Shown here: in pieces, positions 1 to 46,731 of the stretch
Position numbering within the stretch: position 1 is the stretch's first letter
Layout of the letters: each line of letters starts with the position of its first letter
IMG/VR virus record: IMGVR_UViG_2529292726_000019
Reading direction: 5' to 3' (one strand)
Length of the DNA stretch: 46,731 bases
DNA from: a virus
Taxonomy: Duplodnaviria; Heunggongvirae; Uroviricota; Caudoviricetes
Position numbers and translations under genes: made by a program
The notes under the pieces: model-generated
Seen by the model: the letters and a program-made list of their open reading frames with translations, nothing else
Told to the model about the DNA's origin: nothing
Database searches by the model: none

Positions 1-204
1 TGTTGGTGTCAGAGCCGGCCTCTCTTTCAACAGAGGAACAAGCATGCTGTCCCACACAGCTTCCAGAGGATCTTTGCGTGTGCGCCAGTGCCGAACACTG
101 TTTTTTGCCCACTCTCCTTTTTCGATCCGACGACCAGAACGGACTGAGATACCAGCCTTCATGGCCGAGATATGCTGAGTTATACCTTTCTTACGCTGAG
201 TCAT
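1..204 (-). CDS. istA: IstA-like transposase, N-terminal fragment (ORF runs off the window start)
   Basis: Minus-strand ORF with ATG at 204-202 translating MTQRKKGITQHISAMKAGISVRSGRRIEKGEW..., an HTH-like N-terminus. Assignment rests mainly on the adjacent IS21-like terminal repeat. Confidence 0.35.
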   Translation of the reverse strand, partial: MTQRKKGITQHISAMKAGISVRSGRRIEKGEWAKNSVRHWRTRKDPLEAVWDSMLVPLLKERPALTPT

Positions 205-338
205 ATAGTAACTGACCTGAGAAGTATTGAGCGTCACGCCATTTCCTGTTGGATCATGTAAATGACACTCAGGTTACAAAACCGGCCAGAATAATCGGCG
301 CCAGGCGGACTGAGTTATTGTCGTCTCATAGAGAGGAT
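1..338 (-). mobile_element. IS21-family insertion sequence, partial left-hand copy: terminal inverted-repeat region (about 205-338) plus 5' end of istA
   Basis: Plus 281-338 is about 70% identical to the reverse complement of plus 46362-46425 (cggccag..ata..ggcgc..cgtct..atag..gga), as expected for the IRL and IRR of one IS type. The right-hand copy carries an IstB-like ORF. Confidence 0.45.
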
Positions 339-679
339 TTAAGCCCGGCAATTTCACGATCTTTGCTGGCAATAATCGTCTCACTTTTGTTACCGTCATC
401 AGTTTCTTGAGTCTCGCTCACCATATCCAAAGTCGCTTGCAACTTATCAGCTCTCTCTTTTTCAGCAAGGTAATGAACACCGAAATGGTGTGCCAAAGCT
501 ACAATCTGAGTTGGCTCTTCAAAGGTGGAATTAAAATTAAGTATTGTAAACAGTCTCTCAAATATGGAAACGTCTTCTATTCCTCGAAGAATGGCTAACA
601 TTTTGACCAGTTCATTAGCATCCATTTCTTCGAATAAGGCGTTTTGTTCATCAGCTATTGCTTTGCATTTCTCGCACAT
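326..679 (-). CDS. hypothetical protein (117 aa)
   Basis: ORF preceded by the conserved start region (AAGGAAAACAC-ATG) and the upstream AAACAAGTTGTTTT motif. Its 3' end abuts the IS terminus. Confidence 0.5.
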   Translation of the reverse strand: MCEKCKAIADEQNALFEEMDANELVKMLAILRGIEDVSIFERLFTILNFNSTFEEPTQIVALAHHFGVHYLAEKERADKLQATLDMVSETQETDDGNKSETIIASKDREIAGLKSSL

Positions 680-976
680 GTGTTTTCCTTAATGCTTAAA
701 CAAGTTGTTTTCTTATTGGTTTTATTGTGATGTGGCATAAAAGGGGAGCAAGCTAAACGTAAAGGTGCAAACTCTCTATTTCGGTCAACGAAATACAAGG
801 GCCATTTGGCCCTTGTCATTAACACTTTGCTTTACGAACTAACGGATAAGCGAAGTAGATCGCCAAACCAATGAGGACGCCATCAGAAATGACAGACATC
901 ATCTTTCCCGTAAAATCCACCAACACCGCCATCACCAGAAGAGCAATGACGATCACAAGCCGGAATCTCTCAAGCA

Positions 977-1402
977 TTAGAGATAAGCATCCAGTGACAA
1001 CTGAAGCGCCTGGGCGATCTTTTTCAGTGCCTGCTCTTCTTGTTCACCAATGCCGTCCTGATCGGCAATATCAAGGCACAGACACAGAACATCGACCGCC
1101 TCTGGAGTACCCGCAATATCAGACAGCTCACGAATAGCTTGTGCATTAGCAGAACGAGGGGACGCTTCGTAACGAGCACGGATATTGGCGCTCATTTGGG
1201 CAATCTCACCAGCAAACGGAGAAAACGCAGGCAGAGCTGCAATTGTTTTCTCAAGAATGGAAATTTCCTTTGCGTCGCATGTGCCATCGGCATAGGAGAT
1301 CATGTACGCGCCCCACACGGTGGCTTCAACCGCATCTCGGTTCTCCATTTTTTTGACCTCGATAACAGCTTTACGAGTTTTCTTTTTGAATAAACCTAAC
1401 AT
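977..1402 (-). CDS. hypothetical protein (141 aa), possibly TerB-like
   Basis: ORF with conserved start region and upstream AAACAAGTTGTTTT motif. The TerB-like call is a weak impression from an acidic helical sequence. Confidence 0.5.
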   Translation of the reverse strand: MLGLFKKKTRKAVIEVKKMENRDAVEATVWGAYMISYADGTCDAKEISILEKTIAALPAFSPFAGEIAQMSANIRARYEASPRSANAQAIRELSDIAGTPEAVDVLCLCLDIADQDGIGEQEEQALKKIAQALQLSLDAYL

Positions 1403-1495
1403 GTGCTTTCCTTTTGTTATTTGTTAAAACAAGTTGTTTTCTAGTTACATGAATTGCTTACGAAAAGACGGTCAATGCATATGCACTAACAACCG

Positions 1496-1684
1496 TCAGA
1501 AATAACCAAGTACCGAACCGACTGGAAAAACAAAAATCCCAACAACACGAGCCAAGGTCATACCAGCCTGAAACTGGAGATCACCAGAGCAAACGAGTTT
1601 TACAATGTTCGATACCCAACCGGCGGCCATGAGGGCAAGAATTGCCAGCCAAATTTTTCCAAAGTGATTTGAAAACCAGTTCAT
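1496..1684 (-). CDS. small membrane protein (62 aa)
   Basis: Two hydrophobic segments (WLAILALMAAGWV, VVGIFVFPVGSVLGYF); start overlaps the upstream ORF stop. Confidence 0.4.
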   Translation of the reverse strand: MNWFSNHFGKIWLAILALMAAGWVSNIVKLVCSGDLQFQAGMTLARVVGIFVFPVGSVLGYF

Positions 1685-1693
1685 ACAACCGCC

Positions 1694-2188
1694 TTAGTCA
1701 CAGCATGATCCTGAGTAACTGGATGAACTTGAGGTATCGCATCCACCGCCATCCCATCCAGAGTGACAGGACGCTCCACTGGAGTGGTGGTAATTGTCGT
1801 CGACGAAGGTGTGGTGGTGGATGAATCCGGCATCAAAAGGCTCTGACCGGCTGGAACGGCTACCGTCGCCAGTGAAACTATAATGAGAACGTAGGCCATT
1901 GGTTTCAGCCTCTTTCTTTGAAAATTTTCCATTCGAACTGTCCTTGTTGTTTTTCTCCTTCACTAAAGGCCGTGCATTTTTCGCTTCGCGTGAAGAACCA
2001 GAGGCAACAATCGCCCCCACGTTCGCAACAACTGACGCTTGATTATCTAAACGTTCATTCAGCAACCGAACGGTAGTCTCTAGTTCATCAAGGCGTGACA
2101 TAACACGACCGCTAAATAATTCGGCCAAAATTTGACGTAAAGAACGAGGACGTTTAGTTACAGAAGTGAAATAGGTTTGACGTGCCAT
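1694..2188 (-). CDS. hypothetical protein (164 aa); 3' half overlaps an alternative-frame ORF (1681-1932) with a signal-peptide-like N-terminus
   Basis: Long ORF whose C-terminal half is low-complexity and Cys/Ser-rich. The other frame encodes MAYVLIIVSLATVAVPAGQ and is ATGA-coupled to the next gene. Confidence 0.35.
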   Translation of the reverse strand: MARQTYFTSVTKRPRSLRQILAELFSGRVMSRLDELETTVRLLNERLDNQASVVANVGAIVASGSSREAKNARPLVKEKNNKDSSNGKFSKKEAETNGLRSHYSFTGDGSRSSRSEPFDAGFIHHHTFVDDNYHHSSGASCHSGWDGGGCDTSSSSSYSGSCCD

Positions 2189-2217
2189 GTGGACTCCATC
2201 CAGTGTCAGAAAGAGTT

Positions 2218-2239
2218 GCGGCTGGCGATTGCCAGCCGC
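2218..2239 (-). terminator. GC-rich hairpin (gcggctggc-gatt-gccagccgc) downstream of rnh
   Basis: Perfect 9-bp stem in the intergenic region between rnh and the next gene. Confidence 0.35.
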
Positions 2240-2336
2240 CTTTCTCGTTCCATCCTGGAACTGTGTCTTACCGACACATTGTCATCCTGACGCCGATAAG
2301 ATACATGATTTAAAATGATAGGTAAACACTTACTTA

Positions 2337-2927
2337 CTATTTATTATAAACAAAACCAATATCTTTCTTGTGAGGCATATCTGCTGCTGAAAAAGCTGCG
2401 ATCTTCGCGAGTCGATCACATATTTCATTTTCACGATGCCCGGCGTGACCTTTAACCCACTTCCAGCGAACATTATGTCGACTTGCGGCCTCATCCAGAC
2501 GCTTCCACAGATCAACATTCTTTACCGGTTTTTTGTCAGAAGTCATCCATCCATTGCGTTTCCACCATTTCATCCACTGTGTCATGCCGTTTTTCAGATA
2601 CTGGCTATCAGAGTGCAAAATAACGTTGCATGGATATTTCAAACGCTCCAGCCCGATAAGTGCCCCCATCATCTCCATGCGGTTATTGGTGGTGCTATGA
2701 AAACCATCTGAGAACTCGCGTTCCTCACCACGATACTGGAGAACGATACCGTAACCGCCCGGGCCACCCGGATTTTTAAGGCAAGAGCCATCACTAAAGA
2801 TTTTCACGGTTTTAAGCTGGGGATTGAACTCTACGACAGGCGTTGTGGGATTGGTGCGGGGGGAATTTTTGTTTTTGGCTTTTTTGCGAGTTTTTGCTTG
2901 CGATCGGGCTGGTGTCTTCGTCGTCAT
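2337..2927 (-). CDS. rnhA: ribonuclease HI
   Basis: Motifs VKIFSDGSC...GGYG and ...HSDSQY...[20 protein letters not shown] match the RNase H catalytic core. Start chosen at MTTKTP (ATG 2927-2925) with an AGGAG Shine-Dalgarno; it carries a basic N-terminal extension of about 40 aa. Confidence 0.85.
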
Positions 2928-3509
2928 ATAAACTCCTGAATCAAGCGCCGCGCCGATTTTTCCTCGCGCGTGCGCACACGCGTGCGTGTTAATAATTATT
3001 AAAATAAACAAATTACTTCCCAGAACAGGTTTTTATAAACCTGAACTGAACGAACGAAGTGAGTGAAGTTCACCTCGAACGAAGTGAGAGGTTGTCTTTT
3101 CAGGTAATACTCTCCCAGGGAGGTGAGTATAAAAATCTCTCACCAACCTGGTCGTTTCATAACCTGAAAAGTTATGGTCTAAGTCTACTGCCAGCTTAGA
3201 CTTGGGAAGTTATGGATGACAGCACCCCAGAACCGAGATCTTCCCACACTTTATGAAGGGGAGTACTGGATTCAACCTCTCGAAACACCCCAGACTCGAC
3301 AATCATAAAGTGACCCTTGTCTCTGCTCACTTTGGTTCCCCCTTCCCCGACACCTAAACGGCACCAGTTCTACGCTGGTAGTGAGCTTTTTTAAACCTGA
3401 CGCCAGTGACGCTTACCCCCACCCATCAGGTCGAGTCTCCAGTCTACGACTGGAAACTATCAGATCTTAGCACTTACAATTCACTTTATGAATAGTTTGT
3501 ACTTATCTA

Positions 3510-3764
3510 TCATTGTGATTGATTATTTTCTCTACCATGTAGTTGAACATTCAAGGCAAACACCTCATTGATCAACTCACCTAAAAGCTGTTCAACAAGT
3601 TCGCGATGCTCGCCAAGATGCAAGCACTTAATTGCCCATTCGTACAAGTTGAAAGCCTGCTCACGATCTTTCATCATTTCACGAGCCTGGGCCAGAAAAT
3701 CGCTCTCTACGAGCGCAACGACATTAGTCGGGTATGACATGTTGGTTTCCTTAAAGTGGTTCAT
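3510..3764 (-). CDS. hypothetical protein (84 aa)
   Basis: ORF with a start-region-like sequence upstream. Confidence 0.45.
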   Translation of the reverse strand: MNHFKETNMSYPTNVVALVESDFLAQAREMMKDREQAFNLYEWAIKCLHLGEHRELVEQLLGELINEVFALNVQLHGRENNQSQ

Positions 3765-3925
3765 AAAATCGATTTTAAAGCGTCTGGGAAGGGGCTCTAG
3801 TGGATTCTGTAGTGATGTTCAGGTCTGGAGTCTCTGATACAAAACAGCCTTCTTCCGTATATTAATAATTAATATGTAGTTATTTATATATACAGAAGCA
3901 GGCTAATTACAGACACCAGAACAAA

Positions 3926-4519
3926 CTAAGCAGCCTTCTTTGATGGTCTTTTTTTCCTGATCACATTCGCAGGATCATACCCTCCCAGACTTTTCATGAC
4001 GTCCAAAGGGATCTTGCTTATAGAGTGCCCAGCGTCCTGACAGAATCCTCGAAAAACAACGAGCATACTGCCACCTGGGTTGATGTTTACTTCTACCTGA
4101 CCCAGATTTACGTCAGGCTCGACAAACGCTACGCGGCCACCAGACAGAATAATCGTCTCATTCGCACACTCTGTTGCACGCTCATACCACTTTGTATCTA
4201 GGGATTGAGGAATTAGCATCACTGTTGTAACTCCACGAGCCTGCTCACGTATAGCCGCATCAATCCAGGGGGAGATTTTGGAGTAGGGTGGATTGAGGAA
4301 GGCAATTGTACCTGGCTGTCCCCATTCAGATTTCAAAGCATCACGCTCAACGCCTATGAAATTAGGCAGCTTTGCATTGTCCTTGTTGCAGGCAACGTCA
4401 ACATCAAATGTCACTCCAAGATAACGTTGAATGGCAGAAAACAGCCAGTCAGGTGTTCTCCAGAGGTCACGAAGAGAGTTGTCGCGCTTTCGCTGTTTGA
4501 TTTTTTCGGCTGCAATCAT
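3926..4519 (-). CDS. DNA N6-adenine methyltransferase (phage Dam-like)
   Basis: N-terminal WRTPDWLF and catalytic NPPYS motif typical of phage Dam-like N6A methyltransferases. GATC specificity is not provable from sequence. Confidence 0.8.
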   Translation of the reverse strand: MIAAEKIKQRKRDNSLRDLWRTPDWLFSAIQRYLGVTFDVDVACNKDNAKLPNFIGVERDALKSEWGQPGTIAFLNPPYSKISPWIDAAIREQARGVTTVMLIPQSLDTKWYERATECANETIILSGGRVAFVEPDVNLGQVEVNINPGGSMLVVFRGFCQDAGHSISKIPLDVMKSLGGYDPANVIRKKRPSKKAA

Positions 4520-4585
4520 CTTCTTTCTCGATAGGTAAGTAAATACCTATTTTTGCATTTGATTTTATGTCTGGCAATCAAATAA

Positions 4586-4662
4586 AACGCGCCAGAAATG
4601 CAAACGAGAAGCTCTCTGGCGCGTTTTTGTGGTGCTGGGTATGTGATTGGCTTACCCAGCAC
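4586..4662 (-). terminator. two tandem perfect hairpins (11-bp and 10-bp stems) flanked by T-runs on both strands
   Basis: aacgcgccaga...tctggcgcgtt followed by gtgctgggta...tacccagcac, downstream of the 269-aa gene. Confidence 0.45.
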
Positions 4663-4702
4663 TATAAAGCTCTCTATGGGCTTTATTTTCAGTAGGGGAA
4701 CG

Positions 4703-5512
4703 TCATCCAATAGTGTACTCCGCGACAAACTTCTTAACGATCGGTGATTCTTCGTTCAATGTTAGATTTCCACCGTCTCTAACGGCAATTCCTGTCGCTG
4801 GAAATACAGCCATCATTTGCCCAGCCTGAGTTGACGCAGTGTTAAGCGGATACGGTTTTTCTGGATTGCTCATTAAAGCAATCTTAATACTATTACTTGT
4901 AGCCTTCTTTTCTGTGAGAAGGTGTCTCATGGAAATTACCGTGTAAACACTAATATCTGGACCTCCGCTAAACCAATTAAGAAGGTTTAATATCTTATCC
5001 TTTGCTTTGACAGGCGCGTTATCGTAAGCGTCTAAGAAAATATCTTTTTCTAAGCCCGCTTTATTGAAAAACGAATCATCTTTATCACTTAAAGTAAAAC
5101 GAGGACCTCTTGCAGTACGAGCTTTTTTATTTGTATTGCTATCATTTGACTGTTGAACTTTTAATTCATCATTAACCTCAACACACTCTTCAACCTCAAT
5201 AAATCCCAATTGTTCTGGCTCGTTTTCGGCAGCTTCAACACTTTCAGCGTTAATTACGTTTATAGGCTCATGCGCTAACTCCAACTCATTTAAAGCAGAG
5301 CTGAAATCACCTGTTTTTTCTTCATTGAACAGTTCTTCGGCAACATCATCAGAACTGATGGCTACGCCAGCATCTAGGCCGAGCAGCAGATCGTCAATAT
5401 CATCAGTATTTTCAACCTGTGCAGCTTTTTTTACTGGTTCATCAAGTGATTGCAACATGGCTGTCAGCTCGTCCAGATCATCATTTGTCATTACATTTTC
5501 AACCGAACTCAT
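4703..5512 (-). CDS. hypothetical protein with strongly acidic N-terminal half (269 aa)
   Basis: Asp/Glu-rich N-terminal ~110 aa (DDLDEL..., DDIDDLLLGLD, EVEECVEVNDE). Confidence 0.5.
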   Translation of the reverse strand: MSSVENVMTNDDLDELTAMLQSLDEPVKKAAQVENTDDIDDLLLGLDAGVAISSDDVAEELFNEEKTGDFSSALNELELAHEPINVINAESVEAAENEPEQLGFIEVEECVEVNDELKVQQSNDSNTNKKARTARGPRFTLSDKDDSFFNKAGLEKDIFLDAYDNAPVKAKDKILNLLNWFSGGPDISVYTVISMRHLLTEKKATSNSIKIALMSNPEKPYPLNTASTQAGQMMAVFPATGIAVRDGGNLTLNEESPIVKKFVAEYTIG

Positions 5513-5672
5513 GTAAGTCTCCTTCTGTTTAGTTGCATTTGCGTTTCGATGGCTACATTTTGACTAAATCTATCAGGCGGAAAAGTATTAAATACAGGCA
5601 GGAAATGATTGAAAGGCGACTGTTCTTTAAAAGAAAGCCTGCTTCAAACTCTCTTTAAAGCAGGCTTTTGTT

Positions 5673-6221
5673 TTACACAATTTCAGAGGGTAATTTAAAA
5701 AATCCGTATTTATTACGTGCCTTAAAGAAGCATTGCATCATTAAGTTTGTGTCATATAAGGCACTATGTGCTTTGGCATGATCGTATATAAAGCCAAGAG
5801 AGAAGGCCAACTCTTCAAGGCGGGGACGTTTACCGTCTTCTGTGGCCCACAGGGAAAATAGAGTGTCAATCAATGGGATGTCTGGAAGCGAAAAACCGTA
5901 ACTTTTCAGCTCATGCCTAATAAACGGAATATCGAACGCTTCGCCGTTGTGGGCTATCCAAATATCGGAAGAAGAGAGATACGAAGCGACAGATGAAGCG
6001 TGATCGGCTAGTAACGGCTCGGCGGCTAAATCTTCAAGACTGATGCCGTGTACCGCTTGCGCTTTCGGATCGATACTGCGACGCGGGTTGAACCGCATTA
6101 CAAAACTATCAACCATTGTCTGTGTCTCAATTTCGTACTTCACCATTGCGATTTCAATGATTTTATGGCCTGAGAGGAAATCAAGACCTGTTGATTCGAT
6201 GTCCACCCCTGTAGCAATCAC
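5673..6221 (-). CDS. DnaQ-like 3'-5' exonuclease (DEDDh family)
   Basis: Exo motifs DIESTG, HNGEAFDIPF and HSALYD. Confidence 0.7.
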   Translation of the reverse strand: MIATGVDIESTGLDFLSGHKIIEIAMVKYEIETQTMVDSFVMRFNPRRSIDPKAQAVHGISLEDLAAEPLLADHASSVASYLSSSDIWIAHNGEAFDIPFIRHELKSYGFSLPDIPLIDTLFSLWATEDGKRPRLEELAFSLGFIYDHAKAHSALYDTNLMMQCFFKARNKYGFFKLPSEIV

Positions 6222-7012
6222 TTTTTATCTCCTTTTACTGGTCGTTTGGACGGTGTGAAGATGGCAGCTTCAACATCCCACCCCCTCAAGATTCGCTGCG
6301 AGATAATGGTCGCAGTCAAGCCAACCTCTCTAGCCCATTCGGTAATTCGCTGAGTTCTGCCGCGACACTCGATCAGACGCTTACTATCTCGGTTGGCATA
6401 CGTGTCGACGCTGGCGTTAAGCGCGCGATCTAATGGCCACCCTTTCTTGATTCGATAGTGAAGAGTTGATGTCTGAATCCCGGCTCTTTTAGCCCATTGT
6501 GAGAGAGTCAGCTTTTCCCCCTTATGCTCCAAAATTAAGTTTGAACGCGTGTTATTGGCCTGTTCTTCAAAAGTCGCCCATCTGCAATTTTCAGGTTCGT
6601 AGTCACCATTCACATCTTTGCGATCAAGAGACATCCCCTCTGGTCGCTCTCCCATGTCAGCATAAAAGTTTTCAAATATTTGCCACCGCTCGCAGACTTT
6701 GATACCTCGGCCGCCATACCACTTATAGGCGTGATGGGTTGGTTTTTCACATCGTTCCCGCATACCCAGCCATATACGATAAATTGGCGTTTTACTCATA
6801 CCATGAGGCTTTACGCTACGGCGATGTGCGTTGTAGACACAGCCACACGATATTGTCGCCCCGTGATTTAGCTTCCCGTAACTAACCAGGCAGGTGTTGC
6901 CGCAATCGCAGATGCAATCCCAAAGTCGCCCTTGTTTGTTTGAAATACCGGAATATTTAAGTGCAACCAACTTTCCAAAACGTTTACCTGTTATGTCTAC
7001 CGGTTGTCCCAT
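6218..7012 (-). CDS. putative HNH/homing-endonuclease-like DNA-binding protein
   Basis: YRIWLGMRERC...YKWYGGRGIKVCERW motif common in phage homing-endonuclease-like proteins, plus Cys cluster CICDCGNTC. Family recalled by motif only. Confidence 0.4.
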   Translation of the reverse strand: MGQPVDITGKRFGKLVALKYSGISNKQGRLWDCICDCGNTCLVSYGKLNHGATISCGCVYNAHRRSVKPHGMSKTPIYRIWLGMRERCEKPTHHAYKWYGGRGIKVCERWQIFENFYADMGERPEGMSLDRKDVNGDYEPENCRWATFEEQANNTRSNLILEHKGEKLTLSQWAKRAGIQTSTLHYRIKKGWPLDRALNASVDTYANRDSKRLIECRGRTQRITEWAREVGLTATIISQRILRGWDVEAAIFTPSKRPVKGDKK

Positions 7013-7021
7013 TACTACTCC

Positions 7022-7441
7022 TTACAACTTCTTAGCGCCCTTAAGTAGTGCGCTACGTACAAATTGAGCCGCTTTTTTCAAAGTTTCTTCACTGGTTTCA
7101 CAGACAATCGGATCTTTCCACTTACCTGACGCAGTGTTGAGAATATTGATTTGGTTGCTATCCAGACAAACAGAGATATAAAGCACCGTGCCACCAGCCA
7201 GCATCAAATGCATAGGAAACAGAGGCTTTTTACTGCCTTCACTGAACTGAGACATGGCGATGTTAATGGCTTCACCTACTTGTGCGCCAACAAGCCCCTG
7301 CGCAGTTTCGAATATGGCACGAATAGCCAGACGAGCCTCTCGATCGCTCATAAGAGACCGGGAATGTTCGTCCGCTACACGAATCAAAGCCTCTGTTGTT
7401 TTCCGATCCAGTTCATCTTCAAGCAACATTTCACTAAACAT
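7022..7441 (-). CDS. hypothetical protein (139 aa)
   Basis: ORF in an operon-like run; no recognisable motif. Confidence 0.45.
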   Translation of the reverse strand: MFSEMLLEDELDRKTTEALIRVADEHSRSLMSDREARLAIRAIFETAQGLVGAQVGEAINIAMSQFSEGSKKPLFPMHLMLAGGTVLYISVCLDSNQINILNTASGKWKDPIVCETSEETLKKAAQFVRSALLKGAKKL

Positions 7442-7502
7442 TTTTTATCCTTAACCCATTTTGAGAGTTTTATTGTCGCAATGTCGAAGAGGCGAACAAT
7501 TT

Positions 7503-8147
7503 CTAATGAACGGTTACTCGGCCACAGAACCGGTTTTCTATCTTTTCTACAGCGTTATCTAGCATTCTCATCACTGATCTGGCTCTTGCTTCAACCGTGC
7601 GATATCGGTTGGAAACGACGAAGGTTTGCAGATCCCCCCTTTGCGGATGCAGGTGAATTTTTGTCAGTTCCCCGCACATCAACGCATCAATACGAGCGAC
7701 ATACAGACGGTCTAATGATGCTCGTTGTGATCGCAAGTAATCTCGCTCTGAGAGAGCGACTCCCGGGCGTAAGCCAGCAATGGCGTTAAAGTTTGAAATA
7801 GCAGTTTTGTGGCAAAACTTTTCGATATCGAGGGCTAACTCAATACACCGATCTTCATTTGTATGGCCGACCAAATCCAACGTGTAGGCCATAACATCAG
7901 CAGGTGTGCGATCGATAACAAAGCCTTCAACACCACGTGTAAGTAGCTCTATATGCTTTGCTATTTCCATTTGAATCTGAAGCCGCTCATATAGAGGCAT
8001 AGACTCACCTACTCGAACACCGAGGCGGCTCATCAAACTTCCGACACCAGCATCCACGTAAGGGATTCCGTAATGTTTGTCGATATATTTAGCCAGGGTT
8101 GTTTTCCCACTGCCCTGAGCACCAGTGATCCCAATCCGGTAATCCAT
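7503..8147 (-). CDS. P-loop kinase, probable deoxynucleoside monophosphate kinase
   Basis: Walker A GITGAQGSGKTT at the N-terminus; sits among thymidylate-synthesis genes. Confidence 0.5.
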   Translation of the reverse strand: MDYRIGITGAQGSGKTTLAKYIDKHYGIPYVDAGVGSLMSRLGVRVGESMPLYERLQIQMEIAKHIELLTRGVEGFVIDRTPADVMAYTLDLVGHTNEDRCIELALDIEKFCHKTAISNFNAIAGLRPGVALSERDYLRSQRASLDRLYVARIDALMCGELTKIHLHPQRGDLQTFVVSNRYRTVEARARSVMRMLDNAVEKIENRFCGRVTVH

Positions 8148-8623
8148 TACGACCTTCTGTATACGATCTGCGAAAAGCCAGGCTCTTCCTCGCTGGCTCG
8201 TTGGGTATAAGCTGTTTCAACAGGCACAAAGCCTAAGTTACGCATCATGCTTGCCGGGAAGAATGCATCGGCGTTTGGTACATCAACGCCGATGTGGGAG
8301 AGCCAAATCTCTTCAACATGCGGCATGAATAGCGAGTAAATTTGTTCCCCGCCAATCACCCACACTGGCTCTGGTAATCGCAACACATCATCCACACCAG
8401 CAGGGTAGAATCCATTTGGTACAAAGCCATGAGAGCGCGTCAAAACGAGGTTATGACGCTCTGGAAGAGGGCGTTTGAGACTTTCCATCGTTTTACGCCC
8501 CATAACGACAGTGGCGTTTTTGGTGAGTCTCTTAAATAGCTTCAGATCGGTAGAACAACGCCAGGGCAGTTCGTTCGCTATGCCGATCTCATAGTTACGG
8601 CCAACAGCAGCTATCATCTTCAT
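8147..8623 (-). CDS. folA: dihydrofolate reductase
   Basis: MIAAVGRNYEIGIANELPW...VMGRKTMESL matches the DHFR N-terminal signature; ATGA-coupled to the kinase gene. Confidence 0.8.
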   Translation of the reverse strand: MKMIAAVGRNYEIGIANELPWRCSTDLKLFKRLTKNATVVMGRKTMESLKRPLPERHNLVLTRSHGFVPNGFYPAGVDDVLRLPEPVWVIGGEQIYSLFMPHVEEIWLSHIGVDVPNADAFFPASMMRNLGFVPVETAYTQRASEEEPGFSQIVYRRS

Positions 8624-9033
8624 TTGCTCACCTCATAGATGACCGGTCTATGATGAGAGTCAGCTAAAGCGGCACGGAGTCGAGGATCGTGCACCAGCGC
8701 AGCGATAAGCAGATCGCCTTTATGCTCCGCTAATGTGCGCTTAATATGCTTCTCATAACTGGTGCTATTCGGTACGAGGTGAAGCCAGTCGTAATCAACA
8801 CCAAAATCTTTCAGCCATCGTTTAGTGGGCGCTTCAAGAGTTTCAGAGCGGCTACTGATAAGCACCACTTCAGCCCCTGAGCGAGCAAAACCACGCAACA
8901 TACGGCTGGGGGGGAAAATGAGTTCATCACCGGCAATGAATTGGCCTGCATCCGAGTCAGATACAGATTTACGATGGCTGGTATTTGCCAGCACACCTTC
9001 AATTTCGCATAAGACATACATACCTCTTGCCAT
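8620..9033 (-). CDS. hypothetical protein, possibly HAD-like phosphatase fold (non-canonical motif I)
   Basis: Start set at internal MARGM (ATG 9033-9031) to avoid a 95-nt overlap with thyA. Motif CEIEGVL sits where HAD enzymes have DxDG, so activity is doubtful. Confidence 0.35.
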   Translation of the reverse strand: MARGMYVLCEIEGVLANTSHRKSVSDSDAGQFIAGDELIFPPSRMLRGFARSGAEVVLISSRSETLEAPTKRWLKDFGVDYDWLHLVPNSTSYEKHIKRTLAEHKGDLLIAALVHDPRLRAALADSHHRPVIYEVSK

Positions 9034-9034
9034 A

Positions 9035-10165
9035 TCACACCGCCACTGGAACCTTGATCCACGGTAGAGGGGCATAGCCAAGAATAAGAATCTCGTCCCA
9101 TTTGAAATCATCCAGCTCAGACCATTCATTAGGGAATATAACGACCGGATCTGAATGCTCTGGAGCCTGTCGTTGCATTAGCTCACACACACCTTCCATG
9201 TGGTTGTTGTACAAATGCACGTCAAAGCCAAAATGCACAAATGCACCGGCCATGTGACCCGTAATCTTCGCGAGAAAATGAGTGAGAATGCCATAGCCAG
9301 CAATATTGAATGGCATACCAACAAAAGTGTCTACGCTACGCTGTACGAGGCAGGAGTTGAGGATGCGTTTGGGGATTCCAAGTTCATCCAGTTCAGTTTC
9401 AGTAACACTGCCGTCCATCTCCAGATCGTATAGCATCTTGGTGTAGATAGACTCATAACCGAGGCGACTGTGTTGAAGACCAATGTCAGTTGCCATCGTT
9501 AAACGGGTTTCAAAATCCAGTTCACGACTCCACAAAGAGAAGACAAAGTGGCAAGGGGGCAGTTTCATATCCTCAAGCTCGCCTACGTTCCATGCGTTAA
9601 GCATGATGCGACGATCGGTAGGGTTCGTGCGCAGTGTATCGACAATACGCTGTAGCTGATCGATTTCACGGGACAGCACTACGCGATCTTCACTGATACC
9701 CAGGTATCCCTCGACTTTGTACCCGCGTTCACGGAAAGTAGCGATCTTGCTCAGATATTCACTATGGCTCACGATGCGGGTATCTTCCCATCGACGCCAC
9801 TGCTTACCGTAAACCGGCCCCAAATCGCCATTCTCATCGGCCCATGCATCCCAAATCTTAACGCCGTTATCCTTGAGAAATTGGATGTTGCCCGTGCCTT
9901 TCAGATACCACTCAAGTTCGACAAGCAGTGGCTTAAGATTTACCGCCTTTCCAGAAATAAGCGGCACAGTCCCACCAGTAAGCATGTAGTAAGAGGGAAC
10001 GTAGCAGGTGCTTAAAGTACCAGTGCCTGTGCGATCATCAGCCTGCACGCCGCTTTTAAGCACCGTCTCAATAACTTTTGCATACGATGCGTTTGTTCCC
10101 TGACCGTTCGTATGCTCACGATTCAAAAGGAGTGACACAAAAACCTCACAAAGATAAGTAACCAC
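9035..10165 (-). CDS. thyA: thymidylate synthase
   Basis: DDRTGTGTLS, LKPLLVELEWYLKG, GDLGPVYGKQWRRW and catalytic-Cys region MKLPPCHFVFSLW. Confidence 0.85.
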   Translation of the reverse strand: MVTYLCEVFVSLLLNREHTNGQGTNASYAKVIETVLKSGVQADDRTGTGTLSTCYVPSYYMLTGGTVPLISGKAVNLKPLLVELEWYLKGTGNIQFLKDNGVKIWDAWADENGDLGPVYGKQWRRWEDTRIVSHSEYLSKIATFRERGYKVEGYLGISEDRVVLSREIDQLQRIVDTLRTNPTDRRIMLNAWNVGELEDMKLPPCHFVFSLWSRELDFETRLTMATDIGLQHSRLGYESIYTKMLYDLEMDGSVTETELDELGIPKRILNSCLVQRSVDTFVGMPFNIAGYGILTHFLAKITGHMAGAFVHFGFDVHLYNNHMEGVCELMQRQAPEHSDPVVIFPNEWSELDDFKWDEILILGYAPLPWIKVPVAV

Positions 10166-10222
10166 TTATTCATTGCGTGAGTTTACATTTATTGAGAGAA
10201 CAAGACCAGACAGATAAAAAAA

Positions 10223-10241
10223 TGGTGGCCATAGGCCACCA
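10223..10241 (-). terminator. hairpin tggtggcc-ata-ggccacca flanked by A/T runs (bidirectional)
   Basis: Perfect 8-bp stem with T-run on the minus strand after the 289-aa gene. Confidence 0.45.
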
Positions 10242-10309
10242 AAAACGAATAGTTGTTTCAGAAATTTAACGCGCCAGCGCAATATACACAGATAGATAAC
10301 TACCTACAA

Positions 10310-11179
10310 TTATTTTTTGATCATTCCGTACATTGCTGAGGCTTTAGCTTGCTCAACAAAGGAGGATAAATCGACATCACTATAGGTTGGAGACTTCAGA
10401 ATCTTTCCATCGGAAATTCGAAAACCGATCATCTTATCGGTGCCATCAGCATGGCGAAATCCCAGGTCAGAAGAGTCGTATTTGCAGTTGGCCACAGCAT
10501 GGCGACGCTCTTCGGCATCTGCAGGCCATAATTTTGTCATGTTGGACCGATGAATTTCGCCAACCAGCTCGACGACATTGATACCGAGAAAATCAGCCAG
10601 TCGATAAGTCATCATGCACGCCACATAGATTTTGTTCATTACACGGCGCAGTTCCTGAATCAGCTCAGAATCCTTAACAGTCTTCTTCTCAAGTTTATCT
10701 GCCAGCTCTTCGAGCATACATGACGCCTCACGAGCTTCCTGAAATGGCATTGCCATATCATCGAAAACAGTGTTACCAGGCACAAAAATTGTCTGCATAA
10801 AGCGATCAATGCTCTGTTCCTGCGTGTAATAAGTCATGCCGGTAGAAATACCACCTTTGATGGCGACCATCGTACCAACACCAACGTATAAAAAGTCGGC
10901 CATTGCATCCAGCAGTTGCTCAATATCCCCATTCATTGCGGCTGGAATACCTTCCACTACAGCTTCTTCATGAATCAGGCTTGCACGGAGACGAAGCAGC
11001 TCTGGTGTCGGCATAACGCGTCTCGGATGCTGGAAGAGTTCATGAAACTGATCGACCATCTTGTAAATACTTTCAGTGGCTACACCATGGCCTTCATGCA
11101 ACTCATATGGTTCTGGCTTAAATCCAATGAGTCGATCGGTGGCAAGTTTCAGGTGGTCAGTCAGTTTGGTAAAGTTCAT
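10310..11179 (-). CDS. hypothetical protein (289 aa), possibly all-alpha NTP pyrophosphohydrolase (MazG-like)
   Basis: Helical protein in the nucleotide-metabolism block; MazG-like assignment is a weak motif impression. Confidence 0.45.
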   Translation of the reverse strand: MNFTKLTDHLKLATDRLIGFKPEPYELHEGHGVATESIYKMVDQFHELFQHPRRVMPTPELLRLRASLIHEEAVVEGIPAAMNGDIEQLLDAMADFLYVGVGTMVAIKGGISTGMTYYTQEQSIDRFMQTIFVPGNTVFDDMAMPFQEAREASCMLEELADKLEKKTVKDSELIQELRRVMNKIYVACMMTYRLADFLGINVVELVGEIHRSNMTKLWPADAEERRHAVANCKYDSSDLGFRHADGTDKMIGFRISDGKILKSPTYSDVDLSSFVEQAKASAMYGMIKK

Positions 11180-11256
11180 GCTAGTTTTGCTCCTTCTTAA
11201 TTCTTGTGATCCATTGTGGCCCAGCGTTGCCAGGCCACATAATGCTTTGTATCGGT

Positions 11257-12399
11257 TTACAGGTCTGCAAACTGGCTTAGAGAAGCCTTATCCACGGTAG
11301 AATCGATCTGACCTACCAGATATGTGCTTTGCTCTGCCTCTTGTGGTGCAATTTGCAGTGTGTCGGTTAACAACCACTTGTTCATCCAGACCAGCGGATC
11401 AGTGGTAACTTCTGGAAATAAAGCCTTCAGGCCAAGACGATTCATAGCCAGATTGGTGCGGTATTTTACATAGGTCTTCAGAATATCCGCGTTTAAACCA
11501 ATCATCGAACCGTCTTTGAAGAGATAGTCTGCCCAGTTCATTTCTTGTTCGGCGACTGATTTCATGGTGTCGCAAATGACGTTTTCTTCATCAGCAGCAA
11601 TCTCTTTCCACAATAAACCTTCGCGACCGGTACGCATGAAGCGGATCATGCGTTCAGTTCCTTCGCAATGCAGAGCTTCATCACGGGCAATAAAGCGCAT
11701 AATTTTGGTGTTACCCTCAAGCAACTTCCGTTCACCAAAGGCAAACGTACATGCAAAACTTACGTAGAAACGGATCGCCTCAAGCGCATTAATGGACACC
11801 AACGTGCGGAAAAGCTGACGATGCAAAGGGTATGGCCCCCAGCCATATTCATTTACGTACAGACGCTCAAATTCCTTCTCACCTAACGACTGGCGCTCGC
11901 AGGTCATCCCATAAAGCCTGTCATATTCAGCAGAGATACTGATCGCTCGGTTGATGATTTCTTCATCCGTAACAATACCGTCAAAAACAATGCTCGGATC
12001 GTCCACCATGCCACGAATAATGTGGGTGTAGCTGCGGCTATGGATAGTCTCAGAGAAAGACCACGTTTCAACCCACGTTTCCAGTTCAGGAATAGAGATA
12101 AGCGGCAGCAGCGTTGCATTTGGACTACGTCCCTGAACTGAATCGAGTAACGTTTGATAACGGAGATTGCTCAGAAAAATGTGACGTTCGTGGTCCCGCA
12201 GCTTCGTGTTGAAGTCGATACGATCGCTCGAAATATCAACTTCTTCCGGCCGCCAGAAGAAAGACAATTGACGTTCAATCAACTTTTCAAAATCACGGTA
12301 TTTTTGCTGATCGTAACGTGCCACGTTGACAGATTGTCCGAGGAACATAGGCTCTTTGGTTGCATCATTAGCACCCAAACGGAACGTTGAATATGACAT
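11257..12399 (-). CDS. nrdB: ribonucleotide reductase class Ia beta subunit
   Basis: FFWRPEEVD, diiron/tyrosyl-radical region and overall length; conserved start region upstream. Confidence 0.9.
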
Positions 12400-12481
12400 G
12401 TGTTTTTCCTTTTTCTTTTTTGGTGCGTTTAAACAAGTTGTTATCTTATGTGTTTAAACAAGGCTTACAAATCAAAGAGAA

Positions 12482-12500
12482 GGTGGGGATATCCCCCACC
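12482..12500 (-). terminator. hairpin ggtggggatatcccccacc downstream of nrdA
   Basis: Perfect stem followed by a T-rich run on the minus strand. Confidence 0.45.
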
Positions 12501-12505
12501 ATATG

Positions 12506-14821
12506 TCAGATTTTGCAGGCTCCGTCGCACTCATCTTCTGGCTCGACGGCTACAGCTTGCGCCAATGGATTCTGCGGTTCGTCGTCATCACGCTTTCCTG
12601 CACCATCTCTGGTGTTGTGGTAGTAAAGCGTTTTAACTCCCATCTTGTAGGCGAGAAGCAAATCTGACAGTAGCGTCATCATTGGGACTTTATCGCCTTC
12701 AAAGCGAGAAGGGTCATAGTTGGTATTGGCTGAAATAGCCTGGTCAAAGAACTTCTGGATGATCGCCACCTTTGTCAGATAGCCGCGGTTGTCCGGCATA
12801 TCCCACAGGTATTCATACTGTTCCTTCAGTTTTTCAAACTCAGGCACGACCATCTTAACGATGCCGTCCTTAGAAGATTTCACCGACACCGGGCCACGAG
12901 GCGGTTCGATGCCGTTGGTGGAATTAGTGATCTGGCTGGAAGTCTCGCATGGCATTTGTGCCGTCAGTGTGGAGTTGCGAAGGCCGTATTTTGCAATACG
13001 TTCACGCAGTTCTTCCCACGGCATCTTTAACTCAAAGTTGGTTTCGCCACTTTCGTCTAATGAAGAACGGTAATGGTCGATCGGCAACTGACCAATTGCG
13101 TACTTGGTCTGCTCAAACCAGTCACACTCACCTTTTGCTTCAGCAAGTCGGCAGCTGGCATCAAGAAGGTAATACTGGATAGCTTCGAATGTTTCATGCA
13201 CCAGTTTATTGCCAGCGGTATCAGAATAACGAACGCCATTCTTTGCCAGGTAATAAGCAAAGTTGGTTACACCAATTCCCAAGCTACGACGAGCTTTGGC
13301 AGGCACTTCGGCTGCCTCCATCGGATAGTCTTGATAATCCAGTAACGAATCCAGTGCAGCAACGGCATAGAACGCCACCTCTTTAAGAGACTCCAGTGAA
13401 CGGATGGCTCCGAGGTTAAAAGCGGATAAAGTGCATAGCGCGATCTCACCGTTCGGGTCGTCGGTAAATGCCAGTGGACGGGTGGGTAGGGTGATCTCCA
13501 TACACAGGTTTGACTGGCGGACAGGTGCAAGAGCAGGAATGAAAGCGCCATGCTCATTAATATGATCGACGTTCGCAATATAAATTCGGCCCGTGGACGC
13601 TCGTTCCTGCATCAGAGATGAGAACAGCTCAATGGCAGGTACTGACTTCTTGCGAATTGAATCATCGGCTTCGTATTTATGGTACAGCTTTTCAAACAGC
13701 TCCTGGTCTGTGAAGAAGGCTTCGTACATATCAGGCACATCATGCGGGCTGAACAGAGTGATGTTCTCGCTTCTGACGAGTCGACGGTACATTAGACGGT
13801 TACTCATGACGCCGTAATCAAGATGGCGAACGCGGTTTTCATCAATACCACGGTTATTTTTCACCACCAGCAGACTTTCAACTTCAAGATGCCAGATCGG
13901 GTAAAACGCTGTTGCTGCGCCACCACGAACACCACCTTGCGAACAAGATTTAACAGCCGTCTGGAAATGCTTCAGGAATGGAATAACTCCGGTATGGGTG
14001 GCTTCACCATTGCGGATCTCGCTGCCCAGCGCACGGATACGGCCAAAACCAATACCAATTCCAGCACGACGTGAAACGTAGTCGATAATTGCGGCTGAAG
14101 CTGCACTAATCCCTTTCAGACTATCGCCAGACTCAATCAGCACACAACTGGAGAACTGACGGGTTGGAGTACGGACGCCGGCCATGATTGGTGTGGGCAG
14201 AGACAGTTTGAACGTACTTGTAACGTCATAGAAACCTTTGACCATCTCCATACGTGTTTTGCCAGCGCAGTCGTCTTCCCAATTCTGGAACAGACACATG
14301 CCTACCAGCATATAGATATGTTGCGGCCCCTCATGAATCTCACCAGTAACACGGTTTTGAACGAGGTATTTGCTTTGCAACTGCACCGTAGCTGCATAGC
14401 CAAAAAGATCGTCACGTTTCGGCTTAATGTAATTGCCGAGTTCTTCGATCTCTTCAAACGAATAATGAGTCAGCAAATCCTTGTCATAAACGCCCTTGTT
14501 AACGTTCTTGACAATGTGTTGGTAGAAGTTCGGATAGTCGTAACGACCGAAGGCATCTTTGCGGATTTTAAAAATGTTCAGGCGGGCAGCCACCTGTGAG
14601 TAATTTGGTGCTTCTGGTGAGATCAAATCAGCGGCAGATTTAACCAAAGCCTCATGCAACTGGCTGGTGGTCATCCCATCAAAAATGCTGGCCGCAGCTC
14701 CCATTGCTACAGCGGATGCGCTTACACCACGAATGCCTTCTACGCCATACATTACGACGCGGTTGTATTTTTCTTCGGATAACGGCTCTGTTTGGCCGTT
14801 ACGTTTTACGATGCTTATCAT
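12506..14821 (-). CDS. nrdA: ribonucleotide reductase class Ia alpha subunit
   Basis: 771 aa with ATP-cone N-terminus and catalytic-site region (NLCMEI, C-terminal redox Cys pair CDGACKI). Confidence 0.9.
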   Translation of the reverse strand: MISIVKRNGQTEPLSEEKYNRVVMYGVEGIRGVSASAVAMGAAASIFDGMTTSQLHEALVKSAADLISPEAPNYSQVAARLNIFKIRKDAFGRYDYPNFYQHIVKNVNKGVYDKDLLTHYSFEEIEELGNYIKPKRDDLFGYAATVQLQSKYLVQNRVTGEIHEGPQHIYMLVGMCLFQNWEDDCAGKTRMEMVKGFYDVTSTFKLSLPTPIMAGVRTPTRQFSSCVLIESGDSLKGISAASAAIIDYVSRRAGIGIGFGRIRALGSEIRNGEATHTGVIPFLKHFQTAVKSCSQGGVRGGAATAFYPIWHLEVESLLVVKNNRGIDENRVRHLDYGVMSNRLMYRRLVRSENITLFSPHDVPDMYEAFFTDQELFEKLYHKYEADDSIRKKSVPAIELFSSLMQERASTGRIYIANVDHINEHGAFIPALAPVRQSNLCMEITLPTRPLAFTDDPNGEIALCTLSAFNLGAIRSLESLKEVAFYAVAALDSLLDYQDYPMEAAEVPAKARRSLGIGVTNFAYYLAKNGVRYSDTAGNKLVHETFEAIQYYLLDASCRLAEAKGECDWFEQTKYAIGQLPIDHYRSSLDESGETNFELKMPWEELRERIAKYGLRNSTLTAQMPCETSSQITNSTNGIEPPRGPVSVKSSKDGIVKMVVPEFEKLKEQYEYLWDMPDNRGYLTKVAIIQKFFDQAISANTNYDPSRFEGDKVPMMTLLSDLLLAYKMGVKTLYYHNTRDGAGKRDDDEPQNPLAQAVAVEPEDECDGACKI

Positions 14822-14838
14822 GTATCACCAAATAAAGA

Positions 14839-14860
14839 GGGCCACTAAATATAGTGGCCC
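14839..14860 (-). terminator. perfect hairpin gggccact-aaatat-agtggccc, 18 nt upstream of the nrdA start codon
   Basis: 8-bp GC-rich stem followed by a T-rich run on the minus strand. Could equally be a 5'-UTR regulatory structure for nrdA. Confidence 0.4.
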
Positions 14861-14894
14861 ATGTTAATAGATAAGCACTTACCTATCAATGAAA

Positions 14895-15464
14895 TCAAAT
14901 GAGAGACTTAAGAACATCGCGCACCTGGCGGAACTGATCTGTTTGCATACCGGTATGGATGGCAGCCACCGCATCAGCCAAATGTTCGTTTTTGTTCACG
15001 AGAACATCCTGTCCAGATTGCTTACGACGCAGCCACGGTGCTTTAGGGTGTTTTTTCGTAGCCCACTGGATAATCTCTTCTTTCGATGTAGTAAGTTTAT
15101 TGCCGACAAAATGCTTGATTTCGTTTGGAGTAACCTGGATCAATGGCTTATCCACACACGCAAGTACACCGATACAAATACCGTAAGACGTCTGCGAACG
15201 AGAGTTTTGGCTCCCAACCGGTAGCTCACAAAAAACCATATTTGCCTTATCAATGATTGGCTTCGCAACACGCCATATTTCACTGGCTCGGCGCAGATCG
15301 TCACTGTTCACACGAACGGTCTTTTTGTTACTCCCCGCTTTAGTCTCAACAAGAGTAAGGCCGTGAATCTCAAGTTCGTCCGTCTCAAGGTCTAAAGTGC
15401 CCACAGCAAGCCCAAAGTTGCTCATTGAGGGATCAACACCAACTACGCTGATTTTTTTACTCAT
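14895..15464 (-). CDS. putative RuvC-like Holliday junction resolvase
   Basis: N-terminal VGVDPSMSNFGLAV, ELPVG and C-terminal NEHLADAVAAIH resemble RuvC catalytic motifs. Confidence 0.5.
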   Translation of the reverse strand: MSKKISVVGVDPSMSNFGLAVGTLDLETDELEIHGLTLVETKAGSNKKTVRVNSDDLRRASEIWRVAKPIIDKANMVFCELPVGSQNSRSQTSYGICIGVLACVDKPLIQVTPNEIKHFVGNKLTTSKEEIIQWATKKHPKAPWLRRKQSGQDVLVNKNEHLADAVAAIHTGMQTDQFRQVRDVLKSLI

Positions 15465-15473
15465 ATAGTCTCC

Positions 15474-16217
15474 TTACCATGTTCCCCATATAGGGTTTTC
15501 CAATAATCTCGCCTCCAACGAATTGGCTACTATTGCCGTTTGCAACGTTGGTTGGGGATAGTTTGCAAAGTCTGAATACTCATTTTCCTGCGTGACACGT
15601 TTATCTGCGGCATGTTTAACACCACTTGCTATGAAATGACGCATGATGCCCAACAGCCTCCGACTGTCTGCACTATCGTTTGCTAAAACATGAGGGAGCT
15701 GAAGTTCGATTTCTACCATTTCTCCATACTTACCAACAAACTGTAGTTTGTCCGCACTGTACTTTTTATCCCTCCTTTGGATAAGGAAACCAGTAAAAGC
15801 ATCACCTGGCGATGCCAAACTATCCACCCGCTTATTGGCAAGTCGAATAAGGTTCGTGAAAGCCATACAGTGATGCGCACCCATTCCCCCAAAGAACCCT
15901 TCGCTATTAATGTTAAGATCTTCAGTTTCATGGGATGCAATAAACCCAGGCCCGACGTTGGGAAGATATCCCCCCTCAACAAAAGGATTAATCAGGATCG
16001 GCGCAATACATCCAGGTGGTAGTGATTTCAAACTTTGCATCAATGGCGTCTCGGATATTAGACCAAGCAACGCGGCGAATTGTACTCCGTCAATATTGTT
16101 GCTGCCCCACAGAATACGTGGAGCCGCACCATTGGAAGTATGCCCATTGATCAGTTTTATCGACTGCATCACTGCAAATACCTGCAAAAACTGCGAGCGG
16201 CTTAATTTAAACGACAT
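15474..16217 (-). CDS. hypothetical protein (247 aa)
   Basis: ORF between the RuvC-like gene and sbcC; no motif recognised. Confidence 0.5.
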   Translation of the reverse strand: MSFKLSRSQFLQVFAVMQSIKLINGHTSNGAAPRILWGSNNIDGVQFAALLGLISETPLMQSLKSLPPGCIAPILINPFVEGGYLPNVGPGFIASHETEDLNINSEGFFGGMGAHHCMAFTNLIRLANKRVDSLASPGDAFTGFLIQRRDKKYSADKLQFVGKYGEMVEIELQLPHVLANDSADSRRLLGIMRHFIASGVKHAADKRVTQENEYSDFANYPQPTLQTAIVANSLEARLLENPIWGTW

Positions 16218-18123
16218 AGCTGCGCCCCTCTTTAACTTCCAGCGTAATAGTTTCCCGGAACCATGACTTCATCTCTTTATGGGAGATAATCAGCACAGTA
16301 CCTCGCTCGCGAGCTTTGGACTCCAGAATACCCATGAGGCGTTCAAGACCGGCTGTATCGAGTGCATCGTCAATTTCGTCGCCGATAAACAAATCGATGT
16401 TTTTACTCGCCCGGTTACTAACCAGATCCTGCAATGCCAAAGAACACGCAATGCGAACCTTCCGCTTCTCACCACCAGAGAGGGTCTGGAACGACTTACT
16501 TGAACCTTTCTTCTGCACACTAATGTTGAATTTGTCGCGATACTCACCTTTTTTAGTGACATCCATCGTCGACCACTCAGCAGTAATATTCCCGTCAGAC
16601 AACGTATTGAGATACTCGGCAGTGCGTGTATTCAGGAAAGGCGTAACAGACGTCAAAATATGAGAACGCACCCCGGCAGGAGAGTAGACCTGACGAGCTT
16701 TTTCCAATAGCAACGTTTGTTCCTGAATAGCCTTCAACTCATCTTTTAAGGACTTGAAGGTAGACTTACTGGATACCAGGTTATCTTCGTGTCTGGCGAT
16801 AAGAGCAATAAACGGATTAATCTCTTTTGATATACGATCGACCTCAGTACGAGCACGAGTCACAAGAGACTCAATAGCAACAACCTCCTTCTCACGATGA
16901 CGCAAAGATGAGAGTTGTTTCGTAAGCTCTTCAATCCGGGCAATGATAGCCGTTACATCAGGTGTCGTTTTAACAAGGGCAGACTCAATGCTTAACGCTT
17001 TCTCAAGATTCGTTTTGTGTTTAGCCATTGCCTCTGCAAGTGTCTTCGCCTGACCAATTTCCTGACGTGCTTGTTCAATGAAATTCTCCTTCACCGTTGA
17101 TAGATCTTCTTCGCAGTAGGCTTTGCCACAAGTAGGGCATGGTGATCCCACTTTAGTACCAACCTCTTCTGCTTTGGTCTTAAAATTACGCGCGCGGCTC
17201 ATTGCATCAGCCTGACTATTTTCTGTAGCTTTGATGCTTGCCCGAATATCAGTTATCGCACCACGAACTTTGAGCAACTTGGCGTCATGTTCTTCTTTTG
17301 AGGCTAACTTTTTGCGCTCACTTTCGATTGCCTTCTCGGTATCACGGATCTGTTCGGGAAGAGTGCGGATCTCAAGTTCAACTTCCGTTAACTCAACTTC
17401 GGCACTGGCCAGCCCAGCCAGGGCATCGTCATAACGTTTAGAACGCTCTTGCTCCCATGATTCAGAGGAGGCTTTCGCTGACTCAATTTCTGACTGTGTT
17501 GCCTCAATGGTCGAGATTGTCGACTCCAATTTGGTTTTAACCACATCCATACGTGCGGCAGCTGCATTAGCTCGCTCACGAGCAATAGCGTAGGCGCGTG
17601 TCAGTCTGTCAACGCCAGCGGCTTCTTCTACGATGGTTTTGAGGTTTTTGTCGGACATTCCAGGTAAATCTGGCATAGCTTCTTGGCTCGCATAGATGGA
17701 AGCCATGAAAACCTCTTTAGATGCACCGATCAGACGCTCGACGAACTCTTGCGTCAGCGCATCTTTGCCTTTCGTCATATCGCCGTCTTCACCACGAACG
17801 ATAAGCCGATTTTTGAACTCTTTGTGTTTACGGTGACGAATGATCGCATATCTCTTGCCTTCATCCTCGATGGTTACTGCAACACGACAGTTCTTTTCAT
17901 GGTCGGTAGACAACACATCGTCACCCTTCACACCATGAGCTGTTTCGCCATAAAGACACCACATCAGGCTATTCATTAGCGTTGACTTTCCAGAGCCATT
18001 ACTTGATGCGGAACTATCATCACTATTAACACCCTGAATGAGCACTAAACCACGCTGATCTAACTCGACCTCCGCGCTGGCGATAGCCATAAAATTCTCA
18101 ACCTGGAGCTTTAAAAACTTCAT
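16207..18123 (-). CDS. sbcC: SbcC/Rad50-like ATPase
   Basis: Walker A GSGKST, long coiled-coil centre with CPTCG zinc hook, signature LSGGEKRK and Walker B IGDEIDD. Confidence 0.8.
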   Translation of the reverse strand: MKFLKLQVENFMAIASAEVELDQRGLVLIQGVNSDDSSASSNGSGKSTLMNSLMWCLYGETAHGVKGDDVLSTDHEKNCRVAVTIEDEGKRYAIIRHRKHKEFKNRLIVRGEDGDMTKGKDALTQEFVERLIGASKEVFMASIYASQEAMPDLPGMSDKNLKTIVEEAAGVDRLTRAYAIARERANAAAARMDVVKTKLESTISTIEATQSEIESAKASSESWEQERSKRYDDALAGLASAEVELTEVELEIRTLPEQIRDTEKAIESERKKLASKEEHDAKLLKVRGAITDIRASIKATENSQADAMSRARNFKTKAEEVGTKVGSPCPTCGKAYCEEDLSTVKENFIEQARQEIGQAKTLAEAMAKHKTNLEKALSIESALVKTTPDVTAIIARIEELTKQLSSLRHREKEVVAIESLVTRARTEVDRISKEINPFIALIARHEDNLVSSKSTFKSLKDELKAIQEQTLLLEKARQVYSPAGVRSHILTSVTPFLNTRTAEYLNTLSDGNITAEWSTMDVTKKGEYRDKFNISVQKKGSSKSFQTLSGGEKRKVRIACSLALQDLVSNRASKNIDLFIGDEIDDALDTAGLERLMGILESKARERGTVLIISHKEMKSWFRETITLEVKEGRSYVV

Positions 18124-18352
18124 ATAACACCTTTGATACCGTGTGTTAGCTTTTGACCTTCTTTCAATCTGAACTCCGTATGCGCCGGGAAGGATCTGCG
18201 CCTCAATACGCCTTTTCTGGTTAACCTTCCAAGATAAAACGCTACGGGATTTCCTTGTGGCGGGTAGGGCTTGTGAAACATCACCGTCTGGCCTCGTTCA
18301 AGTCTTTTCATCGTGATGGCAAAGTCTCGAAAGCTCCCATAACGACTTTGCC

Positions 18353-19438
18353 TCACACAGCCTCCGAACTCTCCGCTTCGGTGAGGATTTCCTGACACAA
18401 AATATCCAACTTGCTCAGATCAAATCCGCCGTCAGTATCGTGGACAATCTTGCAATAAGCAGATACCGACTCTCCCAGGCTATCGATTTTGCTGGTTTCC
18501 GTTGTGCTTGCTGTCCCTTCCATCATTGATGACTTACGGATGAAGTTGCACACGACACCTTTTGCACCCATTGTTTTGAGGATGTTCTGGTACTTAATGC
18601 CTTCTTCATCGTTCTCAATTACGGCGCGGAAACGCACGTAGTTGCCGCGAATTTGGTCATCGGCAACATAATCTTCCAGGTTAATGAATTTAGGCGCACT
18701 GGTTTCGTAGTGACTGAAACTGCCGTCCGGGTTTACGATCATGTAACCAGCCAGAGATCCAACATCTCCCCAATTTTGATGGGTCAGCGCACCGACACTG
18801 ATAACTCCAGGAATGACCTCTTTGTGGTTGTGGTAATGCCCACTAAGCACGAGACGAAAGCCGATATCCTTTAACTCCTGCGCATCGATACCGACGTCAG
18901 GCATTGTTGGAATGGCTTTGTTAATGGATGTATGGATAACAACGTCATGATTATCACCTTCTACGCTCTTACGTAATGCTTTCAGATCGCTGATAAGCTC
19001 TGCATGATTGTTACGCCAGCTAATCAGGTGGACAGTCACATCACCAATTTTTATTGAGTGTGGGCGTTTGCCACATACGATTACCACGCCGATAGAACTC
19101 AGCGATGCTGCTGCGTTGGCGCTATATACTGAATCGTTGGTTTCAAGATCGTGATTACCGGCCAGCATTACTACTGTCAGATCAAGCTCGTTGATAATCC
19201 ACTTGTACGTTTCAGTTACGTAATGCAAAACAGAAGGGGACACAGTTCCTCGGACGTGAAATGTATCACCGGCAACCAACATGTACTTACAACCGGCCTT
19301 CTTCATGGCGATGGCTGCTTCTTTCGTTGCTTCCAACTGTATTTCAAGTCTGGAGTTAAGCCCCTCTGCGTTCGTCGTGGAGAACGCATCCCATTTGTGG
19401 TAGTGGCAGTCAGAAATGACGCCGTATGGCAAAGTCAT
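18353..19438 (-). CDS. sbcD: SbcD/Mre11-like nuclease
   Basis: Calcineurin-like phosphoesterase motifs GDTFH, GNHD, GHYH; conserved start region upstream. Confidence 0.8.
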   Translation of the reverse strand: MTLPYGVISDCHYHKWDAFSTTNAEGLNSRLEIQLEATKEAAIAMKKAGCKYMLVAGDTFHVRGTVSPSVLHYVTETYKWIINELDLTVVMLAGNHDLETNDSVYSANAAASLSSIGVVIVCGKRPHSIKIGDVTVHLISWRNNHAELISDLKALRKSVEGDNHDVVIHTSINKAIPTMPDVGIDAQELKDIGFRLVLSGHYHNHKEVIPGVISVGALTHQNWGDVGSLAGYMIVNPDGSFSHYETSAPKFINLEDYVADDQIRGNYVRFRAVIENDEEGIKYQNILKTMGAKGVVCNFIRKSSMMEGTASTTETSKIDSLGESVSAYCKIVHDTDGGFDLSKLDILCQEILTEAESSEAV

Positions 19439-19692
19439 GTGTTTTTCCTTTGTGGTTATTTTGATACAAATTTTAAGAGCAATGAGAAGGTAAACAACTA
19501 TGCATAACGGTATGTTAGGAATGAAACGAGCGTCTTAATATACAAAATTTATAAGTAAGTATATACCTATTTGTTGTGACGCAACTTTGCTTGTCTGTAT
19601 AACTAAAAATAAGACAGGATCACTGTAGAACGCTATGAGAGCTATTTTGAGGAGGCGTAGATTCTATCTACGCCAATATACGATCTGGAGGG

Positions 19693-20337
19693 TTACAGCG
19701 CGTCAGTGGGCTTTTTACGCGCTGCGTTTATGCTTATGACGCCAGCTTTTGGACGTGGGTCAACAAGGTTAAGCTCTTCTTCGCTGTGGTATTCGAGGTC
19801 GAACTCACGTTTTACATGTCTGATGTAGATTGCGGTGAGCAGGCTATTTTTGGTCAGAAAGTGTCCGTAGGATTTGCGGATCACTTCTTCTACCTTCTCG
19901 ATTTTCTCACCACCCATACAGAGATGATTAAACCGGCTGTGTTTCCGCAACATTTCGTCTACTGGGCCTGAGTAAACCTTGTCTACTTTCCCAAAACGGA
20001 TGATTTTCCCTGTGTCTGCGGATACGAGGCAAATCAGCTTGTCTGGTGATAAACGATCTCGCCACGTCACACCTGAACGGAGTGTGTTGAAGTAGGGAGC
20101 ATCCAATCCGATGATCGGTTTACGAAATGCGAGTAATGGAACGTACCTGATGCAACTGTTTAAATGAAAATTCACACCAGCCTTATCAAGTTTAATTCTG
20201 GTTTCGTAGATCGGGCACTTCGCCGCTATACCGCAGATGTCACAAAGCAACTTCTGCTTATTCAGGTTGGAATTTGATTCGATAGTGTAGGAGCCGTCTT
20301 CAAGACGACGAACCCAGCGCGTGCGTTTTAGATCCAT
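19693..20337 (-). CDS. hypothetical protein (214 aa)
   Basis: ORF with a CDICG...C cysteine cluster; no family recognised. Confidence 0.5.
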   Translation of the reverse strand: MDLKRTRWVRRLEDGSYTIESNSNLNKQKLLCDICGIAAKCPIYETRIKLDKAGVNFHLNSCIRYVPLLAFRKPIIGLDAPYFNTLRSGVTWRDRLSPDKLICLVSADTGKIIRFGKVDKVYSGPVDEMLRKHSRFNHLCMGGEKIEKVEEVIRKSYGHFLTKNSLLTAIYIRHVKREFDLEYHSEEELNLVDPRPKAGVISINAARKKPTDAL

Positions 20338-20419
20338 ATGTCATTTTTCTGTGATTGTTAGCCGAGGCAACGATAACCCACCAGGTGCGCCGAAGGTAGT
20401 AAATGCCTGTTTTAATTAT

Positions 20420-20500
20420 TCACATATCCACAGGATAGATCCTAATAAAGAGATCCATAGATAGATCCTTATATAGATCAAATAAGATCCCCGATCGCTG
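20420..20500. promoter_or_regulatory. origin-like region: DnaA-box-like TATCCACA plus six GATC sites in about 59 bp (AGATCC heptamer repeats)
   Basis: GATC at about 20438, 20452, 20464, 20476, 20486 and 20493; DnaA-box-like atatccaca at 20424-20432. Confidence 0.5.
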
Positions 20501-20536
20501 TAAGCCGCGCCACGACTGGTCTGAAGTCATGTTCAT

Positions 20537-20648
20537 GTATGCTGTCAGCGGTAATTGATAGTCTGTCAGCGGTTCACCGTATGCTGCCAACTGTTTTTGG
20601 TATTCTGTCAGCGGCAAATCAAGTATGCTGTCAGCGGTTGAATGACAA
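20537..20648. repeat. five iterons (consensus GTATGCTGTCAGCGGT) upstream of repA at roughly 21-22 bp spacing
   Basis: Direct repeats at about 20537, 20559, 20579 (degenerate), 20600 and 20633. Confidence 0.8.
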
Positions 20649-20658
20649 AGGTGTCCAC

Positions 20659-21753
20659 ATGTCCACAAAAAATAAAAAAGGTAAAAATAACAAAGAAGTA
20701 GAAGATAACATCGACAACTTTGAAGAAGGTTCCCTTGAATTGTACACAGGGGAACTTGTCCCTAATAGCAACAATACAGTCCAACCAATTGCGTTGATGC
20801 GACTGGGGTTGTTCGTCCCCACGCTTAAGGGAACAAAATACAGTAAACGTAACAAGCCAAATGAGATCGATGCTTCAAAGGAGCTTGTCCAGCTCGAAGT
20901 AGCCCGTTCTGAAGGCTATTCCGATATCAAGATAACCGGTCCTCGTCTCGACATGGATCATGATTTCAAAACGTGGGTGGGCGTTGTGCGTTCGCTGGCA
21001 GAATACGGCGAACCTAACGGTCGTGTCGAGTTAAGCATCACGAAATTTGCTAAGTTTTGTGGCTATCCATCGTCACAGATCCGCAAAACACTCCGCGACC
21101 GGCTTACAAACAGTCTTTTGAAGATCATGCGTACAACTCTGTCTTTCCAGAGAACGTATGAAGAAAAGAACGTCGACGGCTCTAACAAGATCTCGCTTCT
21201 GATGGTGCACCTCATCAATAGCGTGGACTACAACGAGCAGAAAGATACGGTGGTGTTCTATGCAGAACCGAAGCTGGCCGAACTATATCGCTTTGACCAT
21301 AAGGTTCTTTTGCAGTTAAAGGTTATCAATAAGCTACCACGCAAAGAAACAGCACAGGCTCTGTACACCTTCATCGAAAGTCTTCCAACCAAGCCTGCGC
21401 CGGTATCGCTTGCTCGATTGCGTGCGCGACTCAATTTGAGTAGCAGAAATGTCAGCTCGCAGAATCAGACTATACGTAACGGCTTAAAAGCTCTCCAAGA
21501 TTTGGGCTATCTCGAATACAGCGAGATTAAGCGTGGGCGGTCGATCTATATCCAGATTCACAGCCGCAATCCAAAACTCAAAGTCGCACCGCCAAAACCT
21601 GAAGACATCGAACCCAAAAAACCAGATGAGAAAGCTGGGGAAATTGATGCCAAACAGAACATTATCAACAAGATAACCGAACTTTCGCAGAATTTGACGC
21701 CTGAAAATATCAAGATGATTGAGATCCTTTCCAATAGTCTCAAACTGCTTTGA
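20659..21753 (+). CDS. repA: iteron-binding replication initiator (RepA-like)
   Basis: Only long plus-strand gene in this block, bracketed by 17 copies of its presumptive binding site. Start placed at ATG 20659 (MSTKNKKGK) downstream of the iterons. Confidence 0.75.
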   Translation: MSTKNKKGKNNKEVEDNIDNFEEGSLELYTGELVPNSNNTVQPIALMRLGLFVPTLKGTKYSKRNKPNEIDASKELVQLEVARSEGYSDIKITGPRLDMDHDFKTWVGVVRSLAEYGEPNGRVELSITKFAKFCGYPSSQIRKTLRDRLTNSLLKIMRTTLSFQRTYEEKNVDGSNKISLLMVHLINSVDYNEQKDTVVFYAEPKLAELYRFDHKVLLQLKVINKLPRKETAQALYTFIESLPTKPAPVSLARLRARLNLSSRNVSSQNQTIRNGLKALQDLGYLEYSEIKRGRSIYIQIHSRNPKLKVAPPKPEDIEPKKPDEKAGEIDAKQNIINKITELSQNLTPENIKMIEILSNSLKLL

Positions 21754-21870
21754 TATGCTGTCAGCGGTGAAATGTATGCTATCAGCGGCTATTTTTCTGA
21801 AAAGTATGCTGTGAACGGTTAAAGATATGCTACCAGCGGTATAGTGAGATGAACGTATGCTGTGAGCGGT
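21754..21870. repeat. five iterons immediately downstream of repA
   Basis: Copies at about 21754, 21774, 21804, 21825 and 21855 with single-base variants. Confidence 0.8.
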
Positions 21871-22030
21871 AAATCATCTATCACCACTCAATGCTCTGTC
21901 ATACCTCCCCAGTGGTTACTAACCTCGAAGAGTGCATTCCATATAGGTTTGCGCTCACTAACATTCTATTGCTATTGCGCTGATTGCTTGTAGTGAAAGG
22001 CATTTATTGCCTGCTACTCCCTGATAGAAC

Positions 22031-22285
22031 GTATGCTGTCAGCGGTGTTTTATTGAGGAATTTTTGTTTGGATATGCTATCAGCGGTAATTAATGGTATA
22101 TGTCAGACATTCGTATGCTGCCAGCGGTAATTTTGTTCTGGTTATACCCATACCGGGACACATTATTCATGCAATTTCTTAAGTATGCTGTCAGCGGTAA
22201 AAAATCGAGTAAAGTATGCTGTGAGCGGTGAGATAGACTCTCGATATGCTATCAGCGGTAGTTGATTGTGTATGCTGTCAGCGGT
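22031..22285. repeat. seven further iterons (incA-like copy-control array)
   Basis: Copies at about 22031, 22072, 22114, 22183, 22214, 22244 and 22270. Confidence 0.8.
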
Positions 22286-22300
22286 GACGACTATGAAATA

Positions 22301-22325
22301 TGACTGCGGAACGTGCCGCAGTCAG
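22301..22325 (-). terminator. hairpin gactgcgg-aacgt-gccgcagtc
   Basis: Perfect 8-bp stem followed by a T-rich run on the plus strand, i.e. after the repA/iteron unit; it precedes rather than follows the adjacent minus-strand gene. Confidence 0.45.
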
Positions 22326-22332
22326 TTTGCAT

Positions 22333-22545
22333 TTAGTGTATTTTCTTTAACAGACCCCAAAGTGTTCCGGCTTTTGTAGTCAGTTTTCCTGTTTCTGGAT
22401 CGTACATACGCCATTCACGCCGCTGGTGGACGATATACCCATCTTCACGTTCCAGACGCTCAAGAATGCCAGGCTGCTTGAAACCCTTAGCACGCCAGTA
22501 GCCGCTTGTTTTCTCGATTTCCAGACCTGCCAGTGTTAATGCCAT
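22333..22545 (-). CDS. hypothetical protein (70 aa)
   Basis: ORF; stop/start coupled with the upstream gene. Confidence 0.4.
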   Translation of the reverse strand: MALTLAGLEIEKTSGYWRAKGFKQPGILERLEREDGYIVHQRREWRMYDPETGKLTTKAGTLWGLLKKIH

Positions 22546-22880
22546 TACCCAACCTCCTTGCAGTCATCGAAAAGGTAGCTTTGCTGAGAAGCGTGAACGC
22601 CATAGAAGCCCTTGTATTTGTTGTATACGAAGTGGTCTTCTCCGACGCCGGTTAATTTGCCATTACGATTTGTGAGATATGGGGATGACAACACTCGATC
22701 GTCACGCACAACATAGAACTGGTCGCCGCTGTCTACGACCATCGCTCCATATGGTGCTTTTATGACGTCGGTAAGAGCGCCATTCTTAACGTCGGCTACA
22801 GACATTTCACACTGATAAACAGTGGTGTCGGCCACAACGATCGAAGAAAGAAACAACAGCGCGAATGGGATGGTCTTCAT
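22545..22880 (-). CDS. secreted protein (111 aa) with N-terminal signal peptide
   Basis: MKTIPFALLFLSSIVVA signal-like N-terminus. Confidence 0.5.
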   Translation of the reverse strand: MKTIPFALLFLSSIVVADTTVYQCEMSVADVKNGALTDVIKAPYGAMVVDSGDQFYVVRDDRVLSSPYLTNRNGKLTGVGEDHFVYNKYKGFYGVHASQQSYLFDDCKEVG

Positions 22881-23056
22881 GCTGCCACCTCTTTGATTAC
22901 ATCAAATGCTGAATTAAATACGAGCACGATAGCCAAAGCGTTTATGACTACGTCGTGCACCGGGGAAAAGACTTTACGAATGACACCAGTGAAAATGCAG
23001 TCGATGACAAAAGCTATTGAAACGATGAGTAACAAGTATTCAATAAAAATCTTCAT
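22877..23056 (-). CDS. small membrane protein (59 aa, below the ORF-track cutoff)
   Basis: Hand-translated MKIFIEYLLLIVSIAFVIDCIF...; ATGA-coupled to the next gene. Confidence 0.3.
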   Translation of the reverse strand: MKIFIEYLLLIVSIAFVIDCIFTGVIRKVFSPVHDVVINALAIVLVFNSAFDVIKEVAA

Positions 23057-23095
23057 GATAGGTAGATACTAACTTATATAAACTTTACTGTAAAC

Positions 23096-23371
23096 TCACT
23101 CAAAAGTGCTGATGCTTAAAATACGCTCAAGATGTTCAGCATCTTCATTACTGATTTGTTGAGTCTCTTCTACGTACCAACAGTTGCCGTTATGCCAACA
23201 AACACCATCATCATCAACCATCACTGAATCAGCGTCATGACCTGTATATTCAACAAGAGTACGCTGGATCAGCGCGTCAGTTTCTTCATCGTTAAGGCCA
23301 TCGACTTTGACCATAAAAAGCGGAAACACGTCATAGACAGTGCTGGTAACGATTCGAACTAAAACTCTCAT
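23096..23371 (-). CDS. hypothetical acidic protein (91 aa)
   Basis: ORF with conserved start region. Confidence 0.45.
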   Translation of the reverse strand: MRVLVRIVTSTVYDVFPLFMVKVDGLNDEETDALIQRTLVEYTGHDADSVMVDDDGVCWHNGNCWYVEETQQISNEDAEHLERILSISTFE

Positions 23372-23426
23372 GTGTTTTTCCTTTTGTGGTTAGTGTTTAC
23401 TTATTTTGTTAGTTATGAATAGGCGA

Positions 23427-23852
23427 TCAATCTTCTTGGTTAGGGAAAAACTGTTCAATAACTCTGTCAACGGCTGTGTCTATATGGAGTAGATGCCACA
23501 CAACCATATCTTTGCTTCCCATGCCTTGTGTGAATATCACGTCATACTTACGCCATGCGCAGTGGAACCAATATGCTGAGTCATCAATTGGTAAATCCTC
23601 TCCCGCCTCTTTGAAGTATTTCAGCAGCATTGCCTGCTCTGCCGTTGGCGTTGGACCTATTTCCTGAGCGTACATACGGATGAATCGCTGCCAGTCTGTC
23701 TCGTCGGGGGTTGGATCTGGTGGGGGCATTTCTGCGATAGCGTTTCGTAGCTGATGCGCCCAATCAGGTTCAGGAAAGCCTTTTGCTACTTCATCATCAA
23801 TAACATCCAGAGCCACGTTTGCGGCATCGTAGAGTTTCTTAATAACTGTCAT
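23427..23852 (-). CDS. hypothetical protein (141 aa)
   Basis: ORF with the AAACAAATTGTTTT motif upstream. Confidence 0.5.
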   Translation of the reverse strand: MTVIKKLYDAANVALDVIDDEVAKGFPEPDWAHQLRNAIAEMPPPDPTPDETDWQRFIRMYAQEIGPTPTAEQAMLLKYFKEAGEDLPIDDSAYWFHCAWRKYDVIFTQGMGSKDMVVWHLLHIDTAVDRVIEQFFPNQED

Positions 23853-23906
23853 GTTTTCTTATCCTTTTAAACAAATTGTTTTCTTAATAAGATAATTGCG
23901 ATAAAA

Positions 23907-23928
23907 AAGGCGTCCAACTGGACGCCTG
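23907..23928 (-). terminator. rho-independent terminator aaggcgtcc-aact-ggacgcctt
   Basis: Hairpin followed by a T-run on the minus strand after the SPFH gene. Confidence 0.5.
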
Positions 23929-23943
23929 AACTTTTTAGGGGAG

Positions 23944-24774
23944 TTATTTCACTGTAATGAAAGGAGTGTTAGCCCCTTGAGTCATGTACTGCGGTAACTG
24001 GCCATTCCATTTATTGATGGCTTCCAGTTCCATAACGTTCGGGTTTTGACGCAGAGCTTCACCGCGCAGACGAATGGCGTCTGCTTCTGCTTGCGCACGA
24101 GCACGGATAGCATCAGCTTCACCATTAGCCTGTTCACGTAGCATATTCGCCTCAGCTTTACGTTGTTCAACTTCCTGCTGACGTTGCAGAGTACGCTGGT
24201 TAGCCGTTACTTTGGCGTTGATAGATTCAATGACGGTTTTTGGGTAATCAGGCTTTCCAACCCATGACAGGCTCAGTACCTCAATACCAACCGGAGACAT
24301 CTCTTTCTGAATGTCTTTCAGTGCGTTGTCCAGCAATTGCGCCTTACCACCGTCGATAAATGAGTCAGTGGTCATACGGCTGGCCAAACGGTTTAGAGAG
24401 TCGGCAATTTTCTGACGCAGATCTGATTCGGTGATATCGTCTACGCCTTTGCGATAGGTCTGGAACACCGTCGTTACCTTGTCACGATTAACCAGATACG
24501 CAACGCCAATTTTGTGACCAATAGCAGTACCGTCACTCATCTGGAATGTGAACGGTTCGTCGTAGGTCTTCATTTGTTTGAAGGTCGGGAATACGTAAAG
24601 TTCGGTGTTAAGACCTGTCCATTGGCGACCAACGCCAACCACTTCACCGATCCCTTTGTCTTCACCTAATTTGTTTACTTTGATGCCAACGTATCCAGGC
24701 TCCACGCGATCACAGCCAGTAAGACCCATTGTGCAAATAGCCGCCAGAGCAACTGCAAGTAAACCTTTCTTCAT
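23944..24774 (-). CDS. SPFH/band-7 (stomatin/prohibitin-like) lipoprotein
   Basis: Lipobox LTGC after a signal peptide, band-7-like core, Ala/Glu/Arg-rich coiled-coil tail (EADAIRARAQAEADAIRLRGE). Confidence 0.6.
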   Translation of the reverse strand: MKKGLLAVALAAICTMGLTGCDRVEPGYVGIKVNKLGEDKGIGEVVGVGRQWTGLNTELYVFPTFKQMKTYDEPFTFQMSDGTAIGHKIGVAYLVNRDKVTTVFQTYRKGVDDITESDLRQKIADSLNRLASRMTTDSFIDGGKAQLLDNALKDIQKEMSPVGIEVLSLSWVGKPDYPKTVIESINAKVTANQRTLQRQQEVEQRKAEANMLREQANGEADAIRARAQAEADAIRLRGEALRQNPNVMELEAINKWNGQLPQYMTQGANTPFITVK

Positions 24775-24777
24775 TAC

Positions 24778-24978
24778 TTATTTCCCCTTTGCTTTGATTA
24801 ATGAGTTGATAAACTTACGACCAGCAATAAGACCGATTACAGGAGCACCAAAACCAACGATAACTCCAAACATGACGGCTAAATCACTCTTGGTAGAAAT
24901 CAGCGACGGAACCAGTAAACCGTAGATGAGAGTCACTGAAAGGCCTGTGGCTACTGCCAATAGATAGATTTTGATCAT
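24778..24978 (-). CDS. small two-helix membrane protein (66 aa), co-transcribed upstream of the SPFH gene
   Basis: Hydrophobic throughout; conserved start region and a palindrome upstream. Confidence 0.5.
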   Translation of the reverse strand: MIKIYLLAVATGLSVTLIYGLLVPSLISTKSDLAVMFGVIVGFGAPVIGLIAGRKFINSLIKAKGK

Positions 24979-25045
24979 GTGTTTTCCTATGTGGTTGTTA
25001 TGCGAAAATAATAAGTAAGCACTTATATATTTTCAAGAGATAAAA

Positions 25046-25066
25046 AAGGCGTCCTGTGGACGCCTT
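25046..25066 (-). terminator. rho-independent terminator aaggcgtcc-tgtg-gacgcctt
   Basis: Hairpin plus T-run on the minus strand after the recA-like gene. Confidence 0.5.
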
Positions 25067-25070
25067 GTGT

Positions 25071-26144
25071 TTACTCTTCTACTGACTCGGTTGGGTTGTC
25101 TTTTGCTCTTCGGTCGTCGATTGCCTGCAAAGCCGCAATGATTTCAGCCAGTGGCTTCTCCCGATACATCTCGACGATCTGCGATTTGGTGTATTTCTTG
25201 TCACCAATTTCAACTCGCCCGCTGGCGTTCTTTGGCAGGTATCCTTCTTCCAGCATGTACTCGACGAGCGATTCGATAACGTCGAGGCCACGAGTAGGAT
25301 CGAAGTAGAATTTCCAGGTGCATTTGCCATACGGTGGTGCAACTTTGTTTTTGATGCATTCTGCGCCTACGTCCTGGCCGATCTTCTCTTTACCATCCTT
25401 CATCACCGATGCACCAAGACGGATACGTACAGAAGCGTAGAACTTCGGTGAATCTCCACCTGGCGACGTAGTAGGGTCGCCAAACATTACACCGATTTTT
25501 GTGCGAACCTGATTCAAGAAGATGATGCAGGCGTTGTATTTGCGTGCCCACAAAGCCAGAGTAGGGAAGTTCGCACTTGTCGCACGAGCCAGTGCCGTAT
25601 TGTCGTTCATGTTCAGCTGATCTTTGTCTTTGGCAGTGCCTTCAGCCATCTTTTCGAACTTCTCGGCTTTGGAGTTCGGAACCATAGACGCAAGTGAGTC
25701 AGCCACGATACAGATAGGTGCTGATTCAGGAATAAGCTCTTCATCACGTACCAATTTAAGAATTGTGCCGATCAACTCTACAGAGTCTTCGAAGGTATCA
25801 GGCTGCTTGTATACCCACTGACCGTCATCCTCATCTGCGTTCAGGCCATTGGCTACAGCCAGGCCAACGTCAAAACTGTTTTCATGATCGAGGAATACCG
25901 CCAGACCATCTTGTTTTTGAGCGGAGATCATCGCTGCTGTTGCAAGGAACGTTTTCCCTGCACTTGGAGGACCGAATACTTCGACGATACGACCACATGG
26001 GAAGCCGCCATCGTAACGACCAGAAATAGCTTTGTTTAACGGTGGAAAGCCTGTATCAATCCAATGAGTTACTTTCTGAATTTCGTCGTTGCTACCGATT
26101 TTCTTTTTCAGAGCAAGTGCCAGTGCGGATTTTCCTTTTGCCAT
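25071..26144 (-). CDS. recA: RecA-like recombinase
   Basis: GGFPCGRIVEVFGPPSAGKTFLA Walker A region and RecA-like core. Confidence 0.85.
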   Translation of the reverse strand: MAKGKSALALALKKKIGSNDEIQKVTHWIDTGFPPLNKAISGRYDGGFPCGRIVEVFGPPSAGKTFLATAAMISAQKQDGLAVFLDHENSFDVGLAVANGLNADEDDGQWVYKQPDTFEDSVELIGTILKLVRDEELIPESAPICIVADSLASMVPNSKAEKFEKMAEGTAKDKDQLNMNDNTALARATSANFPTLALWARKYNACIIFLNQVRTKIGVMFGDPTTSPGGDSPKFYASVRIRLGASVMKDGKEKIGQDVGAECIKNKVAPPYGKCTWKFYFDPTRGLDVIESLVEYMLEEGYLPKNASGRVEIGDKKYTKSQIVEMYREKPLAEIIAALQAIDDRRAKDNPTESVEE

Positions 26145-26146
26145 GA

Positions 26147-26419
26147 TCAGGCTCCTTTTGTTTCGTTGATTCGTTTTAAAGCGGCGGATTCGTCGAATAC
26201 AATCGCATCGTGGTTAAGGAGTCTGGATACACGAGCGAGGATTTTTACGACCTGCTCGCTGACTAATCCAAACTCGCGATCTGTCGCTTTCATTCCGGCA
26301 GCGCCTAGAATTGACGGCAGTGCGATGACAGCGTACTCACCGTGATAAAAGACAATCTCTTTTGCCAGTTGGGCAGGGGTGGTTGTAGCGCCATTGATAA
26401 TCGATTTAAGCATTAGCAA
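26147..26419 (-). CDS. hypothetical protein (90 aa)
   Basis: ORF between the exonuclease and recA-like genes. Confidence 0.4.
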   Translation of the reverse strand: MLMLKSIINGATTTPAQLAKEIVFYHGEYAVIALPSILGAAGMKATDREFGLVSEQVVKILARVSRLLNHDAIVFDESAALKRINETKGA

Positions 26420-27357
26420 TACCTTTCGAATGGAAGAACAAACACTTCAAGGTCTTCAAGGAACGAACGGAAATTCAGCTCGTAGCACAGTTGCTCGAAT
26501 GCTTTCACGTCACGATTGCCTTTGATTGTTTCGATTTCGGTAGGCGGAAACTTCGTCTCAATCAGGTTCATTAGCGTGATGTTTCTCTTGAACGCTTCGA
26601 GCATTCGACAGCCTGTTTTCTCGTTGAAGGCATTCTTCGCTAGTTTGTTGAAGGCGGTCTTATGGCGTCCTTTGTCAACCACGATTGAGCCGTCGTTGAT
26701 GCCGCGTACCATCGTTGCGACACTTCCCCATTCATGCAGCAGCTCTTTCGCACCGCCAGCACCAATGCCACCAACACCGCTAATGTTGTCCGATTTATCG
26801 CCTTGTAATGCTTTTGCTTCCAAAAATGCGCGAGGAGTAGCGAATCCTGTCAGCTCCGCAAATTGCTCAAAATTAACCTGCTTGTTTTTGGCGTCTTCGC
26901 GCAGGCTTACCCAGCTTACGTTTTCGCGAACTAACTGAAGCCAGTCGCTATCGCCTGTTAACAGATAGATGTGTTCAACGATTGGCTGCGGTGCAATGCT
27001 GGCTACCAGCAGCCCGGCCAGATCATCCGCTTCTGCATCTTTTGCAATGAGTTGGGTAACTCCAAGCGCGGTCATCATTTTGAGGATGTATGGCTTCTGG
27101 ATAGCAAAGCCTTCCTTCATCTTTTTCATATCAGGATCGTCGTCGCGATTTGCTTTGTAGTCCGGGTAAAAGTCGCGACGCTTGTCACTAAATCCATCCC
27201 AAAGAATCATAGGTCGGGCATGGAGGATGGAGGCATAACGACGGACGTTCTTAACAAAGCCGAAAGCAGCCTGTACTTCCATTTCGCCGTTGTGCAATTT
27301 GTCAGATTGCTGGTGGTAATAACCCAGGCTATTGCCATCTACGAAGAGATAATTCAC
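26413..27357 (-). CDS. 5'-3' exonuclease / flap endonuclease
   Basis: NYLFVDGNSLG, KANRDD, TGDSDWLQLV, GDKSDNISGVGGIG motifs. Start moved to GTG at 27357 (RBS GGAAGGA) because the first 17 codons of the track ORF coincide with a terminator hairpin. Confidence 0.8.
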   Translation of the reverse strand: MNYLFVDGNSLGYYHQQSDKLHNGEMEVQAAFGFVKNVRRYASILHARPMILWDGFSDKRRDFYPDYKANRDDDPDMKKMKEGFAIQKPYILKMMTALGVTQLIAKDAEADDLAGLLVASIAPQPIVEHIYLLTGDSDWLQLVRENVSWVSLREDAKNKQVNFEQFAELTGFATPRAFLEAKALQGDKSDNISGVGGIGAGGAKELLHEWGSVATMVRGINDGSIVVDKGRHKTAFNKLAKNAFNEKTGCRMLEAFKRNITLMNLIETKFPPTEIETIKGNRDVKAFEQLCYELNFRSFLEDLEVFVLPFERYC

Positions 27358-27379
27358 CGGTACATTCCTTCCAAAAAGT

Positions 27380-27399
27380 AAGGCGTCCGTAGACGCCTT
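27380..27399 (-). terminator. rho-independent terminator aaggcgtcc-gta-gacgcctt
   Basis: Hairpin plus TTTTT on the minus strand after the SSB gene. Confidence 0.5.
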
Positions 27400-27417
27400 A
27401 CTGGTCACGTAATGGGA

Positions 27418-37196: not shown

Positions 37197-38294
37197 AAAA
37201 TTTACACGAATAAGCTCTGTTGATAGACGATCTCCCTTGAATTTGTGGTCAATTTCGTCTAAATCCGGTTGCTCTACGATTGATGCGATGTACGTCGAGA
37301 AACTTTCTAAGGCGTCTCGCATCTCGTCCATATAATCGTGCCGGTCGTAGACTCGATCTATCCCCTCAAGACTGTGGTTCATGATTTTGCGTGATACCTC
37401 CTGGCTTATGCCTAATGCTGGGAAGTAACTACGCGCAGTACGGCGCAAATCTCGGGGTGTAAATGGCTCAAGCTCCATCAGTTCTGGTCGTTCCAGAATA
37501 CGACGTAATGCCTGGGCTATTGCCACTTTAGACATAGGAAGGTCTTTCCCGATTTTTTTATTCGAAGGCACGAGCCACTGGCTGCCTTTACCGTATTCGA
37601 ACAACTCTTCAATACATGTGCGCATTAATGTGCTTAAAGGCAGCGAATGCTCACGGGCAGATTTGTTCCTCTTGCCTTGATTCCAAACCCCACGCTTAAG
37701 ATTGAACTCACTTTTTTTAGCCCGCAGTACTTCGTCAGGTCGTCTTGCGGATACAAGACACAGCCTGGCCGCCCATTTTGTACCAGCGCACACATTGAAG
37801 TAGTCCCATATATTCCAGAACACCCATACCTCTGCGTCGGTCAGCTTCCGCTCGCGAGGTGTGGGCTTTGCGCCACCGGCAACTTTGTTTAGTGACATAT
37901 CGTTTAACGGTGACACGTCTATCATCCCCTGGAAGGCGCACCAGCTAAGGAACTGCTTCATCAGAGAGAAAACGCGGCGGCCCATAACAATTTTGCCATC
38001 CAGTATTAGTGGGTTGACCAGTTGGTTCACCATGAACCTATTAATGTCACTTACTTTTACATCGGCAATGTGCGGCAAAACATGTATCAAAATACAATGA
38101 ACAGCGATCTCTGGCCGACGTCTGGTTATCAGCAGAGATAAGCGAGTGAATAACATGAATGCGTCCGAGAATCTCATGTCATTGCTGACCTGGGAGATCA
38201 TAACGGCCTGCATTTGAGATGCTCTTTCGAGATACTCAATCGCCTCTTTTGAGGTGTTCTCCGCAGCGCGTGCTCTGTCAAAGCTATTTTTCAT
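37191..38294 (-). CDS. tyrosine site-specific recombinase (integrase/Cre-like)
   Basis: C-terminal catalytic region ARRPDE...RDLRRTARSY...MNHS...YDRHDY consistent with the R-H-R-Y tetrad. Confidence 0.75.
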   Translation of the reverse strand: MKNSFDRARAAENTSKEAIEYLERASQMQAVMISQVSNDMRFSDAFMLFTRLSLLITRRRPEIAVHCILIHVLPHIADVKVSDINRFMVNQLVNPLILDGKIVMGRRVFSLMKQFLSWCAFQGMIDVSPLNDMSLNKVAGGAKPTPRERKLTDAEVWVFWNIWDYFNVCAGTKWAARLCLVSARRPDEVLRAKKSEFNLKRGVWNQGKRNKSAREHSLPLSTLMRTCIEELFEYGKGSQWLVPSNKKIGKDLPMSKVAIAQALRRILERPELMELEPFTPRDLRRTARSYFPALGISQEVSRKIMNHSLEGIDRVYDRHDYMDEMRDALESFSTYIASIVEQPDLDEIDHKFKGDRLSTELIRVNFS

Positions 38295-38392
38295 ATGACA
38301 ATCACCGAGTTACGCCGATTCACTGTATAAGTAAACAGTATATTAGGCATAGATTCTTATAGGATCAAGAGTAAAAGTAACTCATTTTCACT

Positions 38393-38425
38393 AATGATTC
38401 CATACATAGTAGGTATGGAATCATT
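38393..38425. repeat. 13-7-13 inverted repeat aatgattccatac-atagtag-gtatggaatcatt, candidate recombinase core site
   Basis: Perfect 13-bp arms with a 7-bp spacer, about 100 bp upstream of the recombinase start. Confidence 0.45.
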
Positions 38426-38561
38426 GAGGATGCGTTTTTTGAAATCTACCCTTCGTTCTAGGAGGTAATATTGAAAATCAAAATAATACATAACAATGCA
38501 TATAAACGTTTGGTAGGGTACAATAAGACAACTTATACTAATAAAGAGGGATTCGAGACAG

Positions 38562-39116
38562 ATGCACTTGCATAAGTTGGTTACACCTGGTTTGGCTTCA
38601 TTGCCGGGTGATCTGTCATATTTAGATATAGACTTTGTTTTCTCTGGCAATGAAGCTCGTAAGGCTAGATACCGTTTAGTCTTTTGCCCTCCTTCTTTAG
38701 ATCCTGTTGCCGCAGAAACTATGCATAATATGTTAGGGGCTGATGTTTATGGGTTGTGTGTATCTGTCGTTAGTTTTGTGGACATGATTCAACTTGACAG
38801 GCAGCAAGAACAGCTCCAGAATGTCGCTCTTGGAGCGGAAGAGCCAATTAACGTATTTGCCAAACCCGAAGGGTCTTTTAATCTTACTTTAGGTGAACTT
38901 CAATACCTTTACGGTACTTTAGTTGACTTAATGCTCAAAGTTGCCGACAATGAAGGCATACAGATTTTATTCTTTGCGGCAGAACGCGAAGAACTGATGG
39001 CCACATACAAGAGATATGTGAAGAGATTTACACAAGAGCGTGGCCTAACTTATTTAAATGACGGAGCTTCCTATGCGATACGAACACAACACTACCCAAA
39101 ACAAAGGGAAGATTGA
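38562..39116 (+). CDS. hypothetical protein (184 aa)
   Basis: Plus-strand ORF followed by a terminator. Confidence 0.45.
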   Translation: MHLHKLVTPGLASLPGDLSYLDIDFVFSGNEARKARYRLVFCPPSLDPVAAETMHNMLGADVYGLCVSVVSFVDMIQLDRQQEQLQNVALGAEEPINVFAKPEGSFNLTLGELQYLYGTLVDLMLKVADNEGIQILFFAAEREELMATYKRYVKRFTQERGLTYLNDGASYAIRTQHYPKQRED

Positions 39117-39240
39117 TTTTAAAACTATCCATGCTAGCAAAGTCGAAATGATCAAACGATTCATGACTGCTAAAGCTGAAGCTGAACGCAAGGGTGAAGT
39201 GGTCTTTAAGCCACTGTAGTGGTTAGCTAGAAGTTATGAA

Positions 39241-39260
39241 AAAGGCCCATATGGGCCTTT
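39241..39260. terminator. bidirectional rho-independent terminator aaaggcccat-atgggccttt
   Basis: Perfect palindrome with A-run before and T-run after, between convergent genes. Confidence 0.5.
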
Positions 39261-39300
39261 TTTGTTATATGTACTATATGTACAAAGATGTGGCTTTTAC

Positions 39301-39546
39301 TTATAAGAAACTTACGAAAGATGCCATCTCTGTGTATCCGCCAATCGGCTGGCCATCGATCAGCACCTGGGGGATAGTCTCTACCGGTTTACCAACAATT
39401 TCACTAAGTTTTTCCTTGTCGATACCGGCAGTGGTGATGTCGATGTACTCATAATCACCGTAGCCATGTCCCTTTAGTTGCTTCGCCAGCTCGACTGCAC
39501 GTTTGCAGTATGAGCAGTTATCTCGTCCGTAGATAGTGATCGTCAT
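39301..39546 (-). CDS. glutaredoxin-like protein
   Basis: CSYC active-site motif near the N-terminus in a thioredoxin-fold-sized ORF (81 aa). Confidence 0.7.
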   Translation of the reverse strand: MTITIYGRDNCSYCKRAVELAKQLKGHGYGDYEYIDITTAGIDKEKLSEIVGKPVETIPQVLIDGQPIGGYTEMASFVSFL

Positions 39547-39893
39547 TGCTTTGCCTCATGCCACTTTTGCTTCAGGAGATAGCCTTCCAGGGGCCAGATT
39601 TGATCGATAGCATCTTTTCGAGCGTACTCGCGACCAACATCAAAGTTGAAGATTTCTGGTCTTACGCACGCAGATTTTCCCGTTACGGTATATCCATTTT
39701 TGAGAACCATAACGCAGAACGTTAAGAGTTTTAACGACTCATGACCTTTGTCGATATCTGTTTTTGAATTGTAAACAGAGATGAAGTTATCCCCGTGGCT
39801 GGCATCATATGCAGTGAAATAATGTTCACTTTGAATGAGTTGTTCAATGTGTTCAGGGGTGACTTTTAGTGGTGTGTTCTCTTTGCTGGTCAT
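39543..39893 (-). CDS. hypothetical protein (116 aa)
   Basis: ORF stop/start coupled to the glutaredoxin gene. Confidence 0.45.
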   Translation of the reverse strand: MTSKENTPLKVTPEHIEQLIQSEHYFTAYDASHGDNFISVYNSKTDIDKGHESLKLLTFCVMVLKNGYTVTGKSACVRPEIFNFDVGREYARKDAIDQIWPLEGYLLKQKWHEAKQ

Positions 39894-39939
39894 TATTTCT
39901 TCCTACAAAGTTCGTAGACTTGACTCTTTCAGTTGCAAA

Positions 39940-39959
39940 AAAGGGGCCGAAGCCCCTTT
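39940..39959 (-). terminator. hairpin ggggccgaagcccc with T-run, downstream of the tRNA cluster
   Basis: aaaggggccgaagccccttt flanked by A/T runs. Confidence 0.45.
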
Positions 39960-40035
39960 GAATTTTGCGCTGAAAAAAAAGTGTTGCTAGGATGTTAGCA
40001 AGCTATGGTTAAGAACGTCTGCCGTAATTGTCTAT

Positions 40036-40113
40036 CACAGCGTTGAGCGGTCTGGTTTATGTTAGCGGAGTCTTAATCTGGGTGATTAAAAGGCCAAACC
40101 GCTCAACGCTGTG
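40036..40113 (-). ncRNA. long hairpin (16-bp perfect stem, about 46-nt loop) abutting the 3' end of tRNA-Ser
   Basis: cacagcgttgagcggt...accgctcaacgctgtg. Confidence 0.3.
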
Positions 40114-40115
40114 TC

Positions 40116-40202
40116 TGGCGGAGAGTAATGGAATCGAACCATCATCGCTTGCGCAATGGGACGGTTTTCAAGACCGCTTGAGCACCATGCTCCCTACTCT
40201 CC
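40116..40202 (-). tRNA. tRNA-Ser (anticodon TGA), class II with long variable arm
   Basis: Acceptor GGAGAGT/ACTCTCC, anticodon loop CTTGAAA, T-loop TTCGATT, encoded CCA. Confidence 0.7.
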
Positions 40203-40346
40203 GGCCGTTGTGGTGGCCGGGACTGAATCTCCGGCATACGGTGCAGCCAATTAGGACTACGGACGATCACCGCTCGCGAAAGGGAAGATTTGCGGCCGCA
40301 TTTCCCTAACATCCAAGAAAGCTATCGCATCAGTCTGCGAATCCAC

Positions 40347-40425
40347 CACAACGGTAAGATCACTACCTTTCGACCAGTCATTGTGCACATGAACGACGAT
40401 TAACCGTAATGATCTTATCGTTGTG
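40347..40425 (-). ncRNA. structured hairpin element 1 (stem cacaacggtaagatca / tgatcttatcgttgtg)
   Basis: About 79-nt imperfect hairpin; paralogous to element 2 and sharing the 3' flank gttgtgttg. Confidence 0.3.
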
Positions 40426-40476
40426 TTGTGAAGCCAGATGCTTATCTTCTGGTTGCCTCAAAGAGCTGCACTTCCT

Positions 40477-40565
40477 CACAACGGTAAGAGCACTGGTCTG
40501 ACTCTATCGATTTACGGGCTTGTGGGTCAGTATCGCCGATTCGCCCAATGCACTTACCTGTTGTG
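40477..40565 (-). ncRNA. structured hairpin element 2 (stem cacaacggtaag / cttacctgttgtg) abutting the 3' end of tRNA-Thr
   Basis: About 89-nt imperfect hairpin; does not fold as a tRNA by eye. Confidence 0.3.
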
Positions 40566-40566
40566 T

Positions 40567-40643
40567 TGGTGCCGGTTAACGGACTCGAACCGCTGACATC
40601 CTGCTTACAAGGCAGGCGCTCTACCAACTGAGCTAAACCGGCA
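40567..40643 (-). tRNA. tRNA-Thr (anticodon TGT)
   Basis: Reverse complement TGCCGGTTTAGCTCAGTTGGTAGAGCGCCTGCCTTGTAAGCAGGATGTCAGCGGTTCGAGTCCGTTAACCGGCACCA folds as a cloverleaf. Confidence 0.8.
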
Positions 40644-40646
40644 ATT

Positions 40647-40733
40647 TGGTGGGGAGTGATGGAGTCGAACCACCCGAGTCGCCATGACAGTAGATTTACA
40701 GTCTACCCCGCTGCCCCTACGGACTAACTCCCC
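40647..40733 (-). tRNA. tRNA-Tyr (anticodon GTA), long variable arm
   Basis: Acceptor GGGGAGT/ACTCCCC, anticodon stem-loop GTAGA-CTGTAAA-TCTAC, T-loop TTCGACT, CCA encoded. Confidence 0.8.
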
Positions 40734-40738
40734 TAAAT

Positions 40739-40813
40739 TGGCGATGGTGGGTGGATTCGAACCACCGACCAGTTGGTTAACAGCCAACTGCTCTACCGCT
40801 GAGCTACACCATC
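40739..40813 (-). tRNA. tRNA-Asn (anticodon GTT)
   Basis: Reverse complement GATGGTGTAGCTCAGCGGTAGAGCAGTTGGCTGTTAACCAACTGGTCGGTGGTTCGAATCCACCCACCATCGCCA. Confidence 0.8.
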
Positions 40814-41591
40814 AATTCAGCACTGCCAGTATTTATTACTCAACAGTGCCAATCGCGACGGTTTAGTTTCTGCCAGGAAACGCACCGCTACTTGCACTTT
40901 TCGTTAGTGCCAGACGCTTTCGACTTCGCTCAATAGTAGAAGGCAAAATCTTTAAGTAGATGATGTTTCTGAGGACAGCACCTACTTTGTAATTTATACA
41001 ATGTGATGTATGGAATCATTTGTTGTGAAAACAGGCACCAATGGCAACAGTGGTTAAACCTACACAACAATCCTGTCTTCACAACGTTGAGGCCACTACT
41101 CCGATTGAATGTTTGCCCAACATGTTACATATCAACGCTCGCCGGTATCTCTGTGAATAGAACCTTAGAATTGATAAAAATGTAATGGCCTCAACGTTAT
41201 GTGCTGGCTAACCATACCAGCCGGGCTACGTCGCCGCTTTTTAACCCAGTATAAACGACATAATTGAACAAAATGACGTAACAGGATGGGCGGTCAGTGG
41301 CTAAGAATCCGGGAGTCATATGGAGTTGAAAATATACCAACCGCCCATTCTGTTACTTCATCGGAGGGAACATGAATGTTCCCTCCTGCGTTCTGCAATC
41401 ACACTCGCTCAGTGTGTCCCATTTCGGTAACGAGGCTGGAAACTGACCTCGCTGGTGTTTGGCTTATTAGGCTACTGCCAGATAGACTTCTTCGTTTGCA
41501 CTTGTATTTAAGTTCAAACAGTCGCGTCTCAACGAAAACAAAGTCATCTTATACACAAAAGATAAGTAAGTAAATACTTATCAATATGTTT

Positions 41592-41882
41592 TTATTCGGT
41601 TGTGACTTTTTTGATCAAGGCCACTCTACGACTAGGTGTTCTTGTGATGGTGGCAGTGAATCGTTTCGCTTGGATAGTAATGGTTTCGTTCTCCTTAAGT
41701 TGCCCGTAGCGAGTTTCCACCAGGGTGCCAAGACGCCACAGACCATCATCGATACGTTTATGACTAGCAAATTTAATCAGCAACAGTTTTACGACTAACT
41801 GACCTACGTAAAAGGCGAATGCGACTCCGGCCGCTAAGAAATAGGTGGCCAACCACCAGTCCCAAGAAGTTAAATTGCTCAT
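41592..41882 (-). CDS. membrane protein (96 aa), member of a small tandem paralogous family
   Basis: N-terminal TM helix WWLATYFLAAGVAFAFYVGQLVV and a basic tail. Confidence 0.5.
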   Translation of the reverse strand: MSNLTSWDWWLATYFLAAGVAFAFYVGQLVVKLLLIKFASHKRIDDGLWRLGTLVETRYGQLKENETITIQAKRFTATITRTPSRRVALIKKVTTE

Positions 41883-42031
41883 TTTCTAACCTTTGTTTCA
41901 TGAACTACCCGATACACACGCTTTCCGATGCATAGTGTTTTGGTTTTAAGTTCCTGCTTAATTAAATCACGACAGATGCCGAAGCCAATAAGGAAGCCAC
42001 CCATAAAAGCTAATGAGATGTATGGAATCAT
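41879..42031 (-). CDS. small membrane protein (50 aa, below the ORF-track cutoff), paralog
   Basis: Hand-translated MIPYISLAFMGGFLIGFGICRDLIKQELKTKTLCIGKRVYRVVHETKVRK; ATGA-coupled to the 96-aa gene. Confidence 0.3.
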   Translation of the reverse strand: MIPYISLAFMGGFLIGFGICRDLIKQELKTKTLCIGKRVYRVVHETKVRK

Positions 42032-42243
42032 TTTAACGCTCCTGATTCTACTAATTGCTGTAGCAATACTTTCCCTTTATCAGTTAACTGGTAGTTGGCC
42101 GAACACTTCGTTTCAGAAACGTTTGCAACCAACCCTAAACGCTCTAACTTAGCTCGCGTTTTAGGCTTCCAGTACTCAGGGAACTCCGGCCACTTACTGA
42201 TTTCATGAAGCGTTTCCTTCTCCCGTTTACTTAATACGATCAT
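42028..42243 (-). CDS. hypothetical protein (71 aa)
   Basis: ORF; start overlaps the end of the upstream small ORF. Confidence 0.45.
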   Translation of the reverse strand: MIVLSKREKETLHEISKWPEFPEYWKPKTRAKLERLGLVANVSETKCSANYQLTDKGKVLLQQLVESGALK

Positions 42244-42406
42244 CCTTAATCTCCTTCACTGTGTGGGTTATTTCTACAATGCGATAAATACGACCGCGTC
42301 GTTCTATAACACCGCTTTTAATGTAGTCATTGATGCAACTGGACATCACCACAATACCTATGAAAAAACCAACTGCTAAAAATGCAATCATCCAGCCGAG
42401 CATCAT
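42227..42406 (-). CDS. small membrane protein (59 aa, below the ORF-track cutoff), paralog
   Basis: Hand-translated MMLGWMIAFLAVGFFIGIVVMSSCINDYIKSGVIERRGRIYRIVEITHTVKEIKDDRIK, sharing the GxRxYRxVE tail with the 50-aa paralog. Confidence 0.3.
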   Translation of the reverse strand: MMLGWMIAFLAVGFFIGIVVMSSCINDYIKSGVIERRGRIYRIVEITHTVKEIKDDRIK

Positions 42407-43725
42407 TCTTTATCTCCGATTCGATCTTCTGTATCGCGTAAGCAACGCGGCCATTTCAGTCGTGGGTGGCGTAAGCTGCCGTCCGGTGTTTTCTCGTGAC
42501 AATGAACCTCGACAATACGACCACGGTACTTCTCTTTGTTGTTCCAGATCTCATCCAGATATTTATGCTTAATGCCGCTCGCACGAACGATGACGCCGTT
42601 TTCAAGACGAATAACAATTTTTCCAAGTGTGTTGGCAAAACCAGAGTCCGGGTCGCCCGGCTCAAAGTCGATAATTTCACCATCTTCTGAATCTTCGTCT
42701 TTTAACTTCCACCAGCTGCGGGTACGTTTAAACTCGTAAACAGAGTTCGGATCTTTGCCCATCTCCCCTTCTTCGTTATCGTCCAGGCGTTTCATGAAGC
42801 GTTCGATGAAGTCTTCGTGGCTATGGATGATATAGAACGGATGCAGGTGAATGTCTTGTGTGTAGCCTTCACTGCGATCGTTTTTGAACAACGCCACCAG
42901 CATAGCCAGGCGCTCTTTCAGCTTCATACCTGTCTTTGCATACTCTTTGGATTTAGCCTGTGCTCGCCATTCCGGTAGGAAGAAGTCGAAAACATGATAA
43001 ATAGCGCCAATTGCCTGCACGTTCTTTTTGCGCAATGCAGATACGGACTGGTTAAATGAACCGGCAGTTCCTTCACCATCGAAGAAGATGTGTTTGTGGC
43101 CTGAAAGTTTGCCTAATTCGAGCATTGCTGGCTTTAGGTGATCGAGAGACGTGATTGGATTACCAGTACGAGAAAGGAAGTTAACCTCTTCCTCGTCAAC
43201 AATAACCTCGCAAATTACTCGCAAACCATCGAGCTTAAGACTGCCAATCATCGGCCATTTTGCTTTAGGATTTGGCTTGAAGGGGTATTTGTCGCCTTTT
43301 TCTTTATACGGTGACGCCAGCTGCACCTCGAATTTCGGAATGGGATTTTCAAAAACCTTGTTGCATAGGCTAATCCCAACACCTGCTTTCGGGTCTTTTA
43401 AGAGGAAACGACGGAACACGTCCTGCCCATCGGCGCACATTGACGCCACGATAGACTCAACAGCTGCTATTGCTGCGTTCCCCGTTAGCTCGCGAGAGGC
43501 CAGCTTATTCAGTACATCAATGGCTTTTTCGTCACTTGGGATGGACTCACTAAGCGGCTCTGCCACTTTGTATTTCTTTACCCCAAAACGGATGAAAGGG
43601 TTGAGCATCAATGAAACCATGCTTTGCTCGAAGTCATCCATGTTGGCCAATGCCTCTTTTTTTGCATTGGTTCCCATAGCTTTCATTTCGTCCAGCTTAT
43701 GCTTAAGTGCGATCAACTTTTTCAT
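42403..43725 (-). CDS. ATP-dependent DNA ligase
   Basis: Motif I KLDGLR (SLKLDGLRVICEV) and nucleotidyltransferase/OB-fold layout. Confidence 0.8.
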   Translation of the reverse strand: MKKLIALKHKLDEMKAMGTNAKKEALANMDDFEQSMVSLMLNPFIRFGVKKYKVAEPLSESIPSDEKAIDVLNKLASRELTGNAAIAAVESIVASMCADGQDVFRRFLLKDPKAGVGISLCNKVFENPIPKFEVQLASPYKEKGDKYPFKPNPKAKWPMIGSLKLDGLRVICEVIVDEEEVNFLSRTGNPITSLDHLKPAMLELGKLSGHKHIFFDGEGTAGSFNQSVSALRKKNVQAIGAIYHVFDFFLPEWRAQAKSKEYAKTGMKLKERLAMLVALFKNDRSEGYTQDIHLHPFYIIHSHEDFIERFMKRLDDNEEGEMGKDPNSVYEFKRTRSWWKLKDEDSEDGEIIDFEPGDPDSGFANTLGKIVIRLENGVIVRASGIKHKYLDEIWNNKEKYRGRIVEVHCHEKTPDGSLRHPRLKWPRCLRDTEDRIGDKE

Positions 43726-44204
43726 TGTTGTTTTACCTCCATATGTTGATCGATTTGCTCATGTGTTTCTTTTGTTGTTTCTTCAAGCAACGCCGCATAC
43801 ACGTCAGTGATCGCTGTTTGTGATGTGGTGCTCTTCTTAACCATGCTATTAATCGTTACACTGTCACGTTTTCGTTTTAAAGTTCTGGCTTGTTTATTCC
43901 GTTCTTCAACCTCCTTAATGAGCGCGGTCATATCTTCGAAATACAGAGATTCTCCTTTACGAATCTCTTCAACCATCATTTTTAACGCCTTGCATTTGCC
44001 TGCTTTGATAGCGGTTGCGCACGACTGGAATGAAGTTCGAGGAAGACGGTTTTCTTTGAAGGCAAGAATGGTGTGCTGGCAAACGGAGTAGCTGCAATAT
44101 GCCGACTCACCGTTTATCTTTACTTCCTCACAACGAAGTGAATAACCATTATTTCCTGAAATAGAGGGGATTTTTGACAAATCAGCTTTCACAACTACCG
44201 CCAT
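43722..44204 (-). CDS. hypothetical protein (160 aa)
   Basis: ORF with several Cys residues; stop/start coupled with the ligase gene. Confidence 0.5.
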   Translation of the reverse strand: MAVVVKADLSKIPSISGNNGYSLRCEEVKINGESAYCSYSVCQHTILAFKENRLPRTSFQSCATAIKAGKCKALKMMVEEIRKGESLYFEDMTALIKEVEERNKQARTLKRKRDSVTINSMVKKSTTSQTAITDVYAALLEETTKETHEQIDQHMEVKQQ

Positions 44205-44259
44205 AAATAATCTTGTACTTACCTATCGTTATTTGCGTAAAAAACGACGCGCGGAGAGA

Positions 44260-45042
44260 TTACCAACTTCCCCAGCTAATCATCTTGCGCTGATCGCTTT
44301 CTAAGCGATAGGGGACAAGAAGCTCTGTGACATGATTGGGGGCGTATGATTTAGCCTCTTGCTCTATCATCGGTAATTCGTTAGCAATCCTGACCATCTT
44401 CCCAGCAAACTCCGCCATTACGCCATCACATGCCTTCCCAGCATCAATAACGATATGCACCAGATCCAACTGGCTTTTGCACATGTCGCAAAGAGACGCA
44501 TACTCACTCTCTCTGATTACATTTACGGCATCATTAGCCCCTTTATTAAGCAAGACTTCCAACAGGTTTGTCGGGGTAACGAAATCGGCTTTAAGTGACA
44601 ATGTTCTCTCACCTTTTATCGACCGTAAGTACTCTTCGTAGTTTTGCTTGTCTTCCAGCAAAAATAAGCTATGCATAGTTAGAAGTGATTCTTGAATAGC
44701 CTCTTCAATAATACTGTCATTTGACGCACAAAAAACGGTATTTGTGTAGATCACTTTGCCATCCATCCATGCCCCAACCTGCACTTTAAGACTGATCGGG
44801 TTTTCTTTGCTAATAAAAACAACTAATGCAGAACGCCGTGCACAAGAAGGTTCACCCCATACGTGTAACTTAACCTTCAGATAAGGTAGCCCCGGTAGCG
44901 GGATCTCGACCAAACGAGTGGCGATATGATCCATTGCTGTTTTTACGGCTTTTTCAATGATGTCTAGCCGATTGCTCTCGCTGATTTCTAAACCAGTTTT
45001 ATCAATGATGTCGCAGGCTAATTTCTGAATTTCGTCTTTCAT
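44260..45042 (-). CDS. hypothetical protein (260 aa)
   Basis: ORF downstream of the primase; function unassigned. Confidence 0.5.
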   Translation of the reverse strand: MKDEIQKLACDIIDKTGLEISESNRLDIIEKAVKTAMDHIATRLVEIPLPGLPYLKVKLHVWGEPSCARRSALVVFISKENPISLKVQVGAWMDGKVIYTNTVFCASNDSIIEEAIQESLLTMHSLFLLEDKQNYEEYLRSIKGERTLSLKADFVTPTNLLEVLLNKGANDAVNVIRESEYASLCDMCKSQLDLVHIVIDAGKACDGVMAEFAGKMVRIANELPMIEQEAKSYAPNHVTELLVPYRLESDQRKMISWGSW

Positions 45043-45117
45043 ACCAACTCCTAGCTAACAGATGAAAGTATTCTCACAGAAAGATAAGTAATCATCTACT
45101 TATTTTGAAGGTGATTG

Positions 45118-46299
45118 TTATGATAGAGCCTTAATGCCCAAAACCTTGCTTTGCAACTCCAACTGCTTGGTATACGGTTTTGCCCGATAATAGGCTTTGA
45201 TGATTTGCTCTGGCGTTGCATCGCCCGGGTCGAGTCCTTCCTCACCCAAACACGCAACTTTGACATTAAGACCGATACTGGTCAGTCGCCTGGCTGCGGC
45301 CATAGTGTTGCGTATAGCTTGCTTTTCACTATCCCACATCATGATCACATTACGTAACCCACGCGCCTTGAGCGTCAGGAACGCGCCTAACTGATCTTCT
45401 GCATCCTGAGTGGTGTTACCAGATAGATGCATCCCGAACGTTCCTATTGGTTCCACGTAATCACGTAATGTTTCTTCGTCAAAAATAGCTCGTTTAACCC
45501 CCATAACATCGAACGCCCCCTCACAGACAACTACAGTCTGTTTGCCGACTGCATTATGGCCGTTGTAGAGAAACTTACCTGAAGCTGGAAGTTGCATAGG
45601 AAAGAGGTAGCGGCGTTCTGCTGTACCGGTAATGTCTCGTCCCTGAAATGTCTTCATTACCCCATCCAGATCGTAAACCGGTATCAGTATTCGCATATCG
45701 AATATCTGTCCTTTAACCTGATCTGTATACGGATCTACATAGGCGTGCTTGCCTTCGACGCAGTATCGTAGGTCAAAATACTTTGCCATTTCAGGCGATA
45801 TGTTTCGTTCAACCAGATAGTCTGGAAGACGGCCATCTATAGGAAGCTCGTAATGACGAGGGAGTGCAACTGGCCCCTCTAACTCGACTGTGCTTGCAAG
45901 CACTAGCTCTTCTTTCTTTGGTGCCCACCCCTGGGAAAGAAGGGCGTTCTGCACATATTCCTCGAACTGTCGTCGTGATTTGCCGCTGTAGTGCTTGAGG
46001 AAGACCAGCTTATTGAACTGAATCTCTTCGGGATGATCACCAGCGAAGCATTTACCGACACCACTGGTCAGATTGAAATATACCTTCCAGTTGGAGCTGC
46101 CACATACCGGACACTCCTTGATATTCACTTCATGACCGCGAGTACTCACGCCTCCACGTCGATAAACGATACCTTCAGTATCCAACCATTGTTCAAAATC
46201 TAATTCGGTAATTAGCTCTTTCAGCTCGCTCACGATAATTCCACTTTTAACAGGCAATATTGTGACCAACCTAAATGTTGATATAACATAAAGGCTCAT
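45118..46299 (-). CDS. DNA primase (DnaG-like, zinc finger plus Toprim)
   Basis: CPVCGSSNWKV zinc-binding motif and Toprim-like VVVCEGAFDVMGV...MMWDSEKQ. Start moved to ATG 46299 (MSLYV) because it carries the conserved start region. Confidence 0.7.
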   Translation of the reverse strand: MSLYVISTFRLVTILPVKSGIIVSELKELITELDFEQWLDTEGIVYRRGGVSTRGHEVNIKECPVCGSSNWKVYFNLTSGVGKCFAGDHPEEIQFNKLVFLKHYSGKSRRQFEEYVQNALLSQGWAPKKEELVLASTVELEGPVALPRHYELPIDGRLPDYLVERNISPEMAKYFDLRYCVEGKHAYVDPYTDQVKGQIFDMRILIPVYDLDGVMKTFQGRDITGTAERRYLFPMQLPASGKFLYNGHNAVGKQTVVVCEGAFDVMGVKRAIFDEETLRDYVEPIGTFGMHLSGNTTQDAEDQLGAFLTLKARGLRNVIMMWDSEKQAIRNTMAAARRLTSIGLNVKVACLGEEGLDPGDATPEQIIKAYYRAKPYTKQLELQSKVLGIKALS

Positions 46300-46361
46300 G
46301 TGTTTTTCTTTTGTGGTTTGGCAAAAGAAAAGTTGTTTCACCAATGAATCAAGCGTGGAGG

Positions 46362-46731
46362 TGTTCTCCACTATTAGACGTCAACTAGTTTTGCCGACTC
46401 GCGCCAACTATACTGGCCGCACCCTTCAGTGCGACATCAAGTCGCGCTTGTTACTGCCTTCGCTGTCTTTTTCCTGTAGCTTTCACCTTTCAGTTCGAAC
46501 ATATATCCGTGATGGATCAGCCGGTCTGCCGCCGCCACCGCCATAGTCTCATCCACGAAGATGCTGCCCCACATGCTGAACGGATGGTTACTGGTTATCA
46601 CCAGGCTCCCACGTTCATAGCGATGCGCTATTAACTCGAACAGTACTCCCGTTTCGGCGCTGTCGCGTTTGACATAGCCAAGATCATCCACCACTATCAC
46701 ACGGTATCGATCCAGTTTCAGTAGCAGCTCA
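46362..46731 (-). mobile_element. IS21-family insertion sequence, partial right-hand copy: terminal inverted repeat (46362 to about 46436) plus 3' end of istB
   Basis: Terminus TGTTCTCC... is an inverted-repeat match to the left window end and is followed by an IstB-like ORF. Confidence 0.55.
46437..46731 (-). CDS. istB: IstB-like ATP-binding transposition helper, C-terminal fragment (ORF runs off the window end)
   Basis: DDLGY...ITSNHPFSMWGSIF...DRLIHHGYMFELKGESYR resembles the IstB C-terminus (DExx box, TSN, RLxHH, GESYR). Confidence 0.6.
   Translation of the reverse strand, partial: ELLLKLDRYRVIVVDDLGYVKRDSAETGVLFELIAHRYERGSLVITSNHPFSMWGSIFVDETMAVAAADRLIHHGYMFELKGESYRKKTAKAVTSAT

What the first reader, a model, noticed from the sequence alone, without database searches (positions are those of the whole stretch)
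1..338. Both window ends are IS21-family termini in direct orientation
Plus 281-338 and the reverse complement of plus 46362-46425 align at about 70% over roughly 55 bp. The left end carries the start of an IstA-like ORF running leftwards and the right end carries the C-terminus of an IstB-like ORF, so two copies of one IS in the same orientation bracket the 46-kb phage segment. This is either a composite, IS-bounded translocatable unit or a contig that broke inside a repeated IS. The left terminus abuts the stop of the 117-aa gene (326-679).
Basis: partly seen in the sequence, partly recalled or inferred. Interest (0 to 1): 0.6.

Follow-up and report, generated by a model that had tools for sequence, protein, structure and literature searches.

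The report
Contig broken in two ISEc10 copies
The two ends of the window are the outer few hundred bases of two copies of ISEc10, a well-known E. coli insertion sequence, which landed separately in a phage-plasmid and made a draft assembly break there, so the finding is ordinary.

Summary
Window 1-330 is the istA-proximal (IRL) end of ISEc10, an IS21-family element, and 46372-46731 is its istB-proximal (IRR) end. Both lie on the minus strand, so the copies are in direct orientation. The 50-bp termini match at 34/50, against a background maximum of 26/50.

The window is the complete draft contig APXK01000056.1. The 46,041 bp between the IS ends is the replication and nucleotide-metabolism arc of an SSU5-like E. 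coli phage-plasmid.

The closed sibling plasmid p503046_111 (CP025888.1, 111,957 bp) matches the window end to end with 11 mismatches. It carries two identical 2,410-bp ISEc10 copies at exactly these junctions. Each copy has its own 6-bp target duplication, CTCCAC and GAGAGG, and both empty sites are present in an IS-free relative.

These are therefore two independent simple insertions. The 46 kb did not move as a composite transposon, and this is not one IS in a circle. The downstream half of the gene split by the left copy is annotated in the same strain, so the 61-kb virion arc is present and the contig simply broke at the repeat.

The 117-aa ORF is a 188-aa gene cut by the insertion, and its stop codon lies inside the IS.

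Verdict: already known, low interest.

The parts
1..330 (-). Last 330 bp (IRL-proximal, istA side) of an ISEc10 copy, cut by the contig end
   Evidence: 100% identical to positions 2081-2410 of the 2,410-bp ISEc10. The end at 330 was fixed by flank comparison of four full copies and by the copies in the sibling plasmid.
1..237 (-). 5' part of istA (79 codons, GTG start at 237 as annotated in RefSeq copies; an in-frame ATG at 204)
   Evidence: The annotated istA of L004-L007 starts at the position equivalent to window 237. NF033546 gives E=6e-5 for the fragment and 227 bits for the full protein.
281..330 (-). Left terminal inverted repeat (IRL), with two 18-bp sub-repeats at 306-323 and 283-300, 23 bp apart
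   Evidence: 34/50 match to IRR. Sub-repeats CGACAATAACTCAGTCCG and CGCCGATTATTCTGGCCG.
331..336 (.). GAGAGG, one copy of the 6-bp target-site duplication of the left IS copy
   Evidence: In p503046_111 the copy at 89221-91630 is flanked by GAGAGG on both sides. The IS-free relative has a single GAGAGG.
326..679 (-). 117-aa ORF: the N-terminal 117 residues of a 188-aa hypothetical protein gene cut by the IS, with the stop codon (326-328) inside the IS
   Evidence: Alignment with the intact 188-aa orthologue of pIso00225_02 shows one substitution over the 117 residues and an end exactly at the junction. Annotated as EC2875150_5326.
331..46371 (.). 46,041-bp replication and nucleotide-metabolism arc of an SSU5-like phage-plasmid (repB with iterons, dnaE, recA, nrdAB, thyA, DHFR, dam, rnhA, integrase, four tRNAs, primase)
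   Evidence: Collinear at 96.7-99.6% identity with pIso00225_02, 91306 through the record origin to 26128. 99.98% identical to p503046_111. 80% identical to Salmonella phage SSU5 and 97-99% identical to Escherichia phages Cyrano and CMS-2020a.
46366..46371 (.). CTCCAC, one copy of the 6-bp target-site duplication of the right IS copy
   Evidence: In p503046_111 the copy at 25715-28124 is flanked by CTCCAC on both sides. The IS-free relative has a single CTCCAC, 9 bp beyond the end of the dnaB-like gene.
46372..46731 (-). First 360 bp (IRR-proximal, istB side) of an ISEc10 copy, cut by the contig end
   Evidence: 358/360 identical to ISEc10 positions 1-360. The two differences, at 46701 and 46707, lie within 31 bp of the contig end.
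46372..46421 (+). Right terminal inverted repeat (IRR), with two 18-bp sub-repeats at 46379-46396 and 46402-46419, 23 bp apart
46437..46731 (-). 3' part of istB (C-terminal 97 residues plus stop)
   Evidence: PF01695 IstB_IS21 at 100.6 bits. NF038214 (IS21-like element helper ATPase IstB) at E=3e-34.

Best explanation
The window is one complete contig of a short-read draft E. coli genome, APXK01000056.1, strain 2875150 going by the protein names. The contig ends on both sides inside a repeated insertion sequence, ISEc10 (IS21 family, 2,410 bp, istA-istB).

The host molecule is an SSU5-like phage-plasmid of about 112 kb that has received two separate ISEc10 insertions in the same orientation:
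- One lies inside a 188-aa hypothetical gene. Its target duplication is GAGAGG, window 331-336.
- The other lies in the 147-bp gap between the dnaB-like helicase gene and the primase gene. Its target duplication is CTCCAC, window 46366-46371.

The two copies divide the circle into two arcs. The 46-kb replication arc is this contig. The 61-kb arc carrying virion and partition genes is on another contig. The assembler could not bridge the 2.4-kb repeats.

Shown here: the identity of the IS, its exact ends, both junctions, the two-copy structure and per-copy target duplications in a near-identical closed plasmid, and the empty sites in an IS-free relative.

Inferred: that the source strain has the same full two-copy structure. 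This rests on near-identity to the closed plasmid and on the other half of the split gene being annotated in the same strain.
For: - The 117-aa junction ORF is found on APXK01000056.1, whose contig length of 46,731 equals the window. It is also found on the closed plasmid CP025888.1 and on a 46,100-bp Logan contig that stops 29 nt into the IS.
- The window aligns to CP025888.1 from 91301 through the record origin to 26074 with 11 mismatches and no gaps. A full ISEc10 query finds two 2,410-bp copies there, at 25715-28124 and 89221-91630, on the same strand.
- The two copies are identical to each other. Each is flanked by its own 6-bp direct repeat, CTCCAC and GAGAGG. pIso00225_02 has the uninterrupted sites ...gttCTCCACgctt... 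and ...gttaGAGAGGattt....
- Four unrelated ISEc10 copies give the same IS ends, TATTAG...CTCATA, with target duplications of 5-6 bp.
- In IS-free relatives the two window flanks are never adjacent. In pIso00225_02 they lie 65 kb apart.
- The 54-aa downstream remnant of the split gene (ENB17693.1, EC2875150_5207) and the 117-aa upstream part (ENB17354.1, EC2875150_5326) are both annotated in E. coli 2875150.
Against: - The two-copy structure in this particular strain therefore rests on protein names and on a sibling plasmid from another strain.
- The contig runs 330 and 360 bp into the repeat, further than a pure k-mer break would. I cannot explain this without the reads. The two mismatches 25-31 bp from the right contig end suggest a mixed or variant repeat consensus there.
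Confidence: 0.92

Rival explanations
1. Composite transposon: the two ISEc10 copies and the 46 kb between them moved into their present place as a single IS-bounded unit.
For: Two identical IS copies in direct orientation do bracket the segment.
Against: - In the closed sibling plasmid each copy carries its own 6-bp duplication on both of its sides. There is no single duplication at the outer ends of the pair.
- The bracketed 46 kb and the DNA outside it are collinear with IS-free relatives, in which both target sites are intact.
- The segment carries the plasmid's own repB and iterons.
Confidence: 0.02
2. Deletion derivative: in the source strain the molecule is a mini-plasmid of about 48.5 kb, consisting of the replication arc plus one ISEc10. 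It would arise by homologous recombination between two copies or by intramolecular transposition. The contig would then be that circle, broken because other ISEc10 copies exist in the chromosome.
For: - The window alone cannot distinguish this structure from the two-copy structure.
- The arc carries repB and its iterons, so it could replicate.
- The two flanks do not share a target duplication.
Against: - The 54-aa downstream remnant of the split gene lies on the far side of the left IS copy, and it is annotated in the same strain.
- A 99.98%-identical closed plasmid has both copies and the 61-kb arc.
- The partition-type genes (ParB-like) lie on the other arc.
Confidence: 0.05
3. Single IS in an otherwise intact circular molecule: the window is a circular contig opened inside one ISEc10.
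For: One end carries the IstA start and the other the IstB end, as expected if a circle were cut inside a single IS.
Against: - The flanks are GAGAGG and CTCCAC, not one duplicated target.
- In relatives the two flanks lie 65 kb apart, and no plasmid in PLSDB has them adjacent.
Confidence: 0.01

Closest known systems
ISEc10 (IS21 family insertion sequence of E. coli)
   Same: - At least 99.4% DNA identity over both window fragments.
- The same ends in every full copy examined.
- istA followed by istB.
- Imperfect 50-bp terminal inverted repeats containing doubled 18-bp sub-repeats.
- Target duplications of 5-6 bp.

   Different: Nothing of substance. The window holds only the outer 330 and 360 bp of the two copies. 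There are two base differences near the right contig end.
p503046_111 (CP025888.1), closed 111,957-bp E. coli phage-plasmid
   Same: End-to-end match with 11 mismatches, and the same two ISEc10 junctions. It is the only record in PLSDB holding these junctions.
   Different: It comes from a different strain, 503046, whereas the window's proteins are named for strain 2875150.
SSU5-group phage-plasmids (Salmonella phage SSU5; Escherichia phages Cyrano and CMS-2020a; pIso00225_02)
   Same: Collinear replication arc with the same gene content. A large survey reports SSU5-group elements that differ only by gain or loss of insertion sequences (10.1101/2025.09.12.675607, legend of Fig. S9).
   Different: These relatives lack ISEc10 at both of these sites. 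None of the 5,426 complete RefSeq E. coli genomes has either junction.
Composite (IS-bounded) transposons such as Tn10 or Tn5 (from general knowledge)
   Same: Two copies of one IS flank a DNA segment.
   Different: - Each copy has its own target duplication.
- The enclosed DNA is native backbone that includes the replicon's origin.
- There is no evidence that the unit ever moved.

Membership tests
IS21 family / ISEc10 | Near-identity of the DNA to curated ISEc10 copies | tested here: met
   The left 330 bp are 100% identical and the right 360 bp are 358/360 identical to a full 2,410-bp copy. RefSeq annotation under the matches reads 'IS21-like element ISEc10 family'.
IS21 family / ISEc10 | Two consecutive genes: istA (transposase) followed by istB (AAA+ helper ATPase) | tested here: met
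   The window holds only the IstA N-terminus and the IstB C-terminus. The full copies at the same junctions in p503046_111 encode a 499-aa IstA (NF033546, 227 bits, cut-off 160) and a 251-aa IstB (PF01695, 209 bits).
IS21 family / ISEc10 | Imperfect terminal inverted repeats containing multiple internal repeats | tested here: met
   34/50 identity between the ends, against a background maximum of 26/50. Each end has two 18-bp sub-repeats 23 bp apart, with pairwise identity of 10-15 out of 18.
IS21 family / ISEc10 | Short target-site duplication (4-8 bp, from general knowledge of the family) | tested here: met
   6 bp at both copies of the sibling plasmid. 5-6 bp at four other copies. In the window only one copy of each duplication is visible.
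IS21 family / ISEc10 | Ends terminating in 5'-TG...CA-3' (recalled as typical of the family, not verified against ISfinder) | tested here: inconclusive
   The ends defined by the flanks are 5'-TATTAG...CTCATA-3'. A CA lies two bases in from the IRL end, and a TG lies two bases in when that end is read from outside inwards. At the IRR end the corresponding bases are TT.
Composite transposon | One target duplication at the outer ends of the whole unit and none at the inner ends | tested here: not met
   Each IS copy has its own duplication on both of its sides in the closed sibling plasmid.
Composite transposon | The enclosed segment is foreign to the surrounding replicon | tested here: not met
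   The enclosed 46 kb is collinear with IS-free relatives and includes repB and its iterons.
Assembly break at a repeat | The sequence is a whole contig whose ends fall inside a multi-copy element | tested here: met
   The length of APXK01000056.1 equals the window length. The IS is present twice in the sibling plasmid. An independent Logan contig of the same arc stops 29 nt into the IS.
Assembly break at a repeat | The rest of the molecule is present elsewhere in the same assembly | tested here: inconclusive
   The far-side remnant of the split gene is annotated under the same strain name. The contig that carries it could not be fetched.

The most novel reading that the evidence does not exclude
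The two identical, directly repeated ISEc10 copies happen to separate the replicon arc (repB, iterons, DNA-metabolism genes) from the virion and partition arc. A single RecA-mediated crossover between them would give a plasmid-only derivative of about 48.5 kb and a non-replicating circle of about 63.5 kb. On that reading, this lineage is a caught intermediate in the conversion of a phage-plasmid into a plain plasmid. The same double insertion was found on three contigs (two NCBI assemblies and a Logan assembly; two of them are each reported from two samples). It is therefore a transmitted lineage and not a one-off event.
Probability: 0.06. Interest if true: 0.35.

Novelty: already known. Interest (0 to 1): 0.07.

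Why it matters
It matters little. It shows how an IS that is multi-copy within one replicon fragments a draft assembly, and how the fragment can look like an IS-bounded mobile unit. The practical lessons are two. A window whose ends are the two opposite ends of one IS should first be tested as a contig break. Per-copy target duplications in a closed relative then settle the question. Biologically, the insertions disrupt one hypothetical gene and separate the primase gene from the helicase gene upstream of it. They also create a 2.4-kb direct repeat that could delete either arc. No consequence was tested.

Tried and rejected
- **Single insertion in a circle.** I joined the last 1,200 bp before the right IS to the first 1,200 bp after the left IS and searched PLSDB. 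No plasmid has the two flanks adjacent, so a single insertion in an intact circle is rejected.
- **Junction searches.** I searched both junctions in all complete RefSeq E. coli genomes and found none. In PLSDB only CP025888.1 has them.
- **A shared target duplication between the two window flanks.** There is none: GAGAGG versus CTCCAC.
- **Fetching the other-arc contig of the source assembly.** I did not use the search for homologous proteins for it. That tool returns cluster representatives, and the representative here is a 109-aa protein, which would not lead to the right contig by exact look-up.
- **Pfam on the IstA fragment.** Pfam gave no hit for the 79-aa IstA N-terminal fragment. NCBIfam did.
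- **Wrong reading frames.** My first translations of the left end were in the wrong frame. They were corrected.

Full report
**What is at the two ends**

Read on the minus strand, the left end of the window encodes MTQRKKGITQHISAMKAGISVRSGRRIEKGEW.... The right end encodes ...VIVVDDLGYVKRDSAETGVLFELIAHRYERGSLVITSNHPFSMWG... followed by a stop at 46437.

- Window 1-340 matches DNA annotated as 'IS21-like element ISEc10 family transposase' (istA) in 870 of 5,426 complete E. coli genomes. 567 records reach 99% identity or more.
- Window 46340-46731 matches annotated ISEc10 istB in 699 genomes.
- The IstB fragment scores 100.6 bits on PF01695.
- The IstA fragment is too short for Pfam, but it gives E=6e-5 on NCBIfam NF033546. 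The full protein from a sibling copy scores 227 bits against a cut-off of 160.

**Exact ends of the IS**

I fetched four full ISEc10 copies from unrelated sites: CFT073, CUVET21-37, 118UI and a Tn3-bearing plasmid. Lining up their flanks gives the following:
- The element runs from TATTAGACGTCAAC... to ...TTGTCGTCTCATA and is 2,410 bp long.
- It is flanked by direct repeats of 5-6 bp: GACTC, GAGTAC, GATCAG and GGAGCC.

In the window the left copy therefore ends at 330 and the right copy begins at 46372.

**The inverted repeat**

- The terminal 50 bp of the two ends match at 34/50 without gaps.
- The same 50-mer compared with 91,984 positions in the rest of the window gives a mean of 12.4, an sd of 3.0 and a maximum of 26.
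- Each end contains two 18-bp sub-repeats 23 bp apart: 306-323 and 283-300, and 46379-46396 and 46402-46419.
- From general knowledge, this is the usual IS21-family arrangement of multiple terminal repeats, which serve as transposase-binding sites.

**What lies between the ends**

Window 329-46371 is collinear with the E. coli plasmid pIso00225_02 (NZ_CP095139.1), from 91306 through the record origin to 26128. There are seven aligned blocks at 96.7-99.6% identity.

The annotation of that record shows this to be the replication and nucleotide-metabolism part of a phage-plasmid. It carries RepB, DNA polymerase III alpha, RecA, NrdAB, thymidylate synthase, DHFR, Dam, RNase HI, an integrase, four tRNAs and the primase. 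The remaining 65 kb carries the DnaB-like helicase, tail, capsid, portal, terminase and ParB-like genes.

The phage collection places it in the SSU5 group. It is 97-99% identical to Escherichia phages CMS-2020a, Cyrano and PhiR41_1, and 80% identical to Salmonella phage SSU5.

**One IS or two**

If the window were a circle opened in a single IS, the two flanks would be adjacent in IS-free relatives. They are not.
- A query made by joining the two flanks never matched as one place in any of 404 related plasmids.
- In pIso00225_02 the two flanks lie 65 kb apart.

**Source and sibling**

The 117-aa ORF at 326-679 runs into the IS, so its exact sequence marks this junction. An exact look-up found it on three contigs:
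- APXK01000056.1 of GCA_000356245.1. Its length of 46,731 bp equals the window, so the window is a whole draft contig.
- CP025888.1, the closed 111,957-bp plasmid p503046_111.
- A 46,100-bp Logan contig that stops 29 nt into the IS. This is the behaviour of a short-k-mer assembler at a repeat.

The window aligns to p503046_111 from 91301 through the record origin to 26074 with 11 mismatches and no gaps. A full ISEc10 query finds two complete copies there, at 25715-28124 and 89221-91630, on the same strand.

The lengths add up: 46,041 + 61,096 + 2 x 2,410 = 111,957.

**Two simple insertions, not a composite**

- In p503046_111 the two copies are identical to each other.
- The first copy is flanked on both sides by CTCCAC and the second by GAGAGG.
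- The IS-free relative has the uninterrupted sites ...ggtgttCTCCACgcttatt... and ...atcgttaGAGAGGattt....
- A composite transposon that had moved as a unit would carry one duplication at its outer ends and none at the inner ends, and it would enclose foreign DNA. Neither holds here.

The structure could in principle still be mobilised or recombined. There is no sign that it ever has been.

**Does the source strain have the other arc?**

The window alone cannot tell a two-copy 112-kb molecule from a 48.5-kb deletion circle made of this arc plus one IS.

The downstream remnant of the gene split by the left copy is a 54-aa ORF on the far side of that IS in p503046_111. By exact sequence it is annotated as EC2875150_5207 of E. 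coli 2875150. The 117-aa upstream part is EC2875150_5326 of the same strain. So the far side of the left copy is present in the source assembly, which argues against the deletion circle.

I could not fetch that contig. This step is therefore an inference, not a direct observation.

The two mismatches to ISEc10 in the right fragment lie at 46701 and 46707, 25-31 bp from the contig end. That fits a repeat consensus fraying at the end of a contig.

**Effects of the insertions**

- The left copy sits inside a 188-aa hypothetical gene. The window ORF reproduces its first 117 residues, with one substitution. The leucine codon spans the junction and the TGA at 326-328 belongs to the IS. The IS therefore does not abut a natural stop; it creates the stop.
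- The right copy sits 9 bp beyond the end of the dnaB-like gene and 138 bp upstream of the annotated primase start at 46233. It separates the primase gene from the gene upstream of it.
- Whether primase expression or phage function is affected was not tested.
- ISEc10 is active in the laboratory, and new insertions next to lpp lower its expression 6- to 10-fold (PMC7482066). Effects on neighbouring genes are therefore plausible, but they are unproven here.

**How common**

- No complete RefSeq E. coli genome has either junction.
- In PLSDB only CP025888.1 has them.
- The junction ORF was found on three contigs, two of which are each reported from two samples. The doubly interrupted plasmid is therefore a small transmitted lineage.
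- A survey of clinical Enterobacteriaceae notes SSU5-group phage-plasmids that differ only by gain or loss of IS elements (10.1101/2025.09.12.675607).

**Verdict**

The family assignment is correct. Of the two readings offered, the contig break is the right one. The element, the plasmid type and even this exact arrangement are already in public records. Interest is low.

Noticed in passing
window 20533-20638 and 21743-22292: Fourteen copies of an iteron (core GTATGCTGTCAGCGGT) lie in two clusters on either side of the repB gene. This is the plasmid replication origin and control region of the phage-plasmid (RepB annotation).
   Followed up: partly
window 40116-40813 (-): A cluster of four tRNA genes: Ser(tga), Thr(tgt), Tyr(gta) and Asn(gtt). 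They are annotated identically in the relative pIso00225_02.
   Followed up: partly
window 698-724, 1427-1450, 12431-12457, 23869-23890, 36267-36293; start-region motif at 1388, 12385, 19434, 23357, 28442, 32625, 34041, 46285: A palindromic motif, AAACAAGTTGTTT, recurs. On the minus strand it sits just upstream of a conserved leader and start sequence, AAAGGAAAAACACATG, at the heads of several gene blocks. It looks like a shared operator or promoter plus ribosome-binding region. A degenerate copy lies at about 46312-46340, between the right IS and an in-frame ATG at 46299 upstream of the annotated primase start.
   Followed up: no
window 2311, 4519, 10147, 19539, 24999, 41550, 45077 (direct); 28531, 44202 (inverted): A second dispersed AT-rich motif, of the form ATAAGTAAGTAnATACCTAT, recurs in intergenic positions on both strands. 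Its function is unknown (families D7, D11, D17, I10, I25).
   Followed up: no
window 8147-8623 (-): A DHFR gene differs by one residue out of 158 (I113V) from the protein annotated in pIso00225_02 as the trimethoprim-resistant dihydrofolate reductase DfrA51. A paper in the library describes dfrA50 and dfrA51 in phage-plasmids (PMC12217456, listed, not read).
   Followed up: partly
window 5852-7016, 30195-30431, 38444-39322, 39536-39936, 40236-40545: These stretches do not align to pIso00225_02 by megablast, so they are small replaced or inserted segments of the backbone. All of them are present in p503046_111.
   Followed up: no
window 46701 and 46707: These are the only two differences from the ISEc10 reference in the right IS fragment (A for C and T for G). 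They lie 25-31 bp from the contig end. They could be a variant IS copy elsewhere in the genome or a consensus error at the end of the contig.
   Followed up: partly
L004-L007 and p503046_111 junctions: In five of six ISEc10 insertions examined, the target duplication starts with G next to the IRL end: GACTC, GAGTAC, GATCAG, GGAGCC and GAGAGG. The sixth is CTCCAC. This may reflect a weak target preference, but the sample is too small to tell.
   Followed up: no

What the first reader, a model, noticed from the sequence alone, without database searches (positions are those of the whole stretch)
696..712. Second recurring upstream palindrome TTAAACAAGTTGTTTTC
A near-perfect palindrome occurs 17-45 nt upstream of start codons at 696-712, 1424-1441, 12428-12445 and 23867-23884, with partial copies at 36261-36281 and 46328-46339. 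It always sits just upstream of the conserved start region, so it is a candidate promoter element or regulator-binding site for a distinct temporal gene class.
Basis: seen in the sequence. Interest (0 to 1): 0.45.

Follow-up and report, generated by a model that had tools for sequence, protein, structure and literature searches.

The report
Dispersed repressor operator of SSU5-like phage-plasmids
The repeated palindrome is real and is most likely the DNA docking site of a still-unidentified repressor that switches off about twenty separate promoters in a widespread family of E. coli, Salmonella, Klebsiella and Yersinia phage-plasmids.

Summary
The window is 100% identical to E. coli plasmid CP025888.1, an SSU5/Cyrano-type phage-plasmid, and its genes lie on the minus strand. 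On the coding strand the motif reads GAAAACAAnTTGTTTAA. Four strong copies and one degenerate copy are real: 5 matches against 0.26 expected, and 21.9-31.7 bits with a matrix trained on other genomes against 18.5 for the best random hit. The sixth copy (46328-46339) is not supported.

Each copy lies between an intrinsic terminator and the ribosome-binding site of the next gene. Relatives (Cyrano, SSU5, a Klebsiella phage, Y. pestis pMT1, two divergent Klebsiella and metagenomic groups) carry about 18-20 copies per complete genome at matching promoters. In about half of these, a -10 hexamer, often with TGn, ends 9-12 nt (mostly 11) upstream.

Some promoters carry a second, inverted copy exactly 51 bp upstream. 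The RNA hairpin is negligible and arm changes are never compensated. Downstream genes are silent in published lysogen RNA-seq.

Best reading: a two-fold symmetric DNA operator for a family-encoded repressor. The repressor is unidentified; the leading candidate is the conserved ParA partner protein.

It is analogous to P1 C1 or IncP KorA/KorB regulons but not homologous to them. The "separate temporal class" idea is doubtful, because nrdA/nrdB and cobS/cobT are split between this operator and a second one.

The parts
696..712 (-). Operator copy A, GAAAACAACTTGTTTAA. It ends 16 nt before the ATG (679) of a CYRAN_87-like gene that is cut short by an IS at about position 330.
   Evidence: Exact match; 31.7 bits with the independent matrix; conserved at the matching promoter in Cyrano, SSU5 and Klebsiella phi12.3.
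724..751 (-). Putative sigma-70 promoter for copy A: -35 TTGCTC (751-746), 16-nt spacer, -10 CACAAT (729-724). The -10 ends 11 nt before the operator, so the operator would cover about +5 to +21.
   Evidence: The same 11-nt offset is seen in 18 family sites. Inferred; no transcription start has been mapped.
795..816 (-). Intrinsic terminator-like hairpin that closes the upstream unit ahead of copy A.
   Evidence: 9-bp stem with 6 G-C pairs.
1425..1441 (-). Operator copy B, GAAAACAACTTGTTTTA (7-bp arms). It ends 22 nt before the ATG (1402) of the TciA/TerB-like gene; a -10-like TAGAAA overlaps its first bases.
   Evidence: 25.7 bits; TerB domain; only the motif and the ribosome-binding site are conserved against the Klebsiella relative. 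The TAGAAA overlap is read directly from the sequence.
12429..12445 (-). Operator copy C, GATAACAACTTGTTTAA. It ends 29 nt before the nrdB ATG (12399); a -10-like TAAGAT (12448-12443) overlaps its first 3 nt.
   Evidence: (26.3 bits), and the three-genome footprint.
12482..12500 (-). Intrinsic terminator between nrdA and nrdB, so nrdB needs its own promoter.
   Evidence: 8-bp stem, 6 G-C pairs, T-rich tail; stem conserved in SSU5 and the Klebsiella relative.
23867..23883 (-). Operator copy D, GAAAACAATTTGTTTAA. It ends 14 nt before the ATG (23852) of a DUF7238 protein gene.
   Evidence: 29.9 bits; DUF7238, for the Cyrano homologue; matching copies in Cyrano, SSU5, pMT1 and Klebsiella.
23908..23927 (-). 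Intrinsic terminator 24 nt upstream of copy D. Its descending stem supplies the TTGGAC -35-like hexamer used in relatives.
   Evidence: 8-bp stem, 6 G-C pairs, TTTTTT tail.
36265..36281 (-). Degenerate operator copy E, GTAAATAATTTGTTTTC in gene orientation (it scores better on the + strand). It ends 17 nt before the cobT ATG (36247), with a -10-like TACATT 10 nt upstream.
   Evidence: 3 mismatches; 21.9 bits. It matches perfect or near-perfect operators upstream of cobT in SSU5 (42727) and pMT1 (89257).
46328..46339 (-). Reported 'partial copy' upstream of the primase gene. Rejected as a site.
   Evidence: Not among the listed matrix hits, so below 8.1 bits; the matching SSU5 sequence GAGAAAAACTTCCTTTT is not palindromic.

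Best explanation
The motif is a DNA operator. It is a 13-bp two-fold symmetric core (AAACAA-N-TTGTTT) inside a conserved 17-mer, bound by a dimeric or tetrameric repressor encoded by SSU5-type phage-plasmids.

Each copy lies just downstream of, or overlapping, the -10/start region of a host sigma-70 promoter that restarts transcription after an intrinsic terminator. Bound protein would block open-complex formation or promoter escape, much as lac O1 does at +11. At some promoters a second inverted copy 51 bp upstream also covers the -35 region.

About 18-20 such promoter-operator units per complete genome keep replication, nucleotide-metabolism, accessory 'early', packaging-leader and parA transcription units off, or throttled, in the plasmid-prophage state.

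Shown here: the sites, their conservation, their geometry relative to -10 elements, and the silence of the downstream genes in lysogens. Inferred: the transcription start positions, repression itself, and the identity of the binder.

The leading candidate binder, at roughly one chance in three, is the conserved 119-aa partner of the small ParA ATPase (CYRAN_29/SSU5_034). Its own operon promoter carries the motif.
For: 1. Non-random and specific. There are 5 window sites against 0.26 expected. An independent matrix separates them cleanly from random sequence.

2. A family-wide regulon. Above the threshold set by random windows there are 18 sites in Cyrano, and similar numbers at up to 2 mismatches in SSU5 and the Klebsiella phage. 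pMT1 has 6. Both divergent groups carry the motif at the parA and helicase promoters. Exact-motif hits in IMG/VR are overwhelmingly SSU5-like contigs, many of them multi-copy; unrelated contigs carry one, rarely two, copies.

3. Conserved islands. In alignments of matching intergenic regions the motif and the ribosome-binding site are conserved while the flanks diverge.

4. Position is tied to the promoter, not the start codon. A -10 hexamer (GATAAT or TATTAT, often preceded by TGn) ends 11 nt upstream in 18 sites and 9-12 nt upstream in 25 of 56. The distance to the ATG varies from 9 to 35 nt, with one outlier at 67.

5. DNA-level symmetry. C6 and G12 are mirror positions and nearly invariant, the central base is free, and single-arm substitutions are never compensated.

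6. Strict pair geometry. Close pairs occur only at 51 bp, always inverted, in 12 distinct sequence variants, or at 25 bp in the terS leader. The upstream copies lie outside the transcript.

7. No RNA structure. Predicted hairpins are -0.1 to -1.7 kcal/mol with z-scores near 0, and no Rfam family matches.

8. Insulated cassettes. Four window copies follow terminator-like hairpins.

9. Silent target genes. In the published LF82(Cyrano) lysogen RNA-seq, genes directly downstream of the motif sit at background (5.7-25 against a median of 9.8). The exception is the parA operon (50-89), as expected for an autoregulated promoter (PMC9928086 S1 Table).

10. Candidate binder. The ParA partner is 91-100% identical in all 11 complete SSU5-like phage records. 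Its basic arm, the IKSRTMS segment and the TRSDVIRAAI helix are invariant even in homologues about 48% identical overall, and those genomes keep the same operator. It is expressed in the lysogen at 89.
Against: - No transcription start sites are mapped. Within the window the -10/-35 assignments are weak for copies B, C and D.
- The fixed 11-nt and 51-bp spacings could partly reflect common descent of a duplicated promoter cassette rather than selection.
- The flanks are asymmetric and the promoter-side arm is somewhat better conserved, with about 3 against 13 deviations by my tally of the counts. A perfectly symmetric dimer would not require this.
- No binder is demonstrated. The ParA partner has no Pfam, NCBIfam or PDB match, and its AlphaFold monomer model is poor (pLDDT 62.6) with no fold match. 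Any DNA-binding fold for it, such as ribbon-helix-helix, is only my reading of the sequence pattern.
- pMT1 lacks this ParA and its partner yet keeps 6 good sites.
- Almost all lytic genes are silent in lysogens, so that observation is not specific to this motif.
Confidence: 0.68

Rival explanations
1. RNA-level element. The motif acts in the 5' untranslated region, either as the binding site of a translational repressor or decay factor, or as an A/U-rich translational enhancer next to the ribosome-binding site. One candidate factor is the family's core FljA-like protein, which looks like two tandem Sm/Hfq-like domains.
For: - The motif usually lies between the predicted start site and the ribosome-binding site, in a constant orientation with A-rich flanks.
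- The FljA-like gene is present in all 12 SSU5-like phage records. It matches Pfam Flag1_repress at 1e-80 with a weak Hfq-like stretch, and its sequence reads as two Sm-like barrels.
- From my own knowledge, Salmonella FljA acts on fliC mRNA, and the T7 gene-10 leader (GAAATAATTTTGTTTAAC) resembles the motif.
Against: - Exact mirror symmetry, including C6/G12, has no rationale for a single-stranded RNA site.
- There is no stable hairpin.
- Inverted copies sit upstream of the -35 region, outside the mRNA, at a fixed 51 bp.
- Spacing is fixed to the -10 and variable to the ATG.
- The E. coli fliC leader has no motif-like sequence; the best score is -0.1 bits.
Confidence: 0.12
2. Positive promoter element. 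The palindrome is recognised by a phage-encoded activator or alternative sigma factor and defines a temporal class of promoters.
For: - Consensus sigma-70 promoters are scarcer than chance in the window: 13 against 29.6 expected and 14 against 20.3.
- Several window copies lack a convincing -35.
- The target genes are silent in lysogens, which would also follow from a missing activator.
Against: - The site lies downstream of, or on top of, good -10 or extended -10 hexamers, which is a repressor position and not an activator position.
- No sigma factor or RNA polymerase gene is annotated in relatives, and there is no homologue of P1 Lpa.
- nrdA/nrdB and cobS/cobT are split between the two motif classes, which argues against separate timing.
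Confidence: 0.08
3. Host-factor site. A conserved Enterobacterales DNA-binding protein recognises the palindrome, and the phage-plasmid exploits it.
For: All known hosts are Enterobacterales. The motif is invariant across elements whose candidate regulators diverge to 50-78% identity.
Against: - It does not fit any E. coli regulator consensus I know (IHF, Fis, KdgR, PurR, NrdR, LexA and others; from my own knowledge).
- Exact-motif hits in viral contigs are concentrated in SSU5-like elements.
- Host chromosomes could not be scanned with these tools.
Confidence: 0.05
4. Primarily a DNA-handling site rather than a transcriptional one: a dispersed partition centromere bound by the ParA partner, or cosB-like terminase small-subunit sites.
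For: - Two copies 25 bp apart lie between the cos-end palindrome and terS, in the position that lambda cosB occupies.
- A copy sits at the parA promoter, and no repeat array typical of a centromere is found near parA.
Against: About 18 of 20 copies are tied to promoters of unrelated genes at a fixed -10 offset, which packaging or partition alone does not explain. TerS is not expressed in lysogens (7.1). A centromere role could coexist with repression, as it does for KorB and omega.
Confidence: 0.05

Closest known systems
Phage P1 C1 repressor regulon (17-bp Op operators scattered over a plasmid prophage)
   Same: It has 17-bp operators in many copies across a roughly 100-kb plasmid prophage. 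Each overlaps or abuts the promoter of a separate operon for replication, recombination, methylation or late-gene control. The P1 record annotates such operators, for example Olpa and Oc1a-e.
   Different: The P1 operator is asymmetric (ATTGCTCTAATAAATTT) and has no match in the window. No homologue of C1, Coi or Lpa exists in the window, Cyrano, SSU5, the Klebsiella phage or pMT1. The motif here is two-fold symmetric, so the binder is probably a dimer or tetramer.
Global plasmid regulators that double as partition proteins: IncP KorB/KorA, and omega of inc18 plasmids (own knowledge)
   Same: These use short palindromic operators (the KorB site is a 13-bp palindrome with a free central base) dispersed at promoters for replication, partition and accessory genes. 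The regulator's own partition operon is among the targets. Here the parA promoter carries the motif and the ParA partner is the best-conserved candidate.
   Different: The operator sequence is unrelated. The candidate here is a small protein with no detectable family or fold match. Binding is untested. The element is a phage-plasmid whose targets are lytic and early genes.
Lambdoid CI/Cro operators and lac O1
   Same: Lambdoid operators are 17-bp pseudo-palindromes with a central base pair. The terS-leader pair here is 25 bp apart, like lambda OR1-OR2, and the operator is centred near +13, like lac O1 at +11 (own knowledge; geometry).
   Different: The sites are not clustered beside a repressor gene. 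The divergent region next to the HTH repressor gene in the window (36559-36809) carries the other palindrome and not this one.

Membership tests
P1 C1-controlled operators | Asymmetric 17-bp consensus ATTGCTCTAATAAATTT | tested here: not met
   0 matches at up to 3 mismatches in the window; the motif here is a palindrome.
P1 C1-controlled operators | A C1-family repressor (and Coi/Lpa partners) encoded by the element | tested here: not met
   tblastn of P1 C1, Coi and Lpa against the window, Cyrano, SSU5, Klebsiella phi12.3 and pMT1 gave no hit better than E = 0.29.
P1 C1-controlled operators | Many operators dispersed over a plasmid prophage, each at the promoter of a separate operon | tested here: met
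   18 sites above the random-window threshold in Cyrano, and similar numbers in SSU5 and the Klebsiella phage, all intergenic or at probably mis-called 5' ends.
Partition-protein global regulons (KorB, omega) | Palindromic operator present at the regulator's own partition operon and at many other promoters | tested here: met
   The motif overlaps the predicted start region of the parA promoter in Cyrano, SSU5 and two divergent groups, plus the dispersed sites.
Partition-protein global regulons (KorB, omega) | The binder is the centromere-binding partner of ParA, with a ParB or ribbon-helix-helix DNA-binding fold | tested here: inconclusive
   The ParA partner is highly conserved and expressed in lysogens. 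No family, PDB or fold match was found and the model has low confidence. pMT1 lacks the gene but keeps sites.
Sigma-70 promoter with downstream operator | A -10 hexamer (with or without TGn) at a fixed short distance upstream of the site | tested here: met
   The gap is 11 nt in 18 sites and 9-12 nt in 25 of 56, with extended -10 TG in 17 sites. Within the window it is clear only for copy A and plausible for C, D and E.
Sigma-70 promoter with downstream operator | Transcription start mapped upstream of the operator, and repression shown | not testable with these tools
   Only steady-state lysogen RNA-seq values are available, as a published table.
Structured RNA element (attenuator, 5' stabiliser, known Rfam family) | Stable, conserved stem-loop, compensatory changes, or a covariance-model match | tested here: not met
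   Minimum free energies are -0.1 to -1.7 kcal/mol with z-scores from -0.7 to +0.9. No compensatory changes are seen among more than 50 sites. No Rfam hit other than tRNAs.
Lambdoid OR/OL operator cluster | Two or three adjacent operators between divergent repressor and lytic genes | tested here: not met
   The divergent region next to the HTH repressor gene (36559-36809) lacks this motif and carries the other palindrome, GGTAAGTGCTTACC.

The most novel reading that the evidence does not exclude
The small ParA partner protein of SSU5-type phage-plasmids is both the partition adaptor and a global silencer. It would bind the roughly 20 dispersed 17-bp operators, tying prophage silencing to the plasmid-maintenance machinery.

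Together with the immunity repressor acting on the second palindrome, it would form a two-key (AND) lock. In that lock, partner subunits such as nrdA/nrdB and cobS/cobT are each held by a different key.
Probability: 0.2. Interest if true: 0.65.

Novelty: new member of a known kind. Interest (0 to 1): 0.4.

Why it matters
SSU5-type phage-plasmids include S. Typhi pHCM2, much of Y. pestis pMT1, pLF82/Cyrano of adherent-invasive E. coli, and Klebsiella elements named for KPC and OXA-48. This 3-kb stretch alone matched about 170 plasmid records over at least 80% of its length, the listed ones all E. coli.

I found no description of their lysis-lysogeny or plasmid-mode control: two full-text searches returned nothing on operators or promoters of this family.

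A defined 17-bp operator, about 20 target promoters and a short list of candidate binders turn that gap into direct experiments with reporters, EMSA and ChIP. The promoter-operator cassette (extended -10 plus operator) could also serve as a compact repressible expression module.

The kind of system, a dispersed repressor regulon in a plasmid prophage, is well known from P1 and IncP plasmids. A specialist would find it useful rather than surprising.

Tried and rejected
- **RNA hairpin or attenuator.** Rejected: the folds are no better than shuffled sequence and there is no Rfam match.
- **The 46328-46339 copy.** Rejected.
- **P1 homology.** No C1, Coi or Lpa homologue and no P1 operator sequence.
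- **The HTH 'putative repressor' (window 36810-37196; CYRAN_45) as binder.** Unlikely. Its own regulatory region carries the other palindrome three times and not this one. SSU5 lacks the gene but keeps about 20 sites.
- **The 'LexA-like S24' gene of Cyrano.** It is a UmuD'-like gene with a LexA box, not a repressor.
- **CYRAN_117.** This 92-aa protein is expressed in lysogens, but it is only 52-58% conserved, its putative DNA-reading positions vary, and it has no structural match.
- **CYRAN_123 and CYRAN_37.** Only sub-threshold winged-helix hints, and the two are not paralogues.
- **FljA-like protein.** The fliC leader of E. coli has no motif, and two literature searches found nothing linking it to these elements.
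- **Co-variation test of binder against operator.** Uninformative. Both the operator and the conserved segments of the ParA partner are invariant even in the most divergent relatives found.
- **TerS-anchored scan of species genomes.** It returned only close relatives.
- **Structure prediction and fold search of the ParA partner.** Low confidence and no match.
- **Macrophage RNA-seq columns.** Too noisy to separate the two operator classes.

Full report
**What the window is.** The 46.7-kb window is 100% identical over its first 3 kb to E. coli plasmid CP025888.1 (111,957 bp). It is 97-99% identical to the phage-plasmid Cyrano (pLF82 of E. coli LF82) and to CMS-2020a, and about 78% identical to Salmonella phage SSU5 and to Klebsiella relatives. 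It covers the replication and nucleotide-metabolism arm: primase, ligase, tRNAs, an integrase and HTH repressor module, cobT/cobS, DNA polymerase III alpha, SSB, RecA-like, RepA, SbcCD, nrdAB, thyX and others. Almost all genes are on the minus strand. The motif therefore has to be read as its reverse complement, GAAAACAAnTTGTTTAA.

**Checking the observation.**
- The palindrome is present at the stated coordinates, give or take one base. There are five matches at up to 3 mismatches against 0.26 expected, and none of 100 shuffles reached five.
- A weight matrix trained only on SSU5, Klebsiella phage ST13-OXA48phi12.3 and Y. pestis pMT1 scores exactly five window sites. They are 694-714 at 31.7 bits, 23865-23885 at 29.9, 12427-12447 at 26.3, 1423-1443 at 25.7 and 36263-36283 at 21.9. 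The best score in 30 random windows was 18.5.
- The copy claimed at 46328-46339 is below the listed hits (under 8.1 bits) and is not conserved as a palindrome in SSU5. I reject it.
- The motif ends 16, 22, 29, 14 and 17 nt before the ATG of, respectively, a CYRAN_87-like gene, the tciA/TerB-like gene, nrdB, a DUF7238 gene and cobT.

**Anatomy.**
- Among 38 independent sites, positions 3-8 (AAACAA) and 10-15 (TTGTTT) are nearly invariant. C6 and G12 are mirror images and the central base is free.
- The flanks are asymmetric: G-A on the promoter side and A-A/C/G on the gene side. A fully symmetric form, GAAAACAA-N-TTGTTTTC, does occur, for example at the parA promoter of a divergent relative.
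- Single-arm substitutions are common and never compensated.
- As RNA the sequence folds no better than shuffled controls, at -0.1 to -1.7 kcal/mol with z-scores near 0. Nothing in Rfam matches.

**Context in the window.** Four copies follow terminator-like hairpins: 816-795, 1490-1471 (weak), 12500-12482 and 23927-23908. Each copy therefore sits in a terminator, promoter, motif, ribosome-binding site, ATG cassette. The flanks of the five window copies are unrelated to each other. The 17-mer itself is what is conserved, not a duplicated block.

**Evidence from relatives.**
- Whole-genome scans give 18 sites above the random-window threshold in Cyrano and comparable numbers in SSU5 and the Klebsiella phage. 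pMT1 has 6.
- The sites lie at matching positions: the terS leader, parA, the helicase gene, cobT, the DUF7238/DUF2591 unit, nrdB, tciA, the CYRAN_87-like gene, a methyltransferase gene, and about ten small genes of an accessory 'early' region.
- Alignments of matching intergenic regions show the motif and the ribosome-binding site as conserved islands in diverged flanks.
- An exact-pattern scan of IMG/VR returned mostly SSU5-like contigs of 90-112 kb, many of them multi-copy. Unrelated contigs carried one, rarely two, copies.
- Two more divergent groups keep the motif at the parA and helicase promoters. Their ParA partner proteins are 48-50% and 68% identical to Cyrano's.

**Promoter geometry.**
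- In 25 of 56 oriented sites a -10 hexamer ends 9-12 nt upstream of the motif, and in 18 it ends exactly 11 nt upstream. The hexamer is GATAAT, TATTAT or similar. In 17 sites it is preceded by TGn, the extended -10 type that needs no good -35.
- With a start about 7 nt after the -10, the motif would occupy roughly +5 to +21.
- In other units (nrdB, tciA, parA) the -10-like hexamer overlaps the motif's first bases.
- By contrast the distance to the ATG varies from 9 to 35 nt, with one outlier at 67. The element is positioned relative to the promoter, not to the start codon.
- Across all sequence held, close pairs occur at only two spacings. One is 51 bp, always in inverted orientation, in 12 distinct sequence variants; the upstream copy then covers the -35 region and lies outside the transcript. 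The other is 25 bp, in the terS leader next to the cos end.

**Expression.** The published lysogen RNA-seq for LF82 (PMC9928086, S1 Table) has a median Cyrano background of 9.8. Genes directly downstream of the motif read:

| Gene | Value |
|---|---|
| CYRAN_1 | 7.1 |
| CYRAN_32 | 21 |
| CYRAN_47 | 7.8 |
| CYRAN_58 | 5.7 |
| CYRAN_70 | 12.9 |
| CYRAN_85 | 7.0 |
| CYRAN_87 | 7.1 |
| CYRAN_101 | 7.5 |
| CYRAN_105 | 12.8 |
| CYRAN_106 | 12.2 |
| CYRAN_110 | 6.7 |
| CYRAN_111 | 25.5 |

The parA operon reads 50-89. Promoters with extended -10 elements that are nonetheless silent in the lysogen fit repression. A partly expressed parA operon fits autoregulation. Almost all lytic genes are silent, however, so this evidence is not specific to the motif.

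**Mechanism.** The best-supported reading is a two-fold symmetric DNA operator for a repressor encoded by the phage-plasmid family. It would block initiation or promoter escape at about 20 dispersed sigma-70 promoters. Reinforcement by a second operator over the -35 region, at a spacing of about five helical turns, would apply at some promoters. The sites, their conservation, their geometry and the silence of the targets are shown. The start sites, repression itself and the binder are inferred.

**Who binds.** This is not resolved.
- **HTH repressor of the window (36810-37196; CYRAN_45).** It is flanked by three copies of the other palindrome and none of this one. It is absent from SSU5.
- **ParA partner (CYRAN_29/SSU5_034).** This is the best candidate. 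It is 91-100% identical in all 11 complete SSU5-like phage records. A basic arm, an IKSRTMS segment and a TRSDVIRAAI helix are invariant even at about 48% overall identity. It is expressed in lysogens at 89, and its own operon's promoter carries the motif. Against it, no family, PDB or fold match was obtained and the model is poor. pMT1 lacks the gene while keeping six sites.
- **FljA-like core gene.** It is present in all 12 records and matches Pfam Flag1_repress at 1e-80. It looks like two Sm/Hfq-like barrels and would suit an RNA-level model. The DNA symmetry, the untranscribed inverted copies and the -10-anchored spacing argue against that model. The E. coli fliC leader has no motif.

**A second operator class, and why 'temporal class' is doubtful.**
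- A different palindrome has the core RTAAGTRCTTAY and the full form ATAGGTAAGTACTTACCTAT. It occurs at 8 or more window positions, giving 13 strand-hits against 1.2 expected.
- It sits inside the 17-nt spacer of canonical promoters, such as TTGATA-17-TAACAT upstream of nrdA.
- It is conserved in SSU5 and the Klebsiella phage but altered in a divergent relative whose copies of the present motif are unchanged. That pattern fits an immunity-specific operator.
- nrdA and cobS carry that palindrome, while their partners nrdB and cobT carry the present motif. Both promoter types must therefore be active together. This looks more like a double lock than like two temporal classes.

**Comparison with known systems.** The system works like the dispersed operator regulons of P1 (C1) and of IncP or inc18 plasmids (KorA/KorB, omega). 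In site geometry it resembles lambdoid operators and lac O1. It is not a member of the P1 system: there is no P1 operator sequence and no C1, Coi or Lpa homologue. Two full-text searches found no description of operators or promoters in SSU5-type elements.

**Verdict.** It is a previously undescribed member of a well-known kind of system, of moderate interest.

Noticed in passing
window 2322-2333, 10158-10169, 14871-14882, 25015-25026, 28535-28546, 34106-34117, 36766-36777, 41570-41581: A second recurring palindrome (core RTAAGTRCTTAY, full form ATAGGTAAGTACTTACCTAT) gives 13 strand-hits against 1.2 expected. It sits in the spacer of canonical sigma-70 promoters, for example upstream of nrdA, the SSB gene and cobS. 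About three full or partial copies lie in the divergent region next to the HTH repressor gene. It is conserved in SSU5 and Klebsiella but altered in a divergent relative (L140), so it is probably the immunity-repressor operator.
   Followed up: partly
window 11257-14821 and 32808-36247: Partner genes are split between the two operator classes. nrdA and cobS have palindrome #1, while nrdB and cobT have the motif studied here, with a terminator between nrdA and nrdB. This suggests a two-key control rather than two temporal classes.
   Followed up: partly
window 1-330: This stretch is the end of an IS21-family element (ISEc10 istA side), 99.7-100% identical to copies on many unrelated plasmids. 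The insertion cuts short the CYRAN_87-like gene (326-679) whose promoter carries the best motif copy.
   Followed up: partly
window 38562-39116 (+): This is the homologue of CYRAN_43, a 184-aa protein with no family match. In the published RNA-seq it is the most highly expressed Cyrano gene in LF82 lysogens, about 720-fold above background. It lies next to the integrase and repressor module that SSU5 lacks.
   Followed up: no
window 40116-40813 (-): A cluster of four tRNA genes (Ser-TGA, Thr-TGT, Tyr-GTA, Asn-GTT). Cyrano's annotation lists Asn, Thr and Ser only.
   Followed up: no
many window start sites, e.g. 12397-12415, 19436-19455, 23369-23388: A strongly conserved ribosome-binding and start context, AAAGGAAAAACACATG, recurs at many genes regardless of which operator class precedes them.
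   Followed up: no
L006 18380-18901 (Cyrano CYRAN_114), outside the window: This FljA-like 'phase-1 flagellin repressor' homologue is present in all 12 SSU5-like phage records. Its sequence reads as two tandem Sm/Hfq-like barrels, which suggests an RNA-binding core regulator of unknown target.
   Followed up: partly
Cyrano about 94540-94620, SSU5 about 90680-90754, Klebsiella phi12.3 about 39532-39600 (outside the window): A motif copy on the opposite strand is followed by a conserved stretch with no annotated gene (…AACGCAACGGGAGCG.TTCTGAGC.TGT…). It could be a small RNA or a regulatory locus.
   Followed up: no
L006 6876-7300 (Cyrano) and the genome ends (L129-L132, about 9810-9860): The gene annotated 'LexA-like S24 peptidase' is a UmuD'-like gene behind a perfect LexA box (TACTGTATGTGTATACAGTA). 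A roughly 40-bp palindrome spans the cos ends just upstream of the two terS-leader operator copies.
   Followed up: no
window 25071-26144 compared with Cyrano CYRAN_55 (2340 bp): The RecA-like recombinase gene is 357 codons here and in SSU5, but 779 codons in Cyrano. Cyrano's copy therefore carries an insertion of about 1.3 kb, which could be an intein or a homing element.
   Followed up: no

Follow-up and report, generated by a model that had tools for sequence, protein, structure and literature searches.

Positions 2928-3509 of the window (by which we mean the whole stretch of 46,731 nucleotides analysed here, a phage-plasmid of the SSU5/pHCM2/Cyrano type) probably contain a stand-alone gene for a stable, folded noncoding RNA (ncRNA) of about 445-455 nt, which is read from the minus strand and would work through its fold, in a protein complex or as a decoy. 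On our best reading, the prophage thereby expresses a large structured ncRNA of a new family. A structured ncRNA was one of the options offered by the sequence-only reading of this interval, and it draws support from conservation, covariation, promoter conservation, and RNA-seq data already published. The same reading had called the interval free of open reading frames, which is correct in that the longest ORF in any frame between the rnhA start and the stop of the upstream gene is 46 codons. Its extent needs trimming: the functional unit runs over approximately 3003/3013-3492 on the minus strand, and 2928-3000 falls outside the conserved folded core (Table 1). This outer part is an AT-rich spacer plus a GC-rich block, in which only CGCGCGAGG (2962-2970) is conserved in most clades; L190 and L010 have CGCGCGAG at that place, and across clades the block conserves only CGCGCGAG(G). 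The GC-rich palindrome reported earlier exists (2965-2982), and the block that holds it is not an intrinsic terminator.

Table 1. Features of the element and its flanks, in window coordinates
Feature	Position	Strand	Remarks
rnhA (RNase HI, PF00075), ATG 2927-2925	2337..2927	minus	downstream gene; part of variable cassette, outside the element
GC-rich block ending in CGCGCGAGG, then A-run	2962..2989	minus	between the RNA and the downstream gene
Proposed ncRNA	3003..3458	minus	conservation, covariation, fold z-score -5.66, Cyrano CYRAN_81 RNA-seq
P9 (3073-3091), P10 (3042-3072), P11 (3026-3043)	3026..3091	minus	3′ hairpins
Single-stranded "staple"	3086..3104	minus	pairs with two distant hairpin loops (PK1, PK2)
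P6 (3177-3201), P7 (3158-3176), P8 (3115-3151)	3115..3201	minus	covariation
P5 (UGGGAAG/CUUCCCA) and inner hairpin P5a (3214-3227)	3203..3246	minus	covariation
P4 (3303-3312 with 3247-3256) and P4a (3289-3297 with 3261-3270)	3247..3312	minus	covariation
P3 (3380-3386 with 3325-3331)	3325..3386	minus	encloses variable sub-domain with G-rich GGGGAAGGGGGAAC
P2, 13-bp helix with internal bulge	3394..3432	minus	invariant GGGUGGnGG and CUGGC motifs
P1, 11-bp hairpin from predicted +1	3434..3458	minus	hairpin kept, sequence differs in nearly every lineage
Extended -10, TGcTAAGAT	3464..3472	minus	TGnTAnnAT/TAAACT in most relatives
-35 hexamer, TTCATA (family consensus ~TTyAmm)	3487..3492	minus	17 nt upstream of the -10
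76-aa gene (PHROG 5343), stop 3512-3510	3510..3740	minus	upstream of the element at every locus with flanks examined

The conserved core, approximately 3013-3458, shows 88-92% identity, against about 81-83% for a 1.1-kb stretch that takes in the flanking genes. The element is carried by 687 PLSDB plasmids; among 5,426 complete E. coli genomes, 232 (about 4%) have it, in every case without annotation. Viral, genome, and metagenome collections were scanned for exact patterns, and a protein-anchored scan was run as well; true matches came exclusively from SSU5-like elements of Enterobacteriaceae, as they did when the 76-aa neighbour protein was searched against 5.8 billion proteins; a family confined to these phage-plasmids is narrow, which counts against the ncRNA-gene reading. 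Pattern matches outside the enterobacteria (L088-L103 except L089, L094, and L100) were discarded as having a 20-nt seed alone in common, and L191 was left out as a C-to-T-converted assembly. The divergent member L185 has no blastn similarity, yet gives an nhmmer match at E = 3e-17. When E. coli genomes were searched for paralogues or complementarity, the element alone was recovered (E <= 0.01), and neither nhmmer nor the search with model R1 found a further copy in the window. As for the placement "upstream of RNase H," it is true of the window, but elsewhere the element is kept with other downstream genes: a Tad2-like or other gene follows it in the Cronobacter-type clade, L183, L189, and L190, and other genes stand in place of rnhA in L003, L005, L183, L189, and L190. 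Since relatives have these other downstream genes, the element is not tied to RNase H. From a practical perspective, it is a conserved landmark beside a variable cassette, among whose genes is an anti-Thoeris (Tad2-like) one, and as such it may help to find anti-defence genes in SSU5-type phage-plasmids.

The region is folded far more than chance would allow. Its minimum free energy corresponds to a z-score of -5.66 for the minus strand and -5.00 for the plus strand (100 dinucleotide shuffles each, none as stable), and covariation across five clades backs about eleven helices and two long-range pairings of a loop with a distant strand. In alignment A5 (15 sequences), 96.0% of 1,316 cells pair, compared with 36-49% when the partners are slid, and 29 of 89 pairs are compensatory, compared with 3-4 in the slid controls; none of 500 shuffles reached 29. 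For the central domain, aligned with R1, the figures are 99.6% of cells and 24 of 36 pairs, and across the A5 and R1 tests no slid control yielded more than 5 compensatory pairs. The covariation check in related phages that had been suggested for this region thus came out positive, with base pairs kept by compensatory substitutions beyond both kinds of control. Independent confirmation comes from L185, which was kept out of the building of R1, matches that model at 59.4 bits (E = 3e-13), and keeps nearly all helices with a different sequence. A reservation is that a few deep splits (main clade, L187, L183, the Cronobacter clade, and L185) supply most of the covariation, and the independent events are therefore fewer than the cell counts suggest, which again tells against the ncRNA-gene reading. 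What selection has preserved is base pairing and a small number of G-rich unpaired motifs, and no reading frame.

The individual helices bear this out, and the three short hairpins noted from the sequence are all real parts of them: ccagtc..gactgg belongs to the 11-bp P1, aagtcta..tagactt lies inside P6, and ggtgag..ctcacc lies inside P8. P1 reads GUCUGG/CCAGAC in L185. In P2, 7 of 13 pairs are compensatory and 100% of cells pair, with 6 consecutive pairs altered on both sides in L185. P3 has 4 compensatory pairs out of 7, and in L185 it accommodates a 60-nt insertion; in P5/P5a the count is 6 of 12, with 98.7-100% of cells paired, and P6, P7, and P8 have 8 of 9, 3 of 6, and 7 of 9, respectively. 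The staple on the 3′ side joins distant parts of the molecule through 2 pseudoknots. PK1 pairs 3086-3094 with the P4a loop (3273-3281); it shows a compensatory G-C to U-A change in L187, another in L183 that was seen by eye (A5 aligns L183 out of register), and a wholly different 12-bp version in L185. PK2 pairs 3097-3103 with the P7 loop (3164-3170), changing from A-U to U-A in the Cronobacter clade and to G-U in L183; a 3-bp junction helix (3315-3317 with 3102-3104) was given up for this 7-8-bp pairing. Both pseudoknots have competitors. P9, which is lost in L185, competes with PK1, and a nested 13-bp helix (3159-3171 with 3096-3108) is conserved equally with PK2. The loops of P9 and P10 hold a repeated UCACUUCGUUC, which is the previously noted direct repeat read on the opposite strand; that repeat is genuine, although it is 13 nt (CGAACGAAGTGAG, at 3051-3063 and 3076-3088) instead of the 12 bp at about 3046 and 3080 first given.

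The RNA is assigned to the minus strand, which is also the strand of the flanking genes, on three grounds: wobble asymmetry, the conserved promoter, and the published RNA-seq of phage Cyrano (whose counts are possibly not strand-specific). At pairs that are Watson-Crick in most sequences, G-U-type variants are compatible with the minus strand at 26 sites, compared with 10 for the plus strand (p = 0.011), and for pairs predicted on both strands the corresponding count is 7 sites against 1. The alifold energies are -93.9 for minus and -61.5 for plus. A first reading had put the RNA on the plus strand from a few G-U hairpins, and it was overturned by these systematic wobble counts, the promoter, and the energies; one hairpin, 3365-3380, is maintained through G-U pairs on the plus strand only and stands against the ncRNA-gene reading. 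The promoter is a conserved one of sigma-70 type, with a -35 and an extended -10, and is conserved on the minus strand only. The -35 position is conserved in all clades (alignment A4), and the -10 positions G, T, T, A, A, and T are invariant in 21 sequences (alignment A2). L183, L187, L188, L189, and L190 all keep the -10, and so does L185 at a different spacing; L005 and L006 have a TAGAAT -10 without the TGn spacing. The extended -10 scores under the 9-of-12 threshold of a simple promoter scan. The predicted 5′ end is A3458/G3457. Toward the 3′ side, the last conserved motif is UCUGGGAAGUAA (3024-3013), followed by a U/A-rich stretch; no canonical intrinsic terminator was found for the RNA, and its 3′ end is placed only roughly, further points against the ncRNA-gene reading.

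Expression of the region can be read from Cyrano (OV696614), a 98% identical phage in which it has been annotated as a 44-codon ORF, CYRAN_81. The transcriptome study of that phage (PMC9928086, Table 1 and S1 Table) gives CYRAN_81 a log2(fpkm+5) of 6.8-10.35, in counts that are possibly not strand-specific, and values of 3.1-5.8 for its neighbour CYRAN_80 and 2.6-5.0 for rnhA. In Cyrano lysogens, the region is thus 10-40 times more abundant than both flanking genes, and its profile across conditions tracks the integrase and repressor genes. Together with the promoter, these data (again, possibly not strand-specific, and with predicted ends) describe a discrete transcript made from a promoter of its own, and this RNA is already visible in public RNA-seq, including that of bacteria inside macrophages. 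Reads from E. coli LF82 carrying Cyrano are deposited under GEO GSE154648. The annotation, along with the listing of CYRAN_81 in PMC9928086 as an expressed "moron" (an extra prophage gene), is what speaks for a gene encoding a 44-aa protein, a reading we regard as scarcely credible. Indels of 1-2 nt, a stop, or a combination of them disrupt it in 8 of the 15 representatives, and another four have lost the start codon. Variable sites fall on the three codon positions as 102/90/92 (p = 0.65), without periodicity, compared with 28/10/18 (p = 0.013) in the neighbouring ORF, and the indels in the element are mostly of 1 nt. The region therefore lacks a conserved reading frame, and the CYRAN_81 ORF call is a mis-annotation of an RNA region. 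The sequence-only reading had allowed that relatives might encode a conserved small protein here, or that the region might be neither conserved nor transcribed; with a broken frame and no codon periodicity the former is not the case, and the region is both conserved and transcribed.

The abundance of the transcript next to silent genes also fits a cis-acting role, which we consider possible but rather unlikely. In that scheme, the variable cassette (rnhA, the Tad2-like anti-defence gene, and others) would have the folded RNA as its 5′ leader; constitutive transcription would halt at the end of the leader in lysogens, and a fold switch triggered by a ligand, a protein, an antiterminator, or a polymerase arriving from upstream would let transcription read through. 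The leader of the phage P4 immunity region is a precedent for an abundant leader with a silent downstream gene. The orientation is that of the downstream genes, there is no convincing promoter between the RNA and the next gene, the CGCGCGAGG block is conserved just before the cassette, and an abundant leader before a gene silent in lysogens resembles riboswitch leaders in the off state. The competing pairings described above, with two mutually exclusive and conserved arrangements around P7 (the P7 hairpin plus PK2, or the nested 13-bp helix) and P9 against PK1, would also suit a switching leader, and to that extent weigh against our preferred reading. The element shares with riboswitch and attenuator leaders its place upstream of co-oriented genes, an abundant terminated product, and these alternative pairings. 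At 450 nt with 2 pseudoknots, however, it is far above the size of known attenuators, and no recognisable terminator/anti-terminator pair was found. The downstream genes differ by lineage, are mutually unrelated, and share no function, and a metabolite-sensing role is therefore unlikely. Moreover, the gene downstream of the element is at background in all 10 published samples.

A second alternative, which we judge improbable, is that the transcript is the primer or R-loop RNA of a replication origin, like ColE1 RNA II, T4 ori, or the mitochondrial light-strand-promoter primer. The G-rich structured transcript, still hybridised to its C-rich template, would be processed by RNase H, whose gene is the neighbour in most lineages, and would then prime DNA synthesis in the adjacent AT-rich stretch. 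ColE1 RNA II is a pre-primer of 555 nt with a constitutive promoter that works with RNA I, Rop, and host RNase H. The parallels are these: a constitutive promoter, a folded plasmid transcript in the 450-550-nt range, G-rich tracts that are invariant on the RNA strand (GGGUGGnGG and GGGGAAGGGGG), AT-rich DNA and then the GC-rich block on the 3′ side, and an RNase H gene directly downstream in the window and in many lineages; in L192, two such genes follow a structured spacer of another kind. An identical 24-nt hairpin sits in an apparent lambda-type origin within a replication-initiator gene of the unrelated phage contig L025, although this match may be due to chance (about 0.05-0.1 such matches are expected). 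Against these, RNase H is dispensable at the locus, being absent here in L003, L005, L183, and L189, which all keep the RNA, and the RNA is made in lysogens and not specifically upon induction. SSU5-like phage-plasmids are typed as having an IncFIB RepA replicon (PLSDB typing), so that a replicon is already present, apparently about 17-20 kb away going by record coordinates and not by direct location of repA. Opposite the 5′ part there is no antisense promoter of the RNA I type, with no plus-strand promoter-like site around 3310-3360; the sole such site in the element, at 3451-3480, faces outward. Nor is the neighbour protein Rop-like. It has no Pfam domain, its PHROG carries no functional assignment, and its AlphaFold model has three helices (pLDDT 83), for which the best Foldseek match in the PDB has E = 3.9, with Rop absent among the 17 matches listed; by sequence, nothing in the PDB is significant, the best being a de novo designed protein at E = 0.058. 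Lacking a domain or structural match, it was ruled out as a Rop-like or known RNA binder.

The possibility of a lytic origin had been raised along with that of an ncRNA, and the analysis lends it no support. The skew check showed no GC-skew switch at the locus, the skew being negative throughout 1-12 kb (a weak test for a phage genome), and no DnaA box lies in 2900-3600 with up to 1 mismatch. A site acting as DNA (iterons or a lytic origin, a packaging site, or an operator cluster), at which repeats bind proteins and the RNA signal is incidental, is in our estimation very improbable. In its favour are the 13-bp direct repeat and the palindrome, which do exist, and an excess of GTGAG/CTCAC (6 copies, where the window averages 0.77 per 450 nt). 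Yet the 13-mer, present twice in the main clade, is in single copy in the Cronobacter clade and has a different sequence in L185, where GTGAG has 0 copies; conserved iterons were thus not found, and iterons were dropped with the enrichment that had suggested them. It is pairing that is conserved instead of sequence, and complementary pairs with compensatory changes and strand-specific tolerance of G-U are not predicted by DNA-binding sites.

Comparison with established RNAs yields likenesses of class and no family. Rfam 15 gave three tRNAs near 40.6 kb and nothing else over the whole window at the gathering threshold, only implausible miRNA and viral matches, far under threshold, for 2700-3950 at E <= 10, and no relevant match for L185, L183, L003, and L192 at E <= 1; the region has no tRNA or tmRNA. 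The scan for a known structured ncRNA thus named no family. GOLLD, ROOL, OLE, and raiA are large structured ncRNAs of bacteria and phages, with GOLLD and ROOL occurring on phages and prophages. The element resembles them in its hundreds of nucleotides, many covarying helices, pseudoknots, conserved unpaired motifs, and noncoding character; it differs in matching no Rfam model, in its other and very narrow host range (SSU5-like, Enterobacteriaceae), in its expression during lysogeny, and in having no adjoining tRNA genes. The abundant, stable, structured 6S, Ms1, and CsrB-type RNAs sequester proteins. Abundance and structure are the class traits in common, and the element has neither the 6S rod with its central bubble nor arrays of GGA loops. 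RNA immunity factors of plasmid prophages and satellites, namely c4 of P1/P7, CI of P4, and CA of N15, are cited in PMC3632133 (refs 111-112). These RNAs measure 70-90 nt, are matured by RNase P, and pair as antisense with nearby boxes. Like the element, they are produced constitutively in the prophage or plasmid state from within a lytic operon that is otherwise silent, and the motif repeated in two loops of the element recalls their repeated target or seed boxes. Unlike them, the element is about 450 nt, has no complementary box in the 46.7-kb window, and is not matched by the Rfam C4 model. The loop complement GAACGAAGTGA, at up to 1 mismatch, occurs in the window in the element itself and at two other sites (4 against 1.3 expected, a number reached by 5 of 100 shuffles), and antisense targets of the loop motif were rejected as nothing above chance.

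For the proposed stand-alone ncRNA, simple antisense pairing is the less likely mechanism. Transcription would start near 3458 with P1; the RNA folds into about eleven helices round a multi-helix core, the 3′ strand 3104-3086 closing the pseudoknots by pairing with the two distant loops. Its synthesis would be constitutive in the plasmid-prophage state and would end ahead of the next gene. Its size and tertiary complexity suggest that it acts most likely through its fold, perhaps as the RNA part of, or as a decoy for, a phage or host protein complex during lysogeny. RNAs of such size and complexity are rare in bacteria, and those that are understood are ribozymes, guide RNAs, or RNA-protein machines. 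It is quite possible, though we would stop short of calling it probable, that the element belongs to a new class of large RNA, pseudoknotted and of ribozyme or RNA-protein-particle grade, that is found specifically in SSU5-type elements, made in the dormant plasmid state and active in the phage-plasmid lifestyle. If so, its roles might include silencing of the lytic replication and anti-defence module, control of copy number or of induction, or neutralisation of a factor from the host or from a rival phage. SSU5/pHCM2-type phage-plasmids are frequent in clinical E. coli, Klebsiella, Salmonella Typhi, Enterobacter, and Cronobacter, resistance genes can ride on them, and annotation pipelines leave the element blank or give it a spurious ORF. 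Because the hosts are tractable, the promoter is clean, and the RNA is visible in public RNA-seq, function is directly testable. In the same slot, the sister lineage L192 may carry a second, non-homologous structured RNA.

The conserved ORF-free element beside rnhA is, in our judgment, very probably a structured noncoding RNA gene read from the minus strand. The sequence-only reading had described 2928-3509 as ORF-free and structured, and that observation is confirmed: from the rnhA start to where the 76-aa gene stops, no frame contains an ORF of more than 46 codons, the GC palindrome (2965-2982) and all the hairpins it named are present, and its direct repeat is 13 nt long (CGAACGAAGTGAG, at 3051-3063 and 3076-3088). 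Fold energies against dinucleotide shuffles give z = -5.66 for the minus strand and -5.00 for the plus strand, and in neither case did any of 100 shuffles equal the real sequence. Among the functions then entertained, structured ncRNA is supported by covariation, a conserved promoter and published RNA-seq. Relatives do not encode a conserved small protein here. The record of phage Cyrano (OV696614) annotates a 44-codon ORF, CYRAN_81, within the element; its frame is broken in 8 of 15 representatives by 1-2-nt indels, stops or both, and its start codon is absent in four more. Variable alignment columns have no three-base periodicity (102/90/92, p = 0.65), versus 28/10/18 (p = 0.013) for the adjacent real ORF, and internal alignment gaps are mostly 1 nt long. 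Broken frames, lost starts and absent periodicity make a small protein gene very improbable.

The Escherichia phages CMS-2020a, PhiR41_1 and Cyrano are 98-99% identical to the window over 1.1 kb around the element, and because of these identities, together with those to Salmonella phage SSU5 and Klebsiella phage-plasmids, we assign the window to an SSU5/pHCM2-type phage-plasmid. In the SSU5 and Klebsiella elements the core is 88-92% identical, versus about 81-83% for the same 1.1 kb with its flanking genes, and by this measure the noncoding core is better conserved than the adjoining genes. Sensitive BLAST with 2929-3509 matched 687 PLSDB plasmids (Klebsiella, Escherichia, Enterobacter, Salmonella, Citrobacter and Cronobacter) and 12 phage records. 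The element occurs in 232 of 5,426 complete E. coli genomes, all but two copies lying on plasmids of about 105-160 kb and those two on chromosomes, and RefSeq annotation is blank at the element in these 232. Divergent members include a Cronobacter-type clade (loci L003, L010, L023, L082, L189, L190, L195, L196, L200 and L202), only about 56-69% identical to the window element, and loci L187 (82%) and L183 (73%); locus L185 has no blastn similarity, and its homology was recognised by motifs, nhmmer (E = 3e-17) and a covariance model. In these and wider searches for relatives, membership seems to be limited to SSU5-like phage-plasmids of Enterobacteriaceae. L191 (Logan SRR8137545), an assembled contig of this locus in which virtually all Cs appear as T, the pattern of a bisulfite-type library, was left out of all counts. 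In a Buttiauxella gaviniae contig (L089; columns ~340 onwards of alignment A1) the match is limited to the equivalent of 3005-3321 and then gives way to unrelated sequence, a truncated or rearranged copy without the promoter-proximal third.

Every gene around the element lies on the minus strand. Its earlier description as upstream of RNase H holds for the window; other genes occupy that place in L003, L005, L183, L189 and L190, where the element and the upstream 76-aa gene are both retained. A Tad2-like gene (PF11195, anti-Thoeris) stands at or near the downstream slot in four of these, preceded in L190 by a 196-aa gene without a Pfam domain, and L005 has two hypothetical genes. Since the element and the 76-aa gene stay while the downstream genes change, gene order places the RNase H gene in a variable cassette and not in the element; the locus is a possible hot spot for accessory or anti-defence genes. 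Between RNA and downstream gene, 2962-2989 and its equivalents in alignment A4 hold, in most clades, CGCGCGAGG followed by an A-run (CGCGCGAG in L190 and L010), kept regardless of downstream gene identity; the palindrome around it is not conserved, and the block contains no recognisable terminator or promoter. The 76-aa protein belongs to a PHROG of function not known, has no Pfam domain and is predicted to form three helices, a fold for which no structural relative was found; on that prediction, a Rop-like protein is ruled out. Directly 3' of its stop, and reaching into the -35 of the RNA promoter, is a short AT-rich palindromic hairpin (3490-3509; e.g. GGTAAGTACTTACC in L002). Most relatives have a perfect version and the window a degenerate one; it may terminate the upstream operon.

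Features of the element and its surroundings (window coordinates unless a locus is named)
Feature	Position	Strand	Remark
rnhA	2337-2927	-	downstream of element
76-aa gene	3510-3740	-	upstream of element
Dam-type methyltransferase	3926-4519	-	neighbour gene
Tad2-like (PF11195) genes	L003 2458-2769; L183 3598-3912; L189 3431-3742; L190 4110-4421		
-35 TTCATA	3492-3487	-	followed by 17-nt spacer
Extended -10 TGcTAAGAT	3472-3464	-	G, T, T, A, A, T invariant in 21 sequences
Predicted transcript start	A3458/G3457	-	first base of hairpin P1
P1 hairpin	3458-3434	-	sequence differs by lineage, hairpin retained
PK1 (pseudoknot)	3086-3094 (CAACCUCUC) with P4a loop 3273-3281 (GAGAGGUUG)	-	long-range pairing
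PK2 (pseudoknot)	3097-3103 with P7 loop 3164-3170	-	long-range pairing

RNAalifold finds covarying helices on both strands, as Watson-Crick pairs are expected to give, and an initial plus-strand reading, drawn from a few G-U hairpins, was given up after systematic tests favoured minus. Where the predictions for the two strands share a pair (46 pairs), single changes that leave a G-U pair are consistent with the minus strand at 7 sites (14 cells) and with the plus strand at 1. Across the full model the count is 26 to 10 (p = 0.011), and in the central domain almost every one-sided change gives a G-U pair on the minus strand, just 2 cells being unpaired. Energies agree, both by alifold (minus -93.9 vs plus -61.5) and by minimum free energy (-166.8 vs -140.1). 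Moreover, a conserved promoter was found on the minus strand only, with equivalents of its elements in every clade, and the element is a conserved, noncoding minus-strand transcription unit with a promoter of its own. The sole exception to this strand assignment is a hairpin at 3365-3380 (CCAGUUCUACGCUGG): only on the plus strand do G-U pairs preserve it in every variant (CCGG/CUGG, CUGG/CUGG), for which we offer no explanation.

The hand-checked fold, scored on alignment A5 (15 sequences, RNA sense), has nine nested helices (P2-P8) and two pseudoknots. Pairing holds in 96.0% of 1,316 cells, versus 36-49% with slid partners, compensatory changes occur in 29 of 89 pairs versus 3-4, and 0 of 500 shuffles matched the observed values. 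A covariance model of the central domain (R1; P5-P8, 3112-3248), built from 14 sequences excluding L185, finds L185 at 59.4 bits (E = 3e-13); in its alignment, which is fitted to the model and hence favours its pairing counts, pairing holds in 99.6% of cells, and compensatory changes are seen in 24 of 36 pairs, against 0-5 in slid controls. Despite its different sequence, L185 is complementary in P1, P2, P4a, P5a, P6, P7, P8 and P10, and keeps 6 of 7 checked pairs of P4. The covariation comes from about five deep lineages, and the RNA's elaborate fold is under purifying selection. PK1 changes from G-C to U-A in L187 and from U-A to G-C in L183 (judged by eye, as A5 aligns L183 out of register), and in L185 it takes another form of 12 bp, GAGUU.GGGUUUU paired with AAAACCCAACUC; PK2 changes from A-U to U-A in the Cronobacter clade and is G-U in L183. 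Both use one 3' strand. Since 3159-3171 can instead form 13 nested base pairs with 3096-3108, an alternative that is likewise conserved, and P9 competes with PK1, the RNA may adopt alternative conformations.

Transcription could be followed in published data, a re-analysis of RNA-seq from E. coli LF82, a carrier of Cyrano (about 97-98% identical to the window here), in LB, at two in-vitro time points and in macrophages at 1 h and 6 h (PMC9928086, S1 Table). Values of log2(fpkm+5) for CYRAN_81 are 6.8, 6.9, 9.3, 9.0, 6.9, 6.9, 9.0, 8.2, 10.35 and 10.3, those for upstream CYRAN_80 3.1-5.8 and for rnhA (CYRAN_82) 2.6-5.0; the region is a discrete transcript at 10-40x both neighbours in lysogens, by gene counts that are possibly not strand-specific (the paper gives strand-resolved profiles elsewhere). 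Its profile tracks those of the integrase (CYRAN_44) and putative repressor (CYRAN_45). The unit is thus expressed in the prophage/plasmid state and stops before the next gene, and the element is both conserved and transcribed. That it is a cis-acting leader governing read-through into the variable cassette we consider unlikely.

The proposal of a lytic origin gained no support: the locus has no change in GC skew, the region has no DnaA box, and neither the 13-nt repeat nor the enrichment of GTGAG/CTCAC (6 copies in the element versus a mean of 0.77 per 450 nt) is conserved in L185. A primer or R-loop RNA for replication would fit several features: the RNA is G-rich, the spacer is AT-rich, RNase H is often the neighbour, and an unrelated phage has a 24-nt match where its sequence resembles an origin. 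A ColE1-type promoter for an antisense RNA I was not seen, and we hold the primer role to be quite improbable. The match, ACAACCTCTCACTACGTTCGAGG (window 3072-3095, minus strand), lies at 6291-6330 of a 55%-GC phage contig (L025; also L052), where it forms a perfect 8-bp hairpin with an 11-nt loop identical to that of P9. It sits within a 442-aa replication-initiator gene (PHROG 16167, 2149, 1408), preceded closely by CAGTGAG repeats and AT-rich sequence and followed after 4 nt by a GC palindrome (CGTGCGCGCACG), a layout like that of a lambda-type origin; coincidence or a hairpin linked to replication in both could account for the match.

Returning to the structured ncRNA gene, no Rfam 15 model matched the window's element or divergent members in the Infernal scan, and the region holds no tRNA or tmRNA. 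We rate it a new RNA class, accounted for by no described RNA family or mechanism, and "new" here reflects the lack of a match and a function not known, not a demonstrated new mechanism. Such an RNA would owe its action to its fold and serve as an RNA-protein particle or decoy, rather than by simple antisense pairing, because most of its length lies in conserved helices and tertiary pairings, its conserved unpaired motifs resemble contact sites, and target complementarity was not found: sites complementary to the loop motif occur in the window no more often than chance would give, and similar or complementary stretches elsewhere in E. coli genomes are absent at E <= 0.01. The full statement, a stand-alone ncRNA gene with a fold-based mechanism, seems to us reasonably likely; given such a gene, action in trans is a tentative proposal that falls somewhat short of an even chance. 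In a sister lineage (L192, 2726-3437), a 712-nt spacer separates the same 76-aa gene (identity about 70%) from a pair of RNase H genes. Neither blastn, nhmmer nor R1 relates this spacer to the element, and PLSDB holds no match to it; even so, folding of its first 475 nt gives z = -4.66, and it may be a non-homologous structured RNA in the same slot.

Two further loci touch on the LF82 data. A 184-aa ORF without a Pfam domain (38562-39116, plus strand) appears, on length and position, to correspond to CYRAN_43, which adjoins the integrase in Cyrano and is its top-expressed gene in LF82 lysogens, at 723x prophage background. At 40116-40813 (minus strand) lies a tRNA cluster, in which ARAGORN calls Ser, Thr, Tyr and Asn and Rfam three of these at the gathering threshold. 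The Cyrano 'moron' CYRAN_40 (39021-39268; 15x background) overlaps tRNA genes on the opposite strand, and its apparent expression is therefore probably tRNA signal.

Follow-up and report, generated by a model that had tools for sequence, protein, structure and literature searches.

An AAACAC-ATG translation-initiation region shared by DNA-metabolism genes of SSU5-like phage-plasmids, with an FljA-family protein as candidate reader

The locus and the copies of the motif

The stretch of DNA analysed here (hereafter the window; 46,731 nucleotides of the virus record IMGVR_UViG_2529292726_000019) shares 99.0-99.6% identity with the Escherichia phages CMS-2020a, Cyrano and PhiR41_1 and about 77% with Salmonella phage SSU5, and it is part of an SSU5-like phage-plasmid. 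It corresponds to the reverse complement of Cyrano from ~33.1 to 82.8 kb, with nearly all of its genes on the minus strand, and gene starts were taken from the Cyrano annotation. The other genomes assembled for comparison were SSU5 and Klebsiella phage pJN2-26, the divergent K. quasipneumoniae plasmid pKqq_SB1124_3 (its first 100 kb), and two distant, syntenic relatives, namely Pseudomonas phage nickie (a 50-kb stretch with the replication module) and Aeromonas caviae plasmid pKAM329_1.

At ten annotated gene starts, a Shine-Dalgarno (SD) core of the form AAGGA, GAGGG or AAGGT lies 6-8 nt before the ATG, in company with the spacer hexamer AAACAC or a close variant that abuts the start codon. 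The copies and their relatives in the window are the following:

677-697, minus strand: start of a 117-aa ORF (326-679), TTAAGGAAAACAC-ATG
1400-1420, minus strand: start of a TerB/TciA-like gene (977-1402), variant AAGCAC, AAAAGGAAAGCAC-ATG
3738-3752, minus strand: weak relative AAGGAAACCAAC-ATG before the ATG at 3740, not a true member of the class
12397-12417, minus strand: start of nrdB, exact AAACAC-ATG, AAGAAAAAGGAAAAACAC-ATG
19436-19456, minus strand: start of sbcD, the sole perfect copy of the 21-mer ACCACAAAGGAAAAACAC-ATG
23369-23389, minus strand: start of a 91-aa acidic protein (ORF 23096-23371), AAACAC-ATG
24976-24996, minus strand: start of a 66-aa membrane protein (ORF 24778-24978), ACCACATAGGAAAACAC-ATG
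28444-28464, minus strand: start of the gp32-like SSB gene, CACAACAAGGAGAAACAC-ATG
32625-32645, minus strand: start of dnaE, AAACCAGAAAGGTAAAAACAC-ATG
34041-34061, minus strand: start of the cobS-like AAA+ gene, variant AAACGC
43760-43780 (exact part 43760-43768), minus strand: orphan exact AAACAC-ATG without a GG core
46297-46317, minus strand: start of the primase leader ORF, a short reading frame, ACCACAAAAGAAAAACAC-ATG

An earlier note on this DNA had described a longer sequence as recurring almost unchanged at these starts. The recurrence itself stands, since AAACAC-ATG is present at 679, 12399, 19438, 23371, 24978, 28446, 32627 and 46299 and variant spacers at 34043 and 1402, yet the full-length sequence is not general: the complete 18-mer is present at only three genes, and its ACCACA portion is found only at the starts 19438, 23371 and 46299. 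The plus-strand text given there for positions 12397-12420 belongs to the sbcD copy, and the site itself reads CATGTGTTTTTCCTTTTTCTTTTT. As for the weaker copies listed in that note, 23852 is only weakly similar and 3764 has no copy, the weak sequence nearby serving the ATG at 3740, which is in frame with 3764 and is the annotated start in Cyrano. The gene identities proposed (nrdB, sbcD, the gp32-like SSB gene, dnaE, the cobS-like AAA+ gene and the primase) agree with that annotation.

The surroundings of the individual copies differ. The copy of the 117-aa ORF is located immediately downstream of the palindrome AAACAAGTTGTTT (698-710), and upstream of that of the 66-aa membrane protein there are a terminator-like hairpin (25066-25046) and a sigma-70-like promoter (TTGAAA-17-TATTAT, 25036-25008). 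A TerB domain was detected in the product of the gene at 977-1402. In SSU5 and pJN2-26 the primase leader is an ORF of its own, with 22-23 codons, and in the window, Cyrano and pKqq_SB1124_3 it runs on in frame into the primase gene. The orphan copy lies within the 3' end of the gene preceding the ligase gene and opens an ORF of only nine codons; at the equivalent position of pKqq_SB1124_3 a real gene of 156 aa starts with the motif, and the orphan could be what is left of an earlier gene start.

The short form AAACACATG (AAACAC-ATG) has nine exact copies in the window against 0.68 expected, a number reached in none of 100 shuffles; all nine are on the minus strand and eight mark the starts of real genes. 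With up to three mismatches allowed, the 15-mer AAGGAAAAACACATG gives 13 matches where 2.26 are expected, and the 21-mer finds only four sites in the window. Across the 108-kb genome of Cyrano, 10 of 11 copies of the short form are located at gene starts, and AAACAC occupies positions -6 to -1 in 10 of 123 genes, compared with an expectation of 0.18 from position-specific base frequencies or 0.04 from genome composition (P about 5e-15). The possibility that the motif is no more frequent than an A-rich SD consensus would give, which the earlier note had allowed for, clearly does not hold. The motif is real and is bound to the coding strand and to the start codon. A literature search found no description of it.

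Conservation of the spacer

Twelve sets of orthologues from Cyrano, SSU5 and a Klebsiella relative were compared, anchored at the ATG. The spacer positions (-6 to -1) are 87-100% identical, whereas the stretch from -40 to -13 reaches 40-60% and third codon positions about 50-60%; one spacer hexamer is retained in about 30 of 33 orthologous sites. The information per position amounts to 1.5-2.1 bits in the spacer and to about 0.8-1.1 bits in the SD core (-11 to -8), with 1.5 bits at the A in position -12, next to the core, and at most 0.2 bits after position +4. Conservation thus extends beyond the SD, as had been proposed from the window alone. The SD varies across orthologues (AAGGA, GAGGG, AAGGG, AAGGT), whereas the AAACAC spacer is constant. 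In nrdB, for example, AAGGA is replaced by GAGGG or AAGGG and AAACAC is unchanged (cagagggAAACAC-ATG in SSU5, caaagggAAACAC-ATG in pJN2-26).

The pattern recurs at other genes and over larger distances. The sbcD copy is kept in SSU5 and pJN2-26 with spacer variants of a single nucleotide (aaaagACAC and aaaatACAC). The intergenic DNA ahead of cobS cannot be aligned, and still AAGGAAAAAC(A/G)C-ATG is retained, with AAACAC as the spacer in SSU5 and pJN2-26 instead of the AAACGC of the window. The leader of the SSB gene is near-invariant in 80 related viral contigs with protein identities of 77-100%, and the divergent pKqq_SB1124_3 has an identical AAAGGAAAACAC-ATG at about 17 gene starts. Judged from these alignments, purifying selection acts more strongly on the spacer than on the SD. 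Pairing of the SD with the anti-SD does not constrain the spacer, yet the spacer is the most constrained part of the region, and something else probably reads AAACAC-AUG. We hold it to be somewhat more probable than the contrary that the motif is read by something beyond the anti-SD of the ribosome. The complementarity of ACCACA and AAACAC to the 16S rRNA outside the anti-SD is probably at chance level.

The two distant relatives show where this conservation ends. Both nickie and pKAM329_1 share the module of helicase, primase, cobT/S, dnaE, SSB, exonuclease, recombinase, sbcCD and nrdAB, in the gene order of SSU5 in nickie and partly rearranged in pKAM329_1. Among the 63 genes compared in nickie and the 71 in pKAM329_1, no spacer hexamer occurs more than twice, and their start regions are ordinary and varied. 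The stereotyped region therefore belongs to the enterobacterial SSU5-like clade and not to these genes as such.

Carrier genes and their upstream context

The genes that carry the motif are non-structural, and code for a helicase, the primase leader, the cobS-like ATPase, dnaE, SSB, sbcD, nrdB and several small products. In Cyrano, a gap of at least 50 nt precedes 12 of 13 carriers (P = 0.006), such that the carrier cistrons are probably translated independently, and a terminator-like hairpin often precedes them. Their timing is inferred to be early. The motif is missing from all 25 structural and lysis genes, that of the major capsid protein among them, which weakens the proposal that it marks a class of high expression.

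The main competing explanation dispenses with a dedicated reader, and regards the motif as a constitutive, unregulated ribosome-binding site whose structure-free loading segment was spread among operon-leading genes by duplication or recombination and is maintained by the usual selection for efficient initiation. We regard it as a serious contender, although we would not favour it. The start regions of the carriers are significantly less folded than those of other genes (mean MFE -9.1 vs -14.3 kcal/mol, P = 3e-4) and have more unpaired bases; A and C do not pair, so the segment cannot fold upon itself, and simple selection for an unstructured ribosome-binding site would also favour a spacer of A and C only. 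The SD and its spacing are canonical, and the carriers are mostly cistrons that need their own ribosome recruitment. The identity of the copies could, in addition, reflect common descent of a small cassette, and the Ead and Eae copies, with 22 of 23 nt in common over a stretch that takes in the first codons, suggest duplication. Many A-rich spacers would serve such a purpose, however, and yet a single hexamer has been retained, with less variation than the SD itself. The capsid and tail genes, which form the most highly expressed class, never carry the motif, and nickie and pKAM329_1 express the same module from their unremarkable start regions.

A different use of the repeats would be as a recombination linker or mobile regulatory cassette, whereby microhomology at gene starts allows the genes of the early region to be swapped. 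The accessory genes behind the motif do differ among relatives, as at the Eae position in Cyrano and SSU5, and pKqq_SB1124_3 has extra motif-headed genes at 18342, 22717, 48354 and 65635. The orphan copy before the ligase gene and the recombination proteins encoded by the element itself also fit such a role. In the Eae replacement, the sole one inspected, the breakpoint is nevertheless upstream of the motif and not at it, and 15-20 nt are short for homologous exchange. Moreover, a linker leaves unexplained both the exact abutment of the motif to the ATG and its retention by the core genes nrdB, sbcD and ssb in all lineages, and we consider this explanation improbable.

The elements further upstream vary from carrier to carrier. 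They include an AAACAA-N-TTGTTT palindrome, a TAAGT-N4-ACTTA palindrome inside a sigma-70-like promoter, and a third type which we take to resemble the P1 C1 operator. Given that these promoter and operator motifs differ between carriers, the AAACAC motif is independent of the promoter type. The same region could raise the thought of a DNA-level signal, that is, an operator or promoter element of a DNA-binding regulator instead of a signal in RNA: it is rich in other recurrent operator-like palindromes, and AGGAAAACAC loosely resembles, by eye, the left arm AGAAAACAA of the AAACAA-N-TTGTTT palindrome. The motif is asymmetric, however, and always on the coding strand; it includes a canonical SD and lies at zero distance from the ATG, whereas the promoter-like elements and palindromes are found at varying distances, about 23-38 nt (by eye) separating the motif from the palindrome centre. 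A DNA-level role is thus the least probable of the explanations weighed here, and we give it very little credence. Taken as a whole, the comparisons indicate that the motif is a genuine, lineage-specific and selectively maintained translation-initiation region of mostly gap-preceded DNA-metabolism genes.

Candidate readers of the motif and their implications

The reading that we prefer, with a probability of roughly 40%, is that the motif constitutes a class-specific translation-initiation region which is probably also an RNA operator, with an FljA-like protein as the candidate reader. On the mRNA, the element is composed of a purine-rich SD core (AAGGA or variants), the almost invariant, A/C-only AAACAC and the AUG, joined in some copies by the A/C-rich ACCACA 5' of the SD. 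The start region would then double as a common operator, through which one trans-acting factor may tune or shut off translation across the whole set.

The reader could be supplied by the host, and Hfq or CsrA may be considered as alternatives to a protein of the element. The motif would then be the target of a host factor or nuclease, being bound by Hfq at its ARN repeats (AGG-AAA-AAC) or by CsrA at its GGA, or cleaved between the SD and the AUG by an ACA-specific mRNA interferase such as MazF. The three ARN triplets, the single GGA and the overlapping ACA at -4 to -2 and -2 to +1 would suit these factors, and the distant Aeromonas relative pKAM329_1 has a gene of its own for a single-domain Hfq homologue, adjoining its helicase gene. 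The exact AAACAC is, however, required by none of the three, and we know of no other phages of the same hosts that show the motif, which counts against a host factor. CsrA/RsmA in particular was rejected, as each leader has one GGA (by eye), with no second one, and the region is predicted to be unpaired, without the hairpin presentation typical of CsrA sites. Targeting by a host factor or nuclease is accordingly judged unlikely, slightly more so than the linker.

Within the element, several other readers were sought. The earlier note had compared the motif with RegA-type control. A search of 50 unannotated Cyrano proteins gave no match to the RegA family (PF01818) at E <= 0.01, and the remaining proteins have different annotated functions. 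The phage yielded no RNA encoded in trans whose conserved seed would pair with AAACACAUG, complementary words being confined to the antisense of motif copies and to non-conserved sites; the terS-leader sequence UGUGUUUU, tried as such an RNA, is absent from SSU5. The 91-aa protein whose gene has the best motif copy was considered as a repressor of its own synthesis, but its strongly acidic composition (by eye) and the lack of a Pfam match make RNA binding by it unlikely. The annotation of CYRAN_64 as an ASCH RNA-binding protein has no Pfam support at E <= 0.01.

The best candidate, brought up by the same scan, is CYRAN_114, which is encoded outside the window and annotated as a transcriptional regulator. 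It is a full-length member of the FljA family (PF03614, E = 1e-80), its C-terminal part has a sub-threshold match to Hfq, and a structure model predicts a fold of two tandem Hfq-like Sm domains. The predicted fold supports RNA binding in general. FljA of Salmonella binds the fliC mRNA and blocks its translation (PMC4122451, PMC2652032). A protein of this family positioned on the segment of SD, spacer and AUG would occlude the ribosome, and the replication genes might thereby be kept silent in the plasmid-prophage state.

The distribution of the family follows that of the elements. An FljA-family gene is present in all SSU5-like elements examined (CMS-2020a, Cyrano, SSU5, pJN2-26 and pKqq_SB1124_3), and among 50,697 phage records full-length matches occur only in 12 SSU5-like ones, with partial matches of 35-47% identity in two short fragment records of 2-5 kb. 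In PLSDB, the family protein is found in 835 plasmids and the SSB homologue in 827, with near-identical genus breakdowns; about 345 of the plasmids with the family protein are from Klebsiella. Klebsiella pneumoniae is classically non-motile and non-flagellated, and has no flagellin, hence the target of the FljA-like protein there cannot be the host fliC. The gene is missing from nickie and pKAM329_1, the two relatives without the motif, yet this co-occurrence is statistically weak, since it reflects a single phylogenetic event (one clade against two outgroups).

Expression data are available from published RNA-seq of LF82. In the lysogen, CYRAN_114 is at about 18 fpkm, and its level is up to about 15-fold higher in other conditions, where it goes up along with a putative repressor and integrase; the motif genes are at 7-13 fpkm, near background. 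In a Klebsiella sublineage the FljA-like protein falls to 33-43% identity and loses its N-terminal EVWPRDY block, and the motif is unchanged; co-variation of the motif with the sequence of this protein was not seen, a point in favour of a ribosome-binding site that has no reader. The start region of the FljA-like gene itself does not have the motif.

Likeness to the known target of FljA was also considered. The phage-plasmid proteins share only about 40% identity with chromosomal FljA, and the likeness of the Salmonella fliC leader, AUAAGGAAAAGAUC-AUG, to the motif is limited to AAGGAAAA. The same core is present in the leader of the non-target fljB, AAAAGGAAAAUUUU-AUG, in the fljB-fljA operon of Atlantibacter. 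Neither by score nor by rank do alignments of the motif start regions favour fliC over fljB, and a likeness specific to the fliC operator does not emerge from this comparison. The leaders of fliC and fljB are unlike in the last four bases ahead of the AUG and in the region upstream of the SD; these differences would fit a family whose members read the spacer, and prove nothing. Cyrano gene 111 has a fliC-like start region, which was dismissed as a chance occurrence, being conserved in none of SSU5, pJN2-26 and pKqq_SB1124_3.

A shared post-transcriptional regulator, as the earlier note had suggested, is plausible, with the FljA-family tandem-Sm protein as a candidate. This protein is the best single candidate reader, although its identification as such is tentative and we would sooner doubt it than assume it. 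The comparison with T4 RegA is fair as a functional analogy, not as family membership. In both systems a set of early replication and nucleotide-metabolism genes would share a recognisable sequence from SD to AUG, and in T4 one small RNA-binding protein represses the translation of the set in a coordinated manner. The RegA sites are AU-rich, degenerate and reach past the AUG, whereas the phage-plasmid motif is rich in A and C, hardly varies and stops at the AUG.

Other known systems provide partial parallels. FljA, from flagellar phase variation in Salmonella, belongs to the same Pfam family and acts on a 5' leader to block translation, and the fliC start shares the SD and the spacing of the motif. 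FljA has one known target, however, in contrast to the 10-17 genes proposed for the phage-plasmid protein, and the common AAGGAAAA, occurring also in the non-target leader, is no proof of a shared specificity. The binding of the distal face of Hfq to (ARN)n at ribosome-binding sites is another likeness, whereby an Sm-fold protein would repress through an A-rich single-stranded segment, yet the candidate has tandem domains and is not a single-domain homohexamer, and a partner sRNA was not found. The promoter-stem-loop cassettes of the T4 type are likewise short regulatory repeats at many gene starts in a plastic early region; they are units of promoter and hairpin, whereas the phage-plasmid repeat is a ribosome-binding region that is also found on conserved core genes.

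SSU5-like phage-plasmids abound in clinical Enterobacteriaceae, and to our knowledge their gene regulation is essentially unstudied. The group comprises more than 800 PLSDB plasmids, including those of Yersinia pestis, and one homologue lies on a 106.7-kb contig of Salmonella Typhi. If the motif is only a ribosome-binding cassette, it would still aid annotation, by correcting the start of the primase and the start at 3740 and by marking operon-leading genes. A strictly conserved, shared initiation region would define a class of co-translated genes, and one short RNA motif together with one candidate protein would offer a handle on the switch between plasmid silence and lytic replication. Should the FljA-like protein be the reader, the motif would represent a multi-gene translational regulon under a tandem-Sm protein, and a function would be gained for a gene that is conserved even in non-flagellated hosts. 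We put forward, as a speculative proposal that is more likely to fail than to hold, that a tandem-Sm FljA-family protein silences the translation of 10-17 lytic genes of replication, recombination and nucleotide metabolism in the plasmid-prophage state, and that Salmonella FljA is its domesticated, single-target offshoot. If true, such silencing would form a post-transcriptional layer of immunity, and the repressor of flagellar phase variation would have a phage origin.

Palindromes upstream of genes

The window holds two recurrent palindromes. The first is the 13-bp AAACAA-N-TTGTTT (extended consensus aAGAAAACAAnTTGTTTAA), which matches five times where 0.25 matches would be expected, and which by eye lies about 23-38 nt upstream of the start codons of several genes. 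Genome-wide in the Escherichia phage Cyrano, it precedes at least ten genes, some with and others without the AAACAC motif that directly precedes the ATG of certain DNA-metabolism genes, and a terminator-like hairpin often stands immediately before it. The palindrome looks like an operator, or an unusual promoter, for a putative dimeric DNA-binding protein. The second, TAAGT-N4-ACTTA, has ten matches against 1.3 expected and a longer form, ATAGGTAAGTnCTTAyCTAT; in Cyrano the portal, nrdA, thyX, dam and parB genes are also preceded by it.

Copies of the two palindromes in the window
698-710, AAACAA-N-TTGTTT
1427-1439, AAACAA-N-TTGTTT
12431-12443, AAACAA-N-TTGTTT
23869-23881, AAACAA-N-TTGTTT
36267-36279, AAACAA-N-TTGTTT
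2319-2332, TAAGT-N4-ACTTA
4536-4549, TAAGT-N4-ACTTA
10155-10168, TAAGT-N4-ACTTA
19556-19569, TAAGT-N4-ACTTA
23390-23403, TAAGT-N4-ACTTA
25012-25025, TAAGT-N4-ACTTA
28536-28549, TAAGT-N4-ACTTA
34107-34120, TAAGT-N4-ACTTA
41567-41580, TAAGT-N4-ACTTA
41947-41960, TAAGT-N4-ACTTA

The copy at 25012-25025 lies between the two hexamers of a good sigma-70-like promoter (TTGAAA-17-TATTAT, 25036-25008), placed as a repressor operator would be. Upstream of sbcD, ATTGCTCTTAAAATTTG (about 19470-19490, minus strand) appears similar to the asymmetric operator bound by the C1 repressor in phage P1 (ATTGCTCTAATAAATTT); judged by eye, this sequence and a possible -10 element (TAAAAT) overlap.

The terS leader and an Aeromonas Hfq homologue

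The terS leader, upstream of terS and outside the window, carries CUCUGUGUGUUUUAGAGGG adjoining an inverted repeat (Cyrano 90-135; pJN2-26, a Klebsiella phage, 38640-38683), within which UGUGUUUU is complementary to the motif's AAAACACA. This sequence was found in both of these phages and not in the Salmonella phage SSU5, and is therefore probably unrelated to the motif. The distant SSU5-like phage-plasmid pKAM329_1 of Aeromonas caviae carries a gene for a single-domain Hfq homologue (53059-53376, minus strand), which directly precedes the gene for its DnaB-like helicase; a long basic segment extends the N-terminus of this homologue. The phage-plasmid has neither the FljA-like gene, whose product is our candidate reader of the motif, nor the stereotyped start region of Shine-Dalgarno, AAACAC spacer and ATG.

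Leaders and an orphan start region

The leader of the gp32-like SSB gene (window 28470-28500, minus strand) is near-invariant over its full length, beyond the motif, in 80 related viral contigs, and contains a small GCGC-loop-GCGC hairpin with the loop variants AUA, AAA, ACA, ACG and ACC, an arrangement reminiscent of the leader through which T4 gene 32 is autoregulated. Ahead of the primase gene, an ATG headed by the motif starts a short leader reading frame of 16-23 codons, whose sequence is poorly conserved.

Leader reading frames upstream of the primase gene
Window 46231-46299, minus strand
SSU5 35837-35908
pJN2-26 77226 onward

Leader and primase form one in-frame fusion in the window, in Cyrano and in the divergent Klebsiella quasipneumoniae plasmid pKqq_SB1124_3, while in SSU5 the leader stands as an ORF of its own, with its stop codon overlapping the start of the primase gene (ATGA), and in pJN2-26 the leader stops 4 nt before that start. 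Judged by eye, the Shine-Dalgarno-like sequence belonging to the conserved N-terminus of the primase (SELKEL...) is poor, so that primase translation appears to be coupled to the leader.

An orphan exact AAACAC-ATG (43760-43768, minus strand) lies within the 3' end of the gene preceding the ligase gene, and opens an ORF of only 9 codons in the window, 19 in Cyrano and 12 in SSU5. The matching site in pKqq_SB1124_3 is the start of a real 156-aa gene, which suggests that the orphan copy is a start region left after gene loss.

Follow-up and report, generated by a model that had tools for sequence, protein, structure and literature searches.

The 46,731-nt stretch of viral DNA analyzed here (the window; IMG/VR record IMGVR_UViG_2529292726_000019) encodes, among genes for recombination nucleases, a 247-aa protein that an earlier note, made from the sequence alone, had left unassigned. 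What does this protein, referred to below as X, do next to an SbcCD-like nuclease and a RuvC-like resolvase? The window shares ~99.5% identity with the SSU5-like phage-plasmid Cyrano, a phage of Escherichia. Phage-plasmids of the SSU5/pHCM2 type are common in clinical Enterobacteriaceae and are known to carry resistance genes. What their genes do in replication and recombination has largely been inferred from T4, and X is listed as a “hypothetical protein” wherever the matching records are annotated.

Gene block and expression of X

X (15474..16217, minus strand) belongs to a single tight minus-strand block, which consists of an sbcD-like gene, a 63-aa open reading frame (ORF), an sbcC-like gene, X, and a RuvC-like gene, in this order. 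The ORF list confirmed that, as the earlier note had it, the RuvC-like gene and X lie between sbcC and nrdA (12506..14821, minus strand). The sole strong terminator-like hairpin within the block, followed by a T-run (GGGCCACTATATTTAGTGGCCC and then TCTTTATTTG; 9 pairs, 6 of them G-C; 14839..14860, minus strand, i.e., read from 14860 to 14839), is located after ruvC and in front of nrdA, and a weak promoter-like site is found at 14889..14861, ahead of nrdA. Based on this hairpin and promoter-like site, nrdA is probably a separate transcription unit; the operon probably comprises sbcD, the small ORF, sbcC, X, and ruvC.

The 11-nt overlap between the stop of sbcC and the start of X (16207..16217, minus strand), also reported in the earlier note, can be read directly in the sequence as ATGTCGTTTAA, with GAGGGG ahead of it. 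The junction reads ...AGCTATGTCGTTTAA, and the ATG of X is embedded in the final sbcC codons. This architecture, AGCTATGTCnnnTRA, was kept in 10 of the 10 loci compared, including those in which X is 23 to 28% identical. The gap between X and ruvC is 9 nt (TAA-GGAG-ACTAT-ATG) and includes a Shine-Dalgarno sequence. A degraded element (L011) has lost nrdAB and keeps the four-gene block sbcD-sbcC-X-ruvC. Because the coupling geometry is kept in every homologue and the block is retained in this degraded element, the co-expression of X with SbcCD and RuvC that the earlier note proposed is well supported: X is encoded on one message with the SbcD/SbcC-like nuclease and the RuvC-like resolvase and is translationally coupled to the SbcC-like and RuvC-like genes. 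In the LF82 lysogen, the normalized values for CYRAN_65 to CYRAN_68 are 7.5, 11.8, 16.4, and 9.4, which represents low, near-background transcription (supplement of PMC9928086).

Products of the neighboring genes

The names that the earlier note gave to the neighbors of X proved correct, as the SbcC-, SbcD-, and RuvC-like products match PHROG 77, PHROG 100, and PHROG 159, respectively. The first gene of the block (18353..19438, minus strand) codes for a 361-aa SbcD/Mre11-like nuclease that matches the Pfam Metallophos domain (E=8.3e-10, above the cutoff) and PHROG 100 (E=2.4e-92). The phosphoesterase motifs DCHYH, GDTFH, GNHD, and GHYH are readable in its translation, and it is a predicted member of the SbcD/Mre11 family with the calcineurin-like phosphoesterase motifs I to V. 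The SbcC/Rad50-like ATPase (638 aa; 16207..18123, minus strand) matches the Pfam domains AAA_23 (6.7e-17) and SMC_N (6.4e-14) and PHROG 77 (E=4.5e-165), with an SbcC_Walker_B match below the cutoff and partial matches to the NCBIfam Rad50 and SbcC models. Its translation contains a Walker A motif (NGSGKST), a CPTC zinc-hook motif, the signature LSGGEKR, and a Walker B motif (LFIGDEIDD). Judged by its sequence, it is a member of the SbcC/Rad50 family, with an ABC-type ATPase head interrupted by a coiled coil bearing a CxxC zinc hook. Since it misses the NCBIfam SbcC and Rad50 equivalog cutoffs, it is a relative of the phage gp46 type and no orthologue of Escherichia coli SbcC.

Between sbcD and sbcC lies a small conserved ORF (18120..18311, minus strand; 63 aa from an internal ATG) that matches PHROG 37951 (E=7e-38) and shares 4 nt at its stop with the start of sbcC. 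Its product has 75% identity to SSU5_074, with a dN/dS of 0.06 to 0.13; the ORF is missing from one locus (L002) and is replaced by a different small ORF in two others (L008 and L009). The last gene of the block (14895..15464, minus strand) encodes a predicted 189-aa RuvC-like Holliday-junction resolvase that matches PHROG 159, annotated as “RuvC-like” (E=3e-57), and shares ~40% identity with the Schitoviridae proteins that resemble N4 gp46. Pfam and PDB sequence searches with this protein gave no matches, and it scores 16.7 bits against the NCBIfam RuvC equivalog, for which the cutoff is 163. The candidate catalytic residues D11 (in VGVDPS), E80 (in FCELP), and H161/D164 (in NEHLADA) were aligned by eye to the acidic catalytic tetrad of RuvC (D, E, D/H, D). 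The protein is best described as a predicted RuvC-like (N4 gp46-like) protein and not as a RuvC orthologue.

A family with no detectable relatives

X is 100% identical to CYRAN_67 and matches PHROG 2117 with E=2e-127, its residues 1 to 247 aligning to positions 1 to 248 of the 248 in the profile. The family (PHROG 2117/CYRAN_67/SSU5_076) has no functional annotation in PHROGs, GenBank, or RefSeq, and our literature search found nothing on the function of X, which the Cyrano paper gives as hypothetical. It is a genuine coding gene, because its frame and length (234 to 249 aa) are kept in the family, all comparisons gave a dN/dS of less than 1, and PHROG 2117 is matched.

Neither single-sequence nor family-profile searches of Pfam, NCBIfam, PADLOC, and PDB yielded any match to X, and Pfam matches were absent at E values up to 5 for all 14 family members searched. 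Weak similarities to 14-3-3 and TRAP1 structures in the PDB (E >0.1) were dismissed as noise. A word-indexed search of 5.8 billion proteins, with sequence and profile, recovered homologues that all belong to one SSU5-type family, and the matches from an exhaustive HMM search of 1.84 billion representatives were confined to the same family. In PLSDB, 760 plasmids carry X; they come from Klebsiella, Escherichia, Enterobacter, Salmonella, and Citrobacter, as well as Yersinia pestis, whose plasmids carry an intact X in 63 PLSDB records. Among the homologues, down to 23% identity, the gene order is sbcC-X-ruvC without exception.

AlphaFold2 (AF2) models of X from two concordant independent runs (pTM 0.76; pLDDT 73 to 78 for the five models of the second run) predict a globular alpha/beta domain at residues 1 to 203, a disordered segment at residues 204 to 232 (pLDDT <50), and a C-terminal helix and tail. 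Foldseek searches with two AF2 models against PDB (run twice) and BFVD found nothing at E <0.03 or TM >0.2; the best E value against PDB was 0.04, with TM at most 0.20. The scattered Foldseek entries for GAF, roadblock/longin, PH, and ERF folds were not significant and were not accepted as assignments. A single-strand annealing protein of the Rad52/Red-beta/ERF/Sak kind was also rejected: Pfam gave no match, the PDB searches gave no match to Rad52, RecT, or Red-beta, and the several ERF entries in the BFVD list reached only E values of 0.1 to 0.37, with TM at most 0.17. The pI of 5.2 to 6.7 rules out both a DNA mimic and a basic DNA binder.

By sequence and by structural models, then, X is an orphan with a predicted fold that lacks detectable relatives, and it belongs to no known enzyme class. 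The earlier note had named homology to an unrelated metabolic family as the finding that would speak against its proposal; none turned up, X having no detectable sequence or structural relatives. The checks it had suggested, HHpred and structure prediction, were carried out through their nearest equivalents, which delivered AF2 models of X and no family or fold assignment.

Rapid evolution of X in a variable slot

X has the highest dN and dN/dS of the module: its dN is 3 to 4 times that of SbcC and RuvC, and its dN/dS is 0.27 to 0.31, versus 0.04 to 0.05. Conservation is concentrated in the N-terminal helix, one loop (APILINPF..GGYLP), and the C-terminal W-[G/A]-[T/S]-W-COOH tail; the helix and the loop are nearly invariant, though the hosts cover many enterobacterial genera. 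A G6 tract within X (15970..15975, minus strand; codons E81-G82-G83) is the site of frameshifted database alleles: it is precisely here that P0038 (26 members) and P0046 (6 members), both truncated to 167 aa, change frame.

Two outgroup phages with synteny, Pseudomonas phage nickie and Rhizobium phage RHph_N1_10, have unrelated genes in the slot that separates sbcC from ruvC; these genes showed no profile similarity to X or to Y260 (the second tail-bearing protein described below); in related phages, the slot also takes a homing endonuclease. The limitation of the X family to SSU5-like elements and the unrelated genes in the outgroup slot indicate that SbcCD and RuvC proteins do not generally need X. 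The high rate of evolution is unusual for an obligate subunit and, together with the one-lineage family and the unrelated slot genes of the outgroups, weakens any reading of X as a core subunit.

A C-terminal tryptophan tail shared with a second orphan

The conserved C-terminal segment of X (residues 231 to 247, ...SLEARLLENPIWGTW-COOH; 15477..15527, minus strand) has low entropy and stands beside the most variable part of the protein, the low-pLDDT linker. The last four residues, W-G-T-W, are encoded at 15477..15488. Within the tail, E240, W244, and W247 are invariant and P242 is nearly so, even in members that are 23 to 26% identical; wobble positions of the tail codons change and the residues stay. 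A DNA pattern based on the tail matched 78 viral contigs, and in all 78 the match was an X homologue.

The same kind of terminus is found in Y260, a 260-aa orphan (CYRAN_34/SSU5_042, PHROG 4248; 44260..45042, minus strand) encoded between primase and ligase, which ends in ...KMISWGSW-COOH. X and Y260 show no global similarity, and the W[GA][ST]W-COOH tail is all that they have in common. Besides X, Y260 is the only Cyrano protein with a W[GA][ST]W terminus, for which the chance expectation is ~2.7e-4 among the 125 other proteins. Y260 is also fast-evolving, with 41% and 34% identity to its SSU5 and pJN2-26 orthologues, respectively, compared with 84 to 94% for primase and ligase, and its tail is kept as KM..W[GA][ST]W in 103 viral contigs. 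Since no gene lies downstream of Y260 within 55 nt and the wobble positions of its tail vary, conservation of the tail acts on the protein and not on a ribosome-binding site.

Two further candidate patterns did not hold up. X and Y260 agree in the G/A state of their tails in 25 of 30 contigs, and the 5 contigs in which they disagree led us to reject compensatory change in favor of mostly shared ancestry and clade structure. In phage nickie, at least 10 proteins end in [FIMA]G[GST]W[AS]; a protein docking motif was rejected here because most of these ends represent a GGAGG/GGGAG Shine-Dalgarno sequence plus the overlapping ATGA start/stop cassette of the next gene. Two nickie proteins, CNR34_00057 and CNR34_00108, have tail-like ends with no overlapping downstream gene and fall outside the cassette explanation.

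Possible roles of X

The earlier note proposed a recombination or repair function for X. The co-expression on which it drew is supported; the function itself is still a matter of guilt by association. Our leading suggestion, a tentative one given somewhat less than even odds, is that X is a lineage-specific accessory or adaptor of the T4-like recombination machinery of the phage-plasmid, tethered to it by a docking peptide. The W-[G/A]-[T/S]-W-COOH tail would be a putative docking peptide that tethers both X and Y260 to one common hub. Candidate hubs in the window are the gp32-like single-stranded-DNA-binding protein (SSB; 27418..28446), the UvsX/RecA-like recombinase (25071..26144), and the DnaE polymerase (29121..32627); the DnaB-like helicase of the element or a host hub could also serve. 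The globular domain of X would engage SbcCD, RuvC, or their DNA substrates, and X may link the processing of ends and the resolution of junctions to recombination-dependent replication in lytic growth.

The T4-like recombination set of the element is complete (UvsX/RecA-like recombinase, UvsY-like protein, gp32-like SSB, FEN-type exonuclease, and UvsW helicase), and the element additionally encodes DnaE, a primase, and a ligase; Y260 belongs to the helicase-primase-ligase operon. The likeness to T4 extends to the SbcCD-like pair, which is of the gp46/47 family (PHROG 77 and PHROG 100), and to the presence of a junction resolvase. In the T4 recombination pathway, the adaptors gp59 and UvsY act on the hub gp32 (PMC3016280). 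We propose that X and Y260 follow the same logic as these small adaptors that dock on gp32, and the role of X would parallel that of gp59 and UvsY on gp32-coated DNA. However, a homologue of X is absent from T4, where no third protein is translationally coupled to the gp46/47 pair; the T4 resolvase is endonuclease VII, whereas the resolvase here is RuvC-like and the polymerase is of the DnaE type; and X is unlike gp59 and UvsY in sequence and in predicted fold.

As in known docking-peptide systems, such as the SSB tail (DDDIPF), the sliding-clamp binding motifs, and the tails of T7 gp2.5 and gp4, the tail of X is at the extreme C terminus behind a predicted disordered linker, is kept while the body of the protein diverges, and is common to two unrelated proteins. 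In T7, the aromatic C-terminal tails of gp2.5 and gp4 bind the T7 DNA polymerase. Unlike these systems, W-[G/A]-[T/S]-W matches none of the established motifs and has only two carriers per genome.

A stronger version of the adaptor proposal, to which we give a small chance, holds that X is a true third subunit of the phage Mre11-Rad50 complex and that the tail represents a previously unrecognized docking system of SSU5-type phage-plasmids. X would then be a new-fold, Nbs1-like adaptor bringing the nuclease, and perhaps the RuvC-like resolvase as well, to a hub (replisome or SSB) shared with Y260. The likeness to Nbs1/Xrs2 is one of logic only: the N-terminal region is folded, the linker after it is long and disordered, and the C terminus is a short conserved peptide, in a protein encoded directly alongside Mre11/Rad50 homologues. 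The C-terminal peptide of Nbs1 binds Mre11. In Pfam and Foldseek searches, however, X showed neither FHA nor BRCT domains and did not resemble Nbs1/Xrs2 in sequence or fold, and we know of no third subunit in any bacterial or phage SbcCD. Even more speculatively, the tail tryptophans, flanked by small residues, might mimic the GW/WG “Ago-hook” peptides with which some plant viruses block Argonaute.

Nearly as likely as the adaptor role, though on the unlikely side in itself, is that X is a counterdefense factor or a modulator of host nucleases that resides in a recombination operon. It might act on RecBCD or SbcCD of the host, or on a defense system responsive to DNA ends or to intermediates of recombination; its rapidly changing body would keep pace with the host targets, and its conserved tail would hold it to a partner that is itself conserved. 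That X has the highest dN and dN/dS of the module, and that Y260, the only other bearer of the tail, also evolves fast, fits this proposal, as host-interaction proteins typically diverge rapidly around a few fixed motifs; so do the lineage-restricted family and the variable slot of the outgroup phages. Phages that replicate by recombination must neutralize RecBCD, as established for lambda Gam, T4 gp2, and T7 gp5.9, and the Cyrano annotation shows no function of this kind. Lambda gam adjoins exo and bet, and, like lambda Gam and Mu Gam, X is small, non-enzymatic, and co-encoded with phage recombination nucleases. N15 TelN, a known phage inhibitor of bacterial Mre11-Rad50 (PMC12624138), is a further precedent. 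X differs from the Gam proteins, though, in its near-neutral pI, insufficiently acidic for a DNA mimic, and shows no sequence or fold similarity to them, to Abc2, to gp5.9, or to any PADLOC or antidefense family. Two further points speak against this role: a dN/dS of 0.09 to 0.31 means that positive selection is not gene-wide, and the N-terminal helix and the APILINPF..GGYLP loop are nearly invariant across many enterobacterial host genera. Pectobacterium phage CB4 has a “Mu Gam-like end protection” gene upstream of a homologous RuvC-like gene; this is the label of its authors, for which Pfam gives nothing, and it was discounted. X may be a functional analogue of phage nuclease inhibitors with a new fold.

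The conserved overlap, which ties synthesis of X to that of SbcC, would also suit a protein that regulates the SbcCD-like nuclease or the RuvC-like resolvase of the element itself, with the W-x-x-W tail acting as a degron and not as a docking peptide; we regard this as improbable. X would restrain the nucleases on the element's DNA, coupling would fix its ratio to SbcC, and a host protease such as Lon, ClpXP, or FtsH would remove it. A predicted exposed aromatic C-terminal tail on a flexible linker suits protease recognition, given the general properties of degrons. The operon is near background in the LF82 lysogen (supplement of PMC9928086), and Y. pestis plasmids keep X intact (the 63 records above), both of which are compatible with such a function. 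Nothing, on the other hand, indicates that X is unstable; the W-x-x-W tail is unlike any degron class characterized to our knowledge; and a degron leaves unexplained why just two proteins, X of the recombination operon and Y260 of the replication operon, bear it. Least likely of all, and quite improbable, is that X has no recombination role and is an unrelated accessory or selfish passenger in a permissive slot, its tail being, e.g., a terminal peptide of common ancestry. The unrelated genes and homing endonuclease that this slot takes in related phages, the rapid evolution of X, and the truncated alleles in the databases are all in line with a passenger, but the gene order and the 11-nt overlap are invariably kept down to 23% identity, purifying selection on the N-terminal helix, the loop, and the tail is clear, and the degraded element L011 has held on to X together with sbcCD and ruvC despite the loss of nrdAB.

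Implications for SSU5-type phage-plasmids

Whether X is an adaptor or regulator or a counterdefense factor, the tail common to X and Y260 provides a direct experimental handle, as a peptide bait for its receptor. If X is a counterdefense factor, it would mark a host pathway that limits SSU5-type elements, and if the third-subunit reading is true, no accessory subunit of an SbcCD-type complex from bacteria or phages would have been described before X. As an adaptor or regulator, X would add a fold with no detectable relatives and a new docking peptide, and it would show how Mre11-Rad50 and RuvC nucleases are targeted or restrained on a genome that has to exist as a low-copy plasmid and also as a lytic phage.

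Organization of the sbcCD-ruvC operon

The 14000-19500 region of the window is 99.4 to 99.7% identical to Escherichia phages CMS-2020a and Cyrano and ~77% identical to Salmonella phage SSU5. In E. coli LF82, Cyrano is the SSU5-like phage-plasmid pLF82, which is present at ~5.5 copies per cell and is induced by genotoxic stress (PMC9928086). Its annotation lists an SbcD-like protein (CYRAN_65), an SbcC-like protein (CYRAN_66), the hypothetical protein CYRAN_67 (referred to here as X), a RuvC resolvase (CYRAN_68), and NrdA (CYRAN_69). In the window, X is a 247-aa ORF on the minus strand (15474..16217); this and all other ORF positions in the earlier note were confirmed. The overlap of X with sbcC is likewise real and can be read in the DNA: the ATG of X lies within the final codons of the SbcC-like gene (...AGC TAT GTC GTT TAA), 11 nt are shared, and GAGGGG is found upstream. 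At the other end, the stop codon of X is separated from the ATG of the RuvC-like gene by 9 nt that include GGAG.

Co-transcription of X and the RuvC-like gene with sbcCD, as proposed earlier, is well supported for a single unit comprising sbcD, a 63-aa ORF, sbcC, X, and ruvC. These limits follow from a 9-bp G+C-rich hairpin with a T-run 3' of ruvC (14860..14839) and a weak promoter-like site ahead of nrdA, which is probably transcribed separately. The names of the neighbors were borne out by profile matches and are sound at the level of sequence: the SbcC-like protein matches AAA_23, SMC_N, and PHROG 77, the SbcD-like protein matches Metallophos and PHROG 100, and the RuvC-like protein matches PHROG 159. 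The last scores far below the NCBIfam RuvC equivalog cutoff, and its closest relatives outside the SSU5-type group are the N4 gp46-like proteins (~40% identity). The “Mu Gam-like” label of the gene upstream of the homologous RuvC-like gene in phage CB4 found no support in Pfam and was discarded.

The genes sbcD and sbcC are 229 nt apart, and this gap is filled by the conserved 63-aa ORF (18120..18311, minus strand), which lacks annotation in Cyrano and shares 4 nt with the start of sbcC. Its profile match is PHROG 37951; its identity to SSU5_074 is 75%, with a dN/dS of 0.06 to 0.13. This ORF is missing from the divergent metagenomic locus L002, and a different, 72-aa ORF takes its place in loci L008 and L009.

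Sequence family and predicted structure of X

X is an already-catalogued member of PHROG 2117, a family without known function and its sole match (E = 2e-127). Pfam, NCBIfam, PADLOC, and the PDB sequence set yielded no match to the single sequence or to family profiles. Among 5.8 billion clustered proteins, 48 and 54 clusters were found, and an exhaustive HMM search over 1.84 billion representatives gave 25 matches, all of them from the same family. Homology thus places X in no unrelated metabolic family and gives it no positive assignment either.

Two AlphaFold2 runs with different alignments were concordant (pTM of 0.76 in both; pLDDT of 73 to 78 for the five models of the second run), but Foldseek searches of PDB (both models) and BFVD found no relative with an E value of <0.03 or a TM score of >0.2. 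The predicted fold consists of helices 7-27 and 44-55, three strands, helix 114-132, three more strands, and a long helix from residue 183; residues 204-232 have a pLDDT of <50 and are followed by a short C-terminal helix and the tail. X is thus predicted to combine a globular domain without known fold and a flexible arm.

Distribution and rate of evolution

X is present in 12 phage records and in 760 PLSDB plasmids, nearly all of them typed as non-mobilizable, from hosts that include Klebsiella (310), Escherichia (205), Enterobacter (89), Yersinia (63), Salmonella (49), and Citrobacter (25). All matching records that carry annotation label it “hypothetical protein.” The 63 Yersinia records encode full-length X at 46% identity; they include Yersinia pestis plasmids of 95 to 101 kb (PLSDB matches H146 and H147). 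We take them to be of the pMT1/pFra type, which is not known to produce phage, so X appears to have been kept intact in a plasmid-only setting.

The sbcC-X-ruvC order and the identical overlap are found in every examined context, including metagenomic members at 23 to 28% identity. Despite the loss of nrdAB and the gain of unrelated genes, a degraded E. coli element (L011) still keeps the sbcD-sbcC-X-ruvC block. This 24.7-kb contig (GCA_021583815.1), a mosaic or degraded SSU5-like element, also lacks the ASCH-like gene and carries genes for a TonB-dependent receptor, a type I restriction subunit, and a PTS component.

The gene order helicase, primase, ligase, cobT/S, dnaE, exonuclease, recA, sbcD, sbcC, ..., ruvC, nrdA extends to Pseudomonas phage nickie (MG018927), which is syntenic with SSU5 and Cyrano over the whole replication and recombination region; it is partly similar in Rhizobium phage RHph_N1_10. 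In both phages, the sbcC-ruvC slot holds unrelated genes, with a homing endonuclease as well in nickie, and the X profile matched none of these slot genes.

X diverges much faster than its neighbors: it is 47% identical to its SSU5 ortholog versus 82 to 88% for SbcD, SbcC, RuvC, NrdA, and NrdB, 44% versus 81 to 90% in Klebsiella phage pJN2-26, and 28% (over part of its length) versus 65 to 77% in L002. In the closest informative pairs (L008 and L009), its dN/dS is 0.27 to 0.31, versus 0.04 to 0.05 for SbcC and RuvC, and in all comparisons its dN is 3 to 4 times that of the neighbors. X is therefore under purifying selection, although of a much weaker or more patchy kind than its partners experience. 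The best-conserved parts are residues 1-20, the loop APILINPF.EGGYLP..GPGF (71-92), and the C-terminal 17 residues, and variation is greatest in residues 131-190 and 201-230. At a G6 tract inside X (15970..15975, minus strand; codons E81-G83), the reading frame changes in two alleles from databases, P0038 (26 member sequences) and P0046 (6); the shift occurs exactly there and yields 167-aa products, which may reflect homopolymer sequencing errors or real slippage or pseudogene alleles.

A C-terminal tail shared with a second orphan

Members of the X family end in ...E.(.)P.W[G/A][T/S/A]W-COOH, with E240, W244, and W247 invariant and P242 nearly so even among the members that are only 23 to 26% identical. 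When all stop-to-stop ORFs of ≥50 aa were scanned, both in the window and in the remainder of the Cyrano genome, exactly one further real protein had this ending, against a chance expectation of ~2.7e-4 among the other 125 Cyrano proteins. This protein, Y260 (44260..45042, minus strand; 260 aa; CYRAN_34/SSU5_042; PHROG 4248, function unknown), is encoded between primase and ligase, ends in ...KMISWGSW-COOH, and shows no similarity to X beyond the tail. It is also a fast-evolving orphan, 41% (SSU5) and 34% (pJN2-26) identical to its orthologs versus 84 to 94% for the flanking primase and ligase; with SSU5, where these two are at 91 to 94%, it diverges even more than X.

The tail of Y260 is kept as KM..W[G/A][T/S]W in 103 viral contigs. 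Since there is no gene within 55 nt downstream and the wobble positions vary, conservation must act on the protein. In X, the ruvC Shine-Dalgarno sequence sits past the stop codon, outside the tail codons. Because it is encoded beside helicase and primase, Y260 could, speculatively, be an adaptor of the helicase-loader type.

Two further lines of support for the tail were dropped. In nickie, the ending [FIMA]G[GST]W[AS] is found on at least 10 proteins, among them the products of both genes in the sbcC-ruvC slot, but most of these ends are encoded by a GGAGG or GGGAG sequence followed by a spacer and an ATGA overlap, which reads as a translational-coupling cassette for the next gene. The repeated junction, TTYGGRRGNTGGGCATGA, combines a Shine-Dalgarno sequence with the overlapping ATGA and explains most of the tail-like ends; a Trp codon recurs in its spacer. 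CNR34_00057 and CNR34_00108 have tail-like ends with no overlapping downstream gene. As for covariation, the G-versus-A state of the tail agrees between X and Y260 in 25 of the 30 contigs that have both; because the other five are discordant, the agreement reflects clade structure and not compensatory change.

Other genes of the element

The recombination toolkit of the element is T4-like and comprises a UvsX/RecA-like recombinase (25071..26144, minus strand), a FEN-type exonuclease (26413..27408), a gp32-like SSB (27418..28446), a UvsY-like mediator (28564..29019), DnaE polymerase (29121..32627), and, elsewhere in Cyrano, a UvsW helicase. The UvsX/RecA-like protein has 357 aa in the window versus an annotated 780 aa in Cyrano (23366..25705 there). 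Two stretches of the window protein match PHROG 9666, and the better match aligns residues 65-357 with profile positions 487-779, which suggests that the Cyrano gene contains an insertion, such as an intein or homing element, that is missing from the window.

Two adjacent genes in the replication module (32808..34043 and 34139..36247, minus strand) are one for a VWA-domain protein that is CobT-like (Pfam CobT and CobT_C) and a 411-aa ORF that has the position of the annotated cobS of nickie; the arrangement is kept from the SSU5-type elements to that phage. The product of 9035..10138 (minus strand) is annotated in Cyrano as ThyX thymidylate synthase, a label that looks wrong because the L002, L008, and L009 orthologs contain the ThyA-type domain Thymidylat_synt (PF00303). 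The 214-aa protein encoded upstream of sbcD (19693..20337, minus strand), annotated in Cyrano as “ASCH RNA-binding domain,” had no Pfam match, matched only PHROGs without known function (2105), and is 66 to 86% identical across the group. In the LF82 lysogen, its expression is 31.5, versus 7 to 16 for the sbcCD genes (supplement table, PMC9928086).

Possible function of X

In phage T4, DNA ends are resected by gp46/47, and the recombinase and helicase are then loaded by small adaptors, UvsY and gp59, which dock on DNA coated with gp32 (PMC3016280). The best-supported reading of X, still a tentative one, is an adaptor or regulator that is specific to this lineage and acts in the element's T4-like machinery. 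Its synthesis is tied to that of SbcC and RuvC; its flexible arm would end in a docking peptide, and the presence of this peptide on Y260, a product of the replication operon, would point to a common hub. By analogy, X would work most like gp59, UvsY, or Nbs1, although it fails every test of membership in these families that was run.

A role as a counter-defense protein or a modulator of host nucleases, possible but rather unlikely, is favored by the rapid divergence of the two orphans that bear the tail, the narrow distribution of X, and the variability of the sbcC-ruvC slot; no finding contradicts it directly or supports it positively. That X regulates the nucleases encoded by the element itself and that its tail is a degron seems improbable. 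Least probable is an unrelated passenger gene, given the invariant synteny and overlap and the retention of X in the degraded E. coli element. We class the system, with X as the candidate adaptor, as a recombination module of a phage to which an accessory protein has been added. What is new is the evidence that X is obligate in a phage Mre11/Rad50-RuvC operon, where it is the third or fourth gene and is translationally coupled; also new are the absence of detectable structural relatives, an atypically high rate of evolution, and a terminal W-x-x-W peptide common to X and a second orphan. With function so far inferred, the finding is real and offers a clean experimental handle.

What the first reader, a model, noticed from the sequence alone, without database searches (positions are those of the whole stretch)
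18124..18352. Unusual 230-bp spacer between sbcD and sbcC with a short basic ORF
SbcD and SbcC genes are usually adjacent or overlapping. Here they are separated by 230 bp that contains a 92-codon Arg/Lys-rich ORF (18120-18398) overlapping both neighbours. The spacer could encode a small nucleic-acid-binding protein, a structured RNA or a remnant of a mobile intervening element.
Basis: seen in the sequence. Interest (0 to 1): 0.4.

Follow-up and report, generated by a model that had tools for sequence, protein, structure and literature searches.

The report
Small winged-helix gene inside phage sbcDC operon
The 229-bp "spacer" between the phage-plasmid's sbcD-like and sbcC-like nuclease genes is a real, conserved 78-codon gene for a very basic, probably winged-helix protein of unknown function; databases already list it as a hypothetical protein.

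Summary
On the minus strand, sbcD-like (18353-19438) and sbcC-like (16207-18123) are separated by 229 bp, and an ORF (18120-18398) fills the gap.

The gap is a protein-coding gene, not a spacer, structured RNA or mobile-element remnant.
- It has no indels across lineages down to about 70% nucleotide identity.
- dN/dS is 0.11-0.21 in its frame and about 1 or more in four other frames; the codon-aligned antisense frame is 0.22-0.36.
- It reads as one uninterrupted match in 765 of 769 plasmids and in 12 phage records.
- It belongs to phrog_37951 (unknown function), and PGAP annotates it as a hypothetical protein.

The conserved start overlaps the sbcD stop (GTGA) and the stop overlaps the sbcC start (ATGA). 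The best gene model is therefore 18120-18356, 78 aa, pI 11.6.

The family occurs only in this slot of SSU5/pHCM2/pMT1-type phage-plasmids. It has three deeply divergent allele classes that recombine independently of the flanking genes, and some lineages lack it precisely.

The most likely role is a non-essential DNA-binding accessory of the phage SbcCD nuclease. This is inferred, not shown.

Interest is modest.

The parts
18353..19438 (-). sbcD-like (Mre11-type) metallophosphoesterase gene, 361 aa; first cistron of the coupled unit
   Evidence: ORF. Pfam Metallophos E 8e-10. phrog_100 'SbcD-like subunit of palindrome specific endonuclease' E 2.4e-92.
18120..18356 (-). Small gene in its best model: 78 aa, GTG start overlapping the sbcD TGA (GTGA), TGA stop overlapping the sbcC ATG (ATGA). 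Product is basic (pI 11.6) with a predicted winged-helix-like fold; member of phrog_37951.
18357..18398 (-). Extra 14 codons of the 92-aa ORF as annotated by PGAP (WP_001348682.1), lying inside sbcD; probably not translated as part of the small protein
   Evidence: PGAP model. Klebsiella, Cronobacter and the class B and C genes all start at the sbcD stop.
18309..18311 (-). Internal ATG used as the start in the SSU5 annotation (63-aa model); not conserved, and it would cut predicted helix 1
   Evidence: SSU5_074. Cronobacter P0016 has Ile and class C has no Met at this column. Helix 6-20 of the model spans it.
18127..18135 (-). Shine-Dalgarno-like AAAGGTG for sbcC, embedded in the last codons of the small gene; it explains the conserved C-terminal (I/V)(R/K)G
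   Evidence: Junction alignment: AGAGG or AAAGG sits 6-9 nt upstream of the sbcC ATG in all lineages.
16207..18123 (-). sbcC-like (Rad50-type) ATPase gene, 638 aa; third cistron
   Evidence: ORF. AAA_23 E 6.7e-17 and SMC_N E 6.4e-14. phrog_77 E 4.5e-165.

Best explanation
The 'spacer' is a genuine 78-codon gene (18120..18356, minus strand) set between the sbcD-like and sbcC-like genes of an SSU5/pHCM2-type phage-plasmid.

Its start codon overlaps the sbcD stop (GTGA). Its stop overlaps the sbcC start (ATGA), and the sbcC ribosome-binding site lies in its last codons. The three cistrons are therefore read as one translationally coupled unit.

The product is a roughly 9-kDa, very basic protein (net charge about +13). 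Its predicted fold is a winged helix of the eS10/plectin type: helix, strand, loop, helix, beta-hairpin wing.

Most likely (inferred) it binds DNA and acts alongside the phage SbcCD (Mre11-Rad50-like) nuclease as a dispensable, lineage-specific accessory or modulator. It could, for example, help the complex engage or discriminate DNA substrates.

Shown: the coding status, the coupling geometry, the exclusive association with this slot, the fold prediction, and the modular allele exchange. Inferred: DNA binding and any physical or functional interaction with SbcC or SbcD.
For: Coding status.
- The gene is 237 nt with no indels in 8 lineages at 70-100% nucleotide identity.
- Variable columns by codon position are 39/29/69 of 76.
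- dN/dS is 0.11-0.21 in the ORF frame and about 1 or more in four other frames; the codon-aligned antisense frame, which mirrors the ORF frame, is 0.22-0.36.
- The ORF is uninterrupted in 765 of 769 plasmids and in 12 phage records.
- phrog_37951 matches at E 4e-38. It is annotated as a CDS in RefSeq and in SSU5.

Coupling. An [A/G]TG overlapping the sbcD stop, and an ATGA at sbcC, are conserved in allele classes A, B and C.

Exclusive context. Every relative found among 5.8 and 1.8 billion proteins whose locus was examined sits between a Metallophos gene and, wherever the contig extends that far, an SMC_N/AAA_23 gene.

Fold.
- AF2 gives pLDDT 79 and pTM 0.65, with elements H6-20, E25-28, H37-47, E51-55, E59-64.
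- The top Foldseek hit is eS10.
- Sub-threshold sequence hits are all to winged-helix families: ANAPC2, MCM_WH_arc and Sso10a.

Charge. pI is 10.1-11.7 in all classes.
Against: - There is no experimental evidence of expression, DNA binding or interaction with SbcC or SbcD.
- The fold model rests on a shallow alignment of 21 sequences; a first run with 18 closer sequences gave pLDDT 45.
- Two related phage-plasmid lineages lack the gene, with sbcD and sbcC directly overlapping. One complete 109-kb plasmid of this kind has no homologue anywhere. The protein therefore cannot be an obligatory subunit.
- It evolves 5-10 times less constrained than its neighbours.
- Operon position alone does not prove shared function.
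Confidence: 0.55

Rival explanations
1. The small protein is an autonomous winged-helix transcription factor, for example an autorepressor of the replication/recombination operon or another phage-plasmid switch. It merely rides in the sbcDC operon and has no direct role in the nuclease.
Against: The best structural matches are not regulators but eS10-type winged helices. The model lacks helix 2 of the helix-turn-helix. The family is never found outside the sbcD-sbcC slot. No promoter-like site or palindromic operator was seen in or next to the region. No Pfam or NCBIfam regulator family is matched at significance.
Confidence: 0.15
2. The small protein is a specificity, immunity or antagonist factor in a conflict. 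It could protect the element's own DNA from its SbcCD-like nuclease, or counter a host or competitor system. That would explain why deeply divergent alleles are kept and swapped between otherwise similar backbones.
For: Three allele classes are about 35% identical to each other and occupy the same slot. Contig L014 has flanks 91% and 87% identical to the window, yet no blastn similarity across the small gene, with the break exactly at the sbcD stop. Conversely, for window versus CP53 the small gene has dS 0.14 and omega 0.8, while the flanks have dS above 2 and omega 0.02-0.04. The gene is precisely present or absent between lineages.
Against: Within class A the protein is under clear purifying selection (omega 0.11-0.21) with an invariant core. 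Mosaic exchange at gene borders is common in phages without any conflict. The omega 0.8 value rests on only 25 substitutions. No match to PADLOC was sought and no anti-defence family is known for it.
Confidence: 0.15
3. The region is a non-coding spacer: a structured RNA, a regulatory element or a decayed mobile insertion. The ORF would be fortuitous, or would matter only as a translational-coupling bridge.
For: Several annotations (Cyrano, the CP53-type E. coli plasmids) do not call the ORF. The conserved C-terminal residues coincide with the sbcC Shine-Dalgarno sequence.
Against: The selection signature is frame-specific and there are no indels. The amino-acid core is invariant across classes. 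There is no Rfam hit, RNA folding gives z = +0.71, and there are no terminal repeats. Lineages without the gene couple sbcD to sbcC directly, so no bridge is needed.
Confidence: 0.03

Closest known systems
phrog_37951 (PHROGs v4, unknown function) / RefSeq WP_001348682.1, SSU5_074 (YP_006906706.1)
   Same: It is the same protein family: the HMM match is E 4e-38 over 73 of 77 profile positions, with the same position in SSU5, pHCM2, pMT1 and Klebsiella phage-plasmids.
   Different: Databases give no function and use inconsistent gene models (92, 88, 78, 77 or 63 aa, or no call). This analysis adds the fold prediction, the conserved start, the allele classes and the presence/absence pattern.
Phage T4 genes 46.2 and 46.1 (DUF5487) between gene 47 (SbcD-like) and gene 46 (SbcC-like)
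   Same: Small ORFs (87 and 68 aa) sit in the same slot of a phage Mre11/Rad50-type operon, with 4-nt overlaps to both neighbours. Their function is also unknown.
   Different: No detectable sequence relationship: hhalign probability is 0.1%. T4 has two genes rather than one. Structural similarity was not tested.
eS10 / plectin-type winged-helix domain (Pfam S10_plectin)
   Different: No sequence-level match: there is no Pfam hit even at E 10, and identity is 8-19%. eS10 is a eukaryotic ribosomal RNA-binding protein. The similarity is of fold only.
Bacterial/archaeal winged-HTH DNA binders (ArsR, PadR, MarR, Sso10a, SSV1 F-112, Z-alpha/Z-beta)
   Different: Helix 2 of the HTH is missing in the model, no family threshold is met, and no operator was identified.
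Accessory subunits of SMC/Rad50-type ATPases (Nbs1/Xrs2 of MRN; winged-helix 'kite' subunits ScpB/MukE; kleisin WHD). Recalled from general knowledge, not tested.
   Same: The concept is a non-catalytic partner, often of winged-helix fold, encoded and produced together with an SMC-like ATPase complex.
   Different: There is no sequence or structural evidence of homology, and the interaction with SbcC or SbcD is untested. Kite proteins carry tandem winged-helix domains and are much larger.

Membership tests
phrog_37951 (phage protein family, unknown function) | Significant match to the family HMM over most of its length | tested here: met
   E 4.1e-38, residues 4-76 against profile positions 3-75 of 77. 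Class B matches at 4.8e-9 and class C at 1.1e-5.
Protein-coding gene (versus non-coding spacer) | Frame-specific purifying selection, absence of frame-breaking indels, conserved start and stop | tested here: met
   No indels in 8 lineages. omega is 0.11-0.21 in frame and about 1 or more in four other frames, with 0.22-0.36 in the mirrored antisense frame. The start overlaps the sbcD stop in all classes. 765 of 769 plasmids are uninterrupted.
Winged-helix fold | H1-S1-H2-H3-S2-wing-S3 topology | tested here: inconclusive
Winged-helix fold | Significant sequence match to a curated winged-helix family | tested here: not met
   Only sub-threshold hits: ANAPC2 0.022, MCM_WH_arc 0.074, Sso10a 0.021. 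None in PDB sequences.
Nucleic-acid-binding protein | Demonstrated binding to DNA or RNA | not testable with these tools
   Only indirect evidence: pI 10.1-11.7 and net charge +9 to +13 in all classes.
SbcCD / Mre11-Rad50 complex subunit | Physical association with SbcC or SbcD | not testable with these tools
   Only genomic evidence: exclusive location between the two genes and translational coupling.
SbcCD / Mre11-Rad50 complex subunit | Present wherever the complex is present within the phage-plasmid group | tested here: not met
   Absent from CP032196 and CP056140, where sbcD and sbcC overlap by 4 nt. No homologue anywhere in the 109-kb CP032196 (best E 0.34 against 5e-44 for the control).
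Rfam structured RNA | Covariance-model match, or folding energy beyond shuffled controls | tested here: not met
   No relevant Rfam match even at E 10 or at gathering thresholds. z = +0.71; 154 of 200 shuffles fold at least as well.
Mobile-element remnant (IS/MITE/homing endonuclease/intron) | Terminal inverted or direct repeats, target duplication, or an endonuclease or transposase domain | tested here: not met
   Only one weak 16-nt inverted pair at 81% complementarity and chance-level direct repeats. No Pfam domain. The insert is bounded exactly by start and stop overlaps.
T4 gp46.1 (DUF5487) / gp46.2 | Sequence homology | tested here: not met
   hhalign probability 0.1%, E 0.4-0.5.

The most novel reading that the evidence does not exclude
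The small winged-helix protein is a lineage-specific third component of the phage-plasmid SbcCD (Mre11-Rad50-like) nuclease. It would set substrate or self/non-self specificity, for example by sparing the element's own DNA or redirecting the nuclease. Its three deeply divergent, recombining allele classes, and its precise loss in some lineages, would reflect an ongoing conflict or specificity diversification. This would be a prokaryotic-virus counterpart of accessory subunits such as Nbs1 or SMC kite proteins, and possibly a functional analogue of the unexplained T4 46.1/46.2 genes.
Probability: 0.2. Interest if true: 0.6.

Novelty: new member of a known kind. Interest (0 to 1): 0.3.

Why it matters
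SSU5/pHCM2/pMT1-type phage-plasmids are common in clinical E. coli, Klebsiella, Salmonella Typhi and Yersinia pestis. This gene is present in about 770 sequenced plasmids, yet it is annotated inconsistently or not at all.

A corrected gene model and a fold assignment give a concrete, cheap experimental target. The question is whether a roughly 9-kDa basic winged-helix protein co-purifies with, or modulates, a phage Mre11-Rad50-type nuclease.

If it does, it would be a rare example of an accessory factor for bacterial or phage SbcCD. It might also shed light on the equally unexplained small genes in the same slot of phage T4.

If it does not, it remains an ordinary small phage ORF.

Tried and rejected
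- Rfam scans of the region at E up to 10 and of the whole window at gathering thresholds found only a chance snoRNA hit and three tRNAs elsewhere.
- RNA folding of the 229-nt gap was no better than shuffled sequence.
- The promoter/terminator scan found nothing in or next to the gap.
- The repeat search found no terminal repeats.
- Pfam, NCBIfam and PDB-sequence searches of the small protein gave no significant hit.
- The first AlphaFold run, with 18 close relatives, gave an unusable model at pLDDT 45. It was usable only after adding class B and C sequences.
- The BFVD fold search returned only weak matches to uncharacterised proteins. The afdb50 library was unavailable.
- A third iteration of the homology search, with a class C-led profile, found no new members.
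- hhalign against T4 gp46.1 and gp46.2 found no relationship.
- Literature searches found no paper on this ORF, and the Klebsiella p2 plasmid paper does not mention the nuclease genes.
- The 92-aa (PGAP) and 63-aa (SSU5) gene models were considered and judged less likely than the 78-aa model.
- A frameshift fusion to SbcD was considered and set aside, because every class keeps its own start codon at the sbcD stop.
- PADLOC was not searched.

Full report
**Source of the window.** The region 17600-18900 is 100% identical to Escherichia phage CMS-2020a and to dozens of E. coli plasmids of about 110 kb. It is 98.5% identical to phage Cyrano and about 80% identical to Salmonella phage SSU5. Diverged copies occur in Salmonella Typhi pHCM2, Yersinia pestis pMT1, Enterobacter, Citrobacter, Cronobacter and Klebsiella plasmids: 808 plasmid records by sensitive blastn. 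The window is therefore part of an SSU5-type phage-plasmid.

**Checking the observation.** All three ORFs lie on the minus strand.
- The sbcD-like gene is 18353..19438 (361 aa). It matches Metallophos and phrog_100 at E 2e-92.
- The sbcC-like gene is 16207..18123 (638 aa). It matches AAA_23 and SMC_N and phrog_77 at E 4.5e-165.
- They are separated by 18124..18352, which is 229 bp.
- A 92-codon GTG ORF (18120..18398) spans the gap and overlaps both neighbours.

**Is it a gene?**
- RefSeq/PGAP annotates it as a hypothetical protein (WP_001348682.1, 92 aa) in close relatives. SSU5 carries it as SSU5_074 (63 aa), pHCM2 as 92 aa, pMT1 as 88 aa, and Klebsiella plasmids as 77 aa. Cyrano and the CP53-type E. 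coli plasmids leave it unannotated.
- In eight lineages spanning 70-100% nucleotide identity, the segment from the sbcD stop to the sbcC start is always 237 nt with no indel, and it is open in one frame.
- Variable alignment columns fall 39/29/69 on codon positions 1/2/3.
- Nei-Gojobori dN/dS is 0.11-0.21 in that frame. It is about 1 or more in four other frames. The codon-aligned antisense frame gives 0.22-0.36, as expected because it mirrors the ORF frame.
- tblastn with the product finds one copy in each of 769 plasmids. In 765 of them it is a single uninterrupted match. It also finds 12 phage records.
- The product belongs to phrog_37951, unknown function (E 4e-38).

This is a protein-coding gene under purifying selection. 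It is 5-10 times less constrained than sbcD and sbcC, whose omega is 0.01-0.04.

**Alternatives to coding.**
- Rfam gives nothing relevant.
- The gap RNA folds no better than shuffled sequence (z = +0.71).
- There are no promoter-like or terminator-like sites.
- There are no terminal repeats.
- No Pfam domain matches, and in particular none typical of mobile elements.

**Gene model and coupling (unless stated).**
- In every lineage an initiation codon overlaps the sbcD stop: GTGA in E. coli, Salmonella, Yersinia and Enterobacter; TAGTG in Klebsiella; ATGA in two divergent classes.
- The stop overlaps the sbcC start (ATGA). The exceptions are class B, which has a 9-nt gap, and pMT1, where an AGA-to-TGA change truncates four codons.
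- The internal ATG used by the SSU5 annotation is not conserved. Cronobacter has Ile there and class C has no Met. That ATG also lies inside predicted helix 1.
- The 14 extra codons of the PGAP model lie within sbcD and have no counterpart in Klebsiella or in classes B and C.
- The best model is therefore 18120..18356, 78 aa.
- The sbcC Shine-Dalgarno sequence (AAAGG or AGAGG) lies in the last codons of the small gene. This explains the conserved C-terminal (I/V)(R/K)G.
- The three cistrons form one translationally coupled unit.

**What the protein looks like.**
- It is very basic: 17 K+R against 4 D+E, pI 11.6. All classes fall between pI 10.1 and 11.7.
- Sequence searches of Pfam, NCBIfam and PDB give no significant hit. 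The only sub-threshold hits are all to winged-helix families: ANAPC2, the archaeal MCM winged helix, and Sso10a.
- AlphaFold2 with 18 close relatives failed (pLDDT 45). After adding the divergent classes (21 sequences) it gave pLDDT 79 and pTM 0.65, with helix 6-20, strand 25-28, a Pro-rich loop, helix 37-47 and a beta hairpin at 51-55 and 59-64.

I conclude, with moderate confidence, that the fold is winged-helix-like and lacks the canonical helix 2. DNA or RNA binding is an inference from fold and charge.

**Distribution and evolution.**
- Exhaustive profile searches (1.84 billion representatives; 5.8 billion clusters) find only about 35 clusters. The family did not grow on iteration.
- Every locus examined places the gene directly after the Metallophos (SbcD-like) gene. 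Wherever the contig extends far enough, the SMC_N (SbcC-like) gene follows, within the same synteny: repA, a 214-aa gene, sbcD, the small gene, sbcC, a 247-aa gene, a 189-aa gene, and RNR.
- There are three allele classes, about 35-40% identical to each other. Class A includes the window, SSU5, pHCM2, pMT1, Klebsiella and Cronobacter. Class B is 72 aa (P0026, P0032). Class C is 78 aa (P0029, P0033, P0035, P0037).
- The classes share the pattern L..G..V...(Y)L..L...G.L.R......H.EF.L...Q.
- The alleles move independently of their flanks. Contig L014 is 91% identical to the window up to the last base of the sbcD stop, and 87% identical from 9 nt before the sbcC ATG. It has no blastn similarity in between. 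SbcD is 98.6% identical while the small protein is 35% identical.
- The opposite pattern also occurs. Between the window and the CP53-type E. coli plasmids the small gene has dS 0.14 while both flanks have dS above 2. The 25 substitutions since then are 18.5 non-synonymous to 6.5 synonymous, giving omega 0.8.
- Two Klebsiella phage-plasmid lineages (CP032196, CP056140) lack the gene precisely, and their sbcD and sbcC overlap in ATGA. The complete 109-kb CP032196 encodes no homologue anywhere: best E is 0.34 against 5e-44 for the control.

The gene is thus a discrete, exchangeable and dispensable module.

**Comparison with what is known.**
- The gene is already catalogued, in phrog_37951 and as RefSeq hypothetical proteins, but without a function.
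- Phage T4 shows the same architecture: gene 47, then 46.2, then 46.1, then gene 46, with 4-nt overlaps. Small genes in this slot are therefore not unprecedented in phages.
- The T4 proteins show no sequence relationship to this family.
- Literature searches found nothing on this ORF.

**Mechanism.** The best-supported reading is a small basic winged-helix protein made together with SbcD and SbcC through translational coupling. It would act as a non-essential DNA-binding accessory or modulator of the phage nuclease. Three rivals remain:
- An independent winged-helix regulator.
- A specificity or immunity factor in a conflict. The allele pattern suggests this, but it rests on few substitutions and on ordinary phage mosaicism.
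- A non-coding spacer, which is effectively excluded.

None of the functional readings can be tested with the tools at hand. Complex prediction, co-purification, EMSA and a clean deletion would decide between them.

**Verdict.** However, the feature is an ordinary, already-annotated small phage gene of unknown function. What this analysis adds is a corrected gene model, a fold assignment, and evidence of modular allele exchange and precise loss. Interest is modest (0.3).

Noticed in passing
window 20537-20645 and 21753-22292: Fifteen copies of an iteron-like repeat (core GTATGCTGTCAGCGGT) flank the repA-like gene (20539..21753, + strand): four upstream or overlapping its start, eleven downstream. 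This is typical of a Rep3/iteron plasmid replicon. It also produces the many spurious 'MLSAV...' ORFs listed.
   Followed up: partly
window 40116-40813, minus strand: A cluster of four tRNA genes by ARAGORN: Ser(tga), Thr(tgt), Tyr(gta), Asn(gtt). Rfam confirms three of them at gathering score; the Ser call at 40116-40202 is not confirmed.
   Followed up: no
window 15474-16217, minus strand: A 247-aa ORF overlaps the sbcC stop by 11 nt. It belongs to phrog_2117 (unknown function, no Pfam domain). It follows sbcC in every related locus examined, so the coupled unit may extend to a fourth gene.
   Followed up: no
L008 (Y. pestis CO92 pMT1) 715-951: The pMT1 allele of the small gene has a premature stop four codons before the usual end (AGA to TGA). 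This removes the ATGA overlap with sbcC but keeps a GAGG ribosome-binding site.
   Followed up: partly
window 16207-18123 versus L014/L018/L017/SSU5: The central (coiled-coil) part of sbcC is much more divergent between lineages (about 50-80% nucleotide identity in 100-nt windows) than the head-domain ends (85-100%). Identity profiles are patchy, indicating mosaic recombination within sbcC as well.
   Followed up: partly
L021 (K. pneumoniae AR_0097 plasmid CP032196) 32315-33012: In the lineage that lacks the small gene, an IS1 transposase sits immediately downstream of sbcC, where the 247-aa gene normally overlaps it. The neighbouring ORF is annotated as 633 nt only.
   Followed up: no
window 19693-20337, minus strand: A 214-aa ORF upstream of sbcD belongs to phrog_2105 and has no Pfam hit here. 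The Cyrano record labels it 'ASCH RNA-binding domain containing protein'. It is conserved in the synteny of all lineages, including those without the small gene.
   Followed up: no
window 18120-18398 and relatives: Public annotations of the same ORF disagree: 92 aa (PGAP for E. coli, Salmonella), 88 aa (pMT1), 77-78 aa (Klebsiella, Cronobacter, some Salmonella), 63 aa (SSU5), 53 aa (some assemblies), or no call (Cyrano, CP53-type).
   Followed up: yes
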